Source: Candidatus Uhrbacteria bacterium GW2011_GWE2_46_68 (lineage in GTDB: Bacteria; Patescibacteriota; Patescibacteriia; UBA9934; GWF2-40-263). Taken from it: 64,000 nucleotides of DNA. The notes below the pieces were generated by a model. That model saw only the letters and a list, made by a program, of their open reading frames with translations, did no database searches and was not told the origin of the DNA. Below, in pieces: positions 1 through 64,000 of this stretch. Position numbers and translations under genes: made by a program. Within the stretch, counting starts at the first letter, position 1; every line of letters starts with the position of its first letter. The stretch covers positions 68,775-132,774 of the forward strand of contig LCMS01000004.1 in assembly GCA_001002765.1 (NCBI GenBank), written 5' to 3'.

Positions 1-858
1 TTTTTCCAAGTGGTATCACTCAAGATATCAAACAGGACGTAGCCTCGCGGGTCTCCCACCTCGTTTCCTTCCAAACAAAGATGAACCGTCTGATGCGCAT
101 CTTTCCAAAGGAAAAAAAGTTTTCCCGCCACGTCAAAAAAGGTGTTTTTTATAATGGCTCCATAGCCATCTTCTTTGCCCATAATAGATCCGTCGGCGCG
201 TAAAAGTTTACTGTTTTCCCCGGGCATTTCCGCAAAAAGAATAGGTTTACCCCCGATATTCAATATTTGTCCTTGGGAATATCCTTTCGGACTCCCCAAT
301 ACACGCCCGTGATAGCGGAAGAAAAGAGTGCGATCATTTTCAAGCGGGTGTAAAGCAAGACGGTACCCAAGTCGTCCATTGATATTTTGCAGTTTATCTA
401 TCTCCATATTCGTTTCTGGAAAGGATTCGATAAGCTGCCCATTTTGATCCACTATTTTTGCATGATCTTGATCCTCAAAGACTGCCGCGAATTTTCCTTG
501 GAGATCTTGTACTCTTACGTAAATCAAATCAGACGGAACGGGGAGCGTATATTCTTTTTCATCCACAGATTCGATGGGAAGTTCTTTATGTTCGAGCAGA
601 TATTTTATTTTGTCCATGAGGACACAGACACGTTCGAGGATCTCTATCGTAGGGGTCGGTTGTGCGGTTCCTAATTCTTTGGGGTGCTTCACTCCATGCG
701 CTTTGCAAATTTCAAGCACTTCTTCCACATACGCATTAAAAAAAGAAAGAACATCTTTTGGCATGTCTTGGCGATAACTCATGGCATATTCGGCAAAAAA
801 AACATCTGGTTGAAAAGGGGGAGACGCTTGGTGTTCTCGAGAAGAAAAATTGAACATA
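1..858 (-). CDS. hypothetical protein (partial; N-terminus at 858, runs off window start)
   Basis: Reverse-strand translation from ATG 856-858 gives a continuous protein-like ORF (MFNFSSREHQASPP...FAEMPGENSKLLRADGSIMGKEDGYG...) with no stop before position 1. It is absent from the ORF track only because it is incomplete. No confident family assignment. Confidence 0.45.
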
Positions 859-901
859 CAGAGGGTGATTCGCCTCTTATCGTACAGGAAACCGGAGGAT
901 T

Positions 902-2398
902 TTAGAATCCGATTTCTTCGGTGGGCGGGCCAAAATCGGCAGGTGATGGCTCGCCGCTTGGATGGGGATCCACAGGCGGGGGAGAGATGGGACCCATGGG
1001 AGGGGCTGGAATGGTTTGTGAAGGGCCGCGTTGTTGTGGCGCAGGAGAACGATCAAGATTAAGAAACGAAGTGCGGCGAGAATCAAAAAACATACGCACC
1101 ATGCCCGTAGGGCCGTTACGATGTTTGGCTACATGAATTTCGGCGATATTGCGTTCCTCGGGCGAGAGATCGTCTATTTGATAATTGCGATCCGAAGATT
1201 TGCGGTAGATGAACATGACCACGTCGGCATCTTGCTCAATGGAACCGGAGTCGCGAAGGTGGGAGAGACGGGGGATGGCGGGCTTGGTCATTTCCACGGC
1301 GCGTGAAAGTTGAGCAAGCGCAAGAATGGGAAGATCGAGCTCACGCGCGATTTGTTTAAGGCCGCGAGAAATTTCGGAAACTTCTTGTACGCGGTTTTCC
1401 ACGGACGAAGATCGCGAGCGACCTTCCATGAGTTGAAGATAATCAATCACAATGAGACCGAGTTTGTGTTCTGCCTTGAGTCGTCGCGCCTTGGTGCGTA
1501 ATTGCATGATATTGAGCATGCCACTATCGTCAATAAAGATCGGGGCTTCAGATAAATCGCCAAGGGCTTTTCCGATGCGGGGGAAATCATCATCGCGGTC
1601 GGAAAGCCGCCCGGTGCGCAGCTTCCACAAATCCACATTGGCTTGGGCGCAGATCATACGATCCACCAATTGTTCCTTGGACATTTCAAGAGAAAAAACC
1701 GCTACGGGTATTTTACTTTTCACACCGACATGACGGGCGATATCAAGGGCTAAACTTGTTTTTCCAACCGAAGGACGCGCAGCTAGAATTAACAAATCGG
1801 ATCGTTGCATACCACCGAGGAGATGATCGAGTTCGGTGTATCCCGTGGGAACGCCGCGTAATTTTCCTCGTTCGCGATGAAGCTCGTCAATACGTTCAAA
1901 CGCACCAGACAATACACTGCGCAAAGGAACAAAAGAATTTTTATTGAACTTTTCAGAGACGTTAAAGAGCGTATGCTCGGCCGCATCCATGGTTTGTTCG
2001 ATATCATCTTCTTCTTGAAATCCCAGTCGTGTGATTTCCGCTGCCGCGCCCAACAGTCGCCGTAAAGTTGATTTTTTTTGCACGATGTCCGCGTAGTGTG
2101 CCACATGTGCTGATGTGGGAACCATATTGCTCAACTCGACCAAATACGCGCGCCCACCGATTTTTTGCAAAATTCCTTTTTCCTCCAATCGATTTCCCAT
2201 GGCCAGAATATCCAAGGGCTCATGACGTTCGAATAGATCAAGCATGCAATCAAAAATCAACCGGTGCGCATCACGATAAAAATCTTCGGGATGCAAACGG
2301 TCGGCGATATTCATCATGCTCTCTTTATCAATCAAAATACTTCCAAGAAGAGATTGTTCAGCTTCAAGATTATGGGGAGGAATGCGCTGTGTGCTCAT
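902..2398 (-). CDS. dnaB: replicative DNA helicase DnaB, with proline-rich C-terminal tail
   Basis: N-terminus MSTQRIPPHNLEAEQSLLGSIL; Walker A GKTSLALDIARH; RecA-like core. Unusual ~45-aa Pro-rich C-terminal extension. Confidence 0.9.
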   Translation of the reverse strand: MSTQRIPPHNLEAEQSLLGSILIDKESMMNIADRLHPEDFYRDAHRLIFDCMLDLFERHEPLDILAMGNRLEEKGILQKIGGRAYLVELSNMVPTSAHVAHYADIVQKKSTLRRLLGAAAEITRLGFQEEDDIEQTMDAAEHTLFNVSEKFNKNSFVPLRSVLSGAFERIDELHRERGKLRGVPTGYTELDHLLGGMQRSDLLILAARPSVGKTSLALDIARHVGVKSKIPVAVFSLEMSKEQLVDRMICAQANVDLWKLRTGRLSDRDDDFPRIGKALGDLSEAPIFIDDSGMLNIMQLRTKARRLKAEHKLGLIVIDYLQLMEGRSRSSSVENRVQEVSEISRGLKQIARELDLPILALAQLSRAVEMTKPAIPRLSHLRDSGSIEQDADVVMFIYRKSSDRNYQIDDLSPEERNIAEIHVAKHRNGPTGMVRMFFDSRRTSFLNLDRSPAPQQRGPSQTIPAPPMGPISPPPVDPHPSGEPSPADFGPPTEEIGF

Positions 2399-2464
2399 AG
2401 TGCCCTCATCTTATCACGGCGCTCGCGCGCTTCAACCAAAAAGAGGGGATGACCTGTGATATAA

Positions 2465-3628
2465 TTGGGGAGAAGTATGTCGCCGTATTCTTTTTCTACC
2501 ATTCGAGCCGTTTTTATTTTGATTGGTTCTATCGTGGGGGCCGGTGTTTTTGGGGTTCCTTATGCTTTGGCGCAAAGCGGACTTTCTTTAGGCCTTCTTC
2601 TTTTGTTTGTTATGGGTGTTCTCATGACTGTATTGCTTCTCATGAACAGTGAAGTGATTCTTCAGACCCCCGGTCGTCATCGTATCGTCGGTTATTCCAA
2701 GATTTATCTCAAAGGTCGTTGGTGGATATTGGCGTTTTGTGGATTGGTTGCCACTGCGTGGGGGGCGATGTTGGCTTATTTGCTGGTGGGGGGGGATTTT
2801 TTGTCTTCTCTTTTTTCTTTGGGTGGATGGCAAGTTTCTCCTTTTTGGTGCGCATGGATTCTTGCGATTTGCGCAGGGTACGCCATTTTTCGGGGTCTTC
2901 GTTTTGCTTCCAAAGCGGAAGTGGTGGTCATCGGACTTATTCTTTTCCTTTTCCTTTTCGTCGTACTCGCTTCCGCTCCTTTCGTTCAAGCCCCTCATCT
3001 TTTTACCACCCATTGGTCTCAAGTTTTTTTCCCTTACGGTGTATTGCTTTTTGCTCTTTCCGGAAGCGGAGCTATTCCGGAGATCAAAGATGTATTGGGG
3101 AAAAAAGCCAAAAGTCTCATGGGTTTTGTGATTCTCAGCGGGATGGGAACCATCATTCTTTTATATGCGCTTTTCAGTTTTGCGGTTGTTGGGGTGACAG
3201 GATCTTTGACCACACCCATTGCTTTTGATGGGCTTATTCCACTATTGGGTAGTGCATTTCATTTTCTCGTGTCCTTGATAGGTTCTTTGATCACCTTGTC
3301 TATTTTTATGATGATCGGCGTAGAGATTAAACATTTGTTCCGATACGATTTTTCCATGCCCAATGGTTGGTCATGGGCACTGGCGCTCTTCCCTCCTTTT
3401 TTGTTGTATCTGGCCGGACTGCGCGAGTTTATTGCCATCATTGGATTTGTCGGAGCGGTTTTTGGTGGCATCCTTGGAATCATGAGTGTGGGGATTTATG
3501 AACGGATGCGACAAAAATTAAAAAAAGAACATCATCAGTGTTTTTGTGTTCCCAAGTGGGTGAGTGTGTTATTGATCCTCGTATTTTTATCGGGGATGGT
3601 GATGGAAATTACAAATCTTGTGCGATAA
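2465..3628 (+). CDS. amino acid permease (Trp/Tyr permease-like, ~11 TM)
   Basis: Polytopic membrane protein; N-terminal motif IGSIVGAGVFGVPYALAQSG resembles the aromatic/hydroxy amino acid permease family. Confidence 0.45.
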   Translation: MGRSMSPYSFSTIRAVFILIGSIVGAGVFGVPYALAQSGLSLGLLLLFVMGVLMTVLLLMNSEVILQTPGRHRIVGYSKIYLKGRWWILAFCGLVATAWGAMLAYLLVGGDFLSSLFSLGGWQVSPFWCAWILAICAGYAIFRGLRFASKAEVVVIGLILFLFLFVVLASAPFVQAPHLFTTHWSQVFFPYGVLLFALSGSGAIPEIKDVLGKKAKSLMGFVILSGMGTIILLYALFSFAVVGVTGSLTTPIAFDGLIPLLGSAFHFLVSLIGSLITLSIFMMIGVEIKHLFRYDFSMPNGWSWALALFPPFLLYLAGLREFIAIIGFVGAVFGGILGIMSVGIYERMRQKLKKEHHQCFCVPKWVSVLLILVFLSGMVMEITNLVR

Positions 3629-3642
3629 AAAATCTCGGAGCA

Positions 3643-4476
3643 TTATTCCGAAATTTTTTGTTGCTGATAGGCGGCAAGGACATTGATGAGAAGGAGAGCG
3701 ACGGTCATGGGTCCAACTCCTCCGGGGACAGGGGTCATCCATCCCGCAACTTCGAGGACATCGGGCATCACATCGCCCACAATTTTTTGTTCCACCTTGG
3801 TGGTTCCCACATCAATCACAACAGCTCCTGCTTTGACCATTTCTTTGGTGATGAGGCCTGGGTGACCGACGGCAGAAATAAGAATGTCAGCGGTGATCGT
3901 TTTTTGAGAGAGGTCGGAATCACTAGCGGAGATAACGAAACTTTCTATTCCATAAGTACTGAGAAGATGTGCCAGTGGTTCGCCAAACAGATGGCTTCCG
4001 ATAATTACCGCGTGTTTTTTTGGGAGATCAAGATGTGTAGCTTCGATGAGTTTCAAAATTCCCAAGGCTACAGCCGGAGCGAGGGTGGGTTTCCCTTGGC
4101 GCAAACGTTCCAGATTTTCGGGATGAAAACCATCTACATCTTTTTTGGGATCAATGGCAGTGATGAGCGGATTTGGATTTTGTCCGGGGAGAGGAAGTTG
4201 CACCAAGATACCTGTGATATCAGGACGCGCGTTTAACCGTTGTATACGATCCATGAGTTCTTGCTCACTGACAAAAGTTGGATAGGCAAACAGTTCAAAA
4301 CCAATTCCCACTTCTTGGCATGCCAGTTGTTTGAGGTGCACATAGGTGTGTGACGCCGGATCTGTACCAACTAAAATCACGGCAAGTTTTGGTTGTGTCT
4401 TGCATGATTTTATTTTTTCCATCACACGTTGCCGTTCTTGCTGAGCCAACGATTTTCCGTCAAGGAGTATACCCAT
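3643..4476 (-). CDS. folD: bifunctional methylenetetrahydrofolate dehydrogenase/cyclohydrolase
   Basis: MGILLDGKSLAQQ..., conserved YVHLK and PVPGGVGPMT motifs, 277 aa. Confidence 0.9.
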   Translation of the reverse strand: MGILLDGKSLAQQERQRVMEKIKSCKTQPKLAVILVGTDPASHTYVHLKQLACQEVGIGFELFAYPTFVSEQELMDRIQRLNARPDITGILVQLPLPGQNPNPLITAIDPKKDVDGFHPENLERLRQGKPTLAPAVALGILKLIEATHLDLPKKHAVIIGSHLFGEPLAHLLSTYGIESFVISASDSDLSQKTITADILISAVGHPGLITKEMVKAGAVVIDVGTTKVEQKIVGDVMPDVLEVAGWMTPVPGGVGPMTVALLLINVLAAYQQQKISE

Positions 4477-4532
4477 AAAGTGTGGTCATCATAACATGAC
4501 TTTTCGTTCATCTCAATGAAACAGATTAAATT

Positions 4533-4746
4533 GGTGTCAGGTCGGACTTTGGACTTTTTGTTTCTCAGTAAACAGAAAGAGAGAAAATTATTTCTAAAAA
4601 AAAGAAGGAAGATTCGCACTTTTTTAAATTCCTTTTTTGATTTCAAACATATCAAAATAACCCTTGTACACAAAATATATTTTTCATCAATTGTAGGACA
4701 ATATTTTTTGATTTTTTCAAAAAAGTCCAAAGTCCGACCTGACACC
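4533..4746. repeat. REP-related palindromic element: perfect 27-bp inverted termini (GGTGTCAGGTCGGACTTTGGACTTTTT) around an AT-rich ~160-bp core
   Basis: 4533-4559 is the exact reverse complement of 4720-4746. The terminus core GTCAGGTCG is shared with REPs at 13155, 32719 and 56388/57280. Confidence 0.7.
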
Positions 4747-4784
4747 ATAGCGTGTGACGATGGCCCTCGCAGACACCCACTGGT

Positions 4785-5948
4785 TTGAATATCTTTCCTC
4801 TTTTCCTGTATGCTGGAAGCATCTTGAGTTATTTTTTTATGAAATCACATTCTTCATTCGTCCTATTTGCTATTGTTTGCGGTATTGTTGCCGTGTTTGC
4901 CTATTTTTTGGTGTTCTGGTATCCGATGATTGCGGATCAGTTTGTTCAAGATAGGGAAGCGGAACAGACACCGGTCATAGAAACACAGGTGGAAGATATC
5001 GTGGAAGAAACAGCAGCAAGTGTTACTGATCTTTCCACATCTCGTTTTTTAAATCTCAAAGTCGTTTCTGTTTCCGAAGTGTCTGACGTGAGTGTTCGCA
5101 TGCGCACCGGATGGATCGAAAATCCCACACGCAGTGTGAGACAAAGCGTGCGCATTCACGAGCCCATGAATCTGGAATCCGAAACCTATCCAGTGGTGAT
5201 TTTTGTTCCTGGAGGTTGGAACAATGGTCGTTCGTTTGATCAGGGTCAGGATGGAGATTATTCCGACGCGGATTATTTGGCTGCCGAAGGTGTGATTGTG
5301 ATCACTTATTCTCCTTTGGGAACCGAGGAAGATGACCCCGAGCCTTTGGATTATGAAGGTTTTGCTGATCAAGATGGGCTCGCTGCCATCATCACAGCCG
5401 CTAAACAACTTACCAATGTTGATTTGGAACAAATCGGTGTGGCAAGTTTTTCTTATGGCATTACCGGTGCCGCGGGCGTTCTCTCACGCTATCCTGATTT
5501 GGGAGTGAAGTTTTTAGTGGATTGGGAAGGGCCATCGAGTCGAGAATATACGACCGTCGGATGCAAGGAGCATAAGCCCATGCCCGAGGGCGAGGAAGAT
5601 AATCGTCTCACATCTATTTCTTGTGAGGATGAATCTTTTTGGAGGGAACGTGAAGCCGCTTTGATGATTGCGACCGCCGACATAGAATATTATCTGCGCG
5701 TTCAATCCATCAAAGACCATGTGCAATCCACCTATGGGCACACGTTGGAAATGGTATCTGCCTCGGTGGGAAATATTCCTTGGGTGCGCGTCAATGACGG
5801 GGCAGTGAATGCAACCTATGAAACTGATGACGACATTCCTACGGTCTCTGAAAGTCCATCCTATTTTACCTCTTACGGTTTGTCTTTTATCTTAGAGTTG
5901 ATTGCCGCCCCTTCTACCGCAGCTGAATGGTTTGAGGAGGAGAGGTAA
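4785..5948 (+). CDS. membrane-anchored hypothetical protein, possible alpha/beta-hydrolase (esterase-like)
   Basis: N-terminal TM helix; VVIFVPGGWNNG and VASFSYG (GxSxG-like nucleophile elbow) suggest a hydrolase fold. Weak. Confidence 0.35.
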   Translation: MNIFPLFLYAGSILSYFFMKSHSSFVLFAIVCGIVAVFAYFLVFWYPMIADQFVQDREAEQTPVIETQVEDIVEETAASVTDLSTSRFLNLKVVSVSEVSDVSVRMRTGWIENPTRSVRQSVRIHEPMNLESETYPVVIFVPGGWNNGRSFDQGQDGDYSDADYLAAEGVIVITYSPLGTEEDDPEPLDYEGFADQDGLAAIITAAKQLTNVDLEQIGVASFSYGITGAAGVLSRYPDLGVKFLVDWEGPSSREYTTVGCKEHKPMPEGEEDNRLTSISCEDESFWREREAALMIATADIEYYLRVQSIKDHVQSTYGHTLEMVSASVGNIPWVRVNDGAVNATYETDDDIPTVSESPSYFTSYGLSFILELIAAPSTAAEWFEEER

Positions 5949-7290
5949 TATGTCTCTTTTTCGATCAAGTTTAGAATCTTCTCCGTCTGCTATCCCTGCG
6001 GAGGTAGGGGGCCAACGTACTTCAGCAAACCTAAGCGAGGCCATCATGGATTCGGTTTCAAGTGTCCGTGATTCTTTGCCAAAAGAACACCGCACACACT
6101 TTGAAACTCTGCGACAAGAGATCATTGATTTTACAAAAGCTCATGGGATTCCAAAAGAATCTCTTGGCAGTCCCGACCTCCTGCGCGAGGCTACAAAAAA
6201 ACTTTCTACCCAAGACCTTGAGCGACTTGCTCTCCTTCTTGAACGCTTTGAGCATCTACTTACTCACAAAGAGCCTCGTCGGGAAAAATCGGAAGCGCTT
6301 GAGTATGCCGATGAGTGGTATAACCTTTCCGAACGATACGCGTTTCAAATGAATTTTTTAAAAACACTAGGCATATACTTCCTGCATGAGAGAAACAAGA
6401 CATTCAATGAACGCATAGCAAATTTAAAGAACTTGCTTGGATCCTTATTGCCTTTTGGAAAGAAAAAACGCGAGGTGCCTTCGGCGTCTGAATCCATGGA
6501 AGATTTTTTCCTTTTGGATGTATTGGGAAGAAAGTATTCTGTTCCCACCTTGGAACAAATCGCCGCGCGTCTTTTTGAACGTCGCGAGGAACTTGAAACC
6601 AAACACGATCAAGGTTTTACTCATCTTCTTTTTGTTCCTTTTGCCGTTGAGACTGATCTTTTCATGCTTGCTTTTGGAAAATTTCTTCAAGATCGCGATA
6701 TGGAGAAAACGTTAGTGTCCCCGGTAGCTTATGCAAGTACCACTCGTTCGGTGATGTCACGCTTACGATATTTTCCGCAATCTTTTGACGCGAAAGGAGG
6801 TGATAGAGGTAAAGACAAGATGGACATTTTGAAGGAATTATCTGAACAGGCAAGCTCTTTTCTCGGGTGGAGGATCCTTCTTCTTCAAACTCCTCATGGT
6901 CAAAAAAGAGGATTCCGCGGTATCTCAAAGGATGGAGACCAAAAGAAATCATTCACCCGTCCGGAATTGGAAGTGGGGAAGACGCCTTCGGAATACCTTT
7001 CTCTCCAGAGAGACGAAACATCGCCTTATGATGGAGAATCGAGTATGGTTCTTGAAGATTGGATTTGTGCTTTTATGATTCATTATATGGAAACACGATC
7101 TTGTCTTGACGATATGGAATCCGGGGGAAATGCAGCTTCTTATTTGACAGGAGTATCACTTCCTGGGGATTTTACCGGATCTCAAATGGTGATAGCTGTA
7201 AAGTATGCACACCAAGATATCTTTTTTTATTGCCATTCTCCTCATCACAAAGATGAACAGATTGGTGCGCGTTTTGTCGTAGAGGTTTGA
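5949..7290 (+). CDS. paralog family protein of unknown function (copy 1 of 3 in window)
   Basis: Starts MSLFRSSLESS at ATG 5949, right after the upstream TAA and a GGAGG RBS. Homologous over its full length to 62365..63663 and 63675..>64000 (shared LPKEH..F..LRQEIIDF..HGIP..L..PDLLREA..L...DLERLA.LLE, LLPFGKKKR, DQGFT.LL.VPF, SPY.GE...EDWI.AFM.H, IGARF.V). Confidence 0.6.
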
Positions 7291-7343
7291 TGGGTGACCA
7301 TTATGTAGAGATGAAAAAACAAGGGTGAGAGCCCTTGTTTCGT

Positions 7344-8375
7344 TTATGCGTCGTGATCTTGGGAACAGTGGAACCAATCTGAAACCGTTTGGATATGCGT
7401 CTGGTGTACGATGAGGATCGGACATCCGGGCGCTTGCACATCATAGATGTCAATCGTGTAGGGGAGAGCCTTGAGGATGCGGTCATCTTGGATCTCCAGA
7501 CGTAGTGGAACATACCCCAGTCGCTCGCTGATACCCATGACCGGCGCCCAGTCCCATGGTTGATTGGGGTTATTACCAAGAAGCAGGACACCGCCAATCT
7601 CACCTTTCCACAGTCGAGCAAAGCTCAGTCCGATGCTTCCACCTTCGATCTCAAAGTCTTTGAAGAGATTCTGTTTGCGGTCGGCACGCGGGATGAACTT
7701 TTGGCGGATCGCGGGAGCGAATTCCCACGGATTTTTACGTACGAGGAGATATTGATCCGAAAGCGGGCGTGTGGGATCGAGAAGATCCAAACGCAGACGT
7801 GCTCCTACACGATCCATACGATGCACTTTATAAGAACCCGGACGGAAATAATAAATCTCTCCTGTCATCACATCTTCGATACAAACGCTAATGACGTGTT
7901 TTTCTTCCAGAAGTGCGATCATGGTTCCGATGCCATGCGATTGCATGCGTCCAAACGCTTTGGTGCCATCAAGCGGATCCACGATCCAGTAACGCTTAGG
8001 CCAGCTGCTCTCTTTGGGTTCAATGCGCAAGTCTTCTTCTTCAGCGACAATACCATAGCTTGGGGTGGTGGTCTGGAGCACTCCGAGAATAGCCGCTTGC
8101 GCAGCTCTGTCCGCAGACGTCACAAGATCAGTGAGGGTGCCATCATACGAACACTTTGGCTCACGTTCAAAAACAAAACGTTCCAGTCGCACAAAATTTG
8201 CCGCGCGATTGGTGGCTTCACGGATGATGAGACCAAGGGCAGCGTCAGTGAGAGTTTCACATCTTTCGGTTTTGGTCACGGGGACCTCCTGCTTTGGAAA
8301 GAACGGACTTAATTTTTTACGTGAAAGAAGACTGATTGTCAAACCCCCTTGGAAAAACGTACAATAGAACGGCAT
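7344..8375 (-). CDS. inositol monophosphatase / FBPase-family phosphatase (CysQ/SuhB-like)
   Basis: WIVDPLDGTKAF matches the IMPase metal-binding motif DPxDGT. The first ~30 codons look non-native, so the true start may be downstream or non-ATG. Confidence 0.65.
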   Translation of the reverse strand: MPFYCTFFQGGLTISLLSRKKLSPFFPKQEVPVTKTERCETLTDAALGLIIREATNRAANFVRLERFVFEREPKCSYDGTLTDLVTSADRAAQAAILGVLQTTTPSYGIVAEEEDLRIEPKESSWPKRYWIVDPLDGTKAFGRMQSHGIGTMIALLEEKHVISVCIEDVMTGEIYYFRPGSYKVHRMDRVGARLRLDLLDPTRPLSDQYLLVRKNPWEFAPAIRQKFIPRADRKQNLFKDFEIEGGSIGLSFARLWKGEIGGVLLLGNNPNQPWDWAPVMGISERLGYVPLRLEIQDDRILKALPYTIDIYDVQAPGCPILIVHQTHIQTVSDWFHCSQDHDA

Positions 8376-8407
8376 GGGAAATAAATTCCCAAATTTTCAA
8401 TTCCTCT

Positions 8408-9694
8408 ATGACCCTTCACACTATTGATCCGGAGATTGCCGCGGATTTACAAAGCGAACTTACGCGTCAGCGAGAAGGTTTGGAAATGATTCCTTCCGAG
8501 AACTTTGTCTCGCCGGCTGTGCTCGAAGCTTTGGGATCCATTGGCACCAATAAATATTCCGAAGGCTATCCCGGCCGACGCTATTATGGCGGATGCCAGT
8601 ATGTCGATCGCATTGAACAAACGGCGATTGATCGCGCTAAAAAACTTTTTGGTGTGGATCATGCCAATGTGCAACCCTATTCCGGATCTCCGGCAAATCT
8701 GGCTGTGTATTATGCGCTTTTAAATCCTGGTGACACGGTCATGGGCATGCACTTATATTTTGGCGGTCACATGACCCATGGGCTCAAGGTGAATTTTTCC
8801 GGAACATTGTATCGTTCTGTTCAATATCAAACGCGCCCGGACGGCTATTTGGATTTGGATGCCATGGATATACTTGCTCAAACGGAAAAACCAAAAATGA
8901 TTGTGGTGGGGGCAACGGCGTATCCGCGACAATTTGATTGGAAGGCGCTCAAAAATATCGCCGATCGTGCAGGAGCATTTTTGCTTGCGGATATTTCTCA
9001 TATTGCCGGACTTATTGTGGGAGGCGAGCATCCTTCTCCCGTGGGTTTTGCCGATGTGATCACCACAACTACGCACAAAACCTTGCGCGGACCTCGTGGT
9101 GCCATGATTTTATGTAACGGCAATCCGTCTACTCCGCTTAAAAAAGTGGAGCGCACACGAGAAAATTTTCCCACCTTGATTGATCGCGCGATTATTCCTG
9201 GTCTTCAAGGTGGGCCGCATAATCATCAAACCGCAGCGATTGCCGTTGCGCTCAAAGAAGCTGCTTTACCCGAGTTTAAAACATACGCTCATCAGATTGT
9301 TCTCAATGCGAAAGCACTTGCCGATCGCCTGCTTGAACATGGGTTTGACCTTGTGACCGGCGGCACGGACAATCATTTGCTTCTTGTGGATTTACGACGT
9401 AAAGGTGTGACGGGTACACAAGCGGAAAAAGCATTGGATGCATCCGGGATCACATGCAATAAAAACACCATTCCTTTTGATCCGCGCCAACCGTTTGATC
9501 CTTCGGGGATTCGATTGGGAACTCCCGCTCTCACCAGTCGTGGAATGAAGGAAGAAGAAATGAAGCAAATTGGGGATTTTATATTAGAAGTTGTGGAGCA
9601 TTGGGAAGATGCGGATCGTCTTGTATTGATTCGCAGTCGTGTAAAAGAGATGACGGATTGCTTTCCTCTTTATCAAGGAATTCATTATGTTTGA
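8408..9694 (+). CDS. glyA: serine hydroxymethyltransferase
   Basis: MTLHTIDPEIAADL...LEMIPSENFVSPAVLEA...TTTTHKTLRGPRG (PLP-Lys region). Start moved to the internal ATG at 8408 by homology with the canonical N-terminus. Confidence 0.9.
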   Translation: MTLHTIDPEIAADLQSELTRQREGLEMIPSENFVSPAVLEALGSIGTNKYSEGYPGRRYYGGCQYVDRIEQTAIDRAKKLFGVDHANVQPYSGSPANLAVYYALLNPGDTVMGMHLYFGGHMTHGLKVNFSGTLYRSVQYQTRPDGYLDLDAMDILAQTEKPKMIVVGATAYPRQFDWKALKNIADRAGAFLLADISHIAGLIVGGEHPSPVGFADVITTTTHKTLRGPRGAMILCNGNPSTPLKKVERTRENFPTLIDRAIIPGLQGGPHNHQTAAIAVALKEAALPEFKTYAHQIVLNAKALADRLLEHGFDLVTGGTDNHLLLVDLRRKGVTGTQAEKALDASGITCNKNTIPFDPRQPFDPSGIRLGTPALTSRGMKEEEMKQIGDFILEVVEHWEDADRLVLIRSRVKEMTDCFPLYQGIHYV

Positions 9695-11045
9695 TTCCAT
9701 TAACAACGTTCATTTGGTCGGAATCGGAGGGATTGGAATGTCCGCGCTTGCAAAATGGTTTTTGACACAAGGAAAACACGTGAGCGGATCTGATTTTGTT
9801 TTGTCCGCAATCACTCAAGAGCTGATGGATCGTGGCGCGCATGTTTCTGAAGGGCAAGGGGAAGATCATGTAAGCGAAGATGTGGATTTGCTTGTCTATT
9901 CTTCTGCTGTGCCAGAAGAGAATGTTGAGCGTTTGAAGGCACGTGCATTGGGGATTCCCGAAATGACCTATGCTCAAGCGCTTGGAGAAATTTCAAAACA
10001 ATACAAAACCTTGGCCGTGTCCGGCACCCATGGAAAGAGTACGACGACCGCCATGTTGGGACTGATACTGGAGGCCGCAGATTTGGACCCTACCGTGATT
10101 GTGGGATCTCGTGTGCCAACGTTTGTGGAAAAAAATCTTCGCGTGGGAAAGGGGAAATATTTTGTGGTGGAAGGGTGTGAGTATCGTGCCAATATGCTTT
10201 CCCTTCACCCCGCAATGATAGTGCTTACCAATATTGAAGAAGATCATTTGGATTATTATCGTGATCTTGATCATATTCGTGAAACGTTTCAGACCTTTGT
10301 GGATCAAGTTGGAGAGGGAATGGTTGTGTGGAATGCGGATGATCAGGAGTCGAAAAAACTTATCATGGCCCATGGCGTCAGTTATGGTTTTGGAGATGGA
10401 GCAAAGTATAAGGTAAGGAATCGACAGACAGATCAAGGAATACAAAAAGCCGAGGTGTGGAAAGGAGAACAGAAGCTTGGAGAGATCCGGTTGCGTATTC
10501 CAGGGGCGCATAATATGGCAAACGCGCTGGCGGCGACTGCAGCCGCCATGGAGGTGGGAGTGTCTTTTGATGTGTGTGTAAGAACGTTGGTGGATTTTCG
10601 TGGAATTTGGCGCAGGTTTGAGATTCTTGGGACATGGAGGGAGGCCATGGTTATTTCCGATTACGGTCATCATCCCACCGAGATCAAAGCAACCTTGCAA
10701 GCGGCACATGAATTTTACCCTGGACGACGTTTAGTTCTTTGTTTTCAACCCCATCAACATGCACGCACACGCGCACTTAAAAAAGAACTCGCTCAAGCGA
10801 TCTCAGGATTTGATTTCGTCATCGTTCCCGAGATTTATGAGGTCGCCGGGCGTACTGAAAGCGAAACTGTTTCAAGTAAAGATTTGGTGAAATTGGCTCA
10901 AAAGATTGCTCCGAAAAAAAAGTTTTTATTTGCGCAAGATTTTGTGGAAGCGCGACGTTTGCTCGAAGCCAATATCCAAAAAGATGACATAGTGATTATT
11001 CAAGGTGCTGGGGACATTGATGACCTTGCACGATCCCTTGTATGA
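9687..11045 (+). CDS. murC: UDP-N-acetylmuramate--L-alanine ligase
   Basis: VHLVGIGGIGMSALA, GTHGKSTTTAM and Mur ligase central/C-terminal domains. Overlaps the glyA stop by 8 nt. Confidence 0.9.
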   Translation: MFDSINNVHLVGIGGIGMSALAKWFLTQGKHVSGSDFVLSAITQELMDRGAHVSEGQGEDHVSEDVDLLVYSSAVPEENVERLKARALGIPEMTYAQALGEISKQYKTLAVSGTHGKSTTTAMLGLILEAADLDPTVIVGSRVPTFVEKNLRVGKGKYFVVEGCEYRANMLSLHPAMIVLTNIEEDHLDYYRDLDHIRETFQTFVDQVGEGMVVWNADDQESKKLIMAHGVSYGFGDGAKYKVRNRQTDQGIQKAEVWKGEQKLGEIRLRIPGAHNMANALAATAAAMEVGVSFDVCVRTLVDFRGIWRRFEILGTWREAMVISDYGHHPTEIKATLQAAHEFYPGRRLVLCFQPHQHARTRALKKELAQAISGFDFVIVPEIYEVAGRTESETVSSKDLVKLAQKIAPKKKFLFAQDFVEARRLLEANIQKDDIVIIQGAGDIDDLARSLV

Positions 11046-12007
11046 ATACTCTTACCCTTCAATCTGTTGTGAAGCGTCCGATCAAAGAGCAGGAGCCATT
11101 GGCTCCTTATACAAATTTTCGCATTGGCGGTCCGGCAACATGGATGGTGGAAGTCGAGGATGCAGAAGAATTGCAAGCTGTCTTGGTGATAGCAACACAA
11201 GAACAAACTCCGTACGTTATTTTGGGGGGAGGATCCAACATGCTTGTCAGCGATCGGGGATTTGAGGGGATCGTGATTCGTGTATTGTTACGTAATTATA
11301 AAATCAAAGGGAATAAAATATGGGCACAGGCTGGGTTGCCTACGGTTGCGGTTGCCCGTGCCGCAGGGGAAGCAAGACTTACCGGACTTGAATGGGCTGT
11401 GACTTTGCCCGGAACCATTGGCGGCGCCGTGCGAGGAAATGCAGGATGTTTTGGCGGAGAGATCAAGGATGTTTTGGTTTCCGCGACCTTGTTGCGAGAG
11501 GGAGAGATGGTGGAGATAGGGAAGGAAGATTTTTATTTTGGATATCGGGATTCTGTTTTAAAACACAGAAAAGATATTCTTTTGGATGTGACGTTTGAGC
11601 TTGTGCCCGGGGATCATGAGAAGATTTTGGAGAAGATGCAAGTGTGTTTGCAAAAGCGTCGCGAGTCTCAACCAACCTCTGGAGGATCTGCCGGATGTTT
11701 GTTCAAAAATTATCAGATCAAAAATGAGGGAGAGCTTGTGCGTTTGCAAAAAGTTTTAGAGCTTCCGCCCGTGACGATCGAGAAACGTTTGATCTCGACC
11801 GGATGGCTTATTGATCAAATGGGACTTAAGGGGTTACGGATTGGAGACGCTCAAATCAGCGAGCAACATGGAAATTTTTTGTTGAATATGGGAAAGGCCA
11901 CGGCAGAGGAAGTGATGCAACTCATCTCTTTTATCAAAATAAAAGCGCAAGAGAAATATGAGATCGCGCTTGAGGAAGAAATTCAGTTGATTGGGTTTGA
12001 GGGTTGA
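11042..12007 (+). CDS. murB: UDP-N-acetylenolpyruvoylglucosamine reductase
   Basis: FAD-binding N-terminus (FRIGGPA, ILGGGSNML) and MurB C-terminal domain. ATGA overlap with murC. Confidence 0.85.
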   Translation: MNTLTLQSVVKRPIKEQEPLAPYTNFRIGGPATWMVEVEDAEELQAVLVIATQEQTPYVILGGGSNMLVSDRGFEGIVIRVLLRNYKIKGNKIWAQAGLPTVAVARAAGEARLTGLEWAVTLPGTIGGAVRGNAGCFGGEIKDVLVSATLLREGEMVEIGKEDFYFGYRDSVLKHRKDILLDVTFELVPGDHEKILEKMQVCLQKRRESQPTSGGSAGCLFKNYQIKNEGELVRLQKVLELPPVTIEKRLISTGWLIDQMGLKGLRIGDAQISEQHGNFLLNMGKATAEEVMQLISFIKIKAQEKYEIALEEEIQLIGFEG

Positions 12008-12074
12008 CGATTTGTAGGGGTTTACATAGGAGTTCGTGTTACAATAAAAACAAGAATCACTAATCTTTGAATTT

Positions 12075-12419
12075 ATGCGTATCATCTCGTTTCTTGGATC
12101 CAATATGGAGATTACAGATGCGATCAGAAGTTTTGTGGAAGAAAAGGTACAGGTCTTGGAAAAAATGACAGGAAATTGGGAGCCGGCGGAATTGCGAATC
12201 GAAGTGGGAAAGACCACCAATCATCATGCCAAGGGGCCGTATTTTAAAGCCGAGATGCAGCTGAGTATTCCGGGGGAAGTATTGCGAGCCGTGGAAGAAG
12301 CGGAAGATTTGTATGAATCAATAGATAAGGTGCGTGATAGTTTGCGACGGCAACTCAAAGAATATCAAGAGCGTCAACAAGATCGCAGTCAGCGTGGAGG
12401 CCGTCCGGATAAAGAATAA
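12075..12419 (+). CDS. hpf: ribosome hibernation promoting factor (HPF/RaiA family)
   Basis: N-terminus aligns with the E. coli Hpf start (M..I.G.N.EITDAIR.FVEEK); 114 aa. Confidence 0.8.
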   Translation: MRIISFLGSNMEITDAIRSFVEEKVQVLEKMTGNWEPAELRIEVGKTTNHHAKGPYFKAEMQLSIPGEVLRAVEEAEDLYESIDKVRDSLRRQLKEYQERQQDRSQRGGRPDKE

Positions 12420-12494
12420 AAAGATCACCCTATGGATAGATGAACCGTGGAGTGTTAGGGAGAGCTCTTCTCATGTTCATTTGGAGGAAACGCT

Positions 12495-13100
12495 ATGCAT
12501 GTTCTTTTTGCAACAACGAACAAAGCAAAGTTGGGGCGCATGCGTGCTTTGATGCGGGACACGACCATTATTTTTCTTTCTCCGACCGAGGAGGGTTTGA
12601 TTGTTGATGAAACGAAAGAGGGAAGTGATATTGCGCACAATGCGTGGGTAAAAGCCTTGGCTTATTTTGGGAAAACCAAACTTCCCATCTTGGGACAAGA
12701 TGCGGCTTTCGTGATTCCCGGGGTGGATTTAGATCCCGCACAAGTCAAAAGAAATGCGCTGGGGAATCATGATGAGTTTTTGATGTCACAAGGAGAAATC
12801 GCGCAAGCCATTTTGAATTTTTATCGGGCATTGGTAAGAGAACGTGGTGGACGCATGTCAGCGTATTGGGATGACGCGTTTGCTCTCGTTTTTCCAGACG
12901 GGACGATTCGTGAGGCACAGGCGAAACGCCCGGTGATTCTTACCGACGAGATTCGTGGAGAGATGAATCCTTATTTTCCATTACGATCTTTGTATATTGT
13001 GGAGCCGACAGGGAAATATGTATGTGAGCAGACTTTGGAGGAAGAATGGTTGGAACTCCGTCCGGTTCGGGAAGCCTTGCGAACATTGTTTGATCAATGA
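12495..13100 (+). CDS. non-canonical purine NTP pyrophosphatase (Ham1/RdgB family)
   Basis: MHVLFATTNKAKL matches the RdgB start VLATGNxGKL; central and C-terminal blocks are also alignable. Confidence 0.6.
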   Translation: MHVLFATTNKAKLGRMRALMRDTTIIFLSPTEEGLIVDETKEGSDIAHNAWVKALAYFGKTKLPILGQDAAFVIPGVDLDPAQVKRNALGNHDEFLMSQGEIAQAILNFYRALVRERGGRMSAYWDDAFALVFPDGTIREAQAKRPVILTDEIRGEMNPYFPLRSLYIVEPTGKYVCEQTLEEEWLELRPVREALRTLFDQ

Positions 13101-13152
13101 TAAATGAACGTCCAGTCCAAGATTGGCGTTTTTTTTTGCATGTATGTCATGG

Positions 13153-13205
13153 TAGGGTCAGGTCGTGCTTCGTGCTTTTTATAAAACTATCTGACCCTAT
13201 GACCC
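13153..13205. repeat. REP-like palindromic unit pair (GGGTCAGGTCGTGCTTCGTGC ... CTGACCCTATGACCCC)
   Basis: Intergenic. GGGTCAG/CTGACCC inverted arms. Core identical to the REPs flanking the rayT gene. Confidence 0.6.
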
Positions 13206-13262
13206 CAAAACTCCACAAAAGAAAAAGACCCTTGGCGTAGGGGTCTTTTGGTGATGTGCTTT

Positions 13263-13793
13263 TTACTCCGGATTTTCTTTGATAGGAGAACTTGCCGCAT
13301 CTCGAATGATACGAAAAAAATTTTTTGCTTCTGCTTTGGAGCGGAAGAATGCGATGGCAAGAACGTGCGTTGAAATTGATCCTTCTCGAAACGGAAATTG
13401 CGGATAGTGCGCGATAGGACGATCATTTTCCCTAACAGGAATATCAAACCATTCTTGCCGATAGCTATTGAGAGGAGAGTCTTTCTGTGAGGCTTCAATC
13501 CATCGAGTAAATACTTTTCTTCCATCTTGTCTGATCAACAAAGAAATACCACGGATGTGGTACCAGTAGTCCTTGGAAAGAGGGAATAAAAGAGGGCGGC
13601 GCTCATGTGGCCCAGCGATTTGCGCATCTGTATTAGGGGTTTTTTGCACGCGGTAATAAAAGATAACACCCCAAGCAGGTGCGGCGCCACATCTCCCCTG
13701 ATTTTCCGCAAGTCCGTTTTCGATATCCTTTACTGCTTGTGAAGCTCTCTCAAGAACTGCAAGTGCCAACCGAAGCTCATGGTTTGGACGCAT
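13263..13793 (-). CDS. hypothetical protein
   Basis: 176-aa ORF with plausible coding composition; no recognisable motif. Confidence 0.4.
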   Translation of the reverse strand: MRPNHELRLALAVLERASQAVKDIENGLAENQGRCGAAPAWGVIFYYRVQKTPNTDAQIAGPHERRPLLFPLSKDYWYHIRGISLLIRQDGRKVFTRWIEASQKDSPLNSYRQEWFDIPVRENDRPIAHYPQFPFREGSISTHVLAIAFFRSKAEAKNFFRIIRDAASSPIKENPE

Positions 13794-13958
13794 GTAGCAC
13801 CTCGTTTTTTTGGAAGGAACAAGATCATATTTCTACATAAACCTCTGAAAAAGTAAAGGAAAAGTGTGCAAAAAGTGGAAAGCTTGATTGACACTCGGGA
13901 CAAACTTCCGTAGGGTTTCAGTAGCTCTTTCCATCACCAGTGTCCAAGGAGACTTTTC

Positions 13959-15047
13959 ATGGAATCTCAAGCACAAGACTCTGTTCGCCGTCTCATTGTC
14001 CTCTCCGGCATTCGTCCCACAGGTCCTTTGCATCTCGGGAATCACCTGGGTGCGGTCAGGGATTGGGTGGATCTCACCAATCGCGGAGAGTATGATTGCT
14101 ACTTCTTTCTTGCCAATCTGCATATGCTCACCACACGTTCTGCCGCCTTGCATACCGAAGGAAAGAAGAGCGGTGTGGATCCCAAGGAGCTCTATGATGA
14201 TCAGGTCGGATTGGTTCTTGACCTCATGGCTGCCGGGATTGATCCCAACAAGGCGCTCATCTATGCGCAAAGCACGATTCCGGAGCTGACCGAACTCATG
14301 TGGCTTCTGGCTACGTTTACGCCTGTTTCCAGACTCGAGGGCATGCATCACTTCAAGGAAAAGAAAGGCAAGCTCGAAGAAGAAGGTGTCGGTGCCAATG
14401 CAGCTCTTTTGACCTATCCGGTTCTCATGGCCGCGGATATCCTGGGTGTGCAAGCAGACATCATTCCCGTGGGGGAAGATCAAAATGCACATGTTGAGTA
14501 TGCGCGTGACATGGCCCGCGCGTTCAACCGCGAGTATGGCGATCTTTTTCCTGTGCCAGATGTGTGGCAGACAAAGGCTCTGCGTGTCCCTTCGATCGAC
14601 TGCTCAGGAAAGATGGGGAAGAGTCATCCCGAAGGATCAGTGTTCTACACGGATTCCGAAAAGGTGATTCGTCAGAAGTTCAGTAGGGCCGTGAAGGCTA
14701 CAGCGAATCCTCCGCGCACACAAAGCGATTGGAGGAATGATCCAGGAGATCCAGCCACTTGCAATGTCTTTTCTTTTTTTGACCTCGTAGGGTCATCTGA
14801 AGACAAGTCGTGGGCAGAGGCCGGATGTCGTGGTGCCACTATTTCCTGTGGAGAGTGCAAGGCACGTGTGGCTGTCTTGGTCAACGAGATCATGGCTCCA
14901 ATTCGCGAACGTCGATTGTCCCTCGAGACCGATATCGGCCGCGCACAAGCGGTTGAGATCTTGCACGAGGGTGGCAAGAAGGCGCGCGGTCGTGTCCAAG
15001 AGATCGTGACCCGTGCCAAGGAAATGGTGGGGATCCCTGCGTTCTAG
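13959..15047 (+). CDS. trpS: tryptophan--tRNA ligase
   Basis: Class I aaRS: LSGIRPTGPLHLGNHLGA (HIGH-type) and SGKMGKS (KMSKS); length and motif spacing typical of TrpRS. Confidence 0.8.
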   Translation: MESQAQDSVRRLIVLSGIRPTGPLHLGNHLGAVRDWVDLTNRGEYDCYFFLANLHMLTTRSAALHTEGKKSGVDPKELYDDQVGLVLDLMAAGIDPNKALIYAQSTIPELTELMWLLATFTPVSRLEGMHHFKEKKGKLEEEGVGANAALLTYPVLMAADILGVQADIIPVGEDQNAHVEYARDMARAFNREYGDLFPVPDVWQTKALRVPSIDCSGKMGKSHPEGSVFYTDSEKVIRQKFSRAVKATANPPRTQSDWRNDPGDPATCNVFSFFDLVGSSEDKSWAEAGCRGATISCGECKARVAVLVNEIMAPIRERRLSLETDIGRAQAVEILHEGGKKARGRVQEIVTRAKEMVGIPAF

Positions 15048-15068
15048 CTCGCTTTTGCGAGCTTTTTT
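15046..15068 (+). terminator. rho-independent terminator after trpS
   Basis: AGCTCGC-tttt-GCGAGCT hairpin followed by a T-run. Confidence 0.6.
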
Positions 15069-15199
15069 GTACGCTATTTTCTGAACACATTTTGGTTTCA
15101 AGATAGGATCGTTGGGGATAGCTCGATTGACTTTTTCATCTCGCGTCGTACCATCTAGCCAGTTCCTTTCAACCTCTCTCCTTAAGGAAGGAGTCCATC

Positions 15200-16606
15200 A
15201 TGTCCGAAGCTCAAGGTGATGCGTGGCGTTGGCCCCTTGAAGGTTCTTGTGACCAAGCGCGCATCGCGCGCATCGAACACATCACTTCCCCCTATGAGAG
15301 CAGTCCTCCGCCCATCTGCTACCCAGGCACCCCGCTTGATCGCGAGATGATCGCGATGGTTCCCGAACTCATGCGAAAGCAGTTGAATGGCATCGGGTTT
15401 CACACTCCCAATGGCATCGGGGAAGGCGGGTTTGATTCGACTCAGAAGATGGAAAGCGCCGCCGTTCACATGGTCGCCGGCATGCTTGGGGGCACACCCC
15501 AAACCGTGGATGGCTACTTCTGCGGCGGCGGAACTGAGGCAAATTTGGAAGGGCTGTATATCGGCCGTCAATGGCTTCGTTGCTTCGCTGATCCACAAAA
15601 AAAGGGAATCGCCGTTCTCTGCACCCCTCTTGCACACTATTCCATCTTTTTTAAGGGGACCAATATCCTGGGACTGACCAATCAGTTCCGATGGACCGAG
15701 TGTCCCAAGTGTCATCGAGCCCACAAATTGCCCAAAAACGAAAACACCGAGCATCTGCGTTTGGTGGGGGTAGATATCAATGGCAAGATGCATTTGCCAT
15801 CTTTGGAACAGATTTTTCTCAAGGCCTACGAGGAAGGGTATCGTCAGTTTCTTCTGGTAGCGACAGCGGGTACCTGCCTCATGGGTTCGATTGACCCCAT
15901 TTCCGAGATCGGCCAGTGGATGAAACGCACGAAGCGTGAATATCACGTAGAATTCTATTTTCATGTGGACGCCTCATTTGGCGGTTTTACCATTCCTTTT
16001 GCAAGTGAAGGTAAAGAACATATCGGATTTGATGTTCCAGAAGTCATGTCTGTAACCGTGGACGCGGACAAGATGGGCCATCTTCCATACCCGGCTGGTG
16101 TTTTCCTGTGCCGTAAGGGGTTGCAGGAGCATGTCGGACTGGAAGTCGCCTATATCCGCGGGCATGGAGATTACACCATTTCTGGTTCACGCAGTGCGAT
16201 TGCTCCTGTTCTCGCGTGGGACTATTACCAACGTTTGGGTGTGGATGGTCAGACACGGTATGTGAATGCGTGTTTGGAAGCTCGTGACCATCTGCTCCGG
16301 AAAATTTTGGAACGATTTGAGAGAAACAATCATGTGTATCCGCTTTCATGTTCTCCTTTCGTGAACTTCCTTCCTTTGGTCATCGACCTTGTGGACGGAA
16401 GTGTGCCCGAAGATCAGATTGAGCATGGGCCACTGGCTCCCTATCATCTGCGTAGTGATGGAATTCCCACCGAACGGATGGATCCACTAAGCTGTCCCAT
16501 GATTGCCTACAAGTTGTGCATCATGCCGCACACTTTCGGCTTTCTTGATCGTTTCGTGGATGACCTCGAGACGGTTGTCCGCGCGGCCGGAAAATTCGGC
16601 TCCTAA
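15200..16606 (+). CDS. PLP-dependent amino acid decarboxylase (group II; MfnA/GadB/aromatic decarboxylase-like)
   Basis: GYFCGGGTEANLEGL is a group II decarboxylase signature. Candidate PLP lysine in TVDADKMGHLPYPAGV. Strong AAGGAAGGAG RBS. Confidence 0.7.
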   Translation: MSEAQGDAWRWPLEGSCDQARIARIEHITSPYESSPPPICYPGTPLDREMIAMVPELMRKQLNGIGFHTPNGIGEGGFDSTQKMESAAVHMVAGMLGGTPQTVDGYFCGGGTEANLEGLYIGRQWLRCFADPQKKGIAVLCTPLAHYSIFFKGTNILGLTNQFRWTECPKCHRAHKLPKNENTEHLRLVGVDINGKMHLPSLEQIFLKAYEEGYRQFLLVATAGTCLMGSIDPISEIGQWMKRTKREYHVEFYFHVDASFGGFTIPFASEGKEHIGFDVPEVMSVTVDADKMGHLPYPAGVFLCRKGLQEHVGLEVAYIRGHGDYTISGSRSAIAPVLAWDYYQRLGVDGQTRYVNACLEARDHLLRKILERFERNNHVYPLSCSPFVNFLPLVIDLVDGSVPEDQIEHGPLAPYHLRSDGIPTERMDPLSCPMIAYKLCIMPHTFGFLDRFVDDLETVVRAAGKFGS

Positions 16607-16610
16607 CGAA

Positions 16611-16633
16611 CCTGCCCCACAACGGCAGGTTTT
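16611..16633 (+). terminator. rho-independent terminator after decarboxylase
   Basis: CCTGCC-ccacaa-CGGCAGG followed by TTTT. Confidence 0.6.
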
Positions 16634-16653
16634 CTGTTTATCAACACCCCCGG

Positions 16654-16682
16654 TTGACCGCAAAAAAATATCTCGATAGAGT
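16654..16682 (+). promoter_or_regulatory. sigma70-type promoter (TTGACC-17 nt-TAGAGT) driving the T-box leader
   Basis: Near-consensus -35 and -10 with 17-nt spacer immediately upstream of the leader. Confidence 0.55.
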
Positions 16683-16689
16683 AAAGGCA

Positions 16690-16975
16690 CAACATCGTTG
16701 ATCCAGGAAGAAGTACCTTTGGCAAAACCGGTAGAAGCGAGCAGGGGATCGTGAAAGCCCTGTACGGCACCGAAGCGAAATTGGGCCTGGTGAGATGCTT
16801 GCTGCACTACGTGGCAAGCCGGAGAGCCTCCGTCATCATGGGCAAACGCATATCCTTTGGGAGTGCGCACAAGCGCCTATCTTTGAAGATAGGAAGAGAG
16901 GTGGTACCGCGAGCATGAGTCCTCGTCCTCTCAAGTCTGTTTTGTATACAGACTTGTGAAGACGAGGCCTTTTTG
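16690..16975 (+). promoter_or_regulatory. T-box riboswitch leader, probable Trp (UGG) specifier
   Basis: T-box core AGAGGUGGUACCGCGAG at 16897-16913 (consensus AGGGUGGNACCGCG). Stem I elements GAUCCAGGAAGAAGUAC, an AGCGA bulge and distal CGUGAAAGC (compare B. subtilis glyQS). Specifier-loop 3' side AAU-UGG-G closed by a CCAGG/CCUGG helix. Terminator CCTCGTC...GACGAGG+TTTTT at 16921-16975, which can alternate with an antiterminator involving the T-box. Confidence 0.6.
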
Positions 16976-16983
16976 TTAGGGTC

Positions 16984-18402
16984 TTGAAGCCGTTCTTTCC
17001 ATCTACACAGGAGTTTCACACCATGGGGCGTCCACTCACGCAGGTTCATTTGGGCGAAGGGTATTCGGGGAAGATTCGTATGCGCGAGGCGCTGTACACC
17101 GAACCCATTTTGACCGATGCTCATCGGCGATTTTTCGATGAAGGGCGAGCCTATACTTATCGTGGTCTTACGGCAGCTTCTCTGCAGAGATCCCTCAAGG
17201 TCAAAGAAGCGTTCATTCTTATGTGTTATGCCCTTCGAGCAACCAATGGTCGTTTGGCAGATGGTCTTCTTTCTGATCTGGAGTCTTTCGGAGCAGAGGG
17301 TGATCGTATGGCAGCCAGAGAATTTCTCTCCGGCTATGCCGTGAAGGAAGCATGGGCCGGGATTACCCCCAAAGAAGTGGCAGGCATGGTGACAGCCACG
17401 ATGCTTGATATCATGCGGTTTCCTGAATATGGCAAGCGCGTGATTGAAACGTGCGGAATGGGAGGTGATCGAGGAGTTATTGTTGATGGGGAAGGCAAGG
17501 CTCGCAAGACCATCAATGGTTCCACTCTTTCCGCTCTTGTTCTGGCAAGCCTTGGAGTGGTGACAGCCAAACACGGATCTTATGGAAACACTTCGCCTGT
17601 AGGGTCTACCAATGCGATTGAAGATTTGGGAGTGGTCGTAGATATTCCAGATGTGCTTATTCAGCAACGATTGACAGAGGAGGGATTTCATTTTACGGAT
17701 GCGCATGCATGGAAGACGGTTCATGATCTCTCTCATCTGCAGCCGCGTCGCGAGACGATCAACCACGTAGTGGGTCCTATGACTCCGCCGATCTCTCCAA
17801 GCACACGTTTGGACAAGATTTTGGGAGTGAATGACAAGTTGCCTCCGTGGATTGTGGCTGAAGCCTACGTCATTCTTGCAAATATCGGTGTCTTCAATGT
17901 TGGAAATGTTGCCGTGGTCGCTGGACTCATTGATCGTCCTCATGAGGAAGGGATCATCGAATCTCGCGAATGGTTGCGTGACAACATCCGCCTGGATGAA
18001 TTGTCGCCCGTCGCTTCAGCAGTGTCATTTGTCCACGGGAGCCGTTTTCTCGGAACCCACTTGCTTATCCCCGGTGATTTTGGTCTTGAATTTTGGCATC
18101 CCCATGCCCCCTATATTCCCAATGAGAGAGAGGCGATCCGTGAAGCAAATGAGCAAACGCTTCGGGGGGAAATGGATAATCGACAACTGGTAGAACTCCT
18201 GTCTATGAATGCTGCCCTGGGATTGTATCTCGTACAATACATGGACGATGATACGACGCTCGAGGATCAGGGACCTGATCGTGATGCGCTTAAGGATTGT
18301 TATCAACGCTGTCTCGATCAAGTGGCAAGCGGAAGGGTATTTACTTACCTGGAGGCTTATGCCAGACGCACGCGAGATTTCGCAAGGGGCGTGTCCATGT
18401 GA
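16984..18402 (+). CDS. anthranilate phosphoribosyltransferase family protein (TrpD/glycosyltransferase family 3) with N-terminal extension
   Basis: TCGMGGDRG...INGSTLSALVLASLGVVTAKHGSYGNTSPVGSTNAIEDLGV matches the TrpD motifs GTGGD / KHGNR..SS.GSAD.LE.LG. Confidence 0.7.
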   Translation: MKPFFPSTQEFHTMGRPLTQVHLGEGYSGKIRMREALYTEPILTDAHRRFFDEGRAYTYRGLTAASLQRSLKVKEAFILMCYALRATNGRLADGLLSDLESFGAEGDRMAAREFLSGYAVKEAWAGITPKEVAGMVTATMLDIMRFPEYGKRVIETCGMGGDRGVIVDGEGKARKTINGSTLSALVLASLGVVTAKHGSYGNTSPVGSTNAIEDLGVVVDIPDVLIQQRLTEEGFHFTDAHAWKTVHDLSHLQPRRETINHVVGPMTPPISPSTRLDKILGVNDKLPPWIVAEAYVILANIGVFNVGNVAVVAGLIDRPHEEGIIESREWLRDNIRLDELSPVASAVSFVHGSRFLGTHLLIPGDFGLEFWHPHAPYIPNEREAIREANEQTLRGEMDNRQLVELLSMNAALGLYLVQYMDDDTTLEDQGPDRDALKDCYQRCLDQVASGRVFTYLEAYARRTRDFARGVSM

Positions 18403-18436
18403 CGCCCTTTTTTCATAAAAACAAAAAATTTATTGT

Positions 18437-19261
18437 ATGGTATTTCATGCTCCCACTTTTTCTGTCATAGGCATGATTCATTTTTCTCCTTTGGAAGGAG
18501 CACAGGGGTATACTGACCGCGATAATGTGTTTAAAAGAGCGACTCAAGATTTGAACGCTCTTTTACAAGGAGGAGTTGACGCGGTTATGTTTGAGAATAA
18601 TTTTGATACTCCTAAATTTGCACAGCTGCCCGCATCGAACGCTCTTCATTTCGAAGAGCTGGTGGCAGCTTTGGCACCACAGACAACCGTTCCTTGGGGA
18701 CTTTCTCCTTTATGGAATGATTATCGTTTGGGATTTCGTTTGTGTAAAAAATATGGTGGGCAGATGGTACGTGTTCCTGTGTTCGTGGATTCTGTGGAAA
18801 CCGTGTATGGAGTATTTGAAGCAGATCCGCAGTCTGTTCTCAAAGCTAGAGAAGAAGAAAATGCAAAAGAGATTCAATTATGGGCAGACGTGCAAGTAAA
18901 ACATGCGAAAATGCTTCATCCGCGTCCGTTTATTGAATCAGTGACAGATGCTATGACCCAAGGAGCCGATGGAGTGATTGTGACGGGAAATTGGACAGGC
19001 GATCCTCCCTGTATTGAACAATGCAAGGAAGCGTACGAAACAGTTCAAGGACGTGTCGCTATTTTGACAGGAAGTGGAATGACGCCGGAAAACATTTTTT
19101 CTTTTCGTCCATATTTGAACGGATGTATTGTTGGAACAGCATTTAAAGAAGATACTTTCATTACCGATCATCAAGGTCCGAATATTGTAGGTCCAGAAGT
19201 GCGGTATGATGAGCGAAAGATCCAGAAGTTTGTGGAGGCTGCACACAAAAAATCCCCCTAG
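18437..19261 (+). CDS. BtpA/SgcQ family TIM-barrel protein
   Basis: IGMIHFSPLEGAQGY...GVDAVMFENNFDTP matches the BtpA family N-terminal signature (MIHL.PLPGSP ... EN..D.P). Confidence 0.65.
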   Translation: MVFHAPTFSVIGMIHFSPLEGAQGYTDRDNVFKRATQDLNALLQGGVDAVMFENNFDTPKFAQLPASNALHFEELVAALAPQTTVPWGLSPLWNDYRLGFRLCKKYGGQMVRVPVFVDSVETVYGVFEADPQSVLKAREEENAKEIQLWADVQVKHAKMLHPRPFIESVTDAMTQGADGVIVTGNWTGDPPCIEQCKEAYETVQGRVAILTGSGMTPENIFSFRPYLNGCIVGTAFKEDTFITDHQGPNIVGPEVRYDERKIQKFVEAAHKKSP

Positions 19262-20232
19262 AGTAAGGGGGGAGTCGGGAGTCGTCGTTTGACTCCAGCA
19301 AAGAGCGTGACGATGATGGCGCCGACTACGGTCAGAACAAGACCAATGTAGTGTCTTGATACAAGATGTTGGTGTGACATCGTAAAGAAGGAAAGGGGAA
19401 TCATTCCTATGCCTAAAGTGAAAAATGGTCCCAGACAATTGATACTTTGTGTGATAGGAATGGAGAGCGAATCTTCTGCCTTGTTAAAAAGGATATTTGC
19501 AATAGCCGTTGGCACGATTCCAAGGTATATCACAGCGATCCATTCCCTTGTGGTGAGCCATGGAGAAACACGATGCATTGATATATCGATAAGCACCCAA
19601 CACAGTGAGAAGATAACCGCGGCAGTGAAGGTACTGCGAACAGCATTTGCCGGATCGACATGAAACGTATTGCGATAACGTTTACGCACCGTTGCATCTA
19701 TAGAACTAAGAACGGTTGCACAAAGGCTAAACATTGTCACGGCATCCAGAGAATTTCCTTTCCATTCCCGCAACAAGTCAAGACGATAAAGGATGAGGCC
19801 AAACAAAGCGAGTGTCGTTCCTATCCAATAGGCTGACCATCTTTGGCAGGAATCTCCAGCAATGAAATATCCCACTATTGTTGTGAGGGGAGCACGGAGA
19901 ATCATGATAGCGATAACAGTAAGAGCTACTCCTGTCTGTTGTTGCTTGAGTGCGGTGAGCGTACAGGAGAATGAACAGCAATAGAGTAGAATGTCGGTTA
20001 GAAGCCACCTATAGCCACCTTGGTGCAGAGACTCTGTCCATTTCTGTTTCGGGTGGAAGAATGCCCAGCTGGCAAGGCAAGCAAAACAGGAAAACCAGAA
20101 GAAGCTCACACTTGCAGGAAGTCGCCGTGTTTCATTGGCAAAGACAAGATAGGCGCTGCTGAAGAATGCGACAGCCAGAAGAGCCAATCCAACACCACGT
20201 AAACGGTTGGAAACAAAAAGATTCGTTTTCAT
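19258..20232 (-). CDS. EamA/DMT-family membrane transporter (10 TM)
   Basis: Polytopic membrane protein with two repeated 5-TM halves. Start set at internal MKTNLF (ATG rc 20230-20232). Confidence 0.45.
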   Translation of the reverse strand: MKTNLFVSNRLRGVGLALLAVAFFSSAYLVFANETRRLPASVSFFWFSCFACLASWAFFHPKQKWTESLHQGGYRWLLTDILLYCCSFSCTLTALKQQQTGVALTVIAIMILRAPLTTIVGYFIAGDSCQRWSAYWIGTTLALFGLILYRLDLLREWKGNSLDAVTMFSLCATVLSSIDATVRKRYRNTFHVDPANAVRSTFTAAVIFSLCWVLIDISMHRVSPWLTTREWIAVIYLGIVPTAIANILFNKAEDSLSIPITQSINCLGPFFTLGIGMIPLSFFTMSHQHLVSRHYIGLVLTVVGAIIVTLFAGVKRRLPTPPLL

Positions 20233-20335
20233 GAAGTCACCTTTTTTTGGAAAGAACACCAAGGTCTTTGTAAATGTTAAGTGATCATTTGTCAATGAGG
20301 TTATAAAAATCGTAAACTATTCTTGGAGGAGTTCT

Positions 20336-21328
20336 ATGTCTTCATTTTCTCTCCCTTCCCATATCTGTCATCTCAAAGGTGTAAATCAAGATGGTCCTAC
20401 GGTGGTCATTTTGGGTGGCACCCATGGTGATGAACGAACGGGAGTTGTGCTTGTCAAACGTCTTTTAAGCGATCTTGATCTTTCCACCGAAATACCAAGT
20501 GGCGAACATCTTCGTGCAGATATCATCGGAAATCTCTATCTGGGTTTTGGAAATCCAAAAGCCATGGACATTGAGAATCGTATGGCTTCGGATCGACGAG
20601 ATTTGAATCGCTCTTTTCAAACAACCGATCTTTTCGATTCGTCCCAAATTTGGGAAGATCTTGAGCGTGCGCGTGAACTGGTTCCACTTTTCGTGCATAC
20701 GGATTATCTTTTCGATATTCACGCTACCAATTTTGATTCCCCACCTTTTGTGTGTTTTGGACATGATGATCCAGAACATCGCGAACTCTATCAGCATATT
20801 CCTGTACCCTTTGTGTTGACCGATCCAGATACACGACTATCCGCAGACATGGGACTCACGGAACTTGCGACCACAGATTATTTTGTAGATACCTTTGGAG
20901 GAAGCGCTTGGGGCGAGAAAAAATTCGGACGCAAGCGTGGAGTGGGGCTGTGTTATGAAACAGGACAGCAACAAGATTTGAGCCGTGTGGAAGCCGCACT
21001 TCGAACCATGCTTCAGCTTATGTTGCAAGTAGGAGCGATCACTTCGGAATTTTTGGAAGCGATTCATGAGACTCCTTCACATAATCCACCTGTGATGCCC
21101 AAAGTCCATGCTCTTACTACGGGAGAAATTACCAGAGATTGTCCATTTAGTTATGACCAGGGAATGAATCAAGGATGGGTGCCGATTACCAAAGGGACAC
21201 GGGTAGGAGTATATCAGGATGGACAAGAGGTTTTTGCAAAAGAAGATGGTATGCTCATCTTGCAGCGCGCGCCGGAGAAAATGATTCCCGGTCATCGCAT
21301 GTTTTTTGTGGCCAAAAGAATCGGTTAA
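20336..21328 (+). CDS. succinylglutamate desuccinylase/aspartoacylase family zinc hydrolase
   Basis: VVILGGTHGDERTGV matches the AstE/AspA zinc-binding motif (GGxHGNE). Confidence 0.65.
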   Translation: MSSFSLPSHICHLKGVNQDGPTVVILGGTHGDERTGVVLVKRLLSDLDLSTEIPSGEHLRADIIGNLYLGFGNPKAMDIENRMASDRRDLNRSFQTTDLFDSSQIWEDLERARELVPLFVHTDYLFDIHATNFDSPPFVCFGHDDPEHRELYQHIPVPFVLTDPDTRLSADMGLTELATTDYFVDTFGGSAWGEKKFGRKRGVGLCYETGQQQDLSRVEAALRTMLQLMLQVGAITSEFLEAIHETPSHNPPVMPKVHALTTGEITRDCPFSYDQGMNQGWVPITKGTRVGVYQDGQEVFAKEDGMLILQRAPEKMIPGHRMFFVAKRIG

Positions 21329-21610
21329 AACAGAAACGATATCCTCGGTGAGATCCGGGGATTTTTTTGTTGAAAAAGAAAAAGCCTTCTCAAAGGAGAA
21401 GGCCGCGTGGCTCGAGACGAGCGAAGGGGCGATGGGAAAAAGGACAAAAAAGCTCAGTGGCAGGAAGGCTCATGGCAGGAAGGGAAGGAACAGGGGCACA
21501 AGGACCAAAATGGTCCGTAGAGGAACGAGAGGATGGGAAGAGATCCTCTCACCGCAGTTGAGCTTGGGGGAAGAGGGTGTGAAACCCAGCGTGCGGTGAG
21601 GGGATGGGGG

Positions 21611-21687
21611 TGGCGGGCGTGACAGGAATCGAACCCGCAGCCTTCGGATTTGGAATCCGCTGCTCCACCTAATTGAGCTACACGCCC
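21611..21687 (-). tRNA. tRNA-Trp (CCA)
   Basis: Reverse complement folds as GGGCGTG-TA-GCTC-aattaggtg-GAGC-a-GCGGA-TTCCAAA-TCCGA-aggct-GCGGG-TTCGATT-CCTGT-CACGCCC-G-CCA. Anticodon CCA, discriminator G, encoded CCA end. Confidence 0.9.
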
Positions 21688-21808
21688 ACCAAAACGGAAA
21701 ACAAGGAAATGAACGTGCCAAAACAGTAGTCTTCCAGGTTTTTTTTGTCAACAGCTTTTGATCGTTTTTATTGCTTTTTCGCATAAAAAAAGGCATACTT
21801 TTTGGCAT

Positions 21809-24568
21809 ATGGCATCTTTACTTCAACGTCTTTTCGGAGATCCAAACGCAAAAGTGCTTACACAATTGCGTGAGGAAGTTGAGCGAATTAATGCCCTCGA
21901 ACCATACATTCAATCGCTTTCCGATGAGGGATTGAGGGATAAAACAAAGGAGTTTCAATCACGTCTTAGTCAAAAAGAAGATAAGGAATCCATGGTCCAT
22001 GAGGCGTTTGCAGTTGTGCGCGAAGCGGCTCGTCGTACCTTGGGGCAAAGGCATTTTGATGTACAGCTTATGGGAGGGTTGGTTTTGCATCGAGGAGGCA
22101 TTGCCGAAATGCGCACAGGAGAAGGAAAAACTCTGACTTCCACCGCACCTATTTATGTGAACGCGCTGACAGGGAAAGGCGTTCATGTCGTAACCGTCAA
22201 CGATTACCTCGCTCGTCGCGATACCGTCTGGATGGGTCAGATTTATCATGCCCTCGGACTTACCGTGGGATGTATTCAGCATGAAGGCGGGTTTGTCTAT
22301 GACCCGACGTTTTTACATGTACAAAAAACCGAAGAGGAAAAAGATACAGAGCGCGACACCACGGGTTCCTTCCGTGTTCAGACAGATTTTTTACGTCCGG
22401 TTTCTCGTCGTGAAGCCTACGAGACAGATGTCACGTATGGCACAAACAATGAATTCGGTTTTGATTATCTTCGTGACAACATGGCACCGGTTATGGAAGA
22501 GCGTGTCATGCGTGAACATCTTGCCTACGCGATTATCGATGAAGTGGATTCCATTTTGATTGATGAGGCACGCACTCCGCTTATCATTTCCGCTCCGGCG
22601 GAAGCGTCCAATCAGCTTTATCAGCAATTTGCGCAAATCGTTCGATCACTCACCGAAAATGAAGATTATAATATTGATGAGAAAATGCGTGCGGCAACGT
22701 TTACCGAATCCGGCATCGCCAAAATAGAAAAAGCACTGGGGATTGAAAATTTGTATGCGGTTGGAGGAAATAATTTACAACACTTTGCCGAGTCAGCGCT
22801 TCGCGCGCGCGCTCTCTATCAACGTGATGTACATTATGTGATTCGCGAGGGAGAGATCATGATTGTCGATGAGTTTACCGGACGCCTGATGCCTGGCCGA
22901 CGATTTTCCGAAGGTATCCATCAAGCGATTGAGGCTAAAGAAGGCGTGCAAGTTAAACGCGAAAGTCAAACGCTCGCCACGATCACATTTCAAAACTATT
23001 TTCGTATGTACGAGAAGCTCGCGGGTATGACCGGTACGGCCGTGACCGAAGCGGAAGAGTTTGGAAAAACCTATGGACTTGAGGTGACCGCCATTCCCAC
23101 GCACAAACCATCCACGCGTTTGGATCTTCCTGATCGTGTGTATAAAAACGAAACAGGAAAATTCAAAGCTGTGATTCGTGAGATTAAAGAACGCCAAACA
23201 AAAGGACAACCTGTGCTTGTAGGAACAATTTCCGTGGAAAAGAATGAATTGTTGAGTGCGCTATTGTTGCAAGCCGGAGTGAAACATGAAATTTTGAATG
23301 CGAAAAATCACGCGCGTGAAGCCGAGATTATTGCACAAGCCGGGCATCGAGGATCAGTCACGATCGCCACCAATATGGCCGGTCGTGGAGTGGACATTGT
23401 CCTTGGAGGAAACCCTGTAGATCCCAAAGAGGCGGAAGAAGTCAAAGCGCTTGGGGGGTTACATGTGATCGGCACCGAACGTCATGAGTCGCGTCGTATC
23501 GATAATCAATTACGCGGACGTTCTGCCCGTCAGGGTGATTCCGGTTCTACTCAATTTTATGTGTCCATGGAAGATGATGTGATGCGTATTTTTGGATCCG
23601 ATCGTGTCAAAGGCATTATGGATAAGCTTGGGATTCCCGATGATATGCCCATTGAAAACAGCATGGTCACTGGTTCGATCGAAAAAGCACAGCAGCGTGT
23701 GGAAGGGCATTACTTTGATATTCGTAAACACCTGCTTGAGTATGATGATGTGCTCAATAAACATCGCGAAGTTGTGTATGGTCGTCGTCGTCAGTTACTT
23801 GAGTTGTATCGTGATCAACCGATGGAACTTAAAGATCATCTTTTGCGTTTGATCGAAAACGAGGTGGAACAAGTGGTGTTGTTTCACACAGGAGAGGAGA
23901 TGCAGGAAGGAAAGGAAAAGAAGGTGGGGGATTGGAACCCCAAAGAAATTGTGGAGGTCGTGCATTCCATTGTGACATTGACCGATGCACAGCGTGATGC
24001 TCTTATGCAAATGAGTTTTGCACTTTCCAAAGATAAGTTAAACACGATTGAACAGCGTACGGCGATCATTGAACGTGTGATGGAACTTGTGCGTGAGGAA
24101 TACACCAAGGTGGAACAAGGATTTTCTGAGCCCACCATGTTGCCGAACATTACGCGCGCGGTGATGCTTCATTCAATTGATACATTATGGATTGATCATC
24201 TGGATGCTATGAGTCAGTTGCGCCAAGGGATTGGGCTTCGCGGATATGGTCAACAAGATCCGCTTGTAGAGTACAAGAAAGAATCGTATTTCATGTTCCA
24301 ACATTTGCTCACGAGCATTGACCATGAGATTGTTTATTTCTTTTTTAAGCAAGCCAAACACGCGCTGAACTATAAGATTCAACAAGAAATGGTGAACCGA
24401 TCATTGTTGCGGCGTATCGGGATGCAAATGAGTGGAGCCGTGAAAAAAGTCGGCGAACCGTCAGTGCCCGGTTCTGCCGGCGTGTCTGCCGAACCCAAAA
24501 TTGGCCGCAACGACCCCTGCCCCTGTGGATCTGGGAAGAAGTATAAGAAGTGTTGCGGGGAAGCATAA
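21809..24568 (+). CDS. secA: preprotein translocase ATPase SecA
   Basis: MASLLQRLFGDPNAKVL start (internal ATG of ORF 21758); DEAD motor motifs; C-terminal zinc finger CPCGSGKKYKKCCG. Confidence 0.9.
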   Translation: MASLLQRLFGDPNAKVLTQLREEVERINALEPYIQSLSDEGLRDKTKEFQSRLSQKEDKESMVHEAFAVVREAARRTLGQRHFDVQLMGGLVLHRGGIAEMRTGEGKTLTSTAPIYVNALTGKGVHVVTVNDYLARRDTVWMGQIYHALGLTVGCIQHEGGFVYDPTFLHVQKTEEEKDTERDTTGSFRVQTDFLRPVSRREAYETDVTYGTNNEFGFDYLRDNMAPVMEERVMREHLAYAIIDEVDSILIDEARTPLIISAPAEASNQLYQQFAQIVRSLTENEDYNIDEKMRAATFTESGIAKIEKALGIENLYAVGGNNLQHFAESALRARALYQRDVHYVIREGEIMIVDEFTGRLMPGRRFSEGIHQAIEAKEGVQVKRESQTLATITFQNYFRMYEKLAGMTGTAVTEAEEFGKTYGLEVTAIPTHKPSTRLDLPDRVYKNETGKFKAVIREIKERQTKGQPVLVGTISVEKNELLSALLLQAGVKHEILNAKNHAREAEIIAQAGHRGSVTIATNMAGRGVDIVLGGNPVDPKEAEEVKALGGLHVIGTERHESRRIDNQLRGRSARQGDSGSTQFYVSMEDDVMRIFGSDRVKGIMDKLGIPDDMPIENSMVTGSIEKAQQRVEGHYFDIRKHLLEYDDVLNKHREVVYGRRRQLLELYRDQPMELKDHLLRLIENEVEQVVLFHTGEEMQEGKEKKVGDWNPKEIVEVVHSIVTLTDAQRDALMQMSFALSKDKLNTIEQRTAIIERVMELVREEYTKVEQGFSEPTMLPNITRAVMLHSIDTLWIDHLDAMSQLRQGIGLRGYGQQDPLVEYKKESYFMFQHLLTSIDHEIVYFFFKQAKHALNYKIQQEMVNRSLLRRIGMQMSGAVKKVGEPSVPGSAGVSAEPKIGRNDPCPCGSGKKYKKCCGEA

Positions 24569-24576
24569 TAAGGAAT

Positions 24577-25080
24577 ATGCGAAAAAAGGAAAATAATTTC
24601 GCTTTCATTGATAGTCAGAATTTGAATCTTAGTATTCGCGCTCAAGGTTGGAAATTAGATTTCAAACGTTTCCGAACATATTTACTCGATAAATATAACG
24701 TGAAAAAGGCATATCTCTTTATTGGTTATATTAGTGGAAATCAGGCGCTGTATGCAACGCTGCAAGACGCAGGTTTTACTTGTATATTCAAGCCAACATT
24801 ACAATACAAGGACGGGACGACCAAAGGGAATTGTGATGCAGAACTTGTTCTTTGGTCCATGATCGATTTTTTTCAATATGAAAAAGCGGTGATCGTCACG
24901 GGCGATGGCGATTTCCATTGCCTCATCGATTATCTGTTAAAACAAGAGAAACTCAAATGTGTCTTGATTCCAGATCGAAATCGATTTTCAGGATTGTTAA
25001 AGCTTAAGCAATTCCGTCCCAACCTTCGATACATGAATGATTTACAAGGAAGACTCTCAAAAAAAGAAAAGGCCCTATAA
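24577..25080 (+). CDS. NYN domain (LabA-like) predicted RNase
   Basis: FAFIDSQNL...AYLFIGY...VIVTGDGDF...IPD matches the NYN/PIN-like nuclease signature. Confidence 0.6.
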   Translation: MRKKENNFAFIDSQNLNLSIRAQGWKLDFKRFRTYLLDKYNVKKAYLFIGYISGNQALYATLQDAGFTCIFKPTLQYKDGTTKGNCDAELVLWSMIDFFQYEKAVIVTGDGDFHCLIDYLLKQEKLKCVLIPDRNRFSGLLKLKQFRPNLRYMNDLQGRLSKKEKAL

Positions 25081-25134
25081 GGACGGAACCTTAGAGGGCT
25101 TGTTTTCCATTGGTGATATCTGAATAATATCAAG

Positions 25135-25488
25135 TTGTACCGACTTTTGTCAATTTTTCATCTTCGTATGCTCAAAACACATTCTTCCACAGTTTATCAT
25201 GTTGTGTTTGTTCTTGTGTGCGGTTTTTTGTTCACTCTTTTTGCCTCGTTCGTTCCTGTTGGAACAGAATGGGCACTGACAGGATTTTGTGACGATGGAT
25301 GTTTTGAAAAGATGACAAAGCTGGGATTTCCTTTTGTTGTTTTTCACCCCGACGGTCTTAATTCGGTTTCATGGTTTTTTTCCGAATGGGCATTTGTTGC
25401 AAATTTTATCCTTTTTGTTTGCGTTGTCCACACGGTTATCTCTCTTATTGCCTACGGAATCAAACAAATAAGTCAGAAGAAAATATGA
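25135..25488 (+). CDS. small membrane protein (3 TM), hypothetical
   Basis: Hydrophobic 117-aa ORF; ATGA overlap with the next ORF. Confidence 0.3.
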   Translation: MYRLLSIFHLRMLKTHSSTVYHVVFVLVCGFLFTLFASFVPVGTEWALTGFCDDGCFEKMTKLGFPFVVFHPDGLNSVSWFFSEWAFVANFILFVCVVHTVISLIAYGIKQISQKKI

Positions 25489-25958
25489 GAAAAATATTAT
25501 CACGGTGTTTATTTATTTTTTTAGCAGCACTCATTCTTGTTGTACTGGCCGCATTTTTTCCATGGCCGGGCACATATTCTTTTGAAGGAGCTTGGCGCTA
25601 CGATGCAAGTGAGAATCGTTATTGTTCGGGAGATCGCATCTATCTTTCTTTTAGAGATGAAACATTTTTTTATCGTGTGTCAGATGGCGGAACAAGCCCT
25701 TGCAGTTTTTTGTCAACAAATCCATTAGCCATTCCTTATGTCCTCAATTCTCAATCAGAAGAGAAGGAAGGACCTTCCACCTATGTCCTTACTTTGGATG
25801 CAATGGATGTACCTTCGCCGCTGGAATTAACTTTTTGGCCTGGTAGCGATTCACTTAATGTTTTCGGTTGCTCTTTTAAAAGGCTTACTCTTTTGGAAGA
25901 AATTTTGATAAAAATTTTGCCCACGACCCTTGGAGGGGCCATGATTTTTACGCCGTAA
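25485..25958 (+). CDS. secreted hypothetical protein
   Basis: Start at MRKILSRCLFIFLAALILVVLAAF (signal peptide/TM), internal ATG of ORF 25371. Confidence 0.35.
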   Translation: MRKILSRCLFIFLAALILVVLAAFFPWPGTYSFEGAWRYDASENRYCSGDRIYLSFRDETFFYRVSDGGTSPCSFLSTNPLAIPYVLNSQSEEKEGPSTYVLTLDAMDVPSPLELTFWPGSDSLNVFGCSFKRLTLLEEILIKILPTTLGGAMIFTP

Positions 25959-25988
25959 TTTTTATAGAAAGAAAATGGAAAATGATCT

Positions 25989-26354
25989 ATGGAAGAATCC
26001 GCATCGTTTCAATTAGCTAAACAATTTTTGGGAAAAGAGGTAGAGGTTTTGATGGATAGGCCTTTGGGCAGTCTTCACCCAAAATACGGTTTTGTGTATG
26101 AGGCGAACTATGGATATCTTCAGGGGGTAAAGGCTCCGGATGGTGAAGATTTGGATGCGTATTATTTGGGAGTGGACCAACCGATAGAAAAAGGGAAAGG
26201 GATTGTCAGAGCGATCATTCATCGTTTGGAAGATGATGACGATAAACTGGTTGTTTTTCCCGAAGGGGTTACCATGACGGACGAAGAAATAGAAAAAGCG
26301 GTCGCGTTTCAAGAACAATATTTTATACACGAGATTTTAAGAGATCATTCATAA
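25989..26354 (+). CDS. short inorganic pyrophosphatase-like protein
   Basis: YEANYGYLQGVKAPDGEDLDAYYLG resembles the family I PPase core (Y.NYGFIP.T...DGDPLD), but 121 aa is shorter than canonical Ppa. Confidence 0.4.
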   Translation: MEESASFQLAKQFLGKEVEVLMDRPLGSLHPKYGFVYEANYGYLQGVKAPDGEDLDAYYLGVDQPIEKGKGIVRAIIHRLEDDDDKLVVFPEGVTMTDEEIEKAVAFQEQYFIHEILRDHS

Positions 26355-26355
26355 T

Positions 26356-26682
26356 ATGTCCCTTACTCCAGATCAAGAATGCGCGTTGATCGCCGCAGCA
26401 GAGGAAGGCGTGCGACATGCGTATACCGAGCATCAAAGCCCGGATGATTTTCGTATTGGCGCTGCTGTTCTTGCAGAGAAAGGTCATATTTTTTCCTCGG
26501 GTCAATATCGATCGGATAGCGGATCACTCACCCTTCATGCCGAGCAATGTGCGCTTGCCTATGCCTCTGCACATGGAGAATATGGTATCGTTGCGCTTGC
26601 AGTGACGTGGAACGAAAAGGCCGCTTCAAAAAGCGAAGGGGAGTCCATATATCCTTGTCACATGTGTAAGCAACTTTTATGA
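26356..26682 (+). CDS. cytidine/deoxycytidylate deaminase family protein, C-terminally truncated duplicate
   Basis: HAEQCAL...PCHMCKQLL zinc-binding motifs. About 95% nt identity to 27703-28030, but the stop falls right after CKQLL, where the inserted gene begins. Confidence 0.6.
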   Translation: MSLTPDQECALIAAAEEGVRHAYTEHQSPDDFRIGAAVLAEKGHIFSSGQYRSDSGSLTLHAEQCALAYASAHGEYGIVALAVTWNEKAASKSEGESIYPCHMCKQLL

Positions 26683-27659
26683 AAAATTCTTATAATAAAA
26701 TTTTGATTATTTTTAGCGGTTTAGTGGTTTTAGGTTGTTTGTTTTTTGTCGGTTCGGCTTATTTTTTACCGTCCGCTTCTCAGGCCGACATCCAGACAGT
26801 TCCGGCCATTCTTTATTTAACCACTATGACCCATTTAGAAGACGCTTGGGGAGAGGCGGCCACGCAAGAAATGTATTTTAAGAGGGTGGCCGAGGAAGTG
26901 CGTTATGGAATGGATTTGGCCGAAGACTATGACGCTATTTTGACTATTGAAACCGGTCTGCCGTTTGCCGAAGGGTGTGTTAATTTTAATGATAATGTTA
27001 TGGCCGAAGTTTTAGAACGAGGTCATGGAGTTGGTGTTCATCCTGATTTGCCGGCTAAAAAAGTTTTACCAATCGAATTAGCGACCGATTTTATTAAAAA
27101 ACGGATCGACGCCTTAAAAAATCTGGTTGACACTGATATTATCGGTTGTTCTGGGGTTAGTGCAAAATCCGATTGGTATACCGCCAGTCTTCAAGCCGGT
27201 TGTAGTTTTGTTGATGGGACGGTGGCTTTCGCTTATCTTTCCATGCCCATGGCCCCGCTTGGTGACGAACGCTTTTATCCTTTTTGGATAAATTCATGCG
27301 AAGATTTTGTTCCAGACGAAGACGGTGATTTACTTTTGGGTTCCGGAGAAACTTTTAGTCTTGCCATGTATGCCGAGATCGGTGATCGTAACGGTGTCCA
27401 CCCGGAGTGTGGCAACGAATGCCCTCTAACGACGGACGACGTCGAAATTTTTGTCAGAGAAATTACCGATTTTGCCAACGGTCGTGATACGGCGAGAATC
27501 GCAAAATTTAATGTGTACTTTCCGGCGAATCTTTTTGTCCCGGAAAATAAAAAAGTTTTAGAGCTTTTTTTCAAAGAAGCTCAAAAATTACAAAACAGCG
27601 GAGTTCTTCAATGGGCCAGTCAGGCCAAAATTTATGAAGTCATGGTAGCTGACAGATAG
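26679..27659 (+). CDS. exported hypothetical protein (compositionally atypical; possible NodB/deacetylase-like)
   Basis: N-terminal TM/signal. Codon usage (CCG, GCC, TTA, GGT rich) differs from neighbours. HGVGVHP and KSDWY weakly recall polysaccharide deacetylase motifs. Confidence 0.45.
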   Translation: MKNSYNKILIIFSGLVVLGCLFFVGSAYFLPSASQADIQTVPAILYLTTMTHLEDAWGEAATQEMYFKRVAEEVRYGMDLAEDYDAILTIETGLPFAEGCVNFNDNVMAEVLERGHGVGVHPDLPAKKVLPIELATDFIKKRIDALKNLVDTDIIGCSGVSAKSDWYTASLQAGCSFVDGTVAFAYLSMPMAPLGDERFYPFWINSCEDFVPDEDGDLLLGSGETFSLAMYAEIGDRNGVHPECGNECPLTTDDVEIFVREITDFANGRDTARIAKFNVYFPANLFVPENKKVLELFFKEAQKLQNSGVLQWASQAKIYEVMVADR

Positions 27660-27702
27660 AAAATTTTAAGATGCAGATAAAAATCATAGAGGAATTCATG
27701 AT

Positions 27703-28143
27703 ATGTCTCTTACTTCAGATCAAAAACTCGCACTGATTGCTGCGGCAGAGGAAGGCGTGCGACATGCGTATACCGAGCATCAAAGCCCGGATGATTTTCG
27801 TATTGGCGCTGCTGTTCTTACAGAGAAAGGTCATATTTTTTCCTCGGGTCAATATCGATCGGATAGCGGATCACTCACCCTTCATGCTGAGCAATGTGCG
27901 CTTGCCCATGCCTCTGCACATGGAGAATATGGCATTGTTGCGCTTGCGGTGACGTGGAACGAAAAGGCCGCTTCAAAAAGCGAAGGGGAGTCCATATATC
28001 CCTGTCACATGTGCAAGCAACTTTTGTGGGAAAGTCATTTGCATTCAGGATTGGATATGGAAATTTTGATTGTGGAGAAGGGGGAAGTTCTGGAACAGAT
28101 CCATTTACAAAAACTTGTCGGCGACTACACCTGGCCGAAATAA
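27703..28143 (+). CDS. cdd: cytidine deaminase (full length)
   Basis: 146 aa; H-A-E and PCxxC zinc ligands; full-length copy of the duplicated gene. Confidence 0.7.
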   Translation: MSLTSDQKLALIAAAEEGVRHAYTEHQSPDDFRIGAAVLTEKGHIFSSGQYRSDSGSLTLHAEQCALAHASAHGEYGIVALAVTWNEKAASKSEGESIYPCHMCKQLLWESHLHSGLDMEILIVEKGEVLEQIHLQKLVGDYTWPK

Positions 28144-28158
28144 CAACACCAATTTTTT

Positions 28159-28692
28159 ATGGATCCACTTTCATGGAAAGAATTGTCACGCGAGATTGCC
28201 TATAGTGGGCCTCGAGAAAAAATTATTGAGAAAGTGATGTACGAACTTCCCAACGGTAAGGTATCAGATTTTTATCTTCGTCGCGTAAAAAATACGGTCG
28301 TTGTCCTGGCGCTTACCACGGATCATCAGGTTGTTTTGGCCAAACAATTTCGTCCGGGGAAAAAGAGAGTTTTATTGGAGCTTCCCGGTGGTAGTATCGA
28401 GGAAGGACAAACACCGGAGCAAGCCATTCATCACGAGCTTTTGCAAGAGACGGGTTATGAGGGAAACCTTCACTTTGTGGCAGAATCTTTGCGCGACGGA
28501 TATTCAAACTGGATCTCCTATTGTTTTGTCGCTACAGATTGTAAAAAAGTTTCCGCACAACAACTTGATCCGCATGAATGTATTGACGTGACTCTTTTAT
28601 CTTTGGAGGATTTTAAAAAACTCGTCCGTTCTGGCCAAATGACAGACATTGATGCGGCGATGCTGGGTTTGGATTATCTGGAATTGCTGTAA
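28159..28692 (+). CDS. NUDIX hydrolase
   Basis: Nudix box PGGSIEEGQTPEQAIHHELLQETGYE. Confidence 0.75.
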   Translation: MDPLSWKELSREIAYSGPREKIIEKVMYELPNGKVSDFYLRRVKNTVVVLALTTDHQVVLAKQFRPGKKRVLLELPGGSIEEGQTPEQAIHHELLQETGYEGNLHFVAESLRDGYSNWISYCFVATDCKKVSAQQLDPHECIDVTLLSLEDFKKLVRSGQMTDIDAAMLGLDYLELL

Positions 28693-28746
28693 GAATGAGA
28701 TAAGCTTTTCTGCTATACTATTCTCAAGACTCCTTATTCTTTTTTT

Positions 28747-28962
28747 ATGATCGAGCCAGGGATTTACAAACATTACAAAGGCAATGAATATCAAGTCCTT
28801 GGGGTGGCGAAACATTCCGAGACGCTTGAGGAATTAGTGGTGTATCAGGCGCTCTACGGCAGCGAGGAGATGTGGGTGCGTCCATCGGCGATGTTTGAAG
28901 AACAGGTGGAATGGAATGGAAAGCGTGTGCCAAGATTTCAATGGGTCGGACGCGGAGTGTAA
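28747..28962 (+). CDS. DUF1653 domain protein
   Basis: YKHYKGNEYQVLGVAKHSETLEELVVY...WVRPSAMF matches the DUF1653 signature. TGCTATACT extended -10 lies ~25 nt upstream. Confidence 0.55.
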   Translation: MIEPGIYKHYKGNEYQVLGVAKHSETLEELVVYQALYGSEEMWVRPSAMFEEQVEWNGKRVPRFQWVGRGV

Positions 28963-28964
28963 CT

Positions 28965-29387
28965 ATGTCTGATTCTCACGCAACATTTTCCGCCGGAGGA
29001 GTGGTTCTTAATGTGCAAGGGCAGATTTTAGTGGTGAATCAAAAACATAATTCTTGGTCTTTGCCCAAAGGTCACATTGATCCAGGAGAAACTCTCATAG
29101 CTGCAGCGAAGCGGGAAATTTACGAAGAGTCCGGTCTTTGCGATCTGGTGATGATACGAGAACTCGGAACGTATCAGCGTTTCAAAATCGGCAAAGATGG
29201 AGTAGGGGAAGATCAAAGCGAATGGAAAACGATCACCTTCTTTTTATTTCGTACATCAGAACAAAACCTCGTTCCTGTGGATCCTGAAAATCCTGAAGCG
29301 CGATGGGTGAATAAAGAAGATGTGGTTGTTCTCCTCACTCATCCCAAAGACAAAGAATTTTTCTTGAAGATCAAAGAAACAATATGA
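28965..29387 (+). CDS. NUDIX hydrolase
   Basis: Nudix box LPKGHIDPGETLIAAAKREIYEESGL. Start ATG 28965 follows the upstream TAA. Confidence 0.75.
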   Translation: MSDSHATFSAGGVVLNVQGQILVVNQKHNSWSLPKGHIDPGETLIAAAKREIYEESGLCDLVMIRELGTYQRFKIGKDGVGEDQSEWKTITFFLFRTSEQNLVPVDPENPEARWVNKEDVVVLLTHPKDKEFFLKIKETI

Positions 29388-29782
29388 CCCGAGCATTATT
29401 AGAACAAGTGCGCAATTTGCAGATTCCTTTGGGATCGTATGTCTTGTTTGGTAGCGCACCTATGGGGGTGCGGGGTATGAGGGAAATAAAGGGCGTTGAC
29501 ATAGTTGTGATTCCCGAAGTATTTGAAGATTTTAAAAAAAAGCCAGATTGGGTTTTTGAAATAAAGCCAAACGGATCAGAATGTTTGCGTCAAGGATCGC
29601 TCGAGATGTTTCATGGATGGTGGCCGGGGGAGTGGGATGTGGCAAAACTCATTGCCGAGGCTGATCTATTGGAAGGGTTGCCATTTGTGCGATTGGAAGA
29701 AGTGAAACGATGGAAGCAGATGAGAAATTCCGATAAAGATAAAGTTGATCTTCAGCTCATCGCGTCTTATCAAGGTCTATGA
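29384..29782 (+). CDS. nucleotidyltransferase-fold protein (hypothetical)
   Basis: LFGSAPMGVRGMREIKGVDIVVI resembles the hG[GS]...D.D minimal NTase motif. Weak. Confidence 0.35.
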   Translation: MTRALLEQVRNLQIPLGSYVLFGSAPMGVRGMREIKGVDIVVIPEVFEDFKKKPDWVFEIKPNGSECLRQGSLEMFHGWWPGEWDVAKLIAEADLLEGLPFVRLEEVKRWKQMRNSDKDKVDLQLIASYQGL

Positions 29783-30222
29783 AAATTACGATTTGCGGGA
29801 GCATCGCTTTTTTTGAGGAGATGTTAGTTGCCAAAGCGCAACTCGAAACAAGCGGACATGAAGTGAAAATGCCACCCACTCATGTGGCGGATGAAAACGG
29901 TTCTCTGATTCCCATTGCTGAATACTATCGCCTCCGTAAAGCCGATCATCCTGCTGATTGGATTTGGGAGCGCAAGTGTGAAGCCATGAAGTGGCACTTT
30001 GAAAAAATAATGTGGGCTGATGCCGTTCTTGTGCTTAACCATGAAAAGAAAGGAATTCCGGGTTATGTGGGTGCTAATACACTCATTGAAATGGGACTTG
30101 CCATGTATCTTGATAAACCCATTTATTTGCTTCATCCGATCCCGGAGATGGACAGTAAAGAAGAACTATTAGGCATGAAGCCCATTATTTTAAATGGCAT
30201 ACTATCTTCCCTATGCGTGTAG
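29779..30222 (+). CDS. nucleoside 2-deoxyribosyltransferase-like protein
   Basis: MKITICGS start and overall pattern resemble the NDT/Rcl-like fold. Weak. Confidence 0.35.
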   Translation: MKITICGSIAFFEEMLVAKAQLETSGHEVKMPPTHVADENGSLIPIAEYYRLRKADHPADWIWERKCEAMKWHFEKIMWADAVLVLNHEKKGIPGYVGANTLIEMGLAMYLDKPIYLLHPIPEMDSKEELLGMKPIILNGILSSLCV

Positions 30223-30479
30223 TCCATAAAAAAGTTTGGCCTGTTTATTTTGAAAGCCTTTTGTCCGGTAAAAAAACGTTTGAGTTACGGTTGAATGATT
30301 TTGAAATCGAAGAAGGTGACACCTTGGTCTTGGAAGAATGGGATCCGCAAACAAAAACATATACTGGTCGCACTTTGGAAAAAGTCGTGACTTATGTGGG
30401 GAAATTCCGTATAGACGATTTGTTCTGGCCCAAAGAGGAGATTGAAGAAAAGGGATTGCAGATCATTTCCCTTCAATAA
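30213..30479 (+). CDS. ASCH-like DUF3850 domain protein
   Basis: HKKVWPVYFESLLSGKKTFELRLNDFEIEEGDTLVLEE matches DUF3850 (ASCH superfamily). Confidence 0.5.
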   Translation: MRVVHKKVWPVYFESLLSGKKTFELRLNDFEIEEGDTLVLEEWDPQTKTYTGRTLEKVVTYVGKFRIDDLFWPKEEIEEKGLQIISLQ

Positions 30480-30482
30480 AAA

Positions 30483-30518
30483 AACACCCCGATTGATAAG
30501 TCGGAGTGTTTTTTTTGT
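30483..30518. terminator. bidirectional rho-independent terminator (nucleotide operon / copA)
   Basis: AAAAACACCCCGA-ttgataag-TCGGAGTGTTTTTTTT; A-run and T-run flank the hairpin. Confidence 0.65.
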
Positions 30519-30541
30519 TTTCCAAGACGAACAACACTTTT

Positions 30542-32713
30542 TTATCTTCGTAGTCGCAGCGAATTAAGCACAACGGAGACCGAAGAAAATGCCATGGCTG
30601 CGGAGGCGATGATCGGGGTCAAAAATCCAAGCGCTGCAAAGGGAATCGCCAACACATTATAGAGAAACGCCCAAAAAAGATTTTGTTTGATGATGCGATA
30701 AGTGCGTTGCGCCAGAACGATTGCTTGCGGAACTTTTAAAGGATCGCTTCCGATAATCACCATGTGTCCGGCTTCAAGCGCGATATCGGTTCCACTTCCC
30801 ATGGCGATCCCCAAATCCGCTTGTGTGAGCGCAGGCGCATCATTGATTCCATCTCCCACGAAGGCCACATGTTTTCCCTGTGCCTGCGCTTGCTTTACCA
30901 GATCAAGTTTTTGTTCGGGAAAAACTTGAGCGAAAATATGCGTCATACCCAATGGTTGTGCAATCGCTTCCGCGACTTCTTTTTTGTCGCCTGTCAACAT
31001 AGCTGTCTCGATATGACGCGTGTGTAATTCTTGCACCGTTTTTATCGCGGTGTCCCTGATCTGATCGCGAAGCGCAAAGAGACCGGCAATTTCTTGTTCT
31101 TTTGCAAAAATAAGAACGGTGCATCCTTCTTTGTGCCAGGCGCGTATGGTTTTTTCCAAAGCGGGAAGGATCGGGATTCCCATTTCTTCCATCCATGCGC
31201 GTTGCCCTAAGTGATAGAGATTATTTTGTATATTTCCCTGCACGCCCTTGGCTGTGACAGACAAGAAATGGTCGACAGGAAGCAGTGAAATTTTCTCTTT
31301 TTGTGCATGAGAGGCCAATGCCAAAGAAAGCGGATGAGAGGAGAAATGTGCAAGACTTGCAGCGTGCTGCAGAAGATCAGAGTCAGATCCCCGGAGGGTT
31401 TGCACGTGTACGATTGTGGGTTTTCCTTGGGTAAGTGTGCCCGTTTTATCAAAGAACACTTTTGAAATGTTTCGCGCGCGTTCAAGCGCCTCGCCGCTTT
31501 TGATAAGTATTCCTTGTCGCGCTCCATGTCCGGTTCCAACCAAGATGGCTGTGGGGGTGGCAAGACCCAAGGCACAAGGACAAGCGATAACCAAGACGGC
31601 AATGGCAGGAATCAAAGATGTGGTCACATCTTTTGTGATAAAAAACCAAACAATAAATGTCGAAAACGCAAGACCTAAAACCACGGGGACAAAGACAGCA
31701 GACACACGATCTGCGAGTGCTTGAATGGGCGCGCGTTTCATTTGCGCGTCTTGCATGAGTTTTACAATGCGCGCCATCAGGGTTTCTCCTGCGGGTTTTG
31801 TCACTTCTAAGGTCAGACTTCCGTCTTGATTGATTGTGGATGCAAAAACAGTATCCCCGATCTGTTTTGTTACGGGAATACTTTCGCCAGTGAGAGCAGA
31901 TTCATCCACGTTTGAGACTCCGGATTGCACCACAGCATCGGAAGGAATTTTCTCTCCGGGTTTGACCAACACACGATCTCCCACACGAATTTGTTCGGGT
32001 GGAATATCTCGTGTGCTACCATCCTGTTCAAGTAGATGTGCTTGCTTGGCTCCCAAAGAAAGGAGACCTTGCAAGGCTTCGCCAGCCTTTCCTTTGCTGC
32101 GGGCCTCCAGGGCTTTTCCCAGTAAGATGAAAAAAGTGATGATGGCCGCGGTTTCAAAATAGCGATGTGTCTCCACAAAAACCGCCCACCAACTTGAGAC
32201 AAGAGAAACAAGGGTGCCCAGCGAAATCAGAGCATCCATGCCGGCCGTGAATCGTCGCGCTTGTTGGAAAGCGACTTTATGAAAGATAAATCCCGTTCCA
32301 AGAACCGCAACAGAAGCGAGTATTCCTTCAAACCAAGGAAGGATCATTGAGGGGAGAGGAAGAAACCCCATAGCAGAAAGAAAAACGGGGAGAGCGAGTA
32401 TTCCCGAGAGTAAAGCGCGGCGATCGGCTTGTCTGCGCTCGCGTGCAAACGGGACGGCTCCATGATCATGTCCTTCCATGCCCGTATGTTTTTCTTGCGA
32501 AGCGGAATGAGAAGGAACTTGATATCCTTCTTGCTCGACTATTTTGTGTAATGCATGAATGTCTACGTTATCGTCTGCGTTGACTTGAGCTTGTTGCAAG
32601 GCATAATTTACACGTGCTTCTTTTATACCAGGATGTTTGGAGAGTTGTTGTTGAATGCGCACAGCACAAGAAGCGCAGTGCATACCTTCAATGGGAAAGT
32701 TGTAAGTTTTCAT
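30542..32713 (-). CDS. copA: copper-translocating P-type ATPase
   Basis: N-terminal HMA (GMHCASCAVRI), CPC motif (ACPCALGLATP), DKTGTLT, GDGINDAPAL. Confidence 0.9.
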   Translation of the reverse strand: MKTYNFPIEGMHCASCAVRIQQQLSKHPGIKEARVNYALQQAQVNADDNVDIHALHKIVEQEGYQVPSHSASQEKHTGMEGHDHGAVPFARERRQADRRALLSGILALPVFLSAMGFLPLPSMILPWFEGILASVAVLGTGFIFHKVAFQQARRFTAGMDALISLGTLVSLVSSWWAVFVETHRYFETAAIITFFILLGKALEARSKGKAGEALQGLLSLGAKQAHLLEQDGSTRDIPPEQIRVGDRVLVKPGEKIPSDAVVQSGVSNVDESALTGESIPVTKQIGDTVFASTINQDGSLTLEVTKPAGETLMARIVKLMQDAQMKRAPIQALADRVSAVFVPVVLGLAFSTFIVWFFITKDVTTSLIPAIAVLVIACPCALGLATPTAILVGTGHGARQGILIKSGEALERARNISKVFFDKTGTLTQGKPTIVHVQTLRGSDSDLLQHAASLAHFSSHPLSLALASHAQKEKISLLPVDHFLSVTAKGVQGNIQNNLYHLGQRAWMEEMGIPILPALEKTIRAWHKEGCTVLIFAKEQEIAGLFALRDQIRDTAIKTVQELHTRHIETAMLTGDKKEVAEAIAQPLGMTHIFAQVFPEQKLDLVKQAQAQGKHVAFVGDGINDAPALTQADLGIAMGSGTDIALEAGHMVIIGSDPLKVPQAIVLAQRTYRIIKQNLFWAFLYNVLAIPFAALGFLTPIIASAAMAFSSVSVVLNSLRLRR

Positions 32714-32718
32714 AAAAA

Positions 32719-32740
32719 GGGGTCAGGTCGTGAATCGTAG
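32719..32740 (+). repeat. REP element GGGGTCAGGTCGTGAATCGTAG (identical to rayT left flank)
   Basis: Exact 22-nt match to 56388-56409, in the 37-nt gap between copA and the HMA protein gene. Confidence 0.8.
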
Positions 32741-32750
32741 CGTTTATGTT

Positions 32751-34031
32751 TTAATCTTCGACGATAAGCGTCCCGCGCACCATGCCCATAGAGCAACTAA
32801 AGGTAAATGTTCCGGTACGATCCGGAGTAAAGGTGATAGTGTTTACTCCTTTTTGCAGGGGCATAAAGATATCGAAGGCAGAGAGGATAAGAGAATCTGC
32901 ACACCCTACGCGATCCGCGCGATCAATTTCCCATACCACGGGAATATTTTTTTTCACGGTGAATACATCGGGGTCATAGCTGCCATACGGAGTCACTTTC
33001 ATACGAATGGTTTGTGTCTCTTCCGTTTGTATCGCTGTTGTCGTTTCTCCCCATGTGGGCCAAGCGCTTAGGAGCAATAAACCGTTTTGCGCAGTTTGAA
33101 TGCTCAATGCCAGCGCGATTGCTCCGGCTCCTAACGTTGCCCACACGCGCACACTTCCCTTGATAGAGGTAAAAAAGATCCCAATTCCAAGGAGTGCCGG
33201 AAGCGTTCCCAAGACAAAAAGCCCAAGAGCAAGAGCTGAGAGCCACGGATTCCCAAGTGATAACGCATAGAGCTGCATGGCTTGAGTGAATCCGCAAGGA
33301 AGGAAAAAAGTGAGCGCTCCGGCCATCCATGCTCCTTTTGGATGCCCCAAAGGAAAGAGGCGTTTGATAAACATAGGGAAGGATGCAGGAGTTTTGAGGT
33401 GAAAAGACGGAGGCAACCACTGTACCAAGCGCAAACCGAGAAAGAACAAAAGAATGGCGATTCCAATGAGAAGAAAGCCGTTGATCGTTGGAGAGAGATG
33501 CACGGTAGATCCCAACGTGCCAATCAAAAATCCAAAAAAGACAAAGCTTGTCAGACGGCCTGCATGAAATTTAAGATGGAATTTCCACGGATGATTGAAC
33601 TTTGAGGCGGATCCCATGGCACTCGAGAGACTGGCAAGAATCCCTGCAAGCAAGGCGGAACAGGTGGAGAAAGAAGCGAGGATTCCTATACCAAGAATGC
33701 TTAATAACGGAAGAGTCCGTGATGGATCAAGAGAAGGAGAGGAAGTAAACGGAAGGAGAAACCAAAGAACGATCAAAGCCAGAACAAAAAGAATTCGTTT
33801 TGGCGATACGCGAAATTTTACGGGCGCGTTTGAGAGACGATACCCAAGAGGGGACAAGAGAGATTCAATCTCCTTTGATGTGTACACACGATCTGCTGTG
33901 AGATGAATTTGCTGAGTGTGAAGATTGACCGTAATTTCTTGAACGCTTGAAAGTGCACGCAAGGTTTGCGCGATGGTAATCTCGCAGCTGGAACAATGCA
34001 TGCCTTGGACATGAAAGATTTGTTTGGACAT
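32751..34031 (-). CDS. heavy-metal-associated (HMA) domain membrane protein with C-terminal cupredoxin-like domain
   Basis: N-terminal GMHCSSCEITI HMA motif, ~8 TM helices, C-terminal beta-rich VTPYGSYDPDVFTVKKNIPVVWEI...FSCSMGM cupredoxin-like module. Confidence 0.55.
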   Translation of the reverse strand: MSKQIFHVQGMHCSSCEITIAQTLRALSSVQEITVNLHTQQIHLTADRVYTSKEIESLLSPLGYRLSNAPVKFRVSPKRILFVLALIVLWFLLPFTSSPSLDPSRTLPLLSILGIGILASFSTCSALLAGILASLSSAMGSASKFNHPWKFHLKFHAGRLTSFVFFGFLIGTLGSTVHLSPTINGFLLIGIAILLFFLGLRLVQWLPPSFHLKTPASFPMFIKRLFPLGHPKGAWMAGALTFFLPCGFTQAMQLYALSLGNPWLSALALGLFVLGTLPALLGIGIFFTSIKGSVRVWATLGAGAIALALSIQTAQNGLLLLSAWPTWGETTTAIQTEETQTIRMKVTPYGSYDPDVFTVKKNIPVVWEIDRADRVGCADSLILSAFDIFMPLQKGVNTITFTPDRTGTFTFSCSMGMVRGTLIVED

Positions 34032-34493
34032 AAAAATGAATAGAAAAAAATAAAGATGCGCCCTTTTTTCTATTCACGTTTTTGAATCGCTAAATGACGA
34101 GAGAGAGTTGAAAGTGGCGGGGGGACGGCATCGGTAAAAAGAGGATCGAGCAAAGGAAGAAACGCATGGTGGAATACGACAGAAAATATCGAAGTTCTTT
34201 GGAAGAGGTGGAGGAGGACATCCGCTTGAGGAGGATTTTGATAGTCTTGAGAAAGACAATGAAAGAGACAATTCGTCGCCGGAGAAGGAGGTGGAGGGGT
34301 GTTTGATGTTTGGTGGCAAGAAGAAATGGGAGGAGGGGTTTGTGTATCTGCCGGGGCAGAGGCGGGAATCACTAAAAACCATCCTGCAAGATGCAGAGTA
34401 AAAGCCAAACAAAGAATCCAAGAGGTGTGGCGCATAAACAGAATTATATCGCAGAGAACGGTGAATGAAAAACGGAGCGTAAGTTTTGCTCTA

Positions 34494-34672
34494 TAGTCCT
34501 CACATCATGAAACAGGATTTATCCATCCAGAGGGATGGCGGTCTGCTTGTCTTTCGCGTAGAAAAATTCTCAATGTATCTACGGATACATCTGCGGTTTT
34601 TCTACGCTCCAAGACGGCGCATCCCATCCATTCCTCTGGCGTCTAAAGTCCCGTTTCATAATGTGAGGACTA
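34494..34672. repeat. 179-nt rod-like palindromic element (20-bp terminal inverted repeat, nested 11-bp inverted repeat, multiple complementary internal segments)
   Basis: TAGTCCTCACATCATGAAAC (34494-34513) vs GTTTCATAATGTGAGGACTA (34653-34672), 19/20 complementary. GCGTAGAAAAA (34556-34566) vs TTTTTCTACGC (34597-34607). GGGATGGCGGTCTGCTTG on the left pairs with CAAGACGGCGCATCCC on the right. Confidence 0.6.
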
Positions 34673-34709
34673 TGGAATTATTCCTCCCAGTTCGCTATGC
34701 TGGCAGCGT

Positions 34710-35906
34710 ATGAATACACAAACGTATCCAACGATCAGGCTGCGCGCAGAGCGCGAACGCAGCACCTTGGCCAGGCACCCATGGATTTTTTCACAAGCCG
34801 TCCATTCTTTGGATACCGAAGTGAGACACGGCGATCTTGTACAAGTGGAATCCTGGGAAGGAGAAGTGATTGGAGTGGGAACATTTTCCGAATCCTCTTC
34901 GATTGTCGTGAGGATTTTTTCTTTTACTCCCTGTACGATCGATGAAACGTGGATGGAGGAAAAGATTTTGGAAGCGGATGCGCGGCGCAAAAAAGCAGGG
35001 GTGACGGGTGAACACACCGACGGATATCGTGTGGTATTTGGAGAGGCCGACGATCTTCCGGGAATCGTTATTGACCGGTATCGCACGGTGTGTGTGTTGC
35101 AACTTTCAACTGCCGGAGCGGATCGTTTGCGCGAGATGATCGTGCAAGCACTTGAGAAAATATTTCATCCCGCAGCGATCGTAGAGCGCAGTGATATGCC
35201 TTCGCGTAAAGAGGAACGACTGGAACCCGTTGTTTCCGTTCTCCACGGGACACTTCCCAAGAAAATTCTTTTTTCTGAAGAGGGAATTGAATATCTGGCC
35301 GATCCCTTGGAAGGACAAAAAACAGGATTTTTTTTAGATCAACGACCTTTACGCACCTGGCTTCTTCAAAACGCTCATGGTCGTGTGCTTAATCTTTTCA
35401 GTTATTCCGGCGCGTTAGGCATTGCCGCGATCAAAGGTGGAGCAGCGTCTGTGTTGAACGTTGATGTCAGTGCTTCGGCTTTGGAACTCTGTAAAAAACA
35501 GGCGAAGCTCCACAAAATTGATCCGGACGTTTTTCAAACTGAAGAAGCGGACGTGTTCCAATACCTCGGAAAAACCACAGACGAGCTTTTTGATATGGTC
35601 GTTTTGGATCCGCCGGCGCTCATCAAATCACGTAAAGATATGGAGGAAGGACGTAAGGCCTATCACTTTCTCAATCGCGCGGCTATGCGCTTGGTCAAAC
35701 CCGGAGGCATCTTTCTTTCCTCGAGTTGTTCCTATTATTTTTCTTTTGAAGATATGTTTACAACTCTTCGTCGCGCTTCGCTTCAAAATAAACGCACGTT
35801 TCATATTTTTTCTTCCTTTCCTCAACCTGCAGATCATCCCGCTTCACTGTATTTTCCCGAGTCCGCTTATCTCAAAACGATTATGGGAGAGATGGGGGAG
35901 AGTTGA
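34710..35906 (+). CDS. rlmI: 23S rRNA m5C methyltransferase RlmI-like (PUA + class I SAM MTase)
   Basis: N-terminal PUA-like region; VLNLFSYSGALGIAAIKGG SAM-binding; DPPA motif (VLDPPALIKS). Confidence 0.7.
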   Translation: MNTQTYPTIRLRAERERSTLARHPWIFSQAVHSLDTEVRHGDLVQVESWEGEVIGVGTFSESSSIVVRIFSFTPCTIDETWMEEKILEADARRKKAGVTGEHTDGYRVVFGEADDLPGIVIDRYRTVCVLQLSTAGADRLREMIVQALEKIFHPAAIVERSDMPSRKEERLEPVVSVLHGTLPKKILFSEEGIEYLADPLEGQKTGFFLDQRPLRTWLLQNAHGRVLNLFSYSGALGIAAIKGGAASVLNVDVSASALELCKKQAKLHKIDPDVFQTEEADVFQYLGKTTDELFDMVVLDPPALIKSRKDMEEGRKAYHFLNRAAMRLVKPGGIFLSSSCSYYFSFEDMFTTLRRASLQNKRTFHIFSSFPQPADHPASLYFPESAYLKTIMGEMGES

Positions 35907-35951
35907 GAGAATGGGAGAAATAAAATTTTCAATTTTTAATATTCAATTTTT

Positions 35952-36275
35952 ATGAAAAAACTTTCTTTTCCTCTGACGGGGTTTTTGCAGGCATTGGGTG
36001 TGGTTGGTTATATCGCGCTTGTAGGTAGTTTTATACATCTTTTAGAATCCACCAACGTATCACAGACCCCTCCCGCCTTTATCGGTATCATGTTGATGTT
36101 ATTGCTGCTCGTTTTCTCCGCAGGAATCACGGGAACCCTTGTCTTTGGATATCCTGTCTATCTTGCTTTGCAAAAGCAGTGGAAGGAAGCTGTCTTGGTT
36201 ACTGCCTACACATTCGCCTCTTTATTCCTCATGGGTTTTTTGCTTGTGATATCCATGTTTTTATTTTGGTCTTAA
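35952..36275 (+). CDS. small membrane protein (3 TM), hypothetical
   Basis: Hydrophobic 107-aa ORF upstream of the ZIP transporter. Confidence 0.35.
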   Translation: MKKLSFPLTGFLQALGVVGYIALVGSFIHLLESTNVSQTPPAFIGIMLMLLLLVFSAGITGTLVFGYPVYLALQKQWKEAVLVTAYTFASLFLMGFLLVISMFLFWS

Positions 36276-36278
36276 TCT

Positions 36279-37064
36279 ATGCTCATCTCCATTCTTTTGG
36301 CTACGCTTGCGATCAGCTTTCTTTCTTTGATCGGCGTTTTGACTTTGGTGGTTTCCAAAACATCTCTGGATCGTCTTTTGCTTTTTTTGATCGCACTTGC
36401 GGCCGGAGGACTCATGGGTGGCGCGTTTCTTCATTTGATTCCCGAATCCATAGAACTCGCAGAGGAGATGACAGGAAACTCTCATGCTGCACTCGAGCAA
36501 GTGTTTCTTTTTTTAATCGGCGGGTTTTGTTTATTTCTTTTTTTGGAACAAGGCCTGCATTGGCACCATCAACATGGTCGCGTCCATGAAGGACATACGT
36601 GTGATAAAAAACCGCTTTCTTATCTTATTTTGTTTGGAGACGGGGTACACAATTTGATTGACGGGCTTGTCATTGCCGCTTCTTTTTTAGTGAGTCCTTT
36701 GACCGGATGGATCACAACCGTCGCGGTCGCTTTGCACGAAATTCCTCAAGAAATGGGAGATTTTGGTGTATTGGTGTATGGAGGATTCAAACGTTCGCGC
36801 GCGTTATTTTTTAATCTTCTTTCCGGTTTGACCGCGGTCTTGGGTGGAGTGATCGGTTATTTTTTTGCCGGACGATCAGAAGCTTTCATGCTCTATCTTC
36901 TTCCTGTGGCTGCCGGAGGATTCTTATATCTGGCGGCATCTGATTTGATACCCGAAATCAAGCATGAACATCAAGAAGGAAAGAAAGTGTTTGCTTATTT
37001 TTTGACGTTTCTTTTAGGGATCGCCATTGTTTGGATGATGCGATTTCTTCCGATCGAACATTAG
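36279..37064 (+). CDS. ZIP family zinc/iron transporter (ZupT-like)
   Basis: GDGVHNLIDGLVIAASF and HEIPQEMGDFGVL are ZIP signature regions. Confidence 0.75.
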   Translation: MLISILLATLAISFLSLIGVLTLVVSKTSLDRLLLFLIALAAGGLMGGAFLHLIPESIELAEEMTGNSHAALEQVFLFLIGGFCLFLFLEQGLHWHHQHGRVHEGHTCDKKPLSYLILFGDGVHNLIDGLVIAASFLVSPLTGWITTVAVALHEIPQEMGDFGVLVYGGFKRSRALFFNLLSGLTAVLGGVIGYFFAGRSEAFMLYLLPVAAGGFLYLAASDLIPEIKHEHQEGKKVFAYFLTFLLGIAIVWMMRFLPIEH

Positions 37065-37080
37065 CGTATAATAGTGACGT

Positions 37081-38973
37081 ATGTTTATACGTTCTTGGAT
37101 GCGTCATTGGTGGTTTTGGACCATGATCGTTGCGATCGCTCTTGTGAGCGTTGGTATCGTGTACGCATTTGTAAAACCGCAAGATGTTTCTTGGCAAACA
37201 CATCGCATCACTTTGAGCACATTCACTCAAACCGTGGAAGTTTCCGGAGAGCTTGAATCCATTGATGAAGTTGAGCTCTCTTTTGATTTATCCGGTACGC
37301 TCGATCAGGCTGTGGTGCGGGTGGGTGATGAAGTCCAAGCCGGAGATCTTTTGGCGTATTTGGAAAGCGATGAGTTGATTGCAGATGTGCAAAGCGCTTA
37401 TCAAGCCGTGCTGGTGGCGCAAGCAAACCTTACACAAAAACAAGCCGGTTCCACATCAGAGGCTATTGCCTTGGCACAGGCAAATGTGGTTTCTGCGGAA
37501 GCCGTGCAACAAGCCGCGCAAGTCGCTTTAGAAAATGCACTGGTGGATTTGATTCATGCGCAAGCGAAAGCCGCAGCTACGATCGCGAGCGCAGAGGCTG
37601 CGCTTCAGACAGCGACCGATACTTACACAAACACGGTAGACTCTTTGGAAGAAGATGTGGATCAATCCTATGAGGATATGGTGAATGCGCTCTGGTCTTC
37701 GATGATTGAGGTGCGTAATGCCATCTCGGATGCCGATGAAGTGTTGGGGGTGCAAAACTCTACAGGCAATGATGATTATGAATTGGCGCTTGGTGTTCTT
37801 GATTTGCAAACCGTGGGGGATGCGGAAACAGCGTTTTATTATGCGCAGGAAAGTCGCGATGCGATTGAGTCTACGGTTTTTTCTTTGACGTTTGACAGTG
37901 ATCGAGTGTTGATCGATTCCATGATTTTTTCTGTGCAAGAAGCGCTTGAGGATGCCGGGCTTTTGCTTTGGCACACCCGTCAGGTTTTAGAGGCCACCGT
38001 ACCGACCGCGGATTTTACAGCTGCCGAACTTTCCGCTCTTAAAGATACGATTGATGCCAGTCGCAATGCGATTCAAACCGATCAATCCGCACTTCTTGTT
38101 GCGGATCAAGCTTTGCAAAGCGCGCTGATCGCACAAGAGTCTGATAGGGAGGCTTCACAAAACGCATTAACCGAGGCGAAGCGTAATGAAGAAAGCGTGC
38201 GTGTTACGCAAGAAGGCGCAGTGGCGACAGCCGAGGCCGCTGTGCGAACATCCGAGGCAACGCTTGCGATACGCACAGCAGATGTGCTTTCCGCAAAAGC
38301 GTCTTTGGCACAAACTGAGGCACTTCCTCGCTCGATTGATCTGGCTGCCTTGGGGTCTGAAGTGGAGCGCGCACAGGCAACCTATCAGGCGGCCGAAGCA
38401 CGTTTGGCTAAAGCCGAGATTCGTTCTCCTATTGATGGAAAAGTAAGCGATATTGCGTATAAAAATGGCGAGCAAGTTCTCGCCGCTTCGGGGGTCGTGA
38501 CCGTGCAGACGGTGGGCGATCAATACCGTGTGGTGGCTTCAGTGACGGAATCTGATATTTCAAAAATTGAAATAGGAGATCGGGCACAGGTAACGTTTGA
38601 TGCGCTGGGAAATGATATTTTTTCTTCCGCAACCGTGACCGAAATTGATCCTGCAGAGACGATGATCGAGGGGGTGGTCTATTATGAGGTGACTTTGTAC
38701 CTCAACGACGATGCCTCTGCGTTTGCATTAAAACCGGGTATGTCGGTGGATATGGATATTCGTACTTTGGAAGAAACCGATGCGATTGCTGTTCCTCAGC
38801 GCGCGGTTTTAACAAAGACGACAGGAGAAAAATATGTACGCGTGGTGATAGGATCGGGATCCTATGAAGAGCGCGTGGTTACAACAGGTTCTTTGGGAGA
38901 TGCGGGAATGATTCGCGTTTTGTTTGGTCTATCCGCAGGAGAAGAAATCATCCTCAAGCTCAATGGAAAATAA
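37081..38973 (+). CDS. HlyD-family periplasmic adaptor (membrane fusion protein) with extended coiled-coil
   Basis: N-terminal TM, long Ala/Gln-rich coiled-coil, C-terminal beta-barrel (VTFDALG..., PGMSVDMDIRT). Operonic with the MacB-type ABC genes. Confidence 0.6.
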   Translation: MFIRSWMRHWWFWTMIVAIALVSVGIVYAFVKPQDVSWQTHRITLSTFTQTVEVSGELESIDEVELSFDLSGTLDQAVVRVGDEVQAGDLLAYLESDELIADVQSAYQAVLVAQANLTQKQAGSTSEAIALAQANVVSAEAVQQAAQVALENALVDLIHAQAKAAATIASAEAALQTATDTYTNTVDSLEEDVDQSYEDMVNALWSSMIEVRNAISDADEVLGVQNSTGNDDYELALGVLDLQTVGDAETAFYYAQESRDAIESTVFSLTFDSDRVLIDSMIFSVQEALEDAGLLLWHTRQVLEATVPTADFTAAELSALKDTIDASRNAIQTDQSALLVADQALQSALIAQESDREASQNALTEAKRNEESVRVTQEGAVATAEAAVRTSEATLAIRTADVLSAKASLAQTEALPRSIDLAALGSEVERAQATYQAAEARLAKAEIRSPIDGKVSDIAYKNGEQVLAASGVVTVQTVGDQYRVVASVTESDISKIEIGDRAQVTFDALGNDIFSSATVTEIDPAETMIEGVVYYEVTLYLNDDASAFALKPGMSVDMDIRTLEETDAIAVPQRAVLTKTTGEKYVRVVIGSGSYEERVVTTGSLGDAGMIRVLFGLSAGEEIILKLNGK

Positions 38974-38976
38974 TAC

Positions 38977-39693
38977 ATGTCTGTACCTCTCATTCAATTT
39001 CAAAATGTCACAAAGGAATTTGTGAATGGGGAAGTGGTGACGCCCGCAATTCGTGGCGTCACTTTTTCCATAGACAAAGGAGAATTTATTTCTATCATGG
39101 GACCTTCGGGATCGGGAAAGTCGACCCTTATGCATATCATGGGTTTTTTGGATGTGCTTTCAAGCGGTATGTATTTGTTTGGAGGAAAAGATGTGAGTCG
39201 CTTGAGCGAGGACGAGCTTGCACTTATGCGCCGCAAGGAAGTGGGATTTATTTTTCAGACATTTAATTTGCTCGCAAAATCCACGGTGATTGATAATGTT
39301 ATTTTGCCCATGGTGTATGTCGGTGTTTCCAAAACAGAACGAATGCGAAAAGCAAAAGCCGCACTTGAAGAGGTTGGACTTGGACATCGTCTCTCTCATT
39401 TTTCCAATCAACTTTCAGGGGGAGAACGACAACGCGTAGCGATCGCCCGCGCGTTTATTAATAAACCGTCGGTTGTATTTGCTGACGAGCCTACGGGAAA
39501 TTTGGATACAAAATCTGGGACGTTGATTTTGCAGAAGCTTCAAGAAATGAACGAGCAAGGTCACACTATTGTGATGGTGACGCATGAGGAGGAAGCGGCA
39601 CATTATAGTCGGCGTATTTTGCGCGTACGTGACGGAGAAATTTTAAGTGATATCCAAAACGGTCAGCCGCGCCACGGGGAATATCACAAATAA
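38977..39693 (+). CDS. ABC transporter ATP-binding protein (MacB/LolD-like)
   Basis: Walker [11 protein letters not shown], signature [14 protein letters not shown], Walker [13 protein letters not shown]. Confidence 0.85.
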
Positions 39694-39694
39694 T

Positions 39695-40927
39695 ATGAAA
39701 GCTCGCGATCTTCTCAAAACCAGTTCGGAATCGTTGTTGCGCAACAAATCGCGCACGTTATTGACGATTTTGGGAATCGTGATTGGGATCGCTTCGGTGA
39801 TTTTGATGTTGGCGATCGGACAAGGAGCCCAGGGAATTATTTTGAGTCAGGTCGCGGATTTGGGATCTGATCTCGTATTTGTGGAACCAAGTTCCGGAGA
39901 TCCGACATCAGGTCCACCCAATCCGTATATCGAACAAACCATCACTTTGGATGATGTGGGGGCGATTGAGAAGACAGATTATTTTTCTGTGGTGAGTCCT
40001 ATTTTGATGACCACCTATGCCGTCACTTGGGGAGATGAGAGCCAATTTGTGCAAGTGGAAGGATCCAATGAAGGGTATCCTTATATTTTTCCTGCGGATT
40101 TTTTGTATGGACGTTATTACACCGAGGCCGAGGTGGATTCTTATGCACGCGTGGCAGTCCTGGGAAATGAAATTGCGGAAGATTTATTTGGGGATCAATA
40201 CCCCATTGATCAAACGATCAAGATCAATAAAATGTCTTTTCGCGTCGTGGGAGTGTTGGATGAACAGGGGACGCGTTTTTTTCAAAATATCGACAAGTTT
40301 ATTTCCGTTCCCATTACCGTGTTGCAAAGGGATCTTATGGGAGTGGATCATGTCACCTATATTGTGATGCGTGCCAAAGGAGATGTGGATGAGGCAAAAG
40401 AGGAGGTACGCTTTGCTTTGCGTGCCACACATCACATTGATAATCCCGAGCAGGTGCAGGAAAAAGATGATTTTTTTGTTTCCTCTCAAGATGATGCTGT
40501 AGAAATCATCGGGGTTGTGGGAGGGGTGCTCACCATTTTACTTTCTTCAATCGCGGCGATTTCTTTGGTTGTTGGAGGTATTGGGATCATGAATATCATG
40601 CTTGTGTCTGTGACCGAGCGCACGCGCGAGATCGGACTGCGTAAAGCCATTGGCGCTACGCGACGAGAGATTTTAATTCAATTTTTGATGGAGGCCGTGA
40701 TGATCACCATGCTTGGGGGATTATTGGGGGTTTTGATTGGGGTGGTGATGTCTTTACTGACAGCAGTGGTGATGTCTCATTTTGTAGAAGGGTGGGATAC
40801 CGTGATCCCGATCGATGCGATTGTATGGGGAATCGTGGTTTCCACCACGGTTGGGTTGGTTTTCGGTATCTATCCCGCTCGTCGCGCGGCAAAATTGAAT
40901 CCGATTGATGCATTGCGGTACGAATAA
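39695..40927 (+). CDS. ABC transporter permease (FtsX/MacB-type)
   Basis: N-terminal TM, large periplasmic domain, C-terminal FtsX-like 3-TM region (GIMNIMLVSVTERTREIGLRKAIGA). Start ATG 39695 after TAA. Confidence 0.8.
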   Translation: MKARDLLKTSSESLLRNKSRTLLTILGIVIGIASVILMLAIGQGAQGIILSQVADLGSDLVFVEPSSGDPTSGPPNPYIEQTITLDDVGAIEKTDYFSVVSPILMTTYAVTWGDESQFVQVEGSNEGYPYIFPADFLYGRYYTEAEVDSYARVAVLGNEIAEDLFGDQYPIDQTIKINKMSFRVVGVLDEQGTRFFQNIDKFISVPITVLQRDLMGVDHVTYIVMRAKGDVDEAKEEVRFALRATHHIDNPEQVQEKDDFFVSSQDDAVEIIGVVGGVLTILLSSIAAISLVVGGIGIMNIMLVSVTERTREIGLRKAIGATRREILIQFLMEAVMITMLGGLLGVLIGVVMSLLTAVVMSHFVEGWDTVIPIDAIVWGIVVSTTVGLVFGIYPARRAAKLNPIDALRYE

Positions 40928-41070
40928 TTTTGTTGAGATTTTTCCTCACTTTTTGGAAGTTCATCAGGAGAATGACAGGGAGAAAATAACAGCTGAATGA
41001 TGACGAATTCGGATCAAGGAAACACAACAACCAATCATACGTTTTAGTCGTAGAAGGAAAAAATAAAAAA

Positions 41071-41101
41071 CACCCCATCTTTTGATCGGGGTATTTTTTT
41101 T
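41071..41101. terminator. bidirectional rho-independent terminator
   Basis: AAAAAACACCCCATC-ttttgatc-GGGGTATTTTTTTT. Confidence 0.6.
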
Positions 41102-41442
41102 GCTCCGTCGGCGAGACGAATGATCTGGCTCTCGTGATAGTTGGGAGGTCCCTTCTATGTGACCCGCATGAGCCTATACGGTCATCTAGTCGAAACCGGA
41201 TCGCCGTATCGGCCTTGTGCATTCTTCGCTTACGCAAAGAGGTTACCGCGGGGCTTTTACGCGCTCACCTCGGTGAACGCGGTTCTAAGCCCAAATCGTT
41301 CGTTAGCCCAAATTCGAATCGCCGTGGAGCATCTTTATCATAGCATGGGAAAGAGGGATGAGAAAAGGAAAGAGGGGGAGGAAAAAATCACCGATGGTTT
41401 TGGGACGATCTTTACTATTTATAATAACTTCAAAAAAGCAAA

Positions 41443-41847
41443 TCATCTACTTTCTAAAGCAGAAATATAGTAATGATCAGATGTTTCCAAGGCTTGAAGA
41501 AGTCTCCAAGACAGATCTTTTTTACCGTCTTCGTGTAGCGTCTCAGCGGTTTTTAAAATAGAATTTCTATACTTTTCTCGAGCTTCTTTGTCGGCCATCA
41601 CTTGCATGTATGCTTCCAAAATTTGAAAATCAACTAATCTTTCTTTTCCGAGTACAGAAACGGTTTCTACACCTGATCCGGCAATACGTAAATCAGTATC
41701 CAGTTGTTCTGCAAGCAAAGCAATTTTTTCAGGATCCGGATGAGCACTAAAATCGACCCTTACCTTTGGTAGATTTTCGCATCCAATAGTCAAAGCGGCC
41801 ACCGTCGTTGCTATTGCCATCTCTGGACCAAATCTTTTTGCGTACAT
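41443..41847 (-). CDS. hypothetical protein
   Basis: 134-aa ORF, no motif recognised. Confidence 0.35.
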   Translation of the reverse strand: MYAKRFGPEMAIATTVAALTIGCENLPKVRVDFSAHPDPEKIALLAEQLDTDLRIAGSGVETVSVLGKERLVDFQILEAYMQVMADKEAREKYRNSILKTAETLHEDGKKDLSWRLLQALETSDHYYISALESR

Positions 41848-41947
41848 ATTTTTGAGATTAAAATTTTTCCAAATCCATCTTACCCCCCCCTGTAAAATTA
41901 CAATTTTTTATGTGGGTAACTCGGTGATCTTTGTGTGAGTAAAGGGA

Positions 41948-42733
41948 TTAGGCGATTTTTCTTTTTGTGAATTTTTTTTGATTTTGAGGAAGGAGACTTG
42001 CCAGACACTCTCGCAGCATATCCGCTCCTTTTTGAAAGCGAATCCCCGCATTGAGCAGTTGTTCTTGTTCAATTTTGGAAAACTGTTCCCAAAGTTTTTT
42101 TTGCGTATCAGTTGATTGAAACCAAGCGCGATAGGCTTCGCTGTCTACGACATAATGGGTAGCACCTAAAGCGTCATTGAATTGTTGTGTTTCCGTATCT
42201 TTTGCCAGATACACGCGCAAGCGATTTTCAAAAGAAATCGTTTCACTTTCTTTGAGTTTTCCTTCGGTTTTCTGTGCAATTTCATCAATTGTTCGACCGA
42301 TTTCCACAATTTCACCAATGAGATTAACCGCTCTTTGCAAGGTTGCGGCATCCACGAACGTTTCCCATTGACGTTCCAAATTCACAAGCGCCTCGATGGT
42401 TTGTCCTGCGCTTAGGTGTCCGCTCAATATGCCGTCACGCATGACATTGATTTTTGTTTCCAAAAATTTCCGTTTTTCTCCCGCAGATCCTGGGGAATTT
42501 TTTAAGGATCCATATCTTTCCAAATAGGTTTCATATGCGCTATGGCGAGGATCAGATTGAGAAGACCCAAACCATTCTTTCTTTGTGACGCTAGCAGGAG
42601 ACGTCCCTTCCGCTTTGTCAAAAGGTTGTGAACGATCCACGCGATCGGGCAGTCTTGTTTGCACATCAGGAGCGGCTTGCTTTGGAGTTTTTCCAAACCC
42701 AAGGGTTGCGCTGAATTTTTCAAAAAATCCCAT
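41948..42733 (-). CDS. hypothetical protein
   Basis: 261-aa ORF, no motif recognised. Confidence 0.4.
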   Translation of the reverse strand: MGFFEKFSATLGFGKTPKQAAPDVQTRLPDRVDRSQPFDKAEGTSPASVTKKEWFGSSQSDPRHSAYETYLERYGSLKNSPGSAGEKRKFLETKINVMRDGILSGHLSAGQTIEALVNLERQWETFVDAATLQRAVNLIGEIVEIGRTIDEIAQKTEGKLKESETISFENRLRVYLAKDTETQQFNDALGATHYVVDSEAYRAWFQSTDTQKKLWEQFSKIEQEQLLNAGIRFQKGADMLRECLASLLPQNQKKFTKRKIA

Positions 42734-42840
42734 ACATGATTTGTGAAGGCTTCTTCTTTGATAAGAAGAGCGTGTTTAGTATTTTGTCCTTTATTATACC
42801 CACCTTGCGATTCGTTTGCACGCACGTGACAGGTGAGGAG

Positions 42841-44103
42841 TTAAGAAAAATATTTCCTATTTTTGAGAGACGGGGGAAGATACTCTTGTTTGGCATCGTT
42901 TGTATTTTCAAAGTCCGGCGTGTATTTATAGCCTTTGCTATAGCCAAGATTTTTCATGAGGTTAGTGGGAGCGTTTCGCAGATGAAGAGGAACAGGCTCG
43001 GTTGGCGTTTCTTGAATGTCTTTTTGTACAGCCATGTAGGCAGTATAGAGAGCATTGGATTTTGGCGCTTTTGCAAGATAGAGAACGCTTTGAGCCAGAC
43101 AGACATTACATTCAGGCATGCCAAGGAAATGGGCGGCTTGATAAGAAGCGATGGTTTGAACAAGCGCTTGGGGATCGGCAAGACCTATATCTTCGCTGGC
43201 AAAGCGTACAAGACGACGGGCGATATAGAGCGGATCTTCTCCAGCTTCGAGCATGCGTCCCAACCAATAAAGCGCAGCATTGGCATCCGATCCGCGCATG
43301 GATTTATGAAGAGCAGAAATAATATTGTAATGTTCCTCGCCCGCACGATCGTAGACGAGGTGCGTGCGCTGGAGCGCTTGTTTGATGGTTTCTTCATCAA
43401 CACACACCTGCCCATTAGCGCTCGCTTCGGATGATTGGACCGCAAGTTCCAGTGCATTGAGTGCTGTGCGCACATCGCCATTGGCCGCTTGAGCAAGAAA
43501 TGTGATCAGCTCATCGCTGATGGAAACCGACAGATTTCCCAAACCTTTTTTTTCATTTTTGAGCGCGTGCTTCAAGATGGTTTCAATATGATCAGAAGTA
43601 AGAGCCATCAGAACAAAAACGCGACAACGAGAAAGAAGAGCTGCATTGATTTCAAACGAAGGATTTTCCGTGGTGGCACCAATTAAAATAATGGTGCCGT
43701 TTTCGACCGAGGAAAGAAACGCATCTTGCTGACGTTTATCAAATCGATGAATCTCATCGACAAAAAGAATGGTGCGTTTTTGATAAAATTTTTGTTGTTC
43801 CTCCGCTTCCTTAATAATCTCGCGCACTTCTTTGACACCGTTGTGCACCGCGGAGAAATGGACAAAATGCGCATGGGTTTTTTGAGCAATGAGATGAGCC
43901 AGTGTTGTTTTGCCTGTCCCGGGTGGCCCCCATAAAATCATCGAAGGCACTTCGTCTTTTTCAATGGCTTTTCGTAAAACCGTTCCAGGACCGATAATCT
44001 GATCTTGGCCTAGGTAATCCCCAAAATCCTTAGGCCTCACCCGATCCGCCAGAGGAGAAGATCGAAAGCGATGTTCTTCTTGTTTGTGAGAAAAGAGGTC
44101 CAT
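42841..44103 (-). CDS. rarA: replication-associated recombination protein A (AAA+ ATPase)
   Basis: GPPGTGKTTLA Walker A, DEIHRF Walker B, MgsA C-terminal domain. Start set at MDLFSHKQ to avoid overlap with the upstream gene. Confidence 0.85.
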   Translation of the reverse strand: MDLFSHKQEEHRFRSSPLADRVRPKDFGDYLGQDQIIGPGTVLRKAIEKDEVPSMILWGPPGTGKTTLAHLIAQKTHAHFVHFSAVHNGVKEVREIIKEAEEQQKFYQKRTILFVDEIHRFDKRQQDAFLSSVENGTIILIGATTENPSFEINAALLSRCRVFVLMALTSDHIETILKHALKNEKKGLGNLSVSISDELITFLAQAANGDVRTALNALELAVQSSEASANGQVCVDEETIKQALQRTHLVYDRAGEEHYNIISALHKSMRGSDANAALYWLGRMLEAGEDPLYIARRLVRFASEDIGLADPQALVQTIASYQAAHFLGMPECNVCLAQSVLYLAKAPKSNALYTAYMAVQKDIQETPTEPVPLHLRNAPTNLMKNLGYSKGYKYTPDFENTNDAKQEYLPPSLKNRKYFS

Positions 44104-44108
44104 AATGG

Positions 44109-45014
44109 TTAGGTCGGAAGAAAGAGACGATGATGTTTTAGAGCGATCAATCCCTCCTTTTGCAGACGCACTATCATGGCTTTGATCCAAGCTTGATCCA
44201 GAGACAGATCAAAATGGGGATCAATCATGGGGCCGATTGTTTTGAGAAATGTCTCCGGATGTTCGCGAACAAATTTTAGAATTTTCCCGCGGTAGATACG
44301 ATCAGGATAAGGTTTATTTCTATGTCGAGATTCTTTTGCTTTTTTGATCATGATTTTTGGGATGCGGACGTGACCGGAGAGAAATCGAGGAGCCGATTTA
44401 CAGATGGCCTTCAGCGGGCAGGATGCACAGGCCGGAACTTTTGTGCAGGTGGATGTTGCCAGATCAAAGAGGGCTTGAGGTACATCATAAAATGCTCCGC
44501 GTTTTGGCAAGACAAAATCGGCAGATTGAACAATTTTTTTATCCATCTTTAAAGTTGGGTAGGGAATTCCAAATAAGACTCGTCCAAGAACGCGTCGAAT
44601 ATTGGTATCAATAGGGAGCGTTCGTTGATGTAGAGCAAAAGCACAGATGGCCGCGGCCGTGTAAGGACCAACCCCTTTGATTTTTTCCCAAGCTTCAGGA
44701 GTAGAAGGAACACCGTGCGCTATGATGTGTTTTGCAATATCTCGCAAGACTAAAGATCGACGATTATAGCCAAGTCCTGACCAGACCATGATCACCTGCC
44801 CATTGGTGGCTTCGGCGAGAGATTCCCAGGTTGGAAATTGTGTAAGCCAGCGTTTGTAAAAAATCATGACGCGCGAGACTTGGGTTTGTTGAAGCATGAT
44901 TTCGCTTACCAAAATTCGGTAAGGATCACGAGTTTGGCGCCAAGGCAAATCACGTCCGTGTTGACGGTACCATCGTAAAAGCGTGCTACTCAATCGTGGG
45001 GACATAAATGACAC
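44109..45014 (-). CDS. A/G-specific adenine glycosylase / endonuclease III family (HhH-GPD, 4Fe-4S)
   Basis: HhH-GPD region (IKGVGPYTAAAICAFA) and Cys cluster CTKVPACASCPLKAIC. Confidence 0.7.
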   Translation of the reverse strand: MSFMSPRLSSTLLRWYRQHGRDLPWRQTRDPYRILVSEIMLQQTQVSRVMIFYKRWLTQFPTWESLAEATNGQVIMVWSGLGYNRRSLVLRDIAKHIIAHGVPSTPEAWEKIKGVGPYTAAAICAFALHQRTLPIDTNIRRVLGRVLFGIPYPTLKMDKKIVQSADFVLPKRGAFYDVPQALFDLATSTCTKVPACASCPLKAICKSAPRFLSGHVRIPKIMIKKAKESRHRNKPYPDRIYRGKILKFVREHPETFLKTIGPMIDPHFDLSLDQAWIKAMIVRLQKEGLIALKHHRLFLPT

Positions 45015-45597
45015 CAGCGTCTACGAGTGCTTTATAGTGCTCTGGCGAATGGCGATACAGATACTCCAAAAGTTTTCCGCGAATATAATCAATCGAAAAT
45101 CCTTTACCTACGGCGTAGTCCACGAGTTTTTTTGCGGCTTCTTCTTTTTGATTTTCTTCGGTCATAATCTCTATTTCCGCCACTAAATAAGGATGACCAT
45201 CTCCAAGGTCACAGGAATCAAGATCAATGGAATAAGGTTCATCCTGATAGCGTTTTCGTGTGGTCGTGATGGTGCTAAAGGGGGCGTATCCGGCTTGCGC
45301 GAGAATCTCGTTTGTGAGCGTGCAGGGAGGAAGGTGAAGAACCTCACAAGTCTCTTCGTCCGTCTCGATTTCACGATATTGGGTGAGAGCCATTTTGTTT
45401 CCCAGAACATGGAGAGGAGTTTTGATTTCAAATCGACCGTTACGATTGCGCAGCCATATGTCTTTGCAAGTGAGAACAAAATCCAAAGTGTCGTAGTAGG
45501 TATCGGTTTGAATTTTTTCCCCAAGAAACGTGGCGCTTGCGATGATTTTTGCTTCTTGCTCTGGAGTAAAGTGAAACTTTTTCTCGATCTCGATCAT
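44986..45597 (-). CDS. CYTH domain protein (triphosphate tunnel metalloenzyme)
   Basis: MIEIEKKF start carries the CYTH ExExK motif. The longer track ORF up to 45783 would run through the tRNA exon and is rejected. Confidence 0.6.
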   Translation of the reverse strand: MIEIEKKFHFTPEQEAKIIASATFLGEKIQTDTYYDTLDFVLTCKDIWLRNRNGRFEIKTPLHVLGNKMALTQYREIETDEETCEVLHLPPCTLTNEILAQAGYAPFSTITTTRKRYQDEPYSIDLDSCDLGDGHPYLVAEIEIMTEENQKEEAAKKLVDYAVGKGFSIDYIRGKLLEYLYRHSPEHYKALVDAGVIYVPTIE

Positions 45598-45739
45598 AGG
45601 GGATATTGTTAAGGACGGGTTGATTGTAACATGACCATTGGTGCCTTGCACGGCATAGATTTCTTTGTTATGCTTTTGCCACGTTCTTTGGAAAAAAGAA
45701 TTATTCCGGGGTAGCTCAGTGGTTAGAGCGGCTGGCTGT

Positions 45740-46318
45740 GGCACACGCTTATAGGTATTATAGAATTCTATGGAATCCAACAAGCGATCCTATGCCCGAC
45801 GCGCGGAATATCTCAAAAAAGCAGTTGTACGCAGAAGGCGTGAAGTTCGAGAGAAGGCGATTGCTCACTTAGGTGGTCAATGTCAGATATGTGGTTATAA
45901 ACGTTGTGAGCAGGCTCTCGATTTTCATCACCGCAACCATAAGGAAAAAACATTCGGCATTTCCCAAAAAGGATATACAAGATCTTGGGAAAGAGTAAAA
46001 GAAGAACTAAAAGGTTGTGTCTTTCTTTGTGCAAATTGTCATCGAGAAATTCACGCAGGGTATACGCAGCTTCTGACAGAGATGTCAGAATGATCATAGG
46101 GTGAACTTCTGGAAGCCTACATCCGAAAGGATATGGTAATCAGAAGCCAAGCCCCACGAAGTTTAAGACAAGTGGGGAAGGTTCAGAGACTATCCGTTAT
46201 GACCCTCAAAAGAGAGGGGAGGAGTACCTCGCCAAAAGGCGGGGGAAGCGCCCTACATCCTCGCAATATGCAGGATGATGATATAGTCCACCCCTTTGGG
46301 AAACCAAAGGATGATGTG
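45740..46318 (+). ncRNA. group I self-splicing intron in tRNA-Asn anticodon loop (between nt 36 and 37)
   Basis: Catalytic-core element R (GTTCAGAGACTATCC, 46181-46195) and element S (GATATAGTCC, 46280-46289) form P7. 5' splice after U, terminal omega-G at 46318. Contains an HNH ORF. Confidence 0.7.
45770..46093 (+). CDS. HNH homing endonuclease (intron-encoded)
   Basis: CQICGYKRCEQALDFHHRNHKEK...CVFLCANCHREIHAG carries the HNH/zinc-finger motif. Located inside the intron 5' region. Confidence 0.75.
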   Translation: MESNKRSYARRAEYLKKAVVRRRREVREKAIAHLGGQCQICGYKRCEQALDFHHRNHKEKTFGISQKGYTRSWERVKEELKGCVFLCANCHREIHAGYTQLLTEMSE

Positions 46319-46382
46319 TAACCAGTAGGTCGTGGGTTCAAGTCCCACCCCCGGAGCCACAAAGATCCCTAGCAATTTGCTA

Positions 46383-46465
46383 GGGATTTTTGTTATCCGT
46401 GATAGAATGATCGTGAAGTTTCCGTGTGTACAAACAGAAAAGTCCGATGTCCGGACTTGACCCTG
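46383..46465 (+). repeat. 83-bp direct repeat copy A (T-tract + extended -10 promoter TGATAGAAT + 5'UTR with REP-like core)
   Basis: Identical over ~74 nt to 47925-48008. Preceded by hairpin CCCTAGCAA-tt-TGCTAGGG at 46367-46385. Contains GTCCGGACTTGACCC, related to REP rc CGACCTGACCC. Confidence 0.8.
46400..46408 (+). promoter_or_regulatory. extended -10 promoter box TGATAGAAT (within repeat A)
   Basis: TGnTAnAAT extended -10. The same 21-nt box T(T/G)TCCGTGATAGAATGA(T/C)CGT also occurs at 47942 and 49483. Confidence 0.5.
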
Positions 46466-46504
46466 TTTTCCATTGCCTCAAACGAGAACCATAACAATTC
46501 CACT

Positions 46505-47200
46505 ATGCAAAATCGTCCACATACAACACTTTTCATGCTCATGTCGATAGATGGCAAAATTACAAGCGGAGATTCGGACAGTCTTGACTCAGATCGTGAT
46601 TGGAAGCGTATTTGTGGCGTGAAGGAAGGGCTTTATCAATATTATGATCTAGAGAAACAAACCGATTTTTGTTTTCTACAAAGCGGTCGCGTTTTCGAAA
46701 AAATTGGCATGAATAATCGAGGACCATCAGTTGAAAAGATCCCTGTGACCGGGGTAGTCATAGACAACAAGCCGCATCTCAATGCAAAAGGCCTGCGCCA
46801 TCTTTCAACCTGGTTAGACCGAGTGATTATCGCCACAACAAATCCAAACCATTCCGCACATACTTTTGGAGGAAACGTACAGGTCATTCAATACAACAAC
46901 ACGATTGATTTCTCCGCTTTACTGACAGAGTTAAAAGAGAATTTTGACGTTGACCGAGTCACCATCCAAACCGGCGGTACATTGAATGGTCTTTTATTGC
47001 GTCAGGGACTCATTGACGAATTATCAATCATCGTAGCCCCACTTGCTGTTGGAGGAAAGGGAGTATCAACACTTATCGACGGTGAGGCAATCCATTCCGT
47101 TAATGATTTGAACAAGTTAAAGGCACTCGAACTTACATCCTGTGACGTATTGAAACATTCATTCCTTCATCTTCGTTATACAGTTTTAAACTATTCGTGA
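46505..47200 (+). CDS. dihydrofolate reductase-like / RibD C-terminal domain family protein
   Basis: MQNRPHTTLFMLMSIDGKITSG... with C-terminal GGTLNGLLLRQGLIDELSIIVAPLAVGG, typical of the RibD_C/DHFR-like fold. Start at internal ATG 46505, downstream of the repeat. Confidence 0.55.
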   Translation: MQNRPHTTLFMLMSIDGKITSGDSDSLDSDRDWKRICGVKEGLYQYYDLEKQTDFCFLQSGRVFEKIGMNNRGPSVEKIPVTGVVIDNKPHLNAKGLRHLSTWLDRVIIATTNPNHSAHTFGGNVQVIQYNNTIDFSALLTELKENFDVDRVTIQTGGTLNGLLLRQGLIDELSIIVAPLAVGGKGVSTLIDGEAIHSVNDLNKLKALELTSCDVLKHSFLHLRYTVLNYS

Positions 47201-47838
47201 TGAGGGTTGAAACTGTATACTGTTCAGGTATGAAGAAAGAAATAAAATTTCCGACAAAACAAGAAGTTGATGTCCACATAAATCAGAACAGGACGGAACT
47301 TTTTTCTGACCCAGACTTTCGGGAATATGAGGAAGTGGATATTATTTTTCTCGAACCAACACAACTTATTGCTTTGAGAGATTACCCTCCTCTGCACAGT
47401 CCCGAAGCTTTTACGGTGTATCGCAAGAAATTTGTAGCAGGTGAGAGAGTTGAACCCATTGTTGTTATTCCATCTCGAATTGTTATTGAATATTTAAAGA
47501 AGAATGAAGTTCGTGCTCATACGTACAGACAAGAACTTGAGCTGTTTCTTAATACACACCCACGAGCCACATACTTTATGCTCGGTGGCAAACATCGTTC
47601 GGCTGCAGCAACGATATTAGGTGTAAGAATTCCTTGCCTTGTGATCAGCAACGATGCTGATGTCGCTAAAATTAACGCTCTTATGGCGGAAGGTAAACTG
47701 ACAGGCATGCCGAGTGTTGGAGAAAATTTTAAAAGGACACTTTCCGAATTAGATGATCATTATTTTGAACACAAAGTTTTTTGGACCATGGATGAAAAAA
47801 CAAAAGCAATGATAGATCACGGGGACATTTCTCTTTAA
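47197..47838 (+). CDS. ParB/Srx-like nuclease domain protein
   Basis: LGGKHRSAAATILGVRIPCLVI resembles the ParB N-terminal domain core (GG.HR). ATGA overlap with the upstream gene. Confidence 0.45.
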   Translation: MMRVETVYCSGMKKEIKFPTKQEVDVHINQNRTELFSDPDFREYEEVDIIFLEPTQLIALRDYPPLHSPEAFTVYRKKFVAGERVEPIVVIPSRIVIEYLKKNEVRAHTYRQELELFLNTHPRATYFMLGGKHRSAAATILGVRIPCLVISNDADVAKINALMAEGKLTGMPSVGENFKRTLSELDDHYFEHKVFWTMDEKTKAMIDHGDISL

Positions 47839-47924
47839 AGTCAAATGAAAAAAATTTAGCGCTCGAATGGCTGTTTTTGAATGACTCATAACAGGGAATC
47901 GGCAAAATTCTTCAGCGAAGGCTG

Positions 47925-48008
47925 GGGATTTTTGTTATCCGTGATAGAATGATCGTGAAGTTTCCGTGTGTACAAACAGAAAAGTCCGATGTCCGGACCT
48001 GACCCTGT
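47925..48008 (+). repeat. 83-bp direct repeat copy B (T-tract + extended -10 promoter + 5'UTR)
   Basis: Identical to 46383-46465 except 1-2 nt. Preceded by hairpin CAGC-gaag-GCTG. Promoter box TGATAGAAT at 47942-47950. Confidence 0.8.
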
Positions 48009-48035
48009 CCTCCACCGTTTTCCTTTGGTCTCATT

Positions 48036-48233
48036 ATGAAAAAATTTCATGGAAAAATATTTTATTTTGTCTTCACCATATTGTTTGGTGCATTCACGTT
48101 CCTCTATGGGGAATTTGATGATAGCCCCGGTGGCCAATTGATAGGATTGGCGGCGGTTATTATTGGCATCATAGGTTCGATGCGTTCATTGCGCGCGGCA
48201 AGCCGCATGGGACGAACGAACAAAAAGTCATAA
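48036..48233 (+). CDS. small membrane protein (2 TM)
   Basis: 65-aa hydrophobic ORF immediately downstream of repeat B. Confidence 0.3.
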   Translation: MKKFHGKIFYFVFTILFGAFTFLYGEFDDSPGGQLIGLAAVIIGIIGSMRSLRAASRMGRTNKKS

Positions 48234-48240
48234 TAGTTTT

Positions 48241-49371
48241 ATGAAAATTGCAACAAACATTGGACGTGATGCTTTTGGTGGAATCACTATTTCCAACCTT
48301 GCCCTTTTTGATTGGCTCGAAGACAAAGAGGATACTATTGTTGGTATTGAATACGTAACTTCAAGACATTTTTTAGGGGCGGTAATCTTTCGTCGTTACC
48401 TTCCCTCGTTTTTCAGTCATCACATTATTAACGGTATAGATATTATTCCCCGTTTTTCTTGGGAGAAAAGTGGCAATCTCAGAAAACGTTGGAATATCTT
48501 AGTCGAGACAACAAAAAATGTTTTACGACAAGAAGCACCAGATATCGTTTTGATTAATGGGACATATTTTGCCCCTTGGATACTCGCTATTGCAGCACAC
48601 GAGCTCGGTATTCCCATTGTTTTACGATATGCGGGTGTGTTACAAAGAGAAGTAGGTCATAGACCTTTTTTTATTAAAAGACGTCTTTTGTCTTATGAAA
48701 GATGGTTGGCATCAGCGGCCAACTCTATCATTTTTCCCTCAACTCTTTGTCAGATGGTCGTAGAAAAGGAAATAGTAGGACATGCTGTGAGACACAGTGT
48801 CGTAATACCAAATCCAGCCACATCAGGTTTATTGCGCCATCAAAAACCAAACAGTCGTTATGTTATAGCCGCAGTCGGTCGTTGGTCACGAATAAAAAAC
48901 TTTCAGGCTTTTATCACGCTTCATCAATCGTTGTTAGAAAAGAAGTTTCCACACCAAGCAATCATGGTTACTTCGTATTGGGACAAAAAGTTCGGTATTC
49001 CAGAAACCATTGAATGTAAAGATCCCATGAGTCAAGAAGATCTTCAAAAGTTTTATCGATCAGTTGATCTTCTGATTGTTCCTTCACTTTTTGAAACTTT
49101 TTGTAATGTTGCGGCCGAAGCATTGGTGAATGGAAGTTCCGTTCTGGTTTCTAAAAATGTGGGTTTTGCCGAAATACTCATCAAGGCTGGACTTAAACGT
49201 ATGGTGATTGATTCGTTTGATTGTCCTGAAAAAGTTGTATTAGCGATAAAACGATTGGCTAAAATAAAACTTTCAGAAAAAGAAAGAAAAAGGGTCGTCG
49301 CTTTGCTCAATCCGCAAGAAATACATCAAGACATTCTTAAGACGCTTGTCGGAGTTGTGAAAGGAAAATGA
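48241..49371 (+). CDS. glycosyltransferase family 4 (GT-B fold)
   Basis: C-terminal IVPSLFETFCNVAAEALVNGSSVLVS matches the GT4 E-x7-E region. Confidence 0.65.
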   Translation: MKIATNIGRDAFGGITISNLALFDWLEDKEDTIVGIEYVTSRHFLGAVIFRRYLPSFFSHHIINGIDIIPRFSWEKSGNLRKRWNILVETTKNVLRQEAPDIVLINGTYFAPWILAIAAHELGIPIVLRYAGVLQREVGHRPFFIKRRLLSYERWLASAANSIIFPSTLCQMVVEKEIVGHAVRHSVVIPNPATSGLLRHQKPNSRYVIAAVGRWSRIKNFQAFITLHQSLLEKKFPHQAIMVTSYWDKKFGIPETIECKDPMSQEDLQKFYRSVDLLIVPSLFETFCNVAAEALVNGSSVLVSKNVGFAEILIKAGLKRMVIDSFDCPEKVVLAIKRLAKIKLSEKERKRVVALLNPQEIHQDILKTLVGVVKGK

Positions 49372-49482
49372 TGAATTGTATGAAAAAATATTTTTTAGCA
49401 CTCCCGAGTCACTGTTTTCAAATCACTTGCGATGTGGGTCCAGGAAAATTTTTCAGATTCGTCTGGAGATTTTCATTGTCCG

Positions 49483-49491
49483 TGATAGAAT
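49483..49491 (+). promoter_or_regulatory. extended -10 promoter box TGATAGAAT (third copy of conserved 21-nt box)
   Basis: TTGTCCGTGATAGAATGACCGT, preceded by a small hairpin plus T-tract, 30 nt upstream of the 49522 start. Confidence 0.45.
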
Positions 49492-49521
49492 GACCGTAAG
49501 TATTTTTAACCCATTTTTCCT

Positions 49522-50088
49522 ATGTCTAAACGCATCTTCTTTATTCCGCTCCTGGTTTTAGTTTTGATCGGTGCCGGATGCCAGACAAACACCATTCAAG
49601 ATGATAGCGACACCGAAACAACTCTGGGAATCACATCAGAAACATTTGAAAGTGAACAGGGAGATTTTTCTTATACACTTACGTGGAACACAGGCCTTCT
49701 TTCTTTATCTGAAAAAGTCTCTACCGAAGCTTCAGAGCATGCCCCTTCTTTTGCCGTTGTCGGCGGCGGAAACATTACGGTGGTCACAGGCCTCATGGAT
49801 TCGCCCGAATATCAAATGTCCACCTTTATCAATGATATGTATTATGAGGGGGATCGAGAAAAAATTTGGTTATCTGAAGTCGTTCCCTCAGAAGCCGGTA
49901 TGAATAATCCCGTTTATTTTTTCTCCCAACCAGTTGATTGGAACCCTGCATGTATCGTTCAATACGGTGCTATCAAAGGGTTGAACGAAGCCTTATTAAT
50001 ACGTTTGGAAGATTGTGAGGGCAATGATATGAAATCAAGTGAAGCATTTCATGATCTCTTGAGCGATCTGATTATCACGAGAAAATAA
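49522..50088 (+). CDS. putative lipoprotein
   Basis: Signal peptide MSKRIFFIPLLVLVLIGAGCQ with lipobox-like GAGC. Confidence 0.4.
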   Translation: MSKRIFFIPLLVLVLIGAGCQTNTIQDDSDTETTLGITSETFESEQGDFSYTLTWNTGLLSLSEKVSTEASEHAPSFAVVGGGNITVVTGLMDSPEYQMSTFINDMYYEGDREKIWLSEVVPSEAGMNNPVYFFSQPVDWNPACIVQYGAIKGLNEALLIRLEDCEGNDMKSSEAFHDLLSDLIITRK

Positions 50089-50225
50089 GTTTTACGAGAC
50101 AGGACACCACATGAGGTTCTCTTGGTGTGGAAAAAAGGACTGTGGAAAAAGCTGAAGGGGGTATTGTTGAGTTCATAGTATCTATGCTCTATGCTAAAAG
50201 CATTGAAAATGTATTATAAATCATA

Positions 50226-50600
50226 ATGATGAATTTTATGTTTAGAGAAAGAATGGTCACACAGGATTTGGGCTCAGAGATACCACACCATGATGTGGTC
50301 GATAGAAATTTAGAGTGTGGGGGAGGAGACGATAACGCAATCAGACGAATAAGAGAATTGATTCAGATCTATAATAATTTCAGTGATACTCAAAAGGGAG
50401 AAGAAGATATCAACAAAAATCCTGATTATCATGCAAAGCCCGGTGCAGAGCACGTAGATGAGATTTTGCGACTTATTGCCGGATTAGATAAGTCTTTGAA
50501 AAATGCAGAATCAATAGTCCTTGAACTCAAACGAGGAAATATTATGCCGCTTGACAGTTTATTGAATCCACGAGAAGTCCAGGGGCCAACCGAATTATAA
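50226..50600 (+). CDS. hypothetical protein
   Basis: 124-aa acidic ORF, no motif. Confidence 0.3.
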   Translation: MMNFMFRERMVTQDLGSEIPHHDVVDRNLECGGGDDNAIRRIRELIQIYNNFSDTQKGEEDINKNPDYHAKPGAEHVDEILRLIAGLDKSLKNAESIVLELKRGNIMPLDSLLNPREVQGPTEL

Positions 50601-50626
50601 TTTTTTTGTTTTATTATCCGAATGGT

Positions 50627-50653
50627 AAAAACACCGAACTAGTCGGTGTTTTT
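50627..50653. terminator. bidirectional rho-independent terminator
   Basis: AAAAACACCGA-actag-TCGGTGTTTTT. Confidence 0.6.
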
Positions 50654-50764
50654 ACGTAAGGATCCGAAAATGATTTATGCGGTGCGGGAGATATCTTCAA
50701 TAAAGGGAATTCCTTTTGCTTTGCAAATTTCTTTTTCCAAAGCGATACAAAGACGCGGATCCAT

Positions 50765-52237
50765 TCATGATGACACCTCGTCTTTGATGAGGGTGCCGAG
50801 ATCAAGGACGCTATCAAAGTGAATTTGTTTTACGAAGTCTTCGCTGTGACTTACAACAATCATGCAGCCTTTGTAGTCATTGAGCGCACGAGCGATGACA
50901 GGTAAATGGCGAAAGTTAATGTGATTGGTTGGCTCATCAAAAATAAGGAGATGTGGTTTTTGTAAAACGAATCGTGCAAAACAAAGCAACCCTTTTTGTC
51001 CTTCAGATAAGGCACCAATGGGGGTTGCAAGGACATCACCATTGAGAAGAAATTTTGCTCCTGTTCGGCGAATGGTTTCATTGTCCGGCACATCCATCGC
51101 GGTACACAGCGAGTCATAAGCGGTTTGTGTAAAATCGAGTCCTGAAAAATCCTGTTTATAATAACCCGTCTTTACACCTTCTGTGATAAGAGCTCCGGGA
51201 TTTTTTTCTTCGGCAAGCGCGCGAAGAAGCGTGCTTTTTCCAATTCCGTTTGGACCGGTAATGAGGAGATGATGACCGCGTCGGAGTATAAGATCAACGT
51301 TTACACAATGGGCTTCGTGATGACGAATTACTTTGACCGAGGTAAGACGCACGATAGGTTCAATGAAGGGTTCGGCAGGAATGGTAAAATCATCAATCGT
51401 ACGGTCATCGCGTCGTACATCCACCATATTTTCTTCCGCTTCCGCCACTTCCTCTTTTAATTTGCTTGCCAGTTTTCGCATCTTTCCTCCTTTGTGAGCA
51501 AAAAAGTTTACTTTGTCTTTGCGATCTTGAATGGTTTTGAGCAGTTGTGCATTTTTTGCACGATCACGCTCCACCCGAGCGGATATTTCTTCCACTGCAT
51601 CACAATAATTTCCATCATACTTTTCCACCTTGCCCGTAAAGATATCGAGATGTAAGACACCTTCGGTAAAACAGTTTAAAAAATCCGCATCATGAGAAAT
51701 GACCAATGCGGTTTTAGGATACAAGATAAGAAAGGCGGTGAGATGCTCGATGCCATCGCTATCAAGGTTGTTTGTCGGTTCATCCAGAAGCAAAATATCC
51801 GGCTCTTGAATAAGCGCATAGGCAAGAAGAAGCCTGGCTTGTTGACCGCCAGATAAACTACCGACGGTTTTATCAAGAGGTGTGGAAAAATTGACAGCTT
51901 CCAAAACATCATGAATGCGCTTGTCAAGATTGTAGGGAACCTGTGCAAACGCATGGGCAAAATAATCTCGTATGGTTTCGGGAAGATGTTCACGGGCCAT
52001 GACTTGTTTTGCAGTCGCGAGTGTCGCTCCTGGTAAAAGATGGATTTTTCCATGATGAGGTTTGAGCTCTTGGGTCATCAGTTTAAAGATGGTACTTTTC
52101 CCTGCGCCGTTTTGTCCCATGAGGGCGAATTTTGTATTTTCTCGCATGGAAAAACTCGCCTCATCTAACATAAGATTTTCCGCAGAGTAACCGAAAGAAA
52201 CTTCTTCAAAACGAATCACCACATTGTTTGATGTCAT
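50765..52237 (-). CDS. ABC-F family ATPase (EttA/Uup-like, two ABC domains)
   Basis: Two Walker A (GQNGAGKST, GPNGIGKST), two signature motifs (LSGGQQARL, LSEGQKGLL) and no TM domain. Start set at MTSNNVVIRFEEVSF. Confidence 0.85.
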   Translation of the reverse strand: MTSNNVVIRFEEVSFGYSAENLMLDEASFSMRENTKFALMGQNGAGKSTIFKLMTQELKPHHGKIHLLPGATLATAKQVMAREHLPETIRDYFAHAFAQVPYNLDKRIHDVLEAVNFSTPLDKTVGSLSGGQQARLLLAYALIQEPDILLLDEPTNNLDSDGIEHLTAFLILYPKTALVISHDADFLNCFTEGVLHLDIFTGKVEKYDGNYCDAVEEISARVERDRAKNAQLLKTIQDRKDKVNFFAHKGGKMRKLASKLKEEVAEAEENMVDVRRDDRTIDDFTIPAEPFIEPIVRLTSVKVIRHHEAHCVNVDLILRRGHHLLITGPNGIGKSTLLRALAEEKNPGALITEGVKTGYYKQDFSGLDFTQTAYDSLCTAMDVPDNETIRRTGAKFLLNGDVLATPIGALSEGQKGLLCFARFVLQKPHLLIFDEPTNHINFRHLPVIARALNDYKGCMIVVSHSEDFVKQIHFDSVLDLGTLIKDEVSS

Positions 52238-52325
52238 AGAAGGCCCAAAATCTATCATATAAACGTAAAAAAGACGAGAACACACTTGGAGAAACACCTA
52301 TCCAACCAAGCGCATTTATTTTTTG

Positions 52326-52334
52326 TGATAGAAT
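52326..52334 (+). promoter_or_regulatory. extended -10 promoter box TGATAGAAT upstream of GATase gene
   Basis: tttttGTGATAGAATaat. Confidence 0.4.
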
Positions 52335-52558
52335 AATAAAGTTAAACAAGACGAACGACGATTCCATGATTTTAAAATAATTTAGTCTTAATGCGTTTTT
52401 ATGGCCAAAGGAAAAGATGCGCGGAAGGAAGTAAAGAAACCAAAGAAGGATAAAAAGAAATAAGATGTTTGCGTGAGGAACTTCAGAAGCAGATTCAAAA
52501 AATCTCCTCGGTCAACACGAGGAGATTTTTTATGATAGACTGCCATTATCTCATTTTT

Positions 52559-53320
52559 ATGCGCATTTTACTGATACAAATTAGACAAGATGCAATTTTA
52601 CAGCACGAATATAAGGCGATTATGGAAAAAATGCAGTTGCGATCTTCCGAGTTGATTTCGTGGAATATTTTTATGTCATTGACTCCTCCGGAACCGATCG
52701 AAACATTTCAAGCCATTCTCATAGGGGGGAGTGGCGCTTATTGCGTTTCGCTGTGGAATATTCCACAGGAGCTCGAGGCGATTACTCAAGTTGTGCGGAT
52801 AGCTTATGCGCGAGGGATACCGGTGCTGGGTATTTGTTTTGGATGTCATTTGCTTGCTCACATATTCGGGGGAGAAGTACAGATGGATTCTTTTCGACAG
52901 GAAGTGGGCACTTTTGAAATAACGAGTACAACCATTGCGACAAGCGATACATTATTTTCTCAATTACCAAAAAAGTTTTGGGCTCAAGAAGGACACAAAG
53001 ATCATGTGGTGCGTCTTCCAAAAGGAGCTATTCATTTAGCTTCCAGTGCGCTATCAAAATATCAAGCGTTTAGATTATCGGAGGGGTGTCTCTATGGAGT
53101 ACAATTTCATCCCGAACTTTCCAAACAAGACGTTCTCGTTCGGTATCAGATGTATCATCAAGATTATCAAAAAAATCAGCATGATGGTTTTGTCTCTGAT
53201 GCAGGATCTTCAGATGGGCAGAATGATCTCAATAGTTTGGCAATGGGAATATGTGAGGCGCCTGATGCCGAACGTTTTTTGTTGCTTTTTAAAAAAAACA
53301 TTGGGAAAAAGTTTTTTTAA
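52559..53320 (+). CDS. class I glutamine amidotransferase-like protein
   Basis: MRILLIQIRQD start; GICFGCHLLAHIFGG catalytic Cys elbow; downstream His (VQFHPE). Confidence 0.65.
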   Translation: MRILLIQIRQDAILQHEYKAIMEKMQLRSSELISWNIFMSLTPPEPIETFQAILIGGSGAYCVSLWNIPQELEAITQVVRIAYARGIPVLGICFGCHLLAHIFGGEVQMDSFRQEVGTFEITSTTIATSDTLFSQLPKKFWAQEGHKDHVVRLPKGAIHLASSALSKYQAFRLSEGCLYGVQFHPELSKQDVLVRYQMYHQDYQKNQHDGFVSDAGSSDGQNDLNSLAMGICEAPDAERFLLLFKKNIGKKFF

Positions 53321-53345
53321 AATATTTTTGATCCATGTCCTCTCT

Positions 53346-53969
53346 ATGAAAAAAATAAGTGCGATCGGATTTGATTGGGGTGGGGTGATTCTTCAACACA
53401 TTGACGGAAGTTTTGCCCATGTGGCCGCTGAGTATCTCCATGTGGATCATGAGTGTTTTCGACGCGCCTATTTTCTTCATAATCACATGATCAATAAAGG
53501 AGCCCAGAGCAAAGCGTTTGATCAAGCGACGGAAATGTGGCAAAAGATTTTGTTGGAACTTGATCGGGTTGATCAGTTGGATGCTTTTATGACATTTGTT
53601 CAAAGTCGGCCTAAAGGTGACGTCAGTCAGGAAATGATCGCATTGATTCAACAATTGAAGAATCAAGGGTGGAAGCTGGGACTTTTAAGCAATGCTTCCT
53701 CTGAAGGTGCACAACGCATAAGAAATCACGCATGTCTTGCTTTATTTGATGTCGCACTTTTTTCCGCAGAGATGGATTGTATGAAACCGGAACCCGAGGC
53801 GTTTCAAAAGTTCACTTCCGCGCTTGGCGTTCCATCACCTGAACTTGTTTTTATCGATGACTCAACCTACAGTCTTTCCACAGCAGAGGAGATCGGATAC
53901 ATTCCCATTCTTTTTCAAAACACCAGCCTCTTGAAAGATCAACTAAAAGCGCTGGGCATTAGCGTGTAA
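53346..53969 (+). CDS. HAD superfamily hydrolase
   Basis: MKKISAIGFDWGGVI (motif I DxDG-like); LLSNAS (motif II); FIDDS (motif IV). The N-terminal 100 codons of track ORF 53046 overlap the GATase gene and are rejected. Confidence 0.6.
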   Translation: MKKISAIGFDWGGVILQHIDGSFAHVAAEYLHVDHECFRRAYFLHNHMINKGAQSKAFDQATEMWQKILLELDRVDQLDAFMTFVQSRPKGDVSQEMIALIQQLKNQGWKLGLLSNASSEGAQRIRNHACLALFDVALFSAEMDCMKPEPEAFQKFTSALGVPSPELVFIDDSTYSLSTAEEIGYIPILFQNTSLLKDQLKALGISV

Positions 53970-54019
53970 AATCAAAAATCAAAGGTGGGGACAGAAGCGT
54001 CCCTGCTTTTGTTTTGGCG

Positions 54020-54028
54020 TGATAGAAT
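54020..54028 (+). promoter_or_regulatory. extended -10 promoter box TGATAGAAT
   Basis: ggcGTGATAGAATtaa, 23 nt upstream of ATG 54051 (short leader). Confidence 0.4.
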
Positions 54029-54050
54029 TAAAACAAGATCAAAAATCAAT

Positions 54051-55355
54051 ATGACGGAACAATCACACGAAGGAAGAGGAAATTTACCCGAGAGAGCTGA
54101 TGGAGACACTCGCCAAAAACGTCTTGCATTTTTGCGAGAAAAAATGGAAAGACTTTTTGAAGGAGAAAAAAATAGCGAATTGCGTCAGCAGATAGAACGC
54201 TCATTTTCGGTTCCGCAATATGGGGAGTACCACAAGGAAGGTTTGTTCATGGATAGTCATTTGCGACTTATCTTTCATACGATAGAGGCCGTGCGACAAG
54301 GAAATATTCCCGATACAGTATCTGAAGCAACGGCCACATCGTTGCAAAAAGCGCTTGTGCAAGATCCGGATATGGTAGAGCGTTATGTTTTTTTACATGA
54401 TATCGCCAAAGCGGATTGTCTCACTGTGAAATTTGCGTCTCTTCAGGCGGCTCAAGAAGCAGAGAGAACAACGGAAACGCAGGAAGTGTGTATGACATGG
54501 GCGCAATGGAAGGACTTTTTGGGTCAGGATGAAGTGGAGGCGAAAGTGATGGAAGAAGACGAACGCGCTATGCAAGACTACCTCGATTCCAAAGAAGTCA
54601 TGGGCATTTCTTACTATCATCCAGATCGTAAACATGGGGATGCCGGATCACAGATGCTCCGAGAGTTGTACCCAGGGGTTGAGGCAACCACACTCATAGC
54701 TATCGAGCATCATGAGGATGCGTTTCAATTTCAAAAAGTGGACACCGAACGATATCTGTTGATGTATGAGGCTATGAATAAAGAGGAGCGCGATTTTGCT
54801 CTCCTGGCAAGTTATGTAGACACGGCTTCCTCTTTTCGTTCCGATGGACAGCCCGACCTTTTGAATTTTTTAGCGCTCTCCGCGTCAAAAGAAAAAGTTG
54901 GTGCTTTTATGCGTGTACTGGAAGGGTTAGATGCTTCCACTCAAATGATTGAAGAAGCTTTTCGTATTTTTGTAAAAAATCGTTTGGAGAAGCGTAATAA
55001 TCCTCGTGAACCTATCACACAATTGCTGAAAGCATTGGCACAAGGACGTTTTGATGCAAATAAACTTATCAAGACGTTTGATGATTGGTTTTTTGGTGAT
55101 CAGCCCGTCCGAATGGAAGAAGTTCCATTGTTCATAGAACGATGGAACAAAGAGTGTACGCTTCCTTCTTTTGATCGAGAACGATTGAAACATGGTTTTT
55201 TGACTCTTGTGGAAGGCGCCTTTACACAAGAAGACGCGATCACATTAACCGAACTGGCCTTGATGGACGCAAGTCAAATCGGAAGACAATTCGGAAAAAA
55301 ACTTGGATCCCGCATGGCACACGTGCGGGAAATTCTTGAGCAATCAAAAAAATAG
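54051..55355 (+). CDS. HD-domain containing hypothetical protein
   Basis: LIFHTIEAV ... YVFLHDIAK suggests an HD phosphohydrolase-like H...HD motif. Start at internal MTEQSH. Confidence 0.4.
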   Translation: MTEQSHEGRGNLPERADGDTRQKRLAFLREKMERLFEGEKNSELRQQIERSFSVPQYGEYHKEGLFMDSHLRLIFHTIEAVRQGNIPDTVSEATATSLQKALVQDPDMVERYVFLHDIAKADCLTVKFASLQAAQEAERTTETQEVCMTWAQWKDFLGQDEVEAKVMEEDERAMQDYLDSKEVMGISYYHPDRKHGDAGSQMLRELYPGVEATTLIAIEHHEDAFQFQKVDTERYLLMYEAMNKEERDFALLASYVDTASSFRSDGQPDLLNFLALSASKEKVGAFMRVLEGLDASTQMIEEAFRIFVKNRLEKRNNPREPITQLLKALAQGRFDANKLIKTFDDWFFGDQPVRMEEVPLFIERWNKECTLPSFDRERLKHGFLTLVEGAFTQEDAITLTELALMDASQIGRQFGKKLGSRMAHVREILEQSKK

Positions 55356-55369
55356 TAATCAAGTCCATT

Positions 55370-55822
55370 ATGAAACTTCCTTTTTCTTTTTTCCTCCTTC
55401 TCCCTCTGATTTTTCTTGGCGTCGGGTGCACCGAAGATCTTCCCGAAGATCAACAGATTGATTACGAGGAAGATGTGAAACCACTTATTGAAGAGACACA
55501 TCCCACAACCAAGGTGCGTGGAAGCTGCAATGTGATCGCAACAGCGAGTCATTGCGAGGATTATATCGGATCCATTTGGACAGATCAGCAAATGCAATTG
55601 CATTGCGGTGGGACAGGGACATTTAGTTTTGATGCATGTCCCTATAGCGAAAATGGTGGTTGCCGCACAGGGGCGGAAACAATCGCGGAAAATATGATTT
55701 GGTCATACAACTATGGTGGTCAGCCGATCACAGGAGAGGATTTATATTATGAATCTCAATCCTGCGATATTTTGGAAGGCGCCGAGTGGGTGCTGCCCGA
55801 AGATCTTTTGCATAAGCCGTAG
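55370..55822 (+). CDS. lipoprotein, Cys-rich
   Basis: MKLPFSFFLLLPLIFLGVGCTEDL (lipobox LGVGC); 8 Cys in the mature part. Confidence 0.45.
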   Translation: MKLPFSFFLLLPLIFLGVGCTEDLPEDQQIDYEEDVKPLIEETHPTTKVRGSCNVIATASHCEDYIGSIWTDQQMQLHCGGTGTFSFDACPYSENGGCRTGAETIAENMIWSYNYGGQPITGEDLYYESQSCDILEGAEWVLPEDLLHKP

Positions 55823-55860
55823 ACACACAACGCTTATCTTTTTTTACGAAATTTTAAAAT

Positions 55861-56388
55861 ATGGAAGGTGCAGAGCGACATCAAGAGGTCACAGAACGTG
55901 AATCTGTGCAGGAGAAAACAGTAGCCGCTATTTTATCAACGGCTGTTTTTGAACATGATGAGAATAATCCGCGTATATTTCGTGTGCATCTTGCATATGG
56001 AAGCAAGCGACTTGATTGTTATGTGCTTAAAGACACAAAAGTGGCCGGAGCCATGATCGAAAGCGAACAAACGAAAGAAAAAAAAGAGGGAGAAACCTCT
56101 CTTCTTTACCGTGCGTTGTATCATGTATTGCGTGGGGTGGCGAATCGTCTGGGAGAAGCTTTATCCTATACGTTTGTCACGGAAAATGAAAAATTGATTG
56201 CTTGGGCAAACACGCACGGGAATGAAATTTTTCACTGGAAAAAAACAACGGTGGATCACGAAAGCTCGCTTGGATCTTTCTCTTGTGAGATTTTTCCAAC
56301 AGTGTCAAAAAGAAAGGCTCAACAACGAAAAACACATCAGAAGACAGAAATTCTTTTATGGGAAGTGCGAGAATATTTTCCTGGCTAG
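55861..56388 (+). CDS. hypothetical protein
   Basis: 175-aa ORF; its stop overlaps the left REP of the REPtron. Confidence 0.35.
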   Translation: MEGAERHQEVTERESVQEKTVAAILSTAVFEHDENNPRIFRVHLAYGSKRLDCYVLKDTKVAGAMIESEQTKEKKEGETSLLYRALYHVLRGVANRLGEALSYTFVTENEKLIAWANTHGNEIFHWKKTTVDHESSLGSFSCEIFPTVSKRKAQQRKTHQKTEILLWEVREYFPG

Positions 56389-57301
56389 GGGGTCAGGTCG
56401 TGAATCGTAGTGTTCAACATTTATTTTTCTATGACAAGACCACTTCGCATTGAATATCCTGGAGCATTTTATCACATCATCTCCCGCGGAAACGCGCATC
56501 AAGATATTTATCTTGACAATAAAGATCGACAAAATTTTTTAATGAATCTTCAGCATTGCCTCCGGTCGCACTCTCTCCGATGTCATGCTTATTGTTTGAT
56601 GAACAATCACTATCATTTACTTTTAGAAACGCCTAGAGGGAATTTATCTCAAGCCATGCGTGACATCAACGGTCTCTACACTCAAAAATTTAACAAGAGA
56701 CATAAACGTATTGGCCATGTTCTTCAAGGGCGTTACAAAGCTTTCCTTGTTGAAAAGGACGCTTATCTTTTACAAATTGCTCGTTATATTGTCCTCAATC
56801 CACTAAAAGCCGGTATAGTCAATCATCCAAAAAAATGGAGGTGGAGCAGCTATTCCATTACAGCTGGTCTTAGAGAGTCTCCAACTTGGTTTGACTCAAG
56901 TGTTATTCTTGCTCTTTTTACATCAAATAAAAAAAGAGCACAAAAGTACTATCGTCGATTTGTATATGAAGGTGAAAATGAACCTTTTCTTTACGAGAAA
57001 GGAAAGGGGGGTGTGATTTTGGGTAGCCAAGAATTTGCAGATCAGATTCGGAGAGAGTTTAAAAATAAGAAAAGTTCAAAAGAAGTTGTCATTTCTGAAA
57101 GAGTGATCAGTCGTCCAAGTTTAGAAGATTTATTTTTTCAGATAGATAATCAAGAAGAACGGAACAAGATGATAAAATTAGCTAGAATAAAAGCCTTTTA
57201 TTCCGTTACAGAAATCGCGAATCATTTAGGTTTACACAGAACAACCGTCAGTAAAATTTTTAACGATAAAACATGAATGCTACGATTCACGACCTGACCC
57301 C
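56388..57301 (+). mobile_element. REPtron: IS200-like Y1 (RayT-like) transposase gene flanked by inverted 22-bp REPs
   Basis: Left GGGGTCAGGTCGTGAATCGTAG (56388-56409) and right CTACGATTCACGACCTGACCCC (57280-57301) are perfect reverse complements. The same REP occurs at 32719 and relatives at 13155, 4533/4720 and 46451/47991. Confidence 0.8.
56431..57276 (+). CDS. rayT: REP-associated tyrosine transposase (IS200/IS605-like Y1 HUH transposase)
   Basis: YHIISRGN...HAYCLMNNHYHLLLETP (HuH) and RYKAFL (catalytic Tyr region) match the Y1_Tnp (PF01797) pattern. ATG 56431 chosen over the GTG at 56410. Confidence 0.8.
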   Translation: MTRPLRIEYPGAFYHIISRGNAHQDIYLDNKDRQNFLMNLQHCLRSHSLRCHAYCLMNNHYHLLLETPRGNLSQAMRDINGLYTQKFNKRHKRIGHVLQGRYKAFLVEKDAYLLQIARYIVLNPLKAGIVNHPKKWRWSSYSITAGLRESPTWFDSSVILALFTSNKKRAQKYYRRFVYEGENEPFLYEKGKGGVILGSQEFADQIRREFKNKKSSKEVVISERVISRPSLEDLFFQIDNQEERNKMIKLARIKAFYSVTEIANHLGLHRTTVSKIFNDKT

Positions 57302-57306
57302 TTTTT

Positions 57307-58689
57307 ATGTCTAAACTTTTTCCTCCTCCGTTATCACTTCGCAAACTCATTGGCCCTAGTTTTTTGATTCTCGCGCTCGGGCTTGGATCGGGCGAAGTGA
57401 TCCTCTGGCCTTATCTTGCCTCCAACTATGGGCTGGGCATCGCTTGGGGGGCGCTCATCGGCATCACGTTTCAGTATTTCATCAATATGGAAATCGAACG
57501 CTATGCGCTTGTGAAAGGCGAAAGCGTGTTTGTGGGATTTACAAAAAAATGGAGCTGGACACCCTATTGGTTCATTCTTTCCACTTTTGTTGGATTTGGA
57601 TTGCCGGGGATTATCGCCGCTTCGGCAAAGGTGTTCAGTGCGATGGTCGGGGTTGAAGATTTTCGTTTCATCGCCATTCTTTTTCTCCTCTTGATCGGTT
57701 TCATTTTGAGCGCGGGTAAAACCGTGTACGGACTTATGGAACGGCTCACAAAGATCGTTATTCTTTGCGGTGTCCCATTTATTTTTTTATTGGCGATCGT
57801 GTTGAGCGATCCACAGGATTGGTTCATCCTTGGAAGAGGAATTTTGGGAATAGGGGAGGGATATCGTTTTCTTCCGGAAGGAATTATTCTCGCCACCTTC
57901 TTTGGGGCGTTTGCTTATTCCGGTGCGGGTGGAAATCTTAATCTCACCCAATCCATCTACGTAAAAGAAGAAGGCTATGGCATGGGGAAGTATGCGCAAA
58001 AAATTTCCGGACTTTTCAAACACCAGACAGTGCAAGAAATGAAACTGGAAGGAGAGACCTTTCCAATGAATGCCGAAGCAAAGAAAAATTTTTTCGGATG
58101 GTGGAGAAAAATTTCCCTAGAACATGCATTGGTGTTTTGGTTTGTGGGAGCACTCTCAATTTTTCTTCTCATGCTCCTTTCTTTCGTGACCTCGTTTGGT
58201 AATCCGGAAAATGCACAAGGGATCAGTTTTGTGATCACCGAAGGAGCTGCCATTGGAAGCCGAATTTTTCCCTGGGTCGGCACACTCTTCCTTCTGGTCG
58301 TTTCTATCATGCTCTTTCAGACTCAACTGGGAGTGATGGATTCCACTTCTCGTATTATGGCCGAGAATGCGGCGCTTCTCATCATGAAACATAAGCGCAC
58401 ACAGACAATCGCTCTTTCTAAAATCTATTTTTCATTTCTGTGGGCGCAAATAGCTTTTGGTATTTTGCTTTTCCTTCTGGGTATTTCCGAACCTAAAACC
58501 TTGATTGTGCTTGGTGCTTGTCTCAATGCCGTTGCCATGTTTGTCCATGTGGGACTTGTTCAAGTGCTTAATCATCATGCGCTTCCTAAAGTTTTTCGTC
58601 CTCGTGTGTGGAGAAAAATACTCTTGGCCGGCATTTTTCTTTTTTTTGGCGTCTTCAGCGCAATCGTTTTTATCGATCAGCTGTTCTAG
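57307..58689 (+). CDS. mntH: Nramp family divalent metal cation transporter
   Basis: N-terminal LGPSFLILALGLGSGEVILWPYLASNYGLGIAWGAL is the Nramp signature region; 11-12 TM. Confidence 0.75.
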   Translation: MSKLFPPPLSLRKLIGPSFLILALGLGSGEVILWPYLASNYGLGIAWGALIGITFQYFINMEIERYALVKGESVFVGFTKKWSWTPYWFILSTFVGFGLPGIIAASAKVFSAMVGVEDFRFIAILFLLLIGFILSAGKTVYGLMERLTKIVILCGVPFIFLLAIVLSDPQDWFILGRGILGIGEGYRFLPEGIILATFFGAFAYSGAGGNLNLTQSIYVKEEGYGMGKYAQKISGLFKHQTVQEMKLEGETFPMNAEAKKNFFGWWRKISLEHALVFWFVGALSIFLLMLLSFVTSFGNPENAQGISFVITEGAAIGSRIFPWVGTLFLLVVSIMLFQTQLGVMDSTSRIMAENAALLIMKHKRTQTIALSKIYFSFLWAQIAFGILLFLLGISEPKTLIVLGACLNAVAMFVHVGLVQVLNHHALPKVFRPRVWRKILLAGIFLFFGVFSAIVFIDQLF

Positions 58690-58692
58690 TCC

Positions 58693-59223
58693 GTGCTATA
58701 CTATTCCTATATGAGAAAAAAAACATCAAAAAAAATGGCAGAGCCCTTACGGGAAAGTTTGACAGAAAGTATTTTTACGTCTCGTATGAAGCGACAACGC
58801 ACTTTGACCGAACGTTGTGCAGATAGGCTGACCGATTCTTTTGGAACGATTTTTTTTCTGAATTTCAATCTTGCATTTTTTCTCATTTGGATCGTTTGGA
58901 ATATGGGGTGGATCCCCGGATTCCCCTTATTTGATCCTTATCCCTTTGTCTTGCTCATCACGGTTGTTTCTCTTGAAGCGATCACCCTTTCCACCATTGT
59001 GCTTATCAGTCAAAGGCGTGCAGCGAAAACCGCAGACATTCGATCCGAGGTGGATCTGCAAATCAATATCCAATCCGAAAAACAAATCGCCAAAGTGCTT
59101 GAGGAATTGCAAGAAATGCAAAATCGCATGAAGTTTGTTTTTCCCAATGACCCCGAGCTCGAGCGTTTAAAAAATCCGATGAACGTTGCTGAACTAGAAC
59201 GCAATGTGACGAAGAACCTATGA
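58693..59223 (+). CDS. DUF1003 membrane protein
   Basis: FGTIFFLNF...FDPYPFVLLITVVSLEAITLSTIVLISQRR matches the DUF1003 signature. Confidence 0.6.
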   Translation: MLYYSYMRKKTSKKMAEPLRESLTESIFTSRMKRQRTLTERCADRLTDSFGTIFFLNFNLAFFLIWIVWNMGWIPGFPLFDPYPFVLLITVVSLEAITLSTIVLISQRRAAKTADIRSEVDLQINIQSEKQIAKVLEELQEMQNRMKFVFPNDPELERLKNPMNVAELERNVTKNL

Positions 59224-59861
59224 AATCCCATCACGTTCCGTTTCGCCATTATTTTCTTTTGAACATCAATTTCGTCATTCGAATGCTCATCCTTTCTGAT
59301 GTGATTTGGGGCGGGGCGATCGGACTGTTGGGGCCCATCTTTGCCATTTTTATTGTGGACTTTATCGAAGGGGGAAATGCGGCTGTCGCTGGCGTCGCCA
59401 CGGCCATCTATCTGGTCATTAAAAGCGTGATGCAAATTCCGGCGGCATCCATTATTGATAAAATTCGCGGAGAAAAAGATGATTTTTGGATATTGTTTAT
59501 AGGCTCAATTCTCGGCGCTTTTATTCCTCTTTTGTATTTGGTCATTCACACCCCCGTGCAACTCTATCTGGTGGAGGCTTTTTACGGACTCGTCATCGCC
59601 TTTACCTTTCCTTCATACATGGCCATTTACACCCGTCATATTGATAAGGAAAAAGAAGCGACCTCCTGGGGCATGTATTTTACTTTGAATGATTTTTCCG
59701 CGGCGATCGCGGCTTCGATTGGCGGAATTGTTGCGGAATTAGTTGGCTTTCAGCCTCTGATCATTGGGGTTGTTTTCTTCAGTATCCTTGGTGTGCTTTT
59801 GATTTTTCCGATTCGTCCGTACATGCGTATGCCAAAAACGTCTTCTCAAAAAGGGGTATGA
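59220..59861 (+). CDS. 6-TM MFS-like (half-size) membrane protein
   Basis: Six predicted TM helices with MFS-like loop motifs. Weak. Confidence 0.35.
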   Translation: MKSHHVPFRHYFLLNINFVIRMLILSDVIWGGAIGLLGPIFAIFIVDFIEGGNAAVAGVATAIYLVIKSVMQIPAASIIDKIRGEKDDFWILFIGSILGAFIPLLYLVIHTPVQLYLVEAFYGLVIAFTFPSYMAIYTRHIDKEKEATSWGMYFTLNDFSAAIAASIGGIVAELVGFQPLIIGVVFFSILGVLLIFPIRPYMRMPKTSSQKGV

Positions 59862-60316
59862 AACGTCTTTTCTTTTTTTTCACATTGATTTTTTTGTTGG
59901 GGATTTTTTTCGCTTGGCACAGCCTGTCTACAAAAGAGTTCCCGCTAGACGTTTCAGAAATTTCCGGAGAAATTTATTATTCCAATACGTCGGAGGACGA
60001 AATTATTTTAGAAAATATTCATCCGGGAGAAATTATTTCTTCCCCACTTCTTCTCACCGGACGCGCACGCGGTTCTTGGTTTTTTGAAGCATCTGCTCCG
60101 GTCGTCCTTACTGATTGGGATGGACGTATCATTGCCGAAGGCACGATCCATACAACCGAAGATTGGATGACCACCGAGTTTGTTCCCTTTGAGGGAACCC
60201 TCACGTTTGAAACTCCATCCTATGGAGACATCGGTTCGCTCATTTTACAAAATGATAATCCCTCCGGTCTTCCCGCCTATGATAAGGCAATCGAGATCCC
60301 CATTCGTTATCGTTAA
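59858..60316 (+). CDS. Gmad2 immunoglobulin-like domain protein (secreted)
   Basis: GRARGSWFFEASAPVVLTDWDGRIIAEG...WMTTEFVPFEG matches the Gmad2/GerMN-type Ig-like domain. N-terminal TM. Confidence 0.5.
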   Translation: MKRLFFFFTLIFLLGIFFAWHSLSTKEFPLDVSEISGEIYYSNTSEDEIILENIHPGEIISSPLLLTGRARGSWFFEASAPVVLTDWDGRIIAEGTIHTTEDWMTTEFVPFEGTLTFETPSYGDIGSLILQNDNPSGLPAYDKAIEIPIRYR

Positions 60317-60319
60317 CGT

Positions 60320-60964
60320 ATGATTTCTCGTGCGTGGAAAAATAGTTTTCTCGTTATTTCCGGAGCCTTTGTGCTTCTGATTTTATTTTTTCCCTGTTTT
60401 GTTCTTTTCAAAACTTCTCGCCACATTTTCACCGAAGTGGTTTCCGCACCCATAACGACGGTTGCCATTGTCTTTGGCGCCGGACTTAATGCACTAGGTG
60501 GCCCTTCAGATGTTTTACAAGATCGTCTCACCGTGGCCGCAGATTTATATTATCAAGGAAAAATACAAACGATTTTGGTTTCTGGAGATAATCGTGTGGA
60601 AGGGTACAATGAACCACAGGTGATGTTTGAAACCTTGACGGAAGATTTTTACATTCCTATCGAAGATGTGAAGATTGATTATGCCGGACGTCGTACCTAC
60701 GACACGTGTGCGCGAGCAAAAAGTATTTGGGGTGTGGACCATGCGCTTCTTGTCACCCAGGCTTATCATCTTCCGCGCGCATTGTGGACATGCACAACCT
60801 TGGGGATCGAAAGCCAGGGGGTCTCTGCCACCTTGCAACCCTATCTTAAAGATCTTTGGTTTCGCGTGCGAGAACTCGGAGCGCTTTATCAAATGGCATT
60901 TGATCTGTATTTTTCCTCCCCATCATTTATCGGTGGCGATCCGATCATCGACCTCGATCTCTAA
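60320..60964 (+). CDS. DUF218 (SanA/YdcF/ElyC-like) protein
   Basis: TILVSGDNRVEGYNEPQVM...YDTCARAK...LLVTQAYHLPRAL is the DUF218 core. N-terminal TM. Confidence 0.6.
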   Translation: MISRAWKNSFLVISGAFVLLILFFPCFVLFKTSRHIFTEVVSAPITTVAIVFGAGLNALGGPSDVLQDRLTVAADLYYQGKIQTILVSGDNRVEGYNEPQVMFETLTEDFYIPIEDVKIDYAGRRTYDTCARAKSIWGVDHALLVTQAYHLPRALWTCTTLGIESQGVSATLQPYLKDLWFRVRELGALYQMAFDLYFSSPSFIGGDPIIDLDL

Positions 60965-61018
60965 AAAAATAGAATTTTCTACCCGCTTTTAAAATCACTT
61001 GAACATAATACAACGATT

Positions 61019-62233
61019 ATGCGTCCACTTTTCAGCACGCGTCTTGGTTTGATCATGATCGGGGTTTTTGCCACGCTTCTCCTTTTTTTGCCTGTGAGAC
61101 TTTATCAAACCTTTCCTTCCTTTTTTTCTTCCCTGTTTTATTCTTCTGATCGTTCAGTTATTACTTTGGGGAGTTCGGCATTCGGCAGTTTGGTGGCAAC
61201 CGACGAACCACAAACCGGTGACACCCTTGGCATGGGAGGAGGAAAGGAAATAACAAGTGAAGAGGCCGTGTTATCGAATGGTCTTTTGCCTGCGGAGTAC
61301 TATCCGACCATTTCGTATCGTTATGTGTATGAAGGAACCTTGCCCGATTTTTCCACGTTCCCAAGTTTTGTGTATAAACGTTCATCCATGATCGAAGCTC
61401 CCGAATCGATTGCGCGAGCCGTGAGTTCATCCACCATCGGTTCTTTTGATTTTTCTCGCCTCGGCAATCTCACGTTACAAAATATGTATTTGGCACAGGA
61501 AGGAGATAAGGGGTATGCCGTGGGCGTGGATTTCACTTATGGCAGTTTGTATATTAATCAAAATTGGAATACATGGACCGAGGATGTGTATACGCCGCTT
61601 GCTTTTTCCGATCTTCCGCCTTTTGAACAAGTGATCGCTGTCGCGGATGCATTTCTTGCCGACTTTGGATTGGATCGCACGGGGTATGGCAGCGGAGTGA
61701 TTACAGATGCGGATCTTTTTACGGAAAACTCATTGTATATCCCCGATGAGGCCACCGTGGTGTATCCAAAAAATTTGGAAGGCTACACGGTTTGGGATTT
61801 GTACGGTACTCCGCAAGGAATGATGGTGGGCGTAAATTTGCGTACATTGCAAGCGACACGCTTGAGTGTGGGATTGGATGGGCAGTTTGCGTCTTCTTCC
61901 TACCCCATGGTCACAGACGAAGCGTTGGTGCGTGGAGTGATCGAACGCGGGGGACTTTACGGTTGGAGTGATCCCTCCGCAGATACGATCTACACAGTGA
62001 AGGTGGGGGATCCGGTGTATGGACTTGCCCACTACTTTTTATATCAGGACGGAAAGACTGAGTATTTATATTTGCCGGCTTTGTATTTTCCGGTGATTGA
62101 AGTGCCCGAAGGAGCCGAGGTTTGGCAAGATGCAGTTGTTGTTCCGCTTGCGGAGGAAGTGTTGCGCGAGGTGGAGGAAGGGTATCCGATTTTATACGAC
62201 AAGTCCGTAGTCGAACTTATTACCGAAGAATAA
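61019..62233 (+). CDS. secreted hypothetical protein
   Basis: N-terminal TM/signal, 404 aa, no motif recognised. Confidence 0.4.
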   Translation: MRPLFSTRLGLIMIGVFATLLLFLPVRLYQTFPSFFSSLFYSSDRSVITLGSSAFGSLVATDEPQTGDTLGMGGGKEITSEEAVLSNGLLPAEYYPTISYRYVYEGTLPDFSTFPSFVYKRSSMIEAPESIARAVSSSTIGSFDFSRLGNLTLQNMYLAQEGDKGYAVGVDFTYGSLYINQNWNTWTEDVYTPLAFSDLPPFEQVIAVADAFLADFGLDRTGYGSGVITDADLFTENSLYIPDEATVVYPKNLEGYTVWDLYGTPQGMMVGVNLRTLQATRLSVGLDGQFASSSYPMVTDEALVRGVIERGGLYGWSDPSADTIYTVKVGDPVYGLAHYFLYQDGKTEYLYLPALYFPVIEVPEGAEVWQDAVVVPLAEEVLREVEEGYPILYDKSVVELITEE

Positions 62234-62364
62234 AAGAACGCCCCGTATGGGGCTTCTTTTGTGTATAAACAGGTCGCTTCCAATAGGAGGGTGCGCTATG
62301 ATGGTGTTGATCTATGAAACGTTTGTCTTTAGAGTCCGCTCCCTCCTTTCCCATTGAAATGCGC

Positions 62365-63663
62365 ATGGCTTCTTTTTCACGATCCTCTCTTCCCGAGCCT
62401 TATCGTGATCAATTTGATTTTCTTCGTCAGGAGATCATTGATTTTGCAGCATCTCACGGGATTCCAAGAGAGGCGCTTGCCAAACCCGATCTTCTCCGCG
62501 AGGCTGCAAACAAACTCCCCACCCCAGACCTCGAGCGACTAGCTGTTCTTCTTGAGCGTTTTAAACACCTCATCGTTCATCGTGAACCCTACAGAGAAAC
62601 ACAGGCTGAAATTTTGGAATACGCGGAAACATTTTATAACTTGAGAGAACAATACACACTCCAATGTGATTTGTTCAAACGTCTGAAGCTTTTACAGGTA
62701 GGGTATTTGTCAGAACCTGTAGACACGGAGCGCACACAAGGATTGTCCGCTCTTTTTCGCTCCCTGTTGCCTTTTGGGAAAAAGAAAAGGGTGCGCAAAG
62801 AGCCTCCAAAAAAAGGCAAAGAATTTTTCTTTGTCTACGGAATAGATGGAAAACAATATACGTTTCCCACCTTGGAAGAAGTGGCGGAGCGTCTTTATCG
62901 TCAACAAGAACGTTTGCATATCAAGCGCGATCAAGGTTTTACCAAACTCCTCCTTGTTCCTTTTGGCATGAGACTTGAAGATTTATTCTCTATTTATTTC
63001 AGAAAATTTTTAACCGGGTATCAAGAGGCTCATCCGAATTTCGGTCTCAAAGGAGATGGACTTATGAGCGGATATGACGATTTTGTCCATGTGGACAGAG
63101 GAAGTAATCCCCGTCTTTTTTATTACCCAAGGTTTTTTCGAGAAACGGATCATCAAGGAAAAACAAAACCTCAGATTTTAAGAGAACGAGTAGCACAAGG
63201 TGTCTCTTGTCCCGGATGGAATATCAGTCTTTTTCAACCGCTTGAACCTGATGACCTTTACTCCAAAGGGTTTGCTTCCATTAGCAGGCATGATTATACC
63301 CAAGGCAAAGAGTGCCTCCGTCCTTGTTTAAGCGTCGGTCGTCCTCCACACGAATATCTTTCCTTGCTCGAAGATGCTAAAGCAAATCCTGATTCTCCTT
63401 ATCATGGCGAAACGGGGATGACTCCCGAAGATTGGATAACCGCTTTTATGGTGCACCTTGAAGAAACAGGAAGACCACTTGATGATTTTCTAGGTCCTGG
63501 GGAATCTGAAGCTTATCTTTTGGGTTCCTTTTTTCCGGCGAATTATTGTTTTATGCCTTATGCGCGTTGGGATAACCATTTCGGCAAACCGGGAATGTCG
63601 AAGGGGACTATGCCCGCTGAATCATATGAAAATATAGGCGCTCGTTTTTTAGTGCAGATTTGA
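62365..63663 (+). CDS. paralog family protein of unknown function (copy 2)
   Basis: Start MASFSRSS (internal ATG). Homologous throughout to 5949..7290. Confidence 0.6.
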   Translation: MASFSRSSLPEPYRDQFDFLRQEIIDFAASHGIPREALAKPDLLREAANKLPTPDLERLAVLLERFKHLIVHREPYRETQAEILEYAETFYNLREQYTLQCDLFKRLKLLQVGYLSEPVDTERTQGLSALFRSLLPFGKKKRVRKEPPKKGKEFFFVYGIDGKQYTFPTLEEVAERLYRQQERLHIKRDQGFTKLLLVPFGMRLEDLFSIYFRKFLTGYQEAHPNFGLKGDGLMSGYDDFVHVDRGSNPRLFYYPRFFRETDHQGKTKPQILRERVAQGVSCPGWNISLFQPLEPDDLYSKGFASISRHDYTQGKECLRPCLSVGRPPHEYLSLLEDAKANPDSPYHGETGMTPEDWITAFMVHLEETGRPLDDFLGPGESEAYLLGSFFPANYCFMPYARWDNHFGKPGMSKGTMPAESYENIGARFLVQI

Positions 63664-63674
63664 TGTTTGATTTT

Positions 63675-64000
63675 ATGTCTTCTTTTTCTCGCTCATCTCC
63701 CGAATCCGTCCCATCTATTACTTTTCACGAAGCCACCCCCACGGAGGTGGGGGTCCAACGTACTTCGGAAATCTTAAATGAAGCCATCCTCTCTTCAGTT
63801 TCAAGTGTCCGTGATTCTTTGCCCAAAGAACATCATGGGCACTTTGACACTCTCCGACAAGAGATTATTGATTTTACAAAAGCTCATGGGATTTCCAAAG
63901 ATGCACTTTCCAATCCCAGCCTCCTTCGTGAGGTGACCGACAAACTCTCCATCCCAGACCTCGAACGACTCGCTCTCCTTCTCGAGCACTTTGAGTATTT
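63675..64000 (+). CDS. paralog family protein of unknown function (copy 3, partial at window end)
   Basis: MSSFSRSSPESVPS...VSSVRDSLPKEHHGHFDTLRQEIIDFTKAHGI. The 5' region is ~85% nt-identical to 5949-6200. Confidence 0.55.
   Translation, partial: MSSFSRSSPESVPSITFHEATPTEVGVQRTSEILNEAILSSVSSVRDSLPKEHHGHFDTLRQEIIDFTKAHGISKDALSNPSLLREVTDKLSIPDLERLALLLEHFEY

Follow-up and report, generated by a model that had tools for sequence, protein, structure and literature searches.

Bacterial MITEs, which are non-autonomous DNA transposons, are less than 200 bp long, end in inverted repeats with 5'-TA-3' termini, form long stem-loops and duplicate their target (PMC2229807). Elements of the IS630/Tc1-mariner type have a nearly exclusive preference for TA as insertion site, which they duplicate (PMC2170065). 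The Correia elements of Neisseria (CREE/NEMIS), accepted as MITEs without a known partner, are non-coding, roughly 100–160 bp long, intergenic and polymorphic between strains, with long terminal inverted repeats, a TA target, TA at both ends, transcripts that form long hairpins and a cognate transposase that is not known. RUP of Streptococcus pneumoniae is a small MITE inserting at TA, for which an IS630-family transposase acting in trans (IS630-Spn1) was inferred from the similarity of the ends and the TA targets. The Stowaway elements of plants combine TA duplication and hairpin potential with mobilization by mariner-like transposases. They are also classed as MITEs (PMC1925063).

ERIC, bcr1 and Stowaway are imperfect palindromes of 100–250 bp; structure-preserving compensatory changes have been reported for bcr1, which has 5-bp direct repeats, and one reading frame is open through ERIC and RPE elements. 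REPINs, which consist of two short REP palindromes and a spacer, occur abundantly and beside their RAYT, and no TA duplication has been reported for them. 6S RNA (RF00013) is a mostly double-stranded rod of about 180 nt with a central bubble that resembles an open promoter. To our knowledge, the genomes of CPR/Patescibacteria are small and poor in mobile DNA, and no description of a MITE from these bacteria was found in a full-text literature search.

Here we analyzed a 64,000-nt stretch of the genome of Candidatus Uhrbacteria bacterium GW2011_GWE2_46_68 (hereafter, the window), in which a 179-nt palindromic element lies upstream of rlmI. The element is dispersed over unrelated loci, precisely present or absent in related genomes, flanked by TA, accompanied by truncated remnants and conserved as a hairpin by compensatory changes, and it is very probably a mobile non-autonomous element. 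The region is likely a non-autonomous DNA transposon (MITE) that inserts into and duplicates TA and belongs to a family found so far only in Uhrbacteria-like (CPR/Patescibacteria) genomes. It resembles the Correia elements in the features given above and in its ends (TATAG(T/C)GG... in Correia and TA+TAGTCC... here), but there is no sequence similarity beyond TATAG, the Correia repeats of 24–26 bp surround a core whereas the 179-nt rod here is near-complete, a handful of copies stands against hundreds, and the host is a CPR bacterium; IHF-site and promoter-forming properties are features of the Correia elements. It shares the small size and TA insertion of RUP, but a matching IS630 element occurs in the same genomes as RUP and none was found for the Uhrbacteria element. 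The palindromic form of ERIC, bcr1 and Stowaway, the compensatory changes of bcr1 and the open frame of ERIC and RPE are all paralleled here, whereas the sequences and hosts of ERIC, bcr1 and Stowaway are unrelated and the direct repeats of bcr1 differ. With REPINs the element shares a long hairpin with compensatory changes, a feature that some MITEs also have and that is not diagnostic, as well as single-end remnants and an implied single-stranded form, and it is unlike REPINs in the architecture, RAYT adjacency, abundance and target behavior described above.

Sequence and fold of the element

The palindrome TAGTCC...GGACTA at 34494–34672 was delimited as a full-length MITE copy by folds, nine-copy alignments and empty-site boundaries. 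Its left terminal inverted repeat TAGTCCTCACATCATGAAAC (34494–34513, plus strand) and right terminal inverted repeat GTTTCATAATGTGAGGACTA (34653–34672, minus strand; reverse complement TAGTCCTCACATTATGAAAC) differ by one mismatch and are conserved at the ends of all copies. The 20-nt repeat was found nowhere else in the window, where 0.01 chance matches were expected. A repeat finder lengthened the arms to 49 nt with 78% complementarity and placed apical arms at 34556–34579 and 34584–34607. The apical part of the rod (34556–34607) consists of an 11-bp perfect stem GCGTAGAAAAA/TTTTTCTACGC (34556–34566 and 34597–34607) around a GTATC-TACG-GATAC hairpin (34575–34588). The sequence features that the initial annotation had described for the 179-nt palindrome, including the 20-bp terminal repeat with a single mismatch, the 11-bp apical stem and the GTATC/GATAC hairpin, were thus all recovered when the sequence was re-read.

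The long imperfect hairpin proposed there was borne out on both strands by rod folds far below those of shuffled sequences. The predicted RNA fold of the plus strand was −92.2 kcal/mol (shuffles −40.9 ± 3.9, z −13.3) and that of the minus strand −102.5 kcal/mol (z −14.6), with none of 200 shuffles being as good in either case, and the folds with DNA parameters were −46.2 and −51.1 kcal/mol for the two strands (z −9.3 and −11.4). No intrinsic-terminator-like site overlapped the element and no U-run followed the hairpin on either strand, on which grounds the reading as an intrinsic terminator was dropped. A short-read Logan contig (SRR6487826_87, L003:1-98) terminates exactly at the center of the palindrome, at about window position 34575, probably as an assembly break due to the palindrome.

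The ORF across the element (34486–34713) had looked spurious from the outset, and the database searches agree. Of the three forward frames of the element, two stop within 17 nt and one stays open from end to end. Searches with this 75-aa frame against 5.8 billion proteins and 1.84 billion representatives returned other element copies and two weak matches from the representatives search (P0125 and P0126), which are unlike element copies and one of which, when read, was a repetitive protein. The coding reading was dropped because the database relatives of the frame are ORFs called on other element copies and because, of six copies that were translated, two have the frame interrupted by stop codons. 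The element accounts in this way for a spurious 68–75-aa 'gene' in the annotation, as it does for the contig break at the palindrome center.

Copies and hosts of the element family

Copies were sought by scanning 185,579 species genomes and the JGI metagenomes with the 20-mer end, position 13 being free and all other positions exact. The scan yielded MITE copies, remnants and about three probable chance matches; L007, L008 and L015, in which similarity was limited to 20–22 nt, were treated as the latter. From metagenome contigs, it recovered full copies, a half copy and short remnants. Four further loci were reached through ORFs in protein databases that had been called on element copies. In total, nine full-length copies with mutually unrelated flanks (the window, L006, L009, L011, L013, L023, L030, L029 and L034) were obtained, which were 70–92% identical to one another, together with four truncated remnants that each retain one terminus (L005, L009:472-505, L012:889-957 and L014). 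No match to the element was found in plasmid and phage databases or in viral contigs. The sequence family itself is new.

All of the copies were hosted by Candidatus Uhrbacteria-like genomes and groundwater or sediment metagenomes. An identical element was present on a contig of GCA_003506835.1, in which the ORF called across the element is labelled Candidatus Uhrbacteria by NCBI, and on groundwater metagenome contigs with an identically encoded RlmI-like protein. Copy number was low. The source genome has one copy within the 64-kb window, and the maximum seen per genome was one full copy and one remnant, as in the Uhrbacteria MAG JACQSF01, whose remnant is a solo end; the most in any single metagenome was three full copies and one remnant.

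The insertions were all located between genes or overlapped only the last codons of a gene. The first three bases of the element form the stop codon of an upstream Hsp20-like gene at L009:2998-3000, and its first 17 nt form the 3' end and stop codon of an RmlD-like epimerase gene at L023:6264-6280. Non-orthologous copies were about 92% identical in genomes that were about 83–84% identical over their aligned DNA, and this excess over the genome background points to selection or recent spread.

Filled and empty insertion sites

Two independent comparisons of filled and empty sites defined the inserted DNA. The L011 copy (L011:2902-3081) sits between a hibernation-factor-like gene and the next gene, and the DNA on either side of it is orthologous to the 11.0–13.1 kb region of the window. 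The filled site reads AGA-TA-[TAGTCC...GGACTA]-TA-AACGAACC and the empty site at window 12434–12446 reads GGA-TA-GATGAACC, with the single target TA at 12437–12438. The second comparison concerns the window copy itself, which reads GCTC-TA-[element]-TG-GAATTATTCC, whereas the closest relative, L016, reads GCAC-TA-GAATTATTCC. The element is missing upstream of rlmI in L016, L019, L020 and L021, and RlmI proteins of element-free relatives are 91%, 86% and 75% identical to that of the window. With reference to the empty site of L016, the left copy of the duplicated target is the TA at 34492–34493 and the right copy at 34673–34674 reads TG; relatives have TA or TG at this position, and either an A>G change after insertion or a site polymorphism would account for it. 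It follows from the two comparisons that insertion at a TA added the 179-nt unit and a single further dinucleotide. A third empty site, sought for the L023 copy, was rejected since the window matches were paralogous genes.

TA flanked both sides in seven of the nine full-length copies. Judged from sequence, TA on both sides against a single TA in the empty sites is most simply a duplication, although TA dinucleotides owned by the element would leave the same pattern. As in bacterial MITEs, the 179-nt unit is small, below a limit of about 300 bp, and non-coding, with terminal inverted repeats at the ends of nine of nine copies, a target-site duplication, non-homologous loci and insertion polymorphism between relatives. 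The initial annotation had wavered between a 6S-like and a MITE-like element and had taken multi-copy occurrence with target-site duplications to point to the latter; both were found, and the nine unrelated loci, the TA flanks and the precise empty sites in related genomes speak for the MITE-like reading. The family is also a clean marker of recent insertion or loss among Uhrbacteria strains.

Conservation of the hairpin and strand bias

In the alignment of nine copies, 97.0% of the cells were paired over 74 predicted pairs, 25 of which showed compensatory double changes. None of 500 shuffles reached any of the five measures of pairing and covariation, and pairing fell to about 40% when the partners were slid by 1–3 columns. 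The apical stem and the GTATC/GATAC hairpin were likewise kept by compensatory changes (GTCAAG/CTTGAC in L006 and GGAGC/GCTCC in L034). The most divergent copy, L034, which is 70–75% identical to the others, nevertheless had the best fold (−116 kcal/mol). Since asymmetric internal loops recurred across the aligned copies, the arms are not mere copies of one another. With 25 covarying pairs in nine copies, the family provides a compact example from nature in which a 179-nt hairpin is selected for. Compensatory evolution alone has already been reported for bcr1 and REPINs and does not make the element a new kind.

The non-Watson–Crick cells were biased toward one strand. They were G.U on the complement of the window plus strand at 18 pair positions versus 4 (P = 0.004), a count that is somewhat inflated by prediction of the structure on the favored strand; limited to mostly Watson–Crick pairs, the bias was 14 versus 4 (P = 0.03). 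The same complement strand folded better in nine of nine copies, and these per-copy energies are independent of the choice of strand for the structure. Among loci with co-directional flanks, L006 and L034 have the better-folding strand in sense orientation and L011 and L023 have it in antisense orientation, and because of this 2:2 split a function in host mRNA does not explain the wobble bias and was rejected as its cause. The bias may stem from a stage as single-stranded DNA, from a transcript that belongs to the element itself or from biased repair in an extruded hairpin. Taken with the covariation of 25 of the 74 pairs, the wobble bias hints at a single-stranded stage.

The copper operon–rlmI region

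The gene downstream of the element (34710–35906) encodes PUA_3 and Methyltrans_SAM domains and its homologs are named 23S rRNA (cytosine1962-C5)-methyltransferase, in support of the RlmI-like assignment made from the sequence at first sight. On the other side, the minus strand encodes divergent copper-resistance genes, namely a P-type ATPase, an HMA/DsbD/cupredoxin protein and a 121-aa ORF. In relatives with an empty site, the distance from the start of the 121/124-aa ORF to that of rlmI is about 95 nt, and this gap must hold both promoters. The insertion divides it at 58 nt from the start of the 121-aa ORF and 37 nt from the rlmI ATG, a point at which regulation between the copper-resistance operon and rlmI may have changed. 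Two sigma-70-like sites were identified on the minus strand by consensus match only, one at 34706–34677 that would read into the element and one at 34471–34443 just beyond it; 1.3 such promoter-like sites were expected in the region from shuffles.

These observations bear on a reading that adds to, rather than excludes, the MITE reading, namely that this copy or the whole family, a MITE by origin, has been recruited as a regulatory hairpin at the RNA level. Possible roles include a 5' leader that stabilizes or blocks mRNA, an RNase III target and an insulator between the promoters of the copper operon and rlmI. The hairpin is very stable on both strands, this copy lies within the divergent promoter region of about 95 nt with the putative site at 34706–34677 (minus strand) pointing into it, the copies are more conserved than the aligned DNA of their genomes, and Correia and other bacterial MITEs behave in this way. 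On the other hand, orientation to the flanking genes is inconstant (L006 and L034 against L011 and L023), the element is not overlapped by any terminator-like site, the two promoter-like sites are within what shuffles yield (1.3 expected), and close relatives do without the element at the rlmI locus. We see recruitment as a minor possibility alongside the MITE reading.

The copper-resistance block itself (30542–34435) lies between an ASCH-domain gene and rlmI both here and in more distant relatives. It is missing from L016, whose RlmI is 91% identical, where the gap between the ASCH gene and rlmI is 81 nt (L016:4518-4600); the block is a strain-level insertion or deletion adjoining the MITE site. 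Its 121-aa ORF is proline-rich and had no Pfam or NCBIfam match. Where the 121-aa ORF ends and the 426-aa copper-protein gene begins, both points are spanned by a 21-nt inverted repeat at 34029–34084 (CATAAAAATGAATAGAAAAAA / TTTTTTCTATTCACGTTTTTG, 86% complementary, with a 14-nt spacer).

Mobilization of the element

Because TA-specific insertion that duplicates the TA is the hallmark of IS630/Tc1-mariner transposition, we infer a mover of this type and lean, with some caution, toward an IS630/Tc1-mariner-like mobilization. A TA-specific DDE transposase supplied in trans would move the element by cut-and-paste: it would bind both inverted ends, excise the element and attach the 3' ends of the element to a TA at staggered positions. 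By these steps, the window copy would have landed in the divergent copper operon/rlmI promoter region of about 95 nt, 37 nt before the rlmI start codon. Scans of genomes, metagenomes and viral contigs with the exact-end 20-mer, which could miss a diverged partner, found no pair of matching ends around a gene and hence no autonomous element. Among genes called in the flanking DNA that was retrieved by protein look-up, which is part of all the DNA fetched and, unlike the loci from the DNA scans, carries precomputed annotations, none had a Pfam transposase domain listed. The family shows transposase activity reaching Uhrbacteria genomes, though none is visible nearby. Cut-and-paste by a DDE enzyme requires no pairing of the interior, yet 25 of the 74 pairs covary here, and two other modes of mobilization were weighed.

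In a REPIN-like mode, the hairpin would be moved as single-stranded DNA by an HUH/tyrosine transposase (RAYT or IS200/IS605-like) and would come to lie beside TA without a true duplication. This was raised because the window encodes a REP-associated tyrosine transposase-like protein (56410–57276). Rod-wide compensatory changes, seen here in 25 of 74 pairs and in none of 500 shuffles, are likewise reported for REPINs (PMC3116915). The G.U bias of 18 versus 4 (P = 0.004) and the better fold of one strand in all nine copies suggest a specific single strand, and the solo-end remnants resemble REP singlets. Against it, the element arms are not made of two short REP hairpins, copies are far fewer than in REPIN populations and the TA on both sides compared with one in the empty sites is more simply a duplication. 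Moreover, blastn and nhmmer gave no similarity of the element to the repeats that bracket the transposase gene (GGGGTCAGGTCGTGAATCGTAG...) or to other repeats of the window related to them. IS200/IS605-type targets are 4–5 nt long, whereas only TA is conserved at the target here. We regard the REPIN-like mode as unlikely. Integron attC and ends of the IS200/IS605 type were also considered and rejected, since their core motifs do not match and conservation outside the element is limited to TA.

The other mode is a hairpin replicator whose active form would be one specific single strand, either single-stranded DNA or an RNA copy. It was considered because of the rod-wide compensation down to 70% identity, the 18:4 wobble bias, for which transcription of the neighbors gives no explanation, and the scans that returned no DDE partner. 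If true, it would be an undescribed mechanism of TA-flanked, hairpin-dependent mobilization in genome-reduced CPR bacteria; we hold it to be improbable.

Compared with the MITE reading, a gene for a structured non-coding RNA in single copy, whether a 6S-like RNA or some other rod-shaped sRNA, is hardly credible, and the insertion polymorphism largely refutes it. The element does resemble 6S RNA in being about 180 nt long and in folding into a rod interrupted by internal loops, and the covariation is strong, but RF00013 gave no match at the gathering score in the window, no Rfam family matched at E ≤ 10 in 34000–35000, the large central bubble is absent, the orthologous site is empty in four relatives, so that the locus is not a conserved one, eight other copies lie at unrelated loci beside unrelated genes in both orientations with TA flanks, and no promoter-like site is placed to transcribe exactly the 179-nt unit and no terminator-like site overlaps it.

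Other features of the window

The RAYT-like gene named above encodes a 288-aa Y1_Tnp / REP-associated tyrosine transposase-like protein (56410–57276; NCBIfam NF047646, 84.4 bits against a cutoff of 80) and is bracketed by 36-nt inverted repeats starting GGGGTCAGGTCG (region 56389–57301). A 216-nt unit at 4532–4747 has perfect 28-nt inverted ends with the core of these repeats. The 12-mer GG(G/T)GTCAGGTCG occurs six times in the window, against 0.33 expected, at sites including 13154–13165 and 32719–32730. Among the other fetched loci, it was found only in L001 and L002, which are from the same species and cover the 32719 site. The gene and its repeats look like a REP/RAYT-type system in a CPR genome. 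A link of the palindromic element to this gene was rejected: the repeats (GGGGTCAGGTCG...) are another sequence family, unrelated to the element ends (TAGTCCTCACAT...), so that no REP sequence is shared, and the 12-mer is absent from the element loci of relatives.

An Rfam group I intron match was detected at 45999–46310 on the plus strand (87.6 bits). The ORF at 45770–46093, which overlaps its 5' part, had no Pfam or NCBIfam match and is presumably HNH-like, as judged by eye. The intron match is directly followed by a sequence resembling the 3' half of a tRNA (GGTCGTGGGTTCAAGTCCCACCCCCGGAGCCA; region 45770–46360); no 5' acceptor half for it was found in the window and ARAGORN called no tRNA at 45770–46360. 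Finally, at least three paralogous proteins of about 450 aa without a Pfam domain are encoded in the window (5902–7290, 62314–63663 and 63660–63998), and in a relative this family is represented by tandem genes (L023, 7682–10189).

Follow-up and report, generated by a model that had tools for sequence, protein, structure and literature searches.

An anticodon-interrupting group I intron with a putative HNH homing endonuclease gene in tRNA-Asn(GUU) of Candidatus Uhrbacteria

Positions 45705-46359 on the forward strand of the DNA analysed here (a stretch of 64 kb from Candidatus Uhrbacteria, Patescibacteria, called the window below) hold a tRNA-Asn(GUU) gene that is split by a 579-nt group I intron. 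From comparisons with related loci, it is very probable that the interruption lies between the anticodon bases U35 and U36, that the intron is of subgroup IA, and that it carries the gene of an HNH-type homing endonuclease.

Results

The split gene and its intron-less allele

A preliminary description of this DNA had stated that two tRNA halves lie 579 nt apart and join to a canonical cloverleaf. Both statements hold: The exons occupy 45705-45739 and 46319-46359, ARAGORN folds them after joining into a canonical cloverleaf, and the intron-less allele that had been suggested as a check was found in a relative. This allele, on the metagenome contig L117, is an uninterrupted tRNA-Asn gene that is identical to the predicted spliced product at 76 of 76 positions, has the anticodon loop CTGTTAA, and scores 75.3 bits on the tRNA model of Rfam (RF00005). 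L117 is syntenic with the window (84% identity over 1.8 kb upstream); the alignment runs to 45739 and picks up at 46319, and exactly 45740-46318 is absent from L117. The same site is thus found with and without the intron in collinear relatives. The features of the locus are the following:

45705-45739, + strand: 5' exon of tRNA-Asn(GUU), nt 1-35 (35 nt), ending in C32 U33 G34 U35; the L117 alignment stops exactly at its end
45740-46318, + strand: group I intron, 579 nt, IA-like, site 35/36, with a core backed by covariation; missing from the syntenic allele
45770-46093, + strand: intact ORF in the P1 loop (L1), 107 aa plus stop; predicted product an HNH-type (putative homing) endonuclease
46319-46359, + strand: 3' exon of tRNA-Asn, nt 36-76 (41 nt), with U36 A37 A38, anticodon stem, T arm, acceptor, G73 and encoded CCA; 100% identity to L117:1805-1845
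46360-46392, + strand: terminator-like hairpin and U run directly 3' of the tRNA; RNA fold of -21.6 kcal/mol

With its default settings, ARAGORN called only tRNA-Trp in the window and missed the split gene. The hairpin behind the tRNA is also the first copy of a cassette that is present three times (repeat family D2); the scan for consensus terminators did not list it, though it is obvious by its fold. The promoter scan returned three sites as compared to 1.6 expected from shuffles, i.e. nothing above the shuffle expectation.

The ribozyme core

The suggested search with Infernal for the group I intron model of Rfam (RF00028) resulted in a match at 45999-46310 that is far beyond chance (87.6 bits, E=5e-21, gathering score 50), and the gathering score was also passed by six of the eight related loci tested. 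Likewise, the elements R and S that had been proposed to form P7 are present: R (GTTCAGAGACTATCC) is located at 46181-46195 and S (GATATAGTCC) at 46280-46289, and five of their bases pair. Every helix from P1 to P9 can be formed in the window sequence. The alignment to the Rfam model begins only within the ORF (at 45999) and misplaces P1 and P2; a manual assignment of these two helices was used instead. In a consensus structure on 71 related introns, 91.9% of the cells were paired as compared to 69.0% in shuffles, changes on both sides were observed in 46 of 58 pairs, and the covariation score was 0.544, against 0.169 in shuffles and at most 0.106 in slid controls. All elements lie on the + strand:

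45735-45740: 5' strand of P1, exon G31-U35 plus intron G+1; pairs with 46065-46070; the 5' splice site follows U35 (45739)
46065-46070: 3' strand of P1, the internal guide C-GCAGC, within the codons ACG CAG CTT; G46066 wobbles with U35
46073-46088: P2 hairpin (CUGACA-GAGA-UGUCAG); compensatory changes in six of six pairs, 97.4% of cells paired
46097-46103: 5' strand of P3, partner 46249-46255; 90.5% paired
46107-46182: P4-P5-P5a-P6-P6a domain; 75-100% paired, most helices with double changes
46107-112 with 46140-145: P4 of this domain
46116-46136: P5/P5a, with a GAAA loop
46146-147 with 46181-182: P6 of this domain
46152-155 with 46174-177: P6a of this domain
46188-46192: 5' strand of P7 (GACUA), in element R; pairs with 46284-46288, 99.7% paired; pseudoknot with P3
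46193-46223 and 46227-46244: P7.1 and P7.2 hairpins, between P7 and the 3' strand of P3; 86% and 82% paired, double changes in every pair
46249-46255: 3' strand of P3, from the covariation alignment and the window sequence
46258-46275: P8 hairpin; 85.8% paired, double changes in four of four pairs
46284-46288: 3' strand of P7 (UAGUC), in element S, from the covariation alignment and the window sequence
46290-46317: P9.0 (46290-291 with 46316-317), enclosing P9; pair types AU/GC and CG/UA/AU/GC
46293-46310: P9 hairpin with a GAAA loop; two helices in the covariation alignment
46318: terminal guanosine (omega G), G in 82 of 82 introns; the 3' splice site follows, and the L117 alignment resumes at 46319

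One pair of P7 shows changes from U-A to C-G. We assign the intron to subgroup IA because P7.1 and P7.2 extend its core; the text of a published survey assigns 25 of 28 introns at 35/36 to this subgroup (PMC13011429).

The splice junction and the anticodon

As read from the sequence, the insertion site is the one between the anticodon bases 35 and 36, and four independent lines fix the junction: (i) the register of P1, (ii) the covariation in P9.0, (iii) the conserved omega G, and (iv) the syntenic intron-less allele. Thus, the mature tRNA would have the anticodon GUU. The preliminary description was right about the U at the 5' splice site and the terminal G, since the 5' exon ends with U and the intron with G; its placement of the insertion between nt 36 and 37 has to be corrected, as exon 1 ends with U35 and exon 2 starts with U36.

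In P1, the U35·G46066 wobble marks the 5' splice site. The guide GCAGC is invariant in the 82 unique related introns, and because it never varies the five core pairs of P1 are uninformative either way; only the +1 pair covaries. This pair (+1/IGS-1), next to the splice site, is a standard pair (G-C, A-U or U-A) in 93% of the 82 introns. Past +1, the extension of P1 lacks conservation (+2 paired in 29%, +3 in 27%). Positions 31 and 30 are paired in 79% and 78% of the introns and show no covariation. In each of the 82 introns, the base at -1 is U and the last base is G. At the 3' side, the P9.0 pairing is 100% in 71 sequences, with double changes, and the terminal G lies directly 3' of it. By eye, no convincing P10 pairing between the 3' exon and the bases 5' of the guide was seen. 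Among 32 metagenome contigs with the spliced anticodon arm, 29 were called tRNA-Asn(GUU).

Another suggested check, ARAGORN with intron search, recovered the split gene and the cloverleaf but not the right junction: The program placed the intron behind position 33 and reported Thr(tgt) i(34,579). The host gene would then be a tRNA-Thr(UGU) gene interrupted between nt 33 and 34, with exon 1 ending in CU and exon 2 starting with UGUAA, and we regard this reading as almost certainly wrong. It is true that U at -1 and a final intron G are also present for this junction in the window, and that the best matches of the resulting product are tRNA-Thr genes: A BLAST search of E. coli genomes gave two records for the Thr version, both plasmid tRNA-Thr genes, and 273 records at 80% coverage or more for the Asn version, the top-listed ones all being tRNA-Asn. 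This comparison mostly tracks the anticodon and is weakly informative. However, U33 pairs with A in the conserved P1 and not with the wobble G, the covariation in P9.0 sets the terminal G at 46318 and not at 46316, the terminal G is missing at the Thr-type junction in 24 of 83 related loci, and the syntenic allele reads as tRNA-Asn. Moreover, in bacterial tRNA-Asn the identity marks outside the anticodon are the discriminator G73 and U1-A72, whereas bacterial tRNA-Thr has G1-C72 and A/U73. Both Asn marks are read directly in the window tRNA; U1 is present in 82 of 82 related tRNAs and G73 in every one inspected, and the Thr marks are absent. The choice of tRNA-Asn, for which G73 had been the sole argument, is thus strengthened by the P1 register, P9.0, the omega G and L117. 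The same miscall by ARAGORN/tFind is documented, together with a sequenced 35/36 ligation product in relatives, in the text of PMC13011429. For 91 related split loci, ARAGORN called Thr, Asn, Ser, His and Tyr, though all are tRNA-Asn genes. The choice of junction by the program is arbitrary and, in the window, incorrect; since its junction and isotype calls are unreliable for split genes, they were not used.

The ORF in the P1 loop

The ORF and the ribozyme overlap: The last 10 codons of the ORF double as the 3' strand of P1 and as P2, and the conserved C-terminal TQL codons are the guide sequence of the intron. In the databases, the identical protein is listed under Candidatus Uhrbacteria as a hypothetical protein. 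The coordinates and intactness of the ORF agree with the preliminary description, and its assignment to the HNH nucleases, which is weaker for the window sequence alone, is supported by sequence at the family level. The window protein reaches 14.6 bits on the Pfam HNH model (PF01844; cut-off 21.4, E=0.037), and searches of Pfam and NCBIfam with the single ORF gave only sub-threshold HNH matches. PF01844 is matched at E<=0.01 by 16 of 25 close relatives (best E=7e-7), and a few of the relatives carry a precomputed match. In the 25-sequence alignment (CxxC...HH...CxNCH), C38, C41, H53, H54, C87, N89, C90 and H91 are invariant, with the four zinc-binding Cys and the catalytic HH among them, and the CH-R-E residues are invariant as well. 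A profile of the family found McrA and, with E=0.004, the HNH domain of a group II maturase (6me0); where this domain has its middle Asn, the family is variable. The AlphaFold model (pLDDT 81) has a strand-strand-helix arrangement at 50-54, 83-87 and 88-96, and the top 30 or so matches of Foldseek in the PDB are nearly all HNH nucleases, with a best E-value of 0.08 that is not significant alone.

The family is large and conserved, with at least 400 clusters of homologues. All 82 unique introns contain an intact ORF, and each of the 91 complete loci with the ORF is a split tRNA-Asn gene. The same intron with the ORF is present in unrelated phyla (by record title), among them on a closed 5.5-Mb Acidobacteriota chromosome.

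Discussion

Our data suggest a model for splicing and homing. The gene would be transcribed as a single precursor. P1 would arise between G31-U35 plus G+1 and the guide C-GCAGC, located 325 nt further downstream, and the catalytic core would consist of P3 to P9, in which P7 is a pseudoknot and P7.1/P7.2 are the extensions of IA. A free guanosine would attack after U35, P9.0 would set the terminal G46318 into the guanosine pocket of P7, and ligation of the exons would yield a normal tRNA-Asn of 76 nt that has the loop CUGUUAA and an encoded CCA. We infer that the window copy splices. The product of the ORF may cut or nick intron-less tRNA-Asn genes around 35/36, and repair would copy the intron in (homing); the carrier would be protected because the inserted intron splits the target of the nuclease. 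Both the nuclease activity and the target of the 107-aa protein are predictions. Among the points against this model is that P1 must close over a 324-nt loop that is under translation.

Two other views of the locus have to be weighed. It is highly improbable that the interrupted gene is a dead tRNA pseudogene whose function is carried out by another, intact tRNA-Asn gene elsewhere in the genome. Our inspection covered 64 kb of the genome, and the NCBI name of the ORF protein is merely 'hypothetical protein', and both would agree with a pseudogene. Against this, neither the core helices nor the two splice-site signals are damaged, the exon sequences recur unchanged in the functional-looking gene on L117, and the window contains no second tRNA-Asn loop. 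Moreover, the text of PMC13011429 has it that, in the genomes surveyed, copies with and without an intron seldom coexist for one anticodon, and that both genes in the published splicing assay are the sole copies in their genomes. The idea that the intron splices but that the ORF no longer encodes an active homing endonuclease has more in its favour and is nevertheless unlikely: The ORF would be a decaying passenger or have another role, e.g. help in RNA folding, and the intron would be immobile and vertically inherited. The window protein stays under the Pfam HNH cut-off, and the family varies at the residue that corresponds in the alignment to the middle Asn of the HNH motif. Decay after fixation is a known fate of homing endonuclease genes. 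In addition, bacterial tRNA introns are argued in the text of PMC13011429 to move seldom, since most of them lack endonuclease genes. In contrast, all the unique introns have an intact ORF, and the zinc-binding Cys, HH and CH-R-E residues are maintained. Finally, the presence or absence of the intron in syntenic relatives and its spread together with the ORF over unrelated phyla form a pattern that fits recent mobility. An intron that splices and carries a homing endonuclease gene is thus the reading that we prefer.

The class to which this intron belongs has already been described. Nakagawa et al. (mSystems 2026; PMC13011429) report group I introns of subgroup IA at 35/36 in tRNA-Asn(GUU) of Patescibacteria, two representatives of which self-splice precisely in vitro; these two are from other genomes, and their ORF status is unstated in the text. 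The site itself was reportedly first listed by Williams 2020 (bioRxiv 10.1101/2020.01.27.920355). The introns in PMC13011429 share with the window, as far as the text goes, the tRNA, the site, the phylum, the subgroup and the Thr(UGU) 33/34 miscall by ARAGORN, and a subset of them has the same HNH endonuclease family. According to the text, just four introns have HNH genes, all of them from Patescibacteria, whereas we find at least 400 clusters of the ORF family, which by record title also occurs in Acidobacteriota and other phyla; the supplementary text has no HNH entries. The location of an ORF in P1 and phage relatives are absent from the text of PMC13011429, which uses neither 'internal guide' nor 'bacteriophage'. 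In the preliminary description, the novelty of the locus was overrated: The same class is published for the same phylum with in vitro splicing, and the window locus is a correct but ordinary find. The Uhrbacteria genome, a draft by its record, is presumably outside the Nakagawa set of 95 complete genomes. The information added by our analysis is modest: The junction now rests on more than similarity to other tRNAs, since covariation in P1 and P9.0 and a natural allele without the intron fix it; the ORF is placed in the P1 loop with its TQL codons as the guide; and the HNH-bearing form, with four published cases, turns out to be much more common and, by record title, to extend beyond Patescibacteria.

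Introns in other bacterial and organellar tRNA genes differ from the one studied here. Reinhold-Hurek and Shub in 1992 and Zaug et al. in 1993 are said to have described introns in cyanobacterial and plastid tRNA-Leu(UAA), in tRNA-Ile of Azoarcus and in tRNA-Arg of Agrobacterium. These classical introns are small members of IC3 (about 200-250 nt) without an ORF, located at 34/35 or 36/37, whereas the window intron is of subgroup IA with P7.1/P7.2, is located at 35/36, and carries an ORF. The tRNA-fMet intron of Synechocystis with I-Ssp6803I (Bonocora and Shub 2001, in PMC3984707) is similar in that a group I intron in the anticodon loop is combined with a homing endonuclease, and the target of I-Ssp6803I is, according to the text of PMC3984707, the region around the anticodon in the tRNA gene without the intron. 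This intron is unlike the window intron in its site (33/34 in tRNA-fMet), in its nuclease (PD-(D/E)XK and not HNH), and in its cyanobacterial host (PMC3984707). Its subgroup is probably IC, as for 81% of bacterial tRNA introns, whereas that of the window intron is IA. The combination of an IA ribozyme with an HNH endonuclease is known from the phage introns with I-HmuI (SPO1), I-BasI (Bastille) and I-PfoP3I (Pf-WMP3) (PMC3428280). These introns, which we liken to the window intron by description, reside in DNA polymerase genes, and their proteins are larger and have separate DNA-binding domains.

Phages also provide nucleases that target tRNA genes. Akulenko et al. are said to have reported in 2004 on F-TflI/II/IV of T5, free-standing HNH homing endonucleases in the phage tRNA cluster. 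SegB of T4, a GIY-YIG enzyme that is free-standing in the phage tRNA cluster, has its preferred site inside the tRNA-Asn gene (PMC2330249). Neither SegB nor the T5 enzymes, which are compared here by description, are intron-borne, and SegB is of a different nuclease family than the window ORF. Free-standing relatives of the window nuclease adjoin tRNA-Asn genes in phage tRNA arrays. The intron-borne proteins, from Patescibacteria and a few other phyla, constitute one nearly monophyletic branch inside the P1 loop of the tRNA-Asn intron, and in some phage contigs the nuclease gene is located directly in front of a tRNA-Asn gene that has an ORF-less intron of the same family at the same site. It is conceivable, and in our view only a little short of probable, that this nuclease family is specific for tRNA-Asn genes and has two lifestyles, free-standing in phage arrays and intron-borne in bacteria; some of the phage contigs look intermediate. 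In the literature, we found no paper stating a link between phage tRNA-array nucleases and tRNA-Asn introns.

If the intron is not recognized, the genome seems to lack tRNA-Asn or is credited with a false tRNA-Thr(UGU). Such errors distort completeness estimates and tRNA inventories for Patescibacteria, as already argued in published work. If the phage link is true, group I introns occur in phage tRNA genes, and the series would record the merger of a free-standing homing endonuclease and an ORF-less intron with a shared target into a mobile intron. Through the phage link, the long-standing question of how introns acquire endonuclease genes could become tractable.

Results

A tRNA-Asn gene interrupted by a group I intron

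The two halves of a tRNA gene are separated by 579 nt (window 45705-46359, +). As the preliminary description had stated, the group I core elements R (46181-46195) and S (46280-46289) lie between them, together with an intact ORF at 45770-46093. The proposed group I intron is borne out by the Rfam model, which matches 45999-46310 with 87.6 bits (E=5e-21; gathering score 50). ARAGORN called no tRNA at this locus on default settings; with its intron search, it recovered the split tRNA with the 579-nt insert and labelled it Thr(UGU). The observation of a split tRNA with an intron is confirmed far beyond chance.

Features of the split tRNA locus
45705-45739 (+), tRNA-Asn exon 1, 35 nt, TCCGGGGTAGCTCAGTGGTTAGAGCGGCTGGCTGT
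45770-46093 (+), HNH-type ORF, 107 aa, intact, in the P1 loop (L1)
46319-46359 (+), tRNA-Asn exon 2, 41 nt, TAACCAGTAGGTCGTGGGTTCAAGTCCCACCCCCGGAGCCA
46360-46392 (+), strong hairpin with a U run, directly 3' of the tRNA

Our scan gave no convincing promoter candidate for the split tRNA. A mechanical ORF for a CYTH-domain protein (44986-45783, -) extends over exon 1 from a TTG codon at 45783. Its real start is probably a Met some 62 codons further in (MIEIEKKFHF), which coincides with the beginning of the Pfam CYTH match; therefore, there would be no true overlap with exon 1. Right after the tRNA, a cassette of about 53 nt, made up of a hairpin and TTTTTGTTATCCGTGATAGAATGATCGT, occurs three times (46362, 47904 and 49445; window 46362-49497) at spacings of 1542 and 1541 nt; the companion sequence of the hairpin is TAGAAT. 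Copies 1 and 2 extend to 94 nt with 96% identity, and the cassettes bound two gene modules of 1.54 kb each that differ in content.

The intron is located between nucleotides 35 and 36

Sliding the exon junction yields eight candidate products, and only two of them follow the group I rules, with U preceding the 5' splice site and G ending the intron: CU/UGUAA, which gives tRNA-Thr(UGU) with the intron at 33/34, and CUGU/UAA, which gives tRNA-Asn(GUU) with the intron at 35/36. The tRNA has U1-A72 and G73, with U1 in all 82 tRNAs of the unique related introns. Bacterial tRNA-Asn is characterised by U1-A72 and G73, in contrast to tRNA-Thr with its G1-C72 and A73 or U73. In P1, exon G31-U35 and intron G+1 pair with C-GCAGC (46065-46070), and U35 forms a wobble pair with G46066. 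Since U33 pairs with an A in this helix, it is excluded as the splice-site U. The guide GCAGC is invariant across the 82 introns, and the pair between intron position +1 and the guide's 5' neighbour is standard in 93% of them (61 G-C, 12 A-U, 1 U-A and 2 G·U). P9.0 joins 46290-46291, after P7, to 46316-46317, before the terminal G; it is retained in all 71 sequences of the structural alignment through AU/GC and CG/UA/AU/GC changes, and this covariation places the terminal G at 46318. With the Asn junction, U at -1 and a final G are found in 82 of 82 introns; with the Thr junction, 24 of 83 loci would have A, U or C as the last intron base.

The preliminary description had suggested a search for intron-less alleles in relatives, and such an allele was found. 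A search for the spliced anticodon arm in metagenome contigs identified 32, in 29 of which ARAGORN called tRNA-Asn(GUU). One of the 32, L117, shows synteny with the window: its positions 1-1804 align with 43936-45739 at 83.8% identity, ending exactly at 45739, and L117:1805-1845 is 100% identical to 46319-46359. Its uninterrupted tRNA gene (Rfam tRNA, 75.3 bits) is identical to the predicted Asn product at 76 of 76 positions. L117 carries a single downstream cassette and neither of the 1.54-kb modules.

The Thr(UGU) junction at 33/34 is thus rejected by the P1 register, P9.0, the conservation of the terminal G and the intron-less allele. By these four independent lines, the host tRNA is tRNA-Asn, and because all of them favour Asn, the intron lies between nucleotides 35 and 36. 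The earlier identification as tRNA-Asn(GUU) stands, and the site 36/37 given with it was a miscount.

The ribozyme fold is supported by covariation

All helices from P1 to P9 form in the window sequence.

Helices of the intron (all +)
45735-45740 with 46065-46070, P1
46073-46088, P2
46097-46103 with 46249-46255, P3
46107-46112 with 46140-46145, P4
46116-46136, P5/P5a, GAAA loop
46146-46182, P6/P6a
46188-46192 with 46284-46288, P7, pseudoknot with P3
46193-46223, P7.1
46227-46244, P7.2
46258-46275, P8
46293-46310, P9, GAAA loop

To test the structure, we aligned 71 related introns with MAFFT, blind to structure, and projected it onto them. Standard pairs occupied 91.9% of the cells versus 69.0% in shuffles, a figure that is somewhat favoured by taking the structure from the window sequence; nonetheless, double changes were numerous, with both sides changed in 46 of 58 pairs. 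The covariation score was 0.544 versus 0.169 for shuffles, none of 500 shuffles was as high, and it fell to 0.106 or less when partners were slid by 1-3 columns. P7.1 and P7.2 between P7 and P3' mark the intron as a predicted member of subgroup IA.

In alignment A2, eight loci (L002, L011, L023, L046, L064, L065, L082 and L089) lack the P7.1/P7.2 segment and have an altered P3/P6 sequence (GGGAAC... instead of GCCAAG...); L002 and L011 had been fetched via Gracilibacteria/Peregrinibacteria proteins. Therefore, the ribozyme that carries the HNH family exists in two or more structural forms. A 62-aa ORF inside the core (46133-46321, +) is probably spurious.

The ORF in L1 belongs to an HNH-type family

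The ORF starts 30 nt past the 5' splice site and ends at 46093, just past P2. Its last ten codons double as RNA structure: the guide lies within ACG CAG CTT, and P2 is encoded by CTG ACA GAG ATG TCA G. The C-terminal motif TQL(P) is kept among intron-borne proteins and is absent in both free-standing phage relatives that were examined closely, which fits an RNA rather than a protein constraint.

Databases list an identical protein, named only as hypothetical, from a Candidatus Uhrbacteria bacterium (Patescibacteria). This single protein scores 14.6 bits against Pfam HNH, below the cut-off of 21.4, and its NCBIfam match is weak. At the family level, the HNH assignment made from the sequence alone is sound: the homologues form at least 400 clusters, PF01844 is matched by 16 of 25 family members, and C38, C41, H53, H54, C87, N89, C90, H91, R92 and E93 are invariant in the alignment. 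The family profile also matches the HNH domain of the group II intron maturase 6me0 (E=0.004) and McrA 6ghc (E=0.04). The AlphaFold model (mean pLDDT 81) has as its best PDB fold matches nearly exclusively HNH nucleases, among them Cap5, Gme nickase, T5 SciA, ZRANB3, T4 endonuclease VII and the Cas9 HNH domain, with weak E-values (0.08 or more). Since the residue aligned with the middle Asn of the classical HNH motif varies in the family, we only infer nuclease activity.

Related introns occupy the same site

Scanning species-representative genomes revealed at least 589 stretches encoding a relative of the ORF. We compared 94 loci: 80 from these genomes, 13 fetched via eight homologues, and the window. 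A split tRNA was present in 91, the remaining three being cut by contig ends, and all 91 read ...CTGT-intron-TAA...; therefore, all are tRNA-Asn genes with the intron at 35/36. The related introns are 496-641 nt long. By record title, the hosts are mostly Patescibacteria, with others in Elusimicrobia, Omnitrophota, one Limisphaerales MAG and three Blastocatellia (Acidobacteriota) MAGs, one of these a closed 5.5-Mb Pyrinomonadaceae chromosome (L071, OY970389.1); many titles reading 'uncultured Gammaproteobacteria' resemble placeholders. The loci labelled Acidobacteriota, Elusimicrobia, Omnitrophota or Limisphaerales are L071, L078, L093, L034, L044, L053, L086 and L049.

Phage relatives of the ORF lie next to tRNA-Asn genes

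At least 564 confirmed stretches on viral contigs encode relatives with 40-60% identity that usually lack the first ~17 residues. Among 80 fetched viral loci, one (L126) has the intron-borne arrangement; the others (L127-L205, IMG/VR) carry free-standing genes within phage tRNA arrays (for example L127:1501-1826, L131:1501-1818, L139 and L145). Any tRNA at all lies nearby for 55 unique phage ORFs. For 38 of them, the closest tRNA on one or both sides is tRNA-Asn(GUU), a count reached in none of 5000 permutations, and Asn makes up 13% of the tRNAs in these loci. In 14 of the 17 cases with tRNA-Asn downstream, this gene starts -16 to +7 nt from the end of the ORF. In Bacillus phage Bastille (JF966203.1 5857-6685), an annotated HNH gene has an annotated tRNA-Asn gene on either side, and a tRNA-Asn 3' fragment, from GGCTGTTAACC, is found a few bases past its stop.

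In three viral contigs (L169:517-1149, L146:1393-2249 and L200:1483-2339), the HNH gene is directly upstream of a tRNA-Asn gene with an ORF-less group I intron of about 190-205 nt. The introns of L169 (RF00028, 67 bits) and L146 belong to the family of the window intron and share its 35/36 site, with the guide GCAGC 7-9 nt past the splice site; that of L200 is apparently at 33/34. The L169 and L146 introns show that the ribozyme is self-sufficient and that the window ORF was inserted into its L1. In the three contigs, the arrangement resembles an intermediate stage between nuclease genes that stand alone and those borne by introns.

Neighbour-joining separated all 82 intron-borne proteins, plus one viral sequence, L150, from the rest by a split; at most two viral sequences fell on the intron-borne side in 72 of 100 bootstrap replicates. 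The intron-borne proteins share a median identity of 63% with one another, and the phage proteins 49%. In L150 (1400-2100), the ORF has an intron-type N-terminus and follows a 5' tRNA fragment (acceptor and D arm, the anticodon arm not being Asn-type); a structured region after the ORF is unrecognised by RF00028. This locus could represent a divergent intron within a different tRNA.

Discussion

The split tRNA-Asn is a real, probably functional element and a good example of its class. In the mechanism that we propose, the precursor would be transcribed straight through the intron, P1 would close over a 324-nt loop, and guanosine would attack after U35. P9.0 would then deliver G46318 to the P7 pocket, and exon ligation would give tRNA-Asn with the loop CUGUUAA. 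Translation of the ORF crosses the 3' strand of P1 and P2, and translation and splicing of one molecule would thus be mutually exclusive. The putative nuclease would cut intron-less tRNA-Asn genes, and insertion of the intron would abolish the cut site.

The window intron is a further member of a published, experimentally supported class. In 95 complete Patescibacteria genomes, Nakagawa et al. (mSystems 2026, PMC13011429; preprint 10.1101/2025.07.03.662931) found group I introns at 35/36 in 15 tRNA-Asn(GUU) and 3 tRNA-Asp genes, nearly all of subgroup IA and often miscalled as Thr(UGU) or Ala at 33/34 by ARAGORN and tFind. One tRNA-Asn and one tRNA-Asp intron self-spliced in vitro, the ligated tRNA was sequenced, and an omega-G to C mutation blocked exon ligation (PMC13011429). 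The same work traces the first report of the site to the development of tFind, described by Williams (bioRxiv 10.1101/2020.01.27.920355). Four tRNA-Asn introns of more than 500 bp encode PF01844 HNH endonucleases, a combination found only in Patescibacteria among complete genomes, and hosts outside this group were anticipated for draft genomes (PMC13011429). To this, our analysis makes minor additions: the proof of P1 and P9.0 by covariation, the placement of the ORF in L1 overlapping the guide and P2, a natural intron-less allele, a far larger count of HNH-bearing copies, and hosts outside Patescibacteria by record title.

The phage connection might be the sole new part. Phages are not mentioned in the text of Nakagawa et al. 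(PMC13011429). According to a review from 2014, all phage group I introns known at that time were in protein-coding genes (PMC3984707); contrary to this statement, L169, L146 and L200 indicate that such introns occur in phage tRNA genes. One attractive reading is that a single merger may have joined a phage nuclease specific for tRNA-Asn to an ORF-less intron, but the alignment behind it is short, the tree simple and the 'viral' labelling of the contigs unverified.

Follow-up and report, generated by a model that had tools for sequence, protein, structure and literature searches.

Immediately downstream of an intron-bearing tRNA-Asn gene in the window (the whole 64-kb stretch of DNA analysed), two near-identical intergenic segments bracket a pair of genes, one encoding a RibD_C reductase and the other a ParB/Srx-like protein, and the question raised by this locus is whether the segments are the ends of an accessory island or duplicated control regions of ordinary genes. 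We consider the second answer the probable one, at about 60%; the two segments, R1 and R2, appear to be copies of one ordinary regulatory module placed before two unrelated gene sets, and not to mark a defence island.

R1 (46379–46472, + strand) comprises the right arm of a hairpin, a T-run, a promoter and a leader, and it matches the right part of R2 (47921–48014) as a direct repeat at 90 of 94 bases. The four mismatches are at 46382, 46457, 46467 and 46468 and leave an exact core of 74 nt (46383–46456); shuffled sequence gave no comparable match. The repeat described in an earlier note as identical 83-bp cassettes is thus real, although in the coordinates used there only 82 of 83 bases agree and the second interval takes in one base too many. 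R2 as a whole is a full-length intergenic module (47845–48014, + strand) and is mosaic: its right part resembles R1, whereas its left part (47845–47962) is homologous to a third, partial copy absent from the note, R3 (49380–49502, + strand), with an alignment score of 89 compared to 21 ± 3 for shuffles and an identity of only ~79%. R3 consists of a 3′ flank, a weak terminator hairpin, a T-run and the promoter box, and is without the leader of R1 and R2. All three copies are in the same orientation in three adjacent intergenic regions, and the sequence to the left of 46379 is unrelated to that to the left of 47921. The start-to-start spacing is 1542 nt from R1 to R2 and 1541 nt from R2 to R3; the content of the two units is unrelated, and the hidden homology between them that might account for this spacing was sought by blastn and tblastx and not found. 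An exact-pattern scan of the GTDB representative genomes, a set without this species, gave no match to the cassette core; the sole contig returned by a metagenome scan for the promoter plus leader hairpin is the same locus, and the cassette is absent from viral contigs in two scans.

Each copy has a hairpin (−22.8, −17.8 and −9.8 kcal/mol for R1, R2 and R3) with a T-run directly behind it; these lie after tRNA-Asn in R1, after the ParB-like gene in R2 and after a GT4 glycosyltransferase gene in R3. The three hairpins have the form of intrinsic (Rho-independent) terminators and are predicted to act as such. The R1 hairpin and T-run (46359–46393, + strand; inverted repeat I1, with 17-nt arms) has a fold z-score of −8.6 and is the predicted end of the tRNA transcript; the R2 hairpin is at 47909–47928 (+ strand), and that of R3 is weak, with 18 of 200 shuffles folding at least as well. 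The R2 and R3 hairpins need G.U pairs, and would therefore be functional only as + strand RNA; comparing the R1 stem with that of R2, one position changes from T-A to C-G and two from G-C to G.U.

An extended −10 sequence, TGATAGAAT, is found in all three copies, and the box GTGATAGAAT is positioned on the + strand at 46399–46408 in R1, 47941–47950 in R2 and 49482–49491 in R3. The window contains GTGATAGAAT five times exactly, against ~0.1 expected from base counts; every occurrence is on the + strand, 30–200 nt upstream of a + strand gene. These TGnTAnAAT boxes match the extended −10 sigma-70-type consensus and are putative promoters, that of R1 having a predicted transcription start at ~46415; no −35 box is present 16–18 nt away from the −10 in R1 or R2. 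The arrangement is of the same class as the extended −10 (TGn) sigma-70-type promoters that follow intrinsic terminators in compact genomes, with TGnTAnAAT lacking a usable −35 and a hairpin and T-run 6–7 nt upstream of the box. The same hairpin, T-run and box layout is seen at site 54019, and in a Falkowbacteria genome tRNA-Asn, hairpin, T-run and GTGATATAATGAT also precede the ParB-like gene. Compared with ordinary extended −10 promoters, the sole oddity is the near-identity of two of the copies, leaders included. The hairpins, T-runs and recurring GTGATAGAAT bear out the layout proposed in the earlier note, in which a terminator precedes an extended −10 promoter and a 5′ leader, and the note's suggestion of a duplicated regulatory module agrees with a 94-nt repeat that includes all three. 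The note had also reasoned that a cassette found before many genes would be simply a common promoter; the −10 box alone does look to be a promoter consensus in common use in this genome, but cassette and leader together are found only twice within the 64-kb window.

The leader common to R1 and R2 is ~55 nt long and contains what looks to be a degenerate copy of the REP-like repeat found on either side of a RAYT (REP-associated tyrosine transposase) gene at 56.4 kb. This gene (56431–57276, + strand) matches Pfam Y1_Tnp and NCBIfam NF047646, the latter at 84.7 bits against a cut-off of 80, and lies in a region (56389–57301, + strand) bounded by inverted REP-like repeats at 56389–56424 and 57266–57301 (inverted repeat I2); further REP-like copies are at 13154 and 32711–32768. 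The RAYT-flanking repeats are the likely source family of the segments at 46431–46463 in the R1 leader and 47973–48005 in the R2 leader (both + strand), which align to the reverse complement of the REP-like repeats with scores of 27–37, values reached by 0–1 of 300–500 shuffles. The alignment score and the presence of a RAYT/REP family in the window support the earlier reading that the leader embeds a REP-like core. The copy is degenerate, with about 26 of 33 positions retained, and the CTAC/GTAG head is not kept, CTAC reading TCC there, and from its sequence the element is best called a decayed REP-like remnant. It carries a hairpin of 5–7 bp, AAGTCCG-ATGTC-CGGACTT, at 46440–46458 in R1, which is present in both copies. 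The leader matches no Rfam family at E values up to 5, and the whole-leader folds are no better than those of shuffles (z of −1.6 and −0.05). We rejected a coding leader starting at GTG (46424 and 47966), which is in frame with RibD_C and out of frame with the first gene after R2.

There are two types of known intergenic repeat with which the cassette can be compared. First, REP elements, their RAYT transposases and REP-mediated duplications are known in enterobacteria, and directly oriented short intergenic repeats are classic join points for tandem duplications. The likeness lies in a RAYT above the equivalog cut-off, inverted short-repeat flanks, solo intergenic copies and a diverged copy in the leader, but the cassette copy is headless and degenerate, only two full copies are seen, and the 94-nt identity reaches well past the REP-like part into promoter and terminator. 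Second, the Correia elements of Neisseria and the ERIC/BOX-type repeats are intergenic repeats bearing promoters or terminators, and R1–R3 are similar in being ~100–170 nt intergenic repeats that would give transcription signals to the downstream gene. However, they have neither terminal inverted repeats nor a target-site duplication, and they are not dispersed, all three sharing one orientation in neighbouring intergenic regions. The pattern looks like local copying rather than transposition.

The two genes between the repeats are not paired in any other of the genomes examined. The first (46505–47200, + strand; 231 aa) is a RibD_C gene of the DHFR reductase family (Pfam PF01872, 4.6e-20, 72.7 bits against a gathering cut-off of 24.1), confirming the DHFR-like assignment of the earlier note, and it scores below every NCBIfam equivalog cut-off. 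It has 849 homologues, those named by source being Patescibacteria; the closest have other neighbours. The 32 nt upstream of it (46473–46504) are conserved beside an 87% homologue, and the similarity ends at the edge of R1. The second gene (47230–47838, + strand; 202 aa) has invariant DYPPLHSP and GGKHRSAAA motifs, and its ParB/Srx fold was recognized by structure prediction and structure search and not by sequence, a profile search with the family alignment giving no sequence-level match in Pfam or among PDB sequences. The overlap of the two genes described in the earlier note holds only if GTG at 47197 is the start of the second; homologue N-termini favour ATG at 47230, leaving a 29-nt spacer.

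Both the predicted fold and a phosphate-binding GxxR motif, at the place of which the protein has GGKHR, place the second product in the ParB/Srx superfamily, and the predicted fold is like those of sulfiredoxin, SerK/SbnI, the ParB N-terminal CTPase domain, PadC and KorB. It differs from the superfamily in having no DNA-binding helix-turn-helix extension and in being partnered in the genome by a tRNA gene. In structure it comes closest to sulfiredoxin and serine kinases, neither of them nucleases; the ParB/Srx fold proposed in the earlier note is confirmed, and a nuclease activity is putative. The family is small (168 representative clusters, with members named by source in the Patescibacteria), and one scan found none in viral contigs. 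In five of the five contexts examined the gene adjoins tRNA-Asn or tRNA-Asp, and homologues in other lineages do so without RibD_C. The ParB/Srx-like gene is a conserved resident neighbour of the tRNA and not cargo, and because this linkage is the conserved one, RibD_C looks like a gene inserted between tRNA-Asn and the ParB/Srx-like gene.

The tRNA-Asn(GUU) gene itself is split on the + strand into a 5′ exon (45705–45739), the last base of which is the U of anticodon position 35, a group I intron at tRNA position 35/36 (45740–46318), and a 3′ exon with an encoded CCA (46319–46359). Joining the exons at 45739|46319 yields a 76-nt tRNA-Asn(gtt) by ARAGORN, and the intron matches Rfam RF00028 (87.6 bits, E 5e-21, over 45999–46310), ends in G and has a U preceding its 5′ splice site; these two results confirm the intron-bearing tRNA-Asn reported in the earlier note. 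An HNH-type ORF within the intron (45770–46093) bears a CxxC...CANCHREIH motif. Group I introns at position 35/36 of tRNA-Asn and tRNA-Asp have been described in Patescibacteria (Nakagawa et al., mSystems 2026, PMC13011429), and the gene here is of this already published type by sequence, being a tRNA-Asn(GUU) split at 35/36 by a group I intron of >500 nt with an HNH endonuclease ORF; it is a neighbour of the repeats and distinct from the finding reported here. We note that the two tRNAs with 35/36 introns in this phylum are also the two beside which the ParB/Srx-like gene is found.

Downstream of R2, the first gene after the promoter (48036–48233, + strand; also called by JGI) encodes a predicted membrane protein of 65 aa that gave no family match, and is followed by the gene for the GT4-family glycosyltransferase (48241–49371, + strand; Pfam Glycos_transf_1 and Glyco_transf_4). 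Relatives of the latter in eight genomes (44–72% identity) have no neighbours in common with the window, no flanking repeats and no tRNA-Asn, and are therefore of no use for an empty-site test. The R3 promoter is followed by a predicted lipoprotein gene (49522–50088, + strand) with a lipobox, LIGAGC, read from the sequence.

The most probable explanation is that R1, R2 and R3 are paralogous compact intergenic control modules before three consecutive + strand transcription units. In each, the upstream transcript (for R1, that of tRNA-Asn) would be stopped at the intrinsic terminator, and a few bases further on a strong extended −10 promoter independent of any −35 box, GTGATAGAAT, would begin transcription anew; R1 and R2 would additionally supply the same ~55-nt start of the 5′ UTR with its decayed REP-like element. 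Because R1 and R2 are near-identical while R2 and R3 are ~79% identical and the flanking genes are unrelated, the cause appears to be recent local non-reciprocal recombination, either gene conversion or a short segmental copy, which may have been seeded by the shared promoter or REP sequence. This would have pasted one promoter-leader before a second unit, probably when RibD_C entered between tRNA-Asn and the ParB/Srx-like gene; the timing of the copying, its direction, which may have been from R1 to R2 or the reverse, and any co-regulation are what we infer from the sequence. There would be two consequences. The RibD_C/ParB-like unit and the 65-aa protein/GT4 unit would share identical promoters and identical leader starts, and homologous recombination across the 74-nt identity could readily loop out the 1,542-bp segment or amplify it in tandem. 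Two observations count against this explanation. The near-equal spacing of 1542 and 1541 nt is not explained by simple conversion, and a pair of circularly permuted contigs indicates that the segment could be more than a passive duplicate.

These contigs bear on an alternative that we regard as unlikely, in which the 1,542-bp unit between the cassettes is amplifiable or mobile and is present as a tandem duplication or excised circle in part of the population. Either form could arise through RecA-type recombination between the identical 74-nt stretches, or through the RAYT if it acted on the REP-like hairpins, which are directly oriented at the two ends. Contigs L003 (IDBA-UD) and L004 (MEGAHIT k127), apparently from one groundwater sample to judge by accession numbering, both run from the ParB-like gene through a hybrid cassette to RibD_C at 99.7–99.9% identity, and at position 47924 the hybrid agrees with copy 2, at 46457, 46467 and 46468 with copy 1. 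Since k=127 exceeds the 74 nt of the exact core, assembly would not normally yield such a contig unless there were genuine junction reads or the unit were sequenced to far greater depth; a RAYT and REP family is also at hand in the window. However, L003 is chimeric at its 5′ end, where an unrelated Lgt gene is joined via an exact shared 21–22-mer (for which reason we rejected this context as a second insertion site), and its genuine part begins and ends at this 21-mer, making a single complete cycle of the graph. Neither contig is long, and their coverage is presumably low; the long contigs of independent assemblies all show the single-copy order of the window. The cassette copy has lost the REP head, and the junction fits homologous recombination or any other route equally well. 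The contigs may stem from tandem duplication, from a circular form or from misassembly.

A second alternative, which we consider improbable, is that selection keeps the leaders identical because they act as a cis-regulatory element, in RNA or DNA, that co-regulates both units in response to one signal. The candidate elements are an operator, TTTCCGTGT-GTAC-AAACAGAAA, an RNA structure and a short upstream ORF. The operator candidate is a 22-nt imperfect palindrome just after the −10 box (46419–46440 and 47961–47982), the usual place for a repressor operator, but it has no other occurrence in the 64 kb. The local hairpin is common to both leaders, and an ATG in its loop opens an ORF of 15–16 codons, read like the palindrome from the sequence; ahead of RibD_C it stops 9 nt short of the gene, and ahead of the 65-aa gene it runs into the start codon (ATGA). 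However, an open frame of 15 codons would turn up by chance in about half of cases, and the Rfam search and whole-leader folds described above give no sign of a structured RNA. With only two near-identical leader copies there is no covariation to test, R3 has no leader, and a recent copy is the simpler account of the near-identity.

We give still less credence to the 1,542-bp segment being a small non-autonomous promoter-carrying unit that forms circles or tandem amplifications, possibly via the RAYT 9 kb away. If this were true, the circularly permuted contigs would be a trace of the unit, and what the RAYT mobilizes here would be a gene cassette and not just a bare REP.

Least probable of all is that RibD_C and the ParB-like gene form a defence or addiction pair on an island that entered site-specifically at tRNA-Asn, the 94-nt repeats being its att-like ends. 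In its favour, the site is immediately 3′ of a tRNA gene, the direct repeats bracket exactly two genes, the ParB-like and GT4 genes have a lower GC3 than their neighbours, and in another context, L015, tRNA-Asn is separated from the ParB-like gene by an integrase fragment and a Fic gene. Against it, the repeats contain no tRNA sequence, are built of terminator and promoter and start at 46379, 20 nt past the tRNA end at 46359, no integrase or recombinase is present between them or in the neighbourhood, and the residence of the ParB-like gene and the different neighbours of the closest RibD_C homologues both argue against cargo. The defence or addiction module suggested in the earlier note finds no support, as PADLOC matched none of six proteins and the RibD_C and ParB-like pairing is absent around the nearest homologues of either gene. 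Its tRNA-proximal accessory islet survives in that the spot does accept insertions, RibD_C here and integrase-Fic in L015, but not in that the ParB/Srx-like gene is resident and there is no integrase nearby. The comparison with relatives that it proposed, for absence of 46383–48008 elsewhere, gave no empty-site contig in exact-protein look-ups of the flanking genes, and showed the gene pairing not to be conserved.

Taking R1 and R2 as copies of one ordinary regulatory module, the locus would be a tidy example of a compact Patescibacteria genome reusing one terminator-promoter-leader block for neighbouring unrelated genes, and of how such reused blocks create recombination substrates. The repeat finding reveals no new system, and two side results may matter more than it does. 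One is the presence of a RAYT/REP system in a Candidate Phyla Radiation genome, and the other is the linkage to tRNA-Asn and tRNA-Asp, which is a concrete lead to the function of the ParB/Srx-like family.

The source organism is a member of the Patescibacteria (Candidate Phyla Radiation) from groundwater, and a 41-kb JGI contig is 100% identical to the window sequence. A RibD_C / DHFR-family reductase gene (46505-47200; Pfam 4.6e-20) and a ParB/Srx-like gene (47230-47838) are bracketed by two cassette copies, R1 (46379-46472) and R2, which form a direct repeat with 90 of 94 bases equal (46379-46472 vs 47921-48014), mismatches at 46382, 46457, 46467 and 46468, and an exact core of 74 nt (46383-46456). 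An earlier note described these as identical 83-bp cassettes; the direct repeat is real, but 82 of those 83 positions match. A partial third copy that it did not mention (R3, 49380-49502) aligns to 47845-47962 with a score of 89, compared with 21 +/- 3 for shuffled sequences. Because R3 matches its left part and R1 its right part, R2 is the full-length member (~170 nt, 47845-48014), and a few bases separate its start from the stop codon of the gene before it. R3 and the left part of R2 have a 3' flank, terminator and promoter in common, and R1 and the right part of R2 share the promoter and leader, preceded by the terminator's right arm. The in-register starts (46379, 47921 and 49462) are spaced by 1542 and 1541 nt, although the genes between the copies have no blastn or tblastx similarity to each other. 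The window has further long direct repeats, which are probably paralogous genes: two 300-nt stretches that are 94% identical (26347-26646 and 27694-27993, spaced by 1347 nt), and matches of 160-270 nt at 77-80% linking the region around 6 kb with that at 62-64 kb (5989-6257 vs 62410-64000). With a probability of roughly 0.6, we regard R1-R3 as local paralogues of an ordinary control module, with the near-identity of R1 and R2 arising by recent non-reciprocal recombination.

The hairpin and T-tract described previously are present in all three copies, with folds of -22.8, -17.8 and -9.8 kcal/mol in R1, R2 and R3 respectively. The R3 hairpin is weak (18 of 200 shuffles fold equally well or better), and those of R2 and R3 depend on G.U pairs, so they are foldable only as + strand RNA. 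Although the left arms of R1 and R2 have diverged, the hairpin is retained: one T-A stem pair of R1 is C-G in R2, and two G-C pairs are G.U. The extended -10 box, GTGATAGAAT, is also found as described, 6-7 bases 3' of the T-run, and there is no -35 box at a usable distance from it. Five exact copies of this 10-mer are present in the 64 kb (46399, 47941, 49482, 52325 and 54019) together with a one-mismatch copy at 2456, and all of these sites are on the + strand, with a + strand gene 25-200 nt downstream; at 54019 the arrangement of hairpin, T-run and box is that of the cassette. Since + strand copies recur ahead of + strand genes, the box is predicted to be a common strong promoter of this organism, and the unusual feature is the near-identity of R1 and R2, which includes ~55 nt of predicted transcribed leader.

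An alternative that we consider unlikely is that the segment between the cassettes is an amplifiable or mobile unit. Two short contigs, L003 (2,088 bp, IDBA-UD) and L004 (1,503 bp, MEGAHIT k127), apparently from one sample as judged by accession numbering, have the permuted order ParB/Srx-like gene, hybrid cassette, RibD_C. However, the first 520 nt of L003 are the Lgt gene of a different Patescibacteria genome, attached via an exact shared 21-22-mer, AAATAAAATTTCCGACAAAAC (L003 1-540 compared with 1378-1480 of contig L018 and window 47243-47263), and the normal context of this Lgt gene differs from that in L003, whose 5' part is a chimera. Because the remainder of L003 is exactly one turn of a cycle, from the 21-mer back to the same 21-mer, the junction could be a low-coverage de Bruijn-graph cycle through a collapsed repeat. 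Against such an artefact, the two assemblers concur on the junction and the stretch of identity, at 74 nt, does not reach k=127; real tandem or circular copies in the sample are possible. In L003, the public scaffold ANAN16-1_SAMN03202999 scaffold_128897, two unrelated Patescibacteria genomes are thus chimerically fused at AAATAAAATTTCCGACAAAAC. Window position 47887, 34 nt before the second repeat copy, is the shared end point of three contigs that come from different assemblies (L009, L010 and L011), which suggests a population or strain variant diverging there.

It is doubtful that the leader is a regulatory element under selection. No Rfam family matched it at a permissive threshold, and the shared fold raised in the earlier note is no better than that of shuffles, save one small hairpin (AAGTCCG-ATGTC-CGGACTT). 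A coding role was rejected; a frame opening at a GTG agrees with the reading frame of RibD_C but not with that of the 65-aa gene 3' of R2. The 3' half of the leader, reversed, resembles a repeat family elsewhere in the window (GGGGTCAGGTCGTGAATCGTAG; + strand at 13154, 32719 and 56389, and inverted at 57267-57309), with alignment scores of 27-37 that are equalled by 0-1 of 300-500 shuffles. The gene between two inverted copies (56431-57276) is above the NCBIfam equivalog cut-off for REP-associated tyrosine transposase (NF047646; 84.7 vs 80 bits), and the proposed REP-like core is thus supported by resemblance of the leader to the repeat flanking this RAYT gene. The cassette copy is decayed, with ~26 of 33 positions matching and the CTAC head lost. 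The flanking inverted repeats are 36 nt long (56389-57301), and solo copies lie at 32711-32768 and 13154-13203, the latter forming a REPIN-like hairpin (z -3.05). These elements make up a RAYT/REP system in a Candidate Phyla Radiation genome.

A tRNA-integrated defence island is highly improbable, as PADLOC models gave zero matches to six proteins of the locus. The same result, and the failure of the pair to be kept around homologues of either gene, argue against RibD_C and the ParB-like gene forming a module. RibD_C falls under every NCBIfam equivalog cut-off and has 849 homologues, the source-named ones being Patescibacteria; the nearest (87% and 78% identity) have different downstream genes, and none in the homologue contexts examined lies beside a ParB/Srx-like homologue. 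The ParB/Srx-like gene has no match in Pfam or among PDB sequences, and its family is small (168 representative clusters, E <= 0.001). The invariant motifs are DYPPLHSP and GGKHRSAAA, with GGKHR at the site of the superfamily GxxR motif, and no result here supports the nuclease label given previously. Two homologues are fusions, P0011 with a GNAT acetyltransferase and P0039 with a SET domain.

The conserved feature is the linkage of tRNA-Asn or tRNA-Asp to the ParB/Srx-like gene, which is downstream of a GUN-anticodon tRNA in five of five contexts examined, a small sample of about four independent lineages given that contigs L034 and L035 are apparently related. In three the two are direct neighbours: L012 (Falkowbacteria, 4820-5531), where tRNA-Asn(GUU) lies 107 nt before the gene and a hairpin, a T-run and GTGATATAATGAT come after the tRNA, and L034 (3846-4528) and L035 (3805-4525), with tRNA-Asp(GUC) 78 and 119 nt upstream. 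In the other two there are inserted genes, RibD_C in the window and, in L015 (1612-5540), an integrase fragment, Fic, a 194-aa gene and a SET-domain remnant across 3 kb; the remnant is just upstream of the ParB/Srx-like gene. A functional link between this family and tRNA-Asn/tRNA-Asp is possible. The gap accepts insertions, and RibD_C is likely a newcomer in that of the window, consistent with the 32 nt directly upstream of RibD_C being conserved beside the 87% homologue and similarity stopping at the right edge of R1, a position past which the homologue's contig extends only 14 nt. The tRNA-Asn(GUU) gene (45705-46359) does bear an intron, a 579-nt group I intron at position 35/36 with a 107-aa HNH-type ORF (45770-46093), which is a published class (PMC13011429); ARAGORN missed the split gene in the window. 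The tRNA-Asn(GUU) in L015 (1612-2001) is similarly split, without a long ORF.

The representative-genome collection does not include this species. Relatives of the GT4 gene in eight genomes (44-72% identity; Peregrinibacteria, Magasanikbacteria and others) have no neighbour in common with the window and no cassette in their flanks, and look-ups via the flanking 65-aa and HNH proteins found no empty-site contig; the region downstream of tRNA-Asn is therefore a gene patchwork without conserved order. The product of the GT4 gene (48241-49371) has 72% identity to proteins from L024 and L031 (contigs labelled Peregrinibacteria and other lineages), with unshared neighbours, and the GC3 of the gene is low (0.29 vs ~0.40 for nearby core genes), which suggests horizontal exchange among Patescibacteria, gene by gene.

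Extended -10 promoters, intrinsic terminators, REP/RAYT systems and repeat-mediated duplications are established, and the cassette is a fresh example of these kinds. In the reading of local paralogues that we favour, the compact intergenic module would combine a terminator with a strong extended -10 promoter, R1 and R2 would additionally carry the leader with its decayed REP, and recent non-reciprocal recombination would have left these two nearly identical, probably in connection with the rearrangement by which RibD_C came to separate tRNA-Asn from the ParB/Srx-like gene. As a likely result, two unrelated units have identical promoters and leader starts, and a 74-nt recombination substrate lies on both sides of 1.5 kb.
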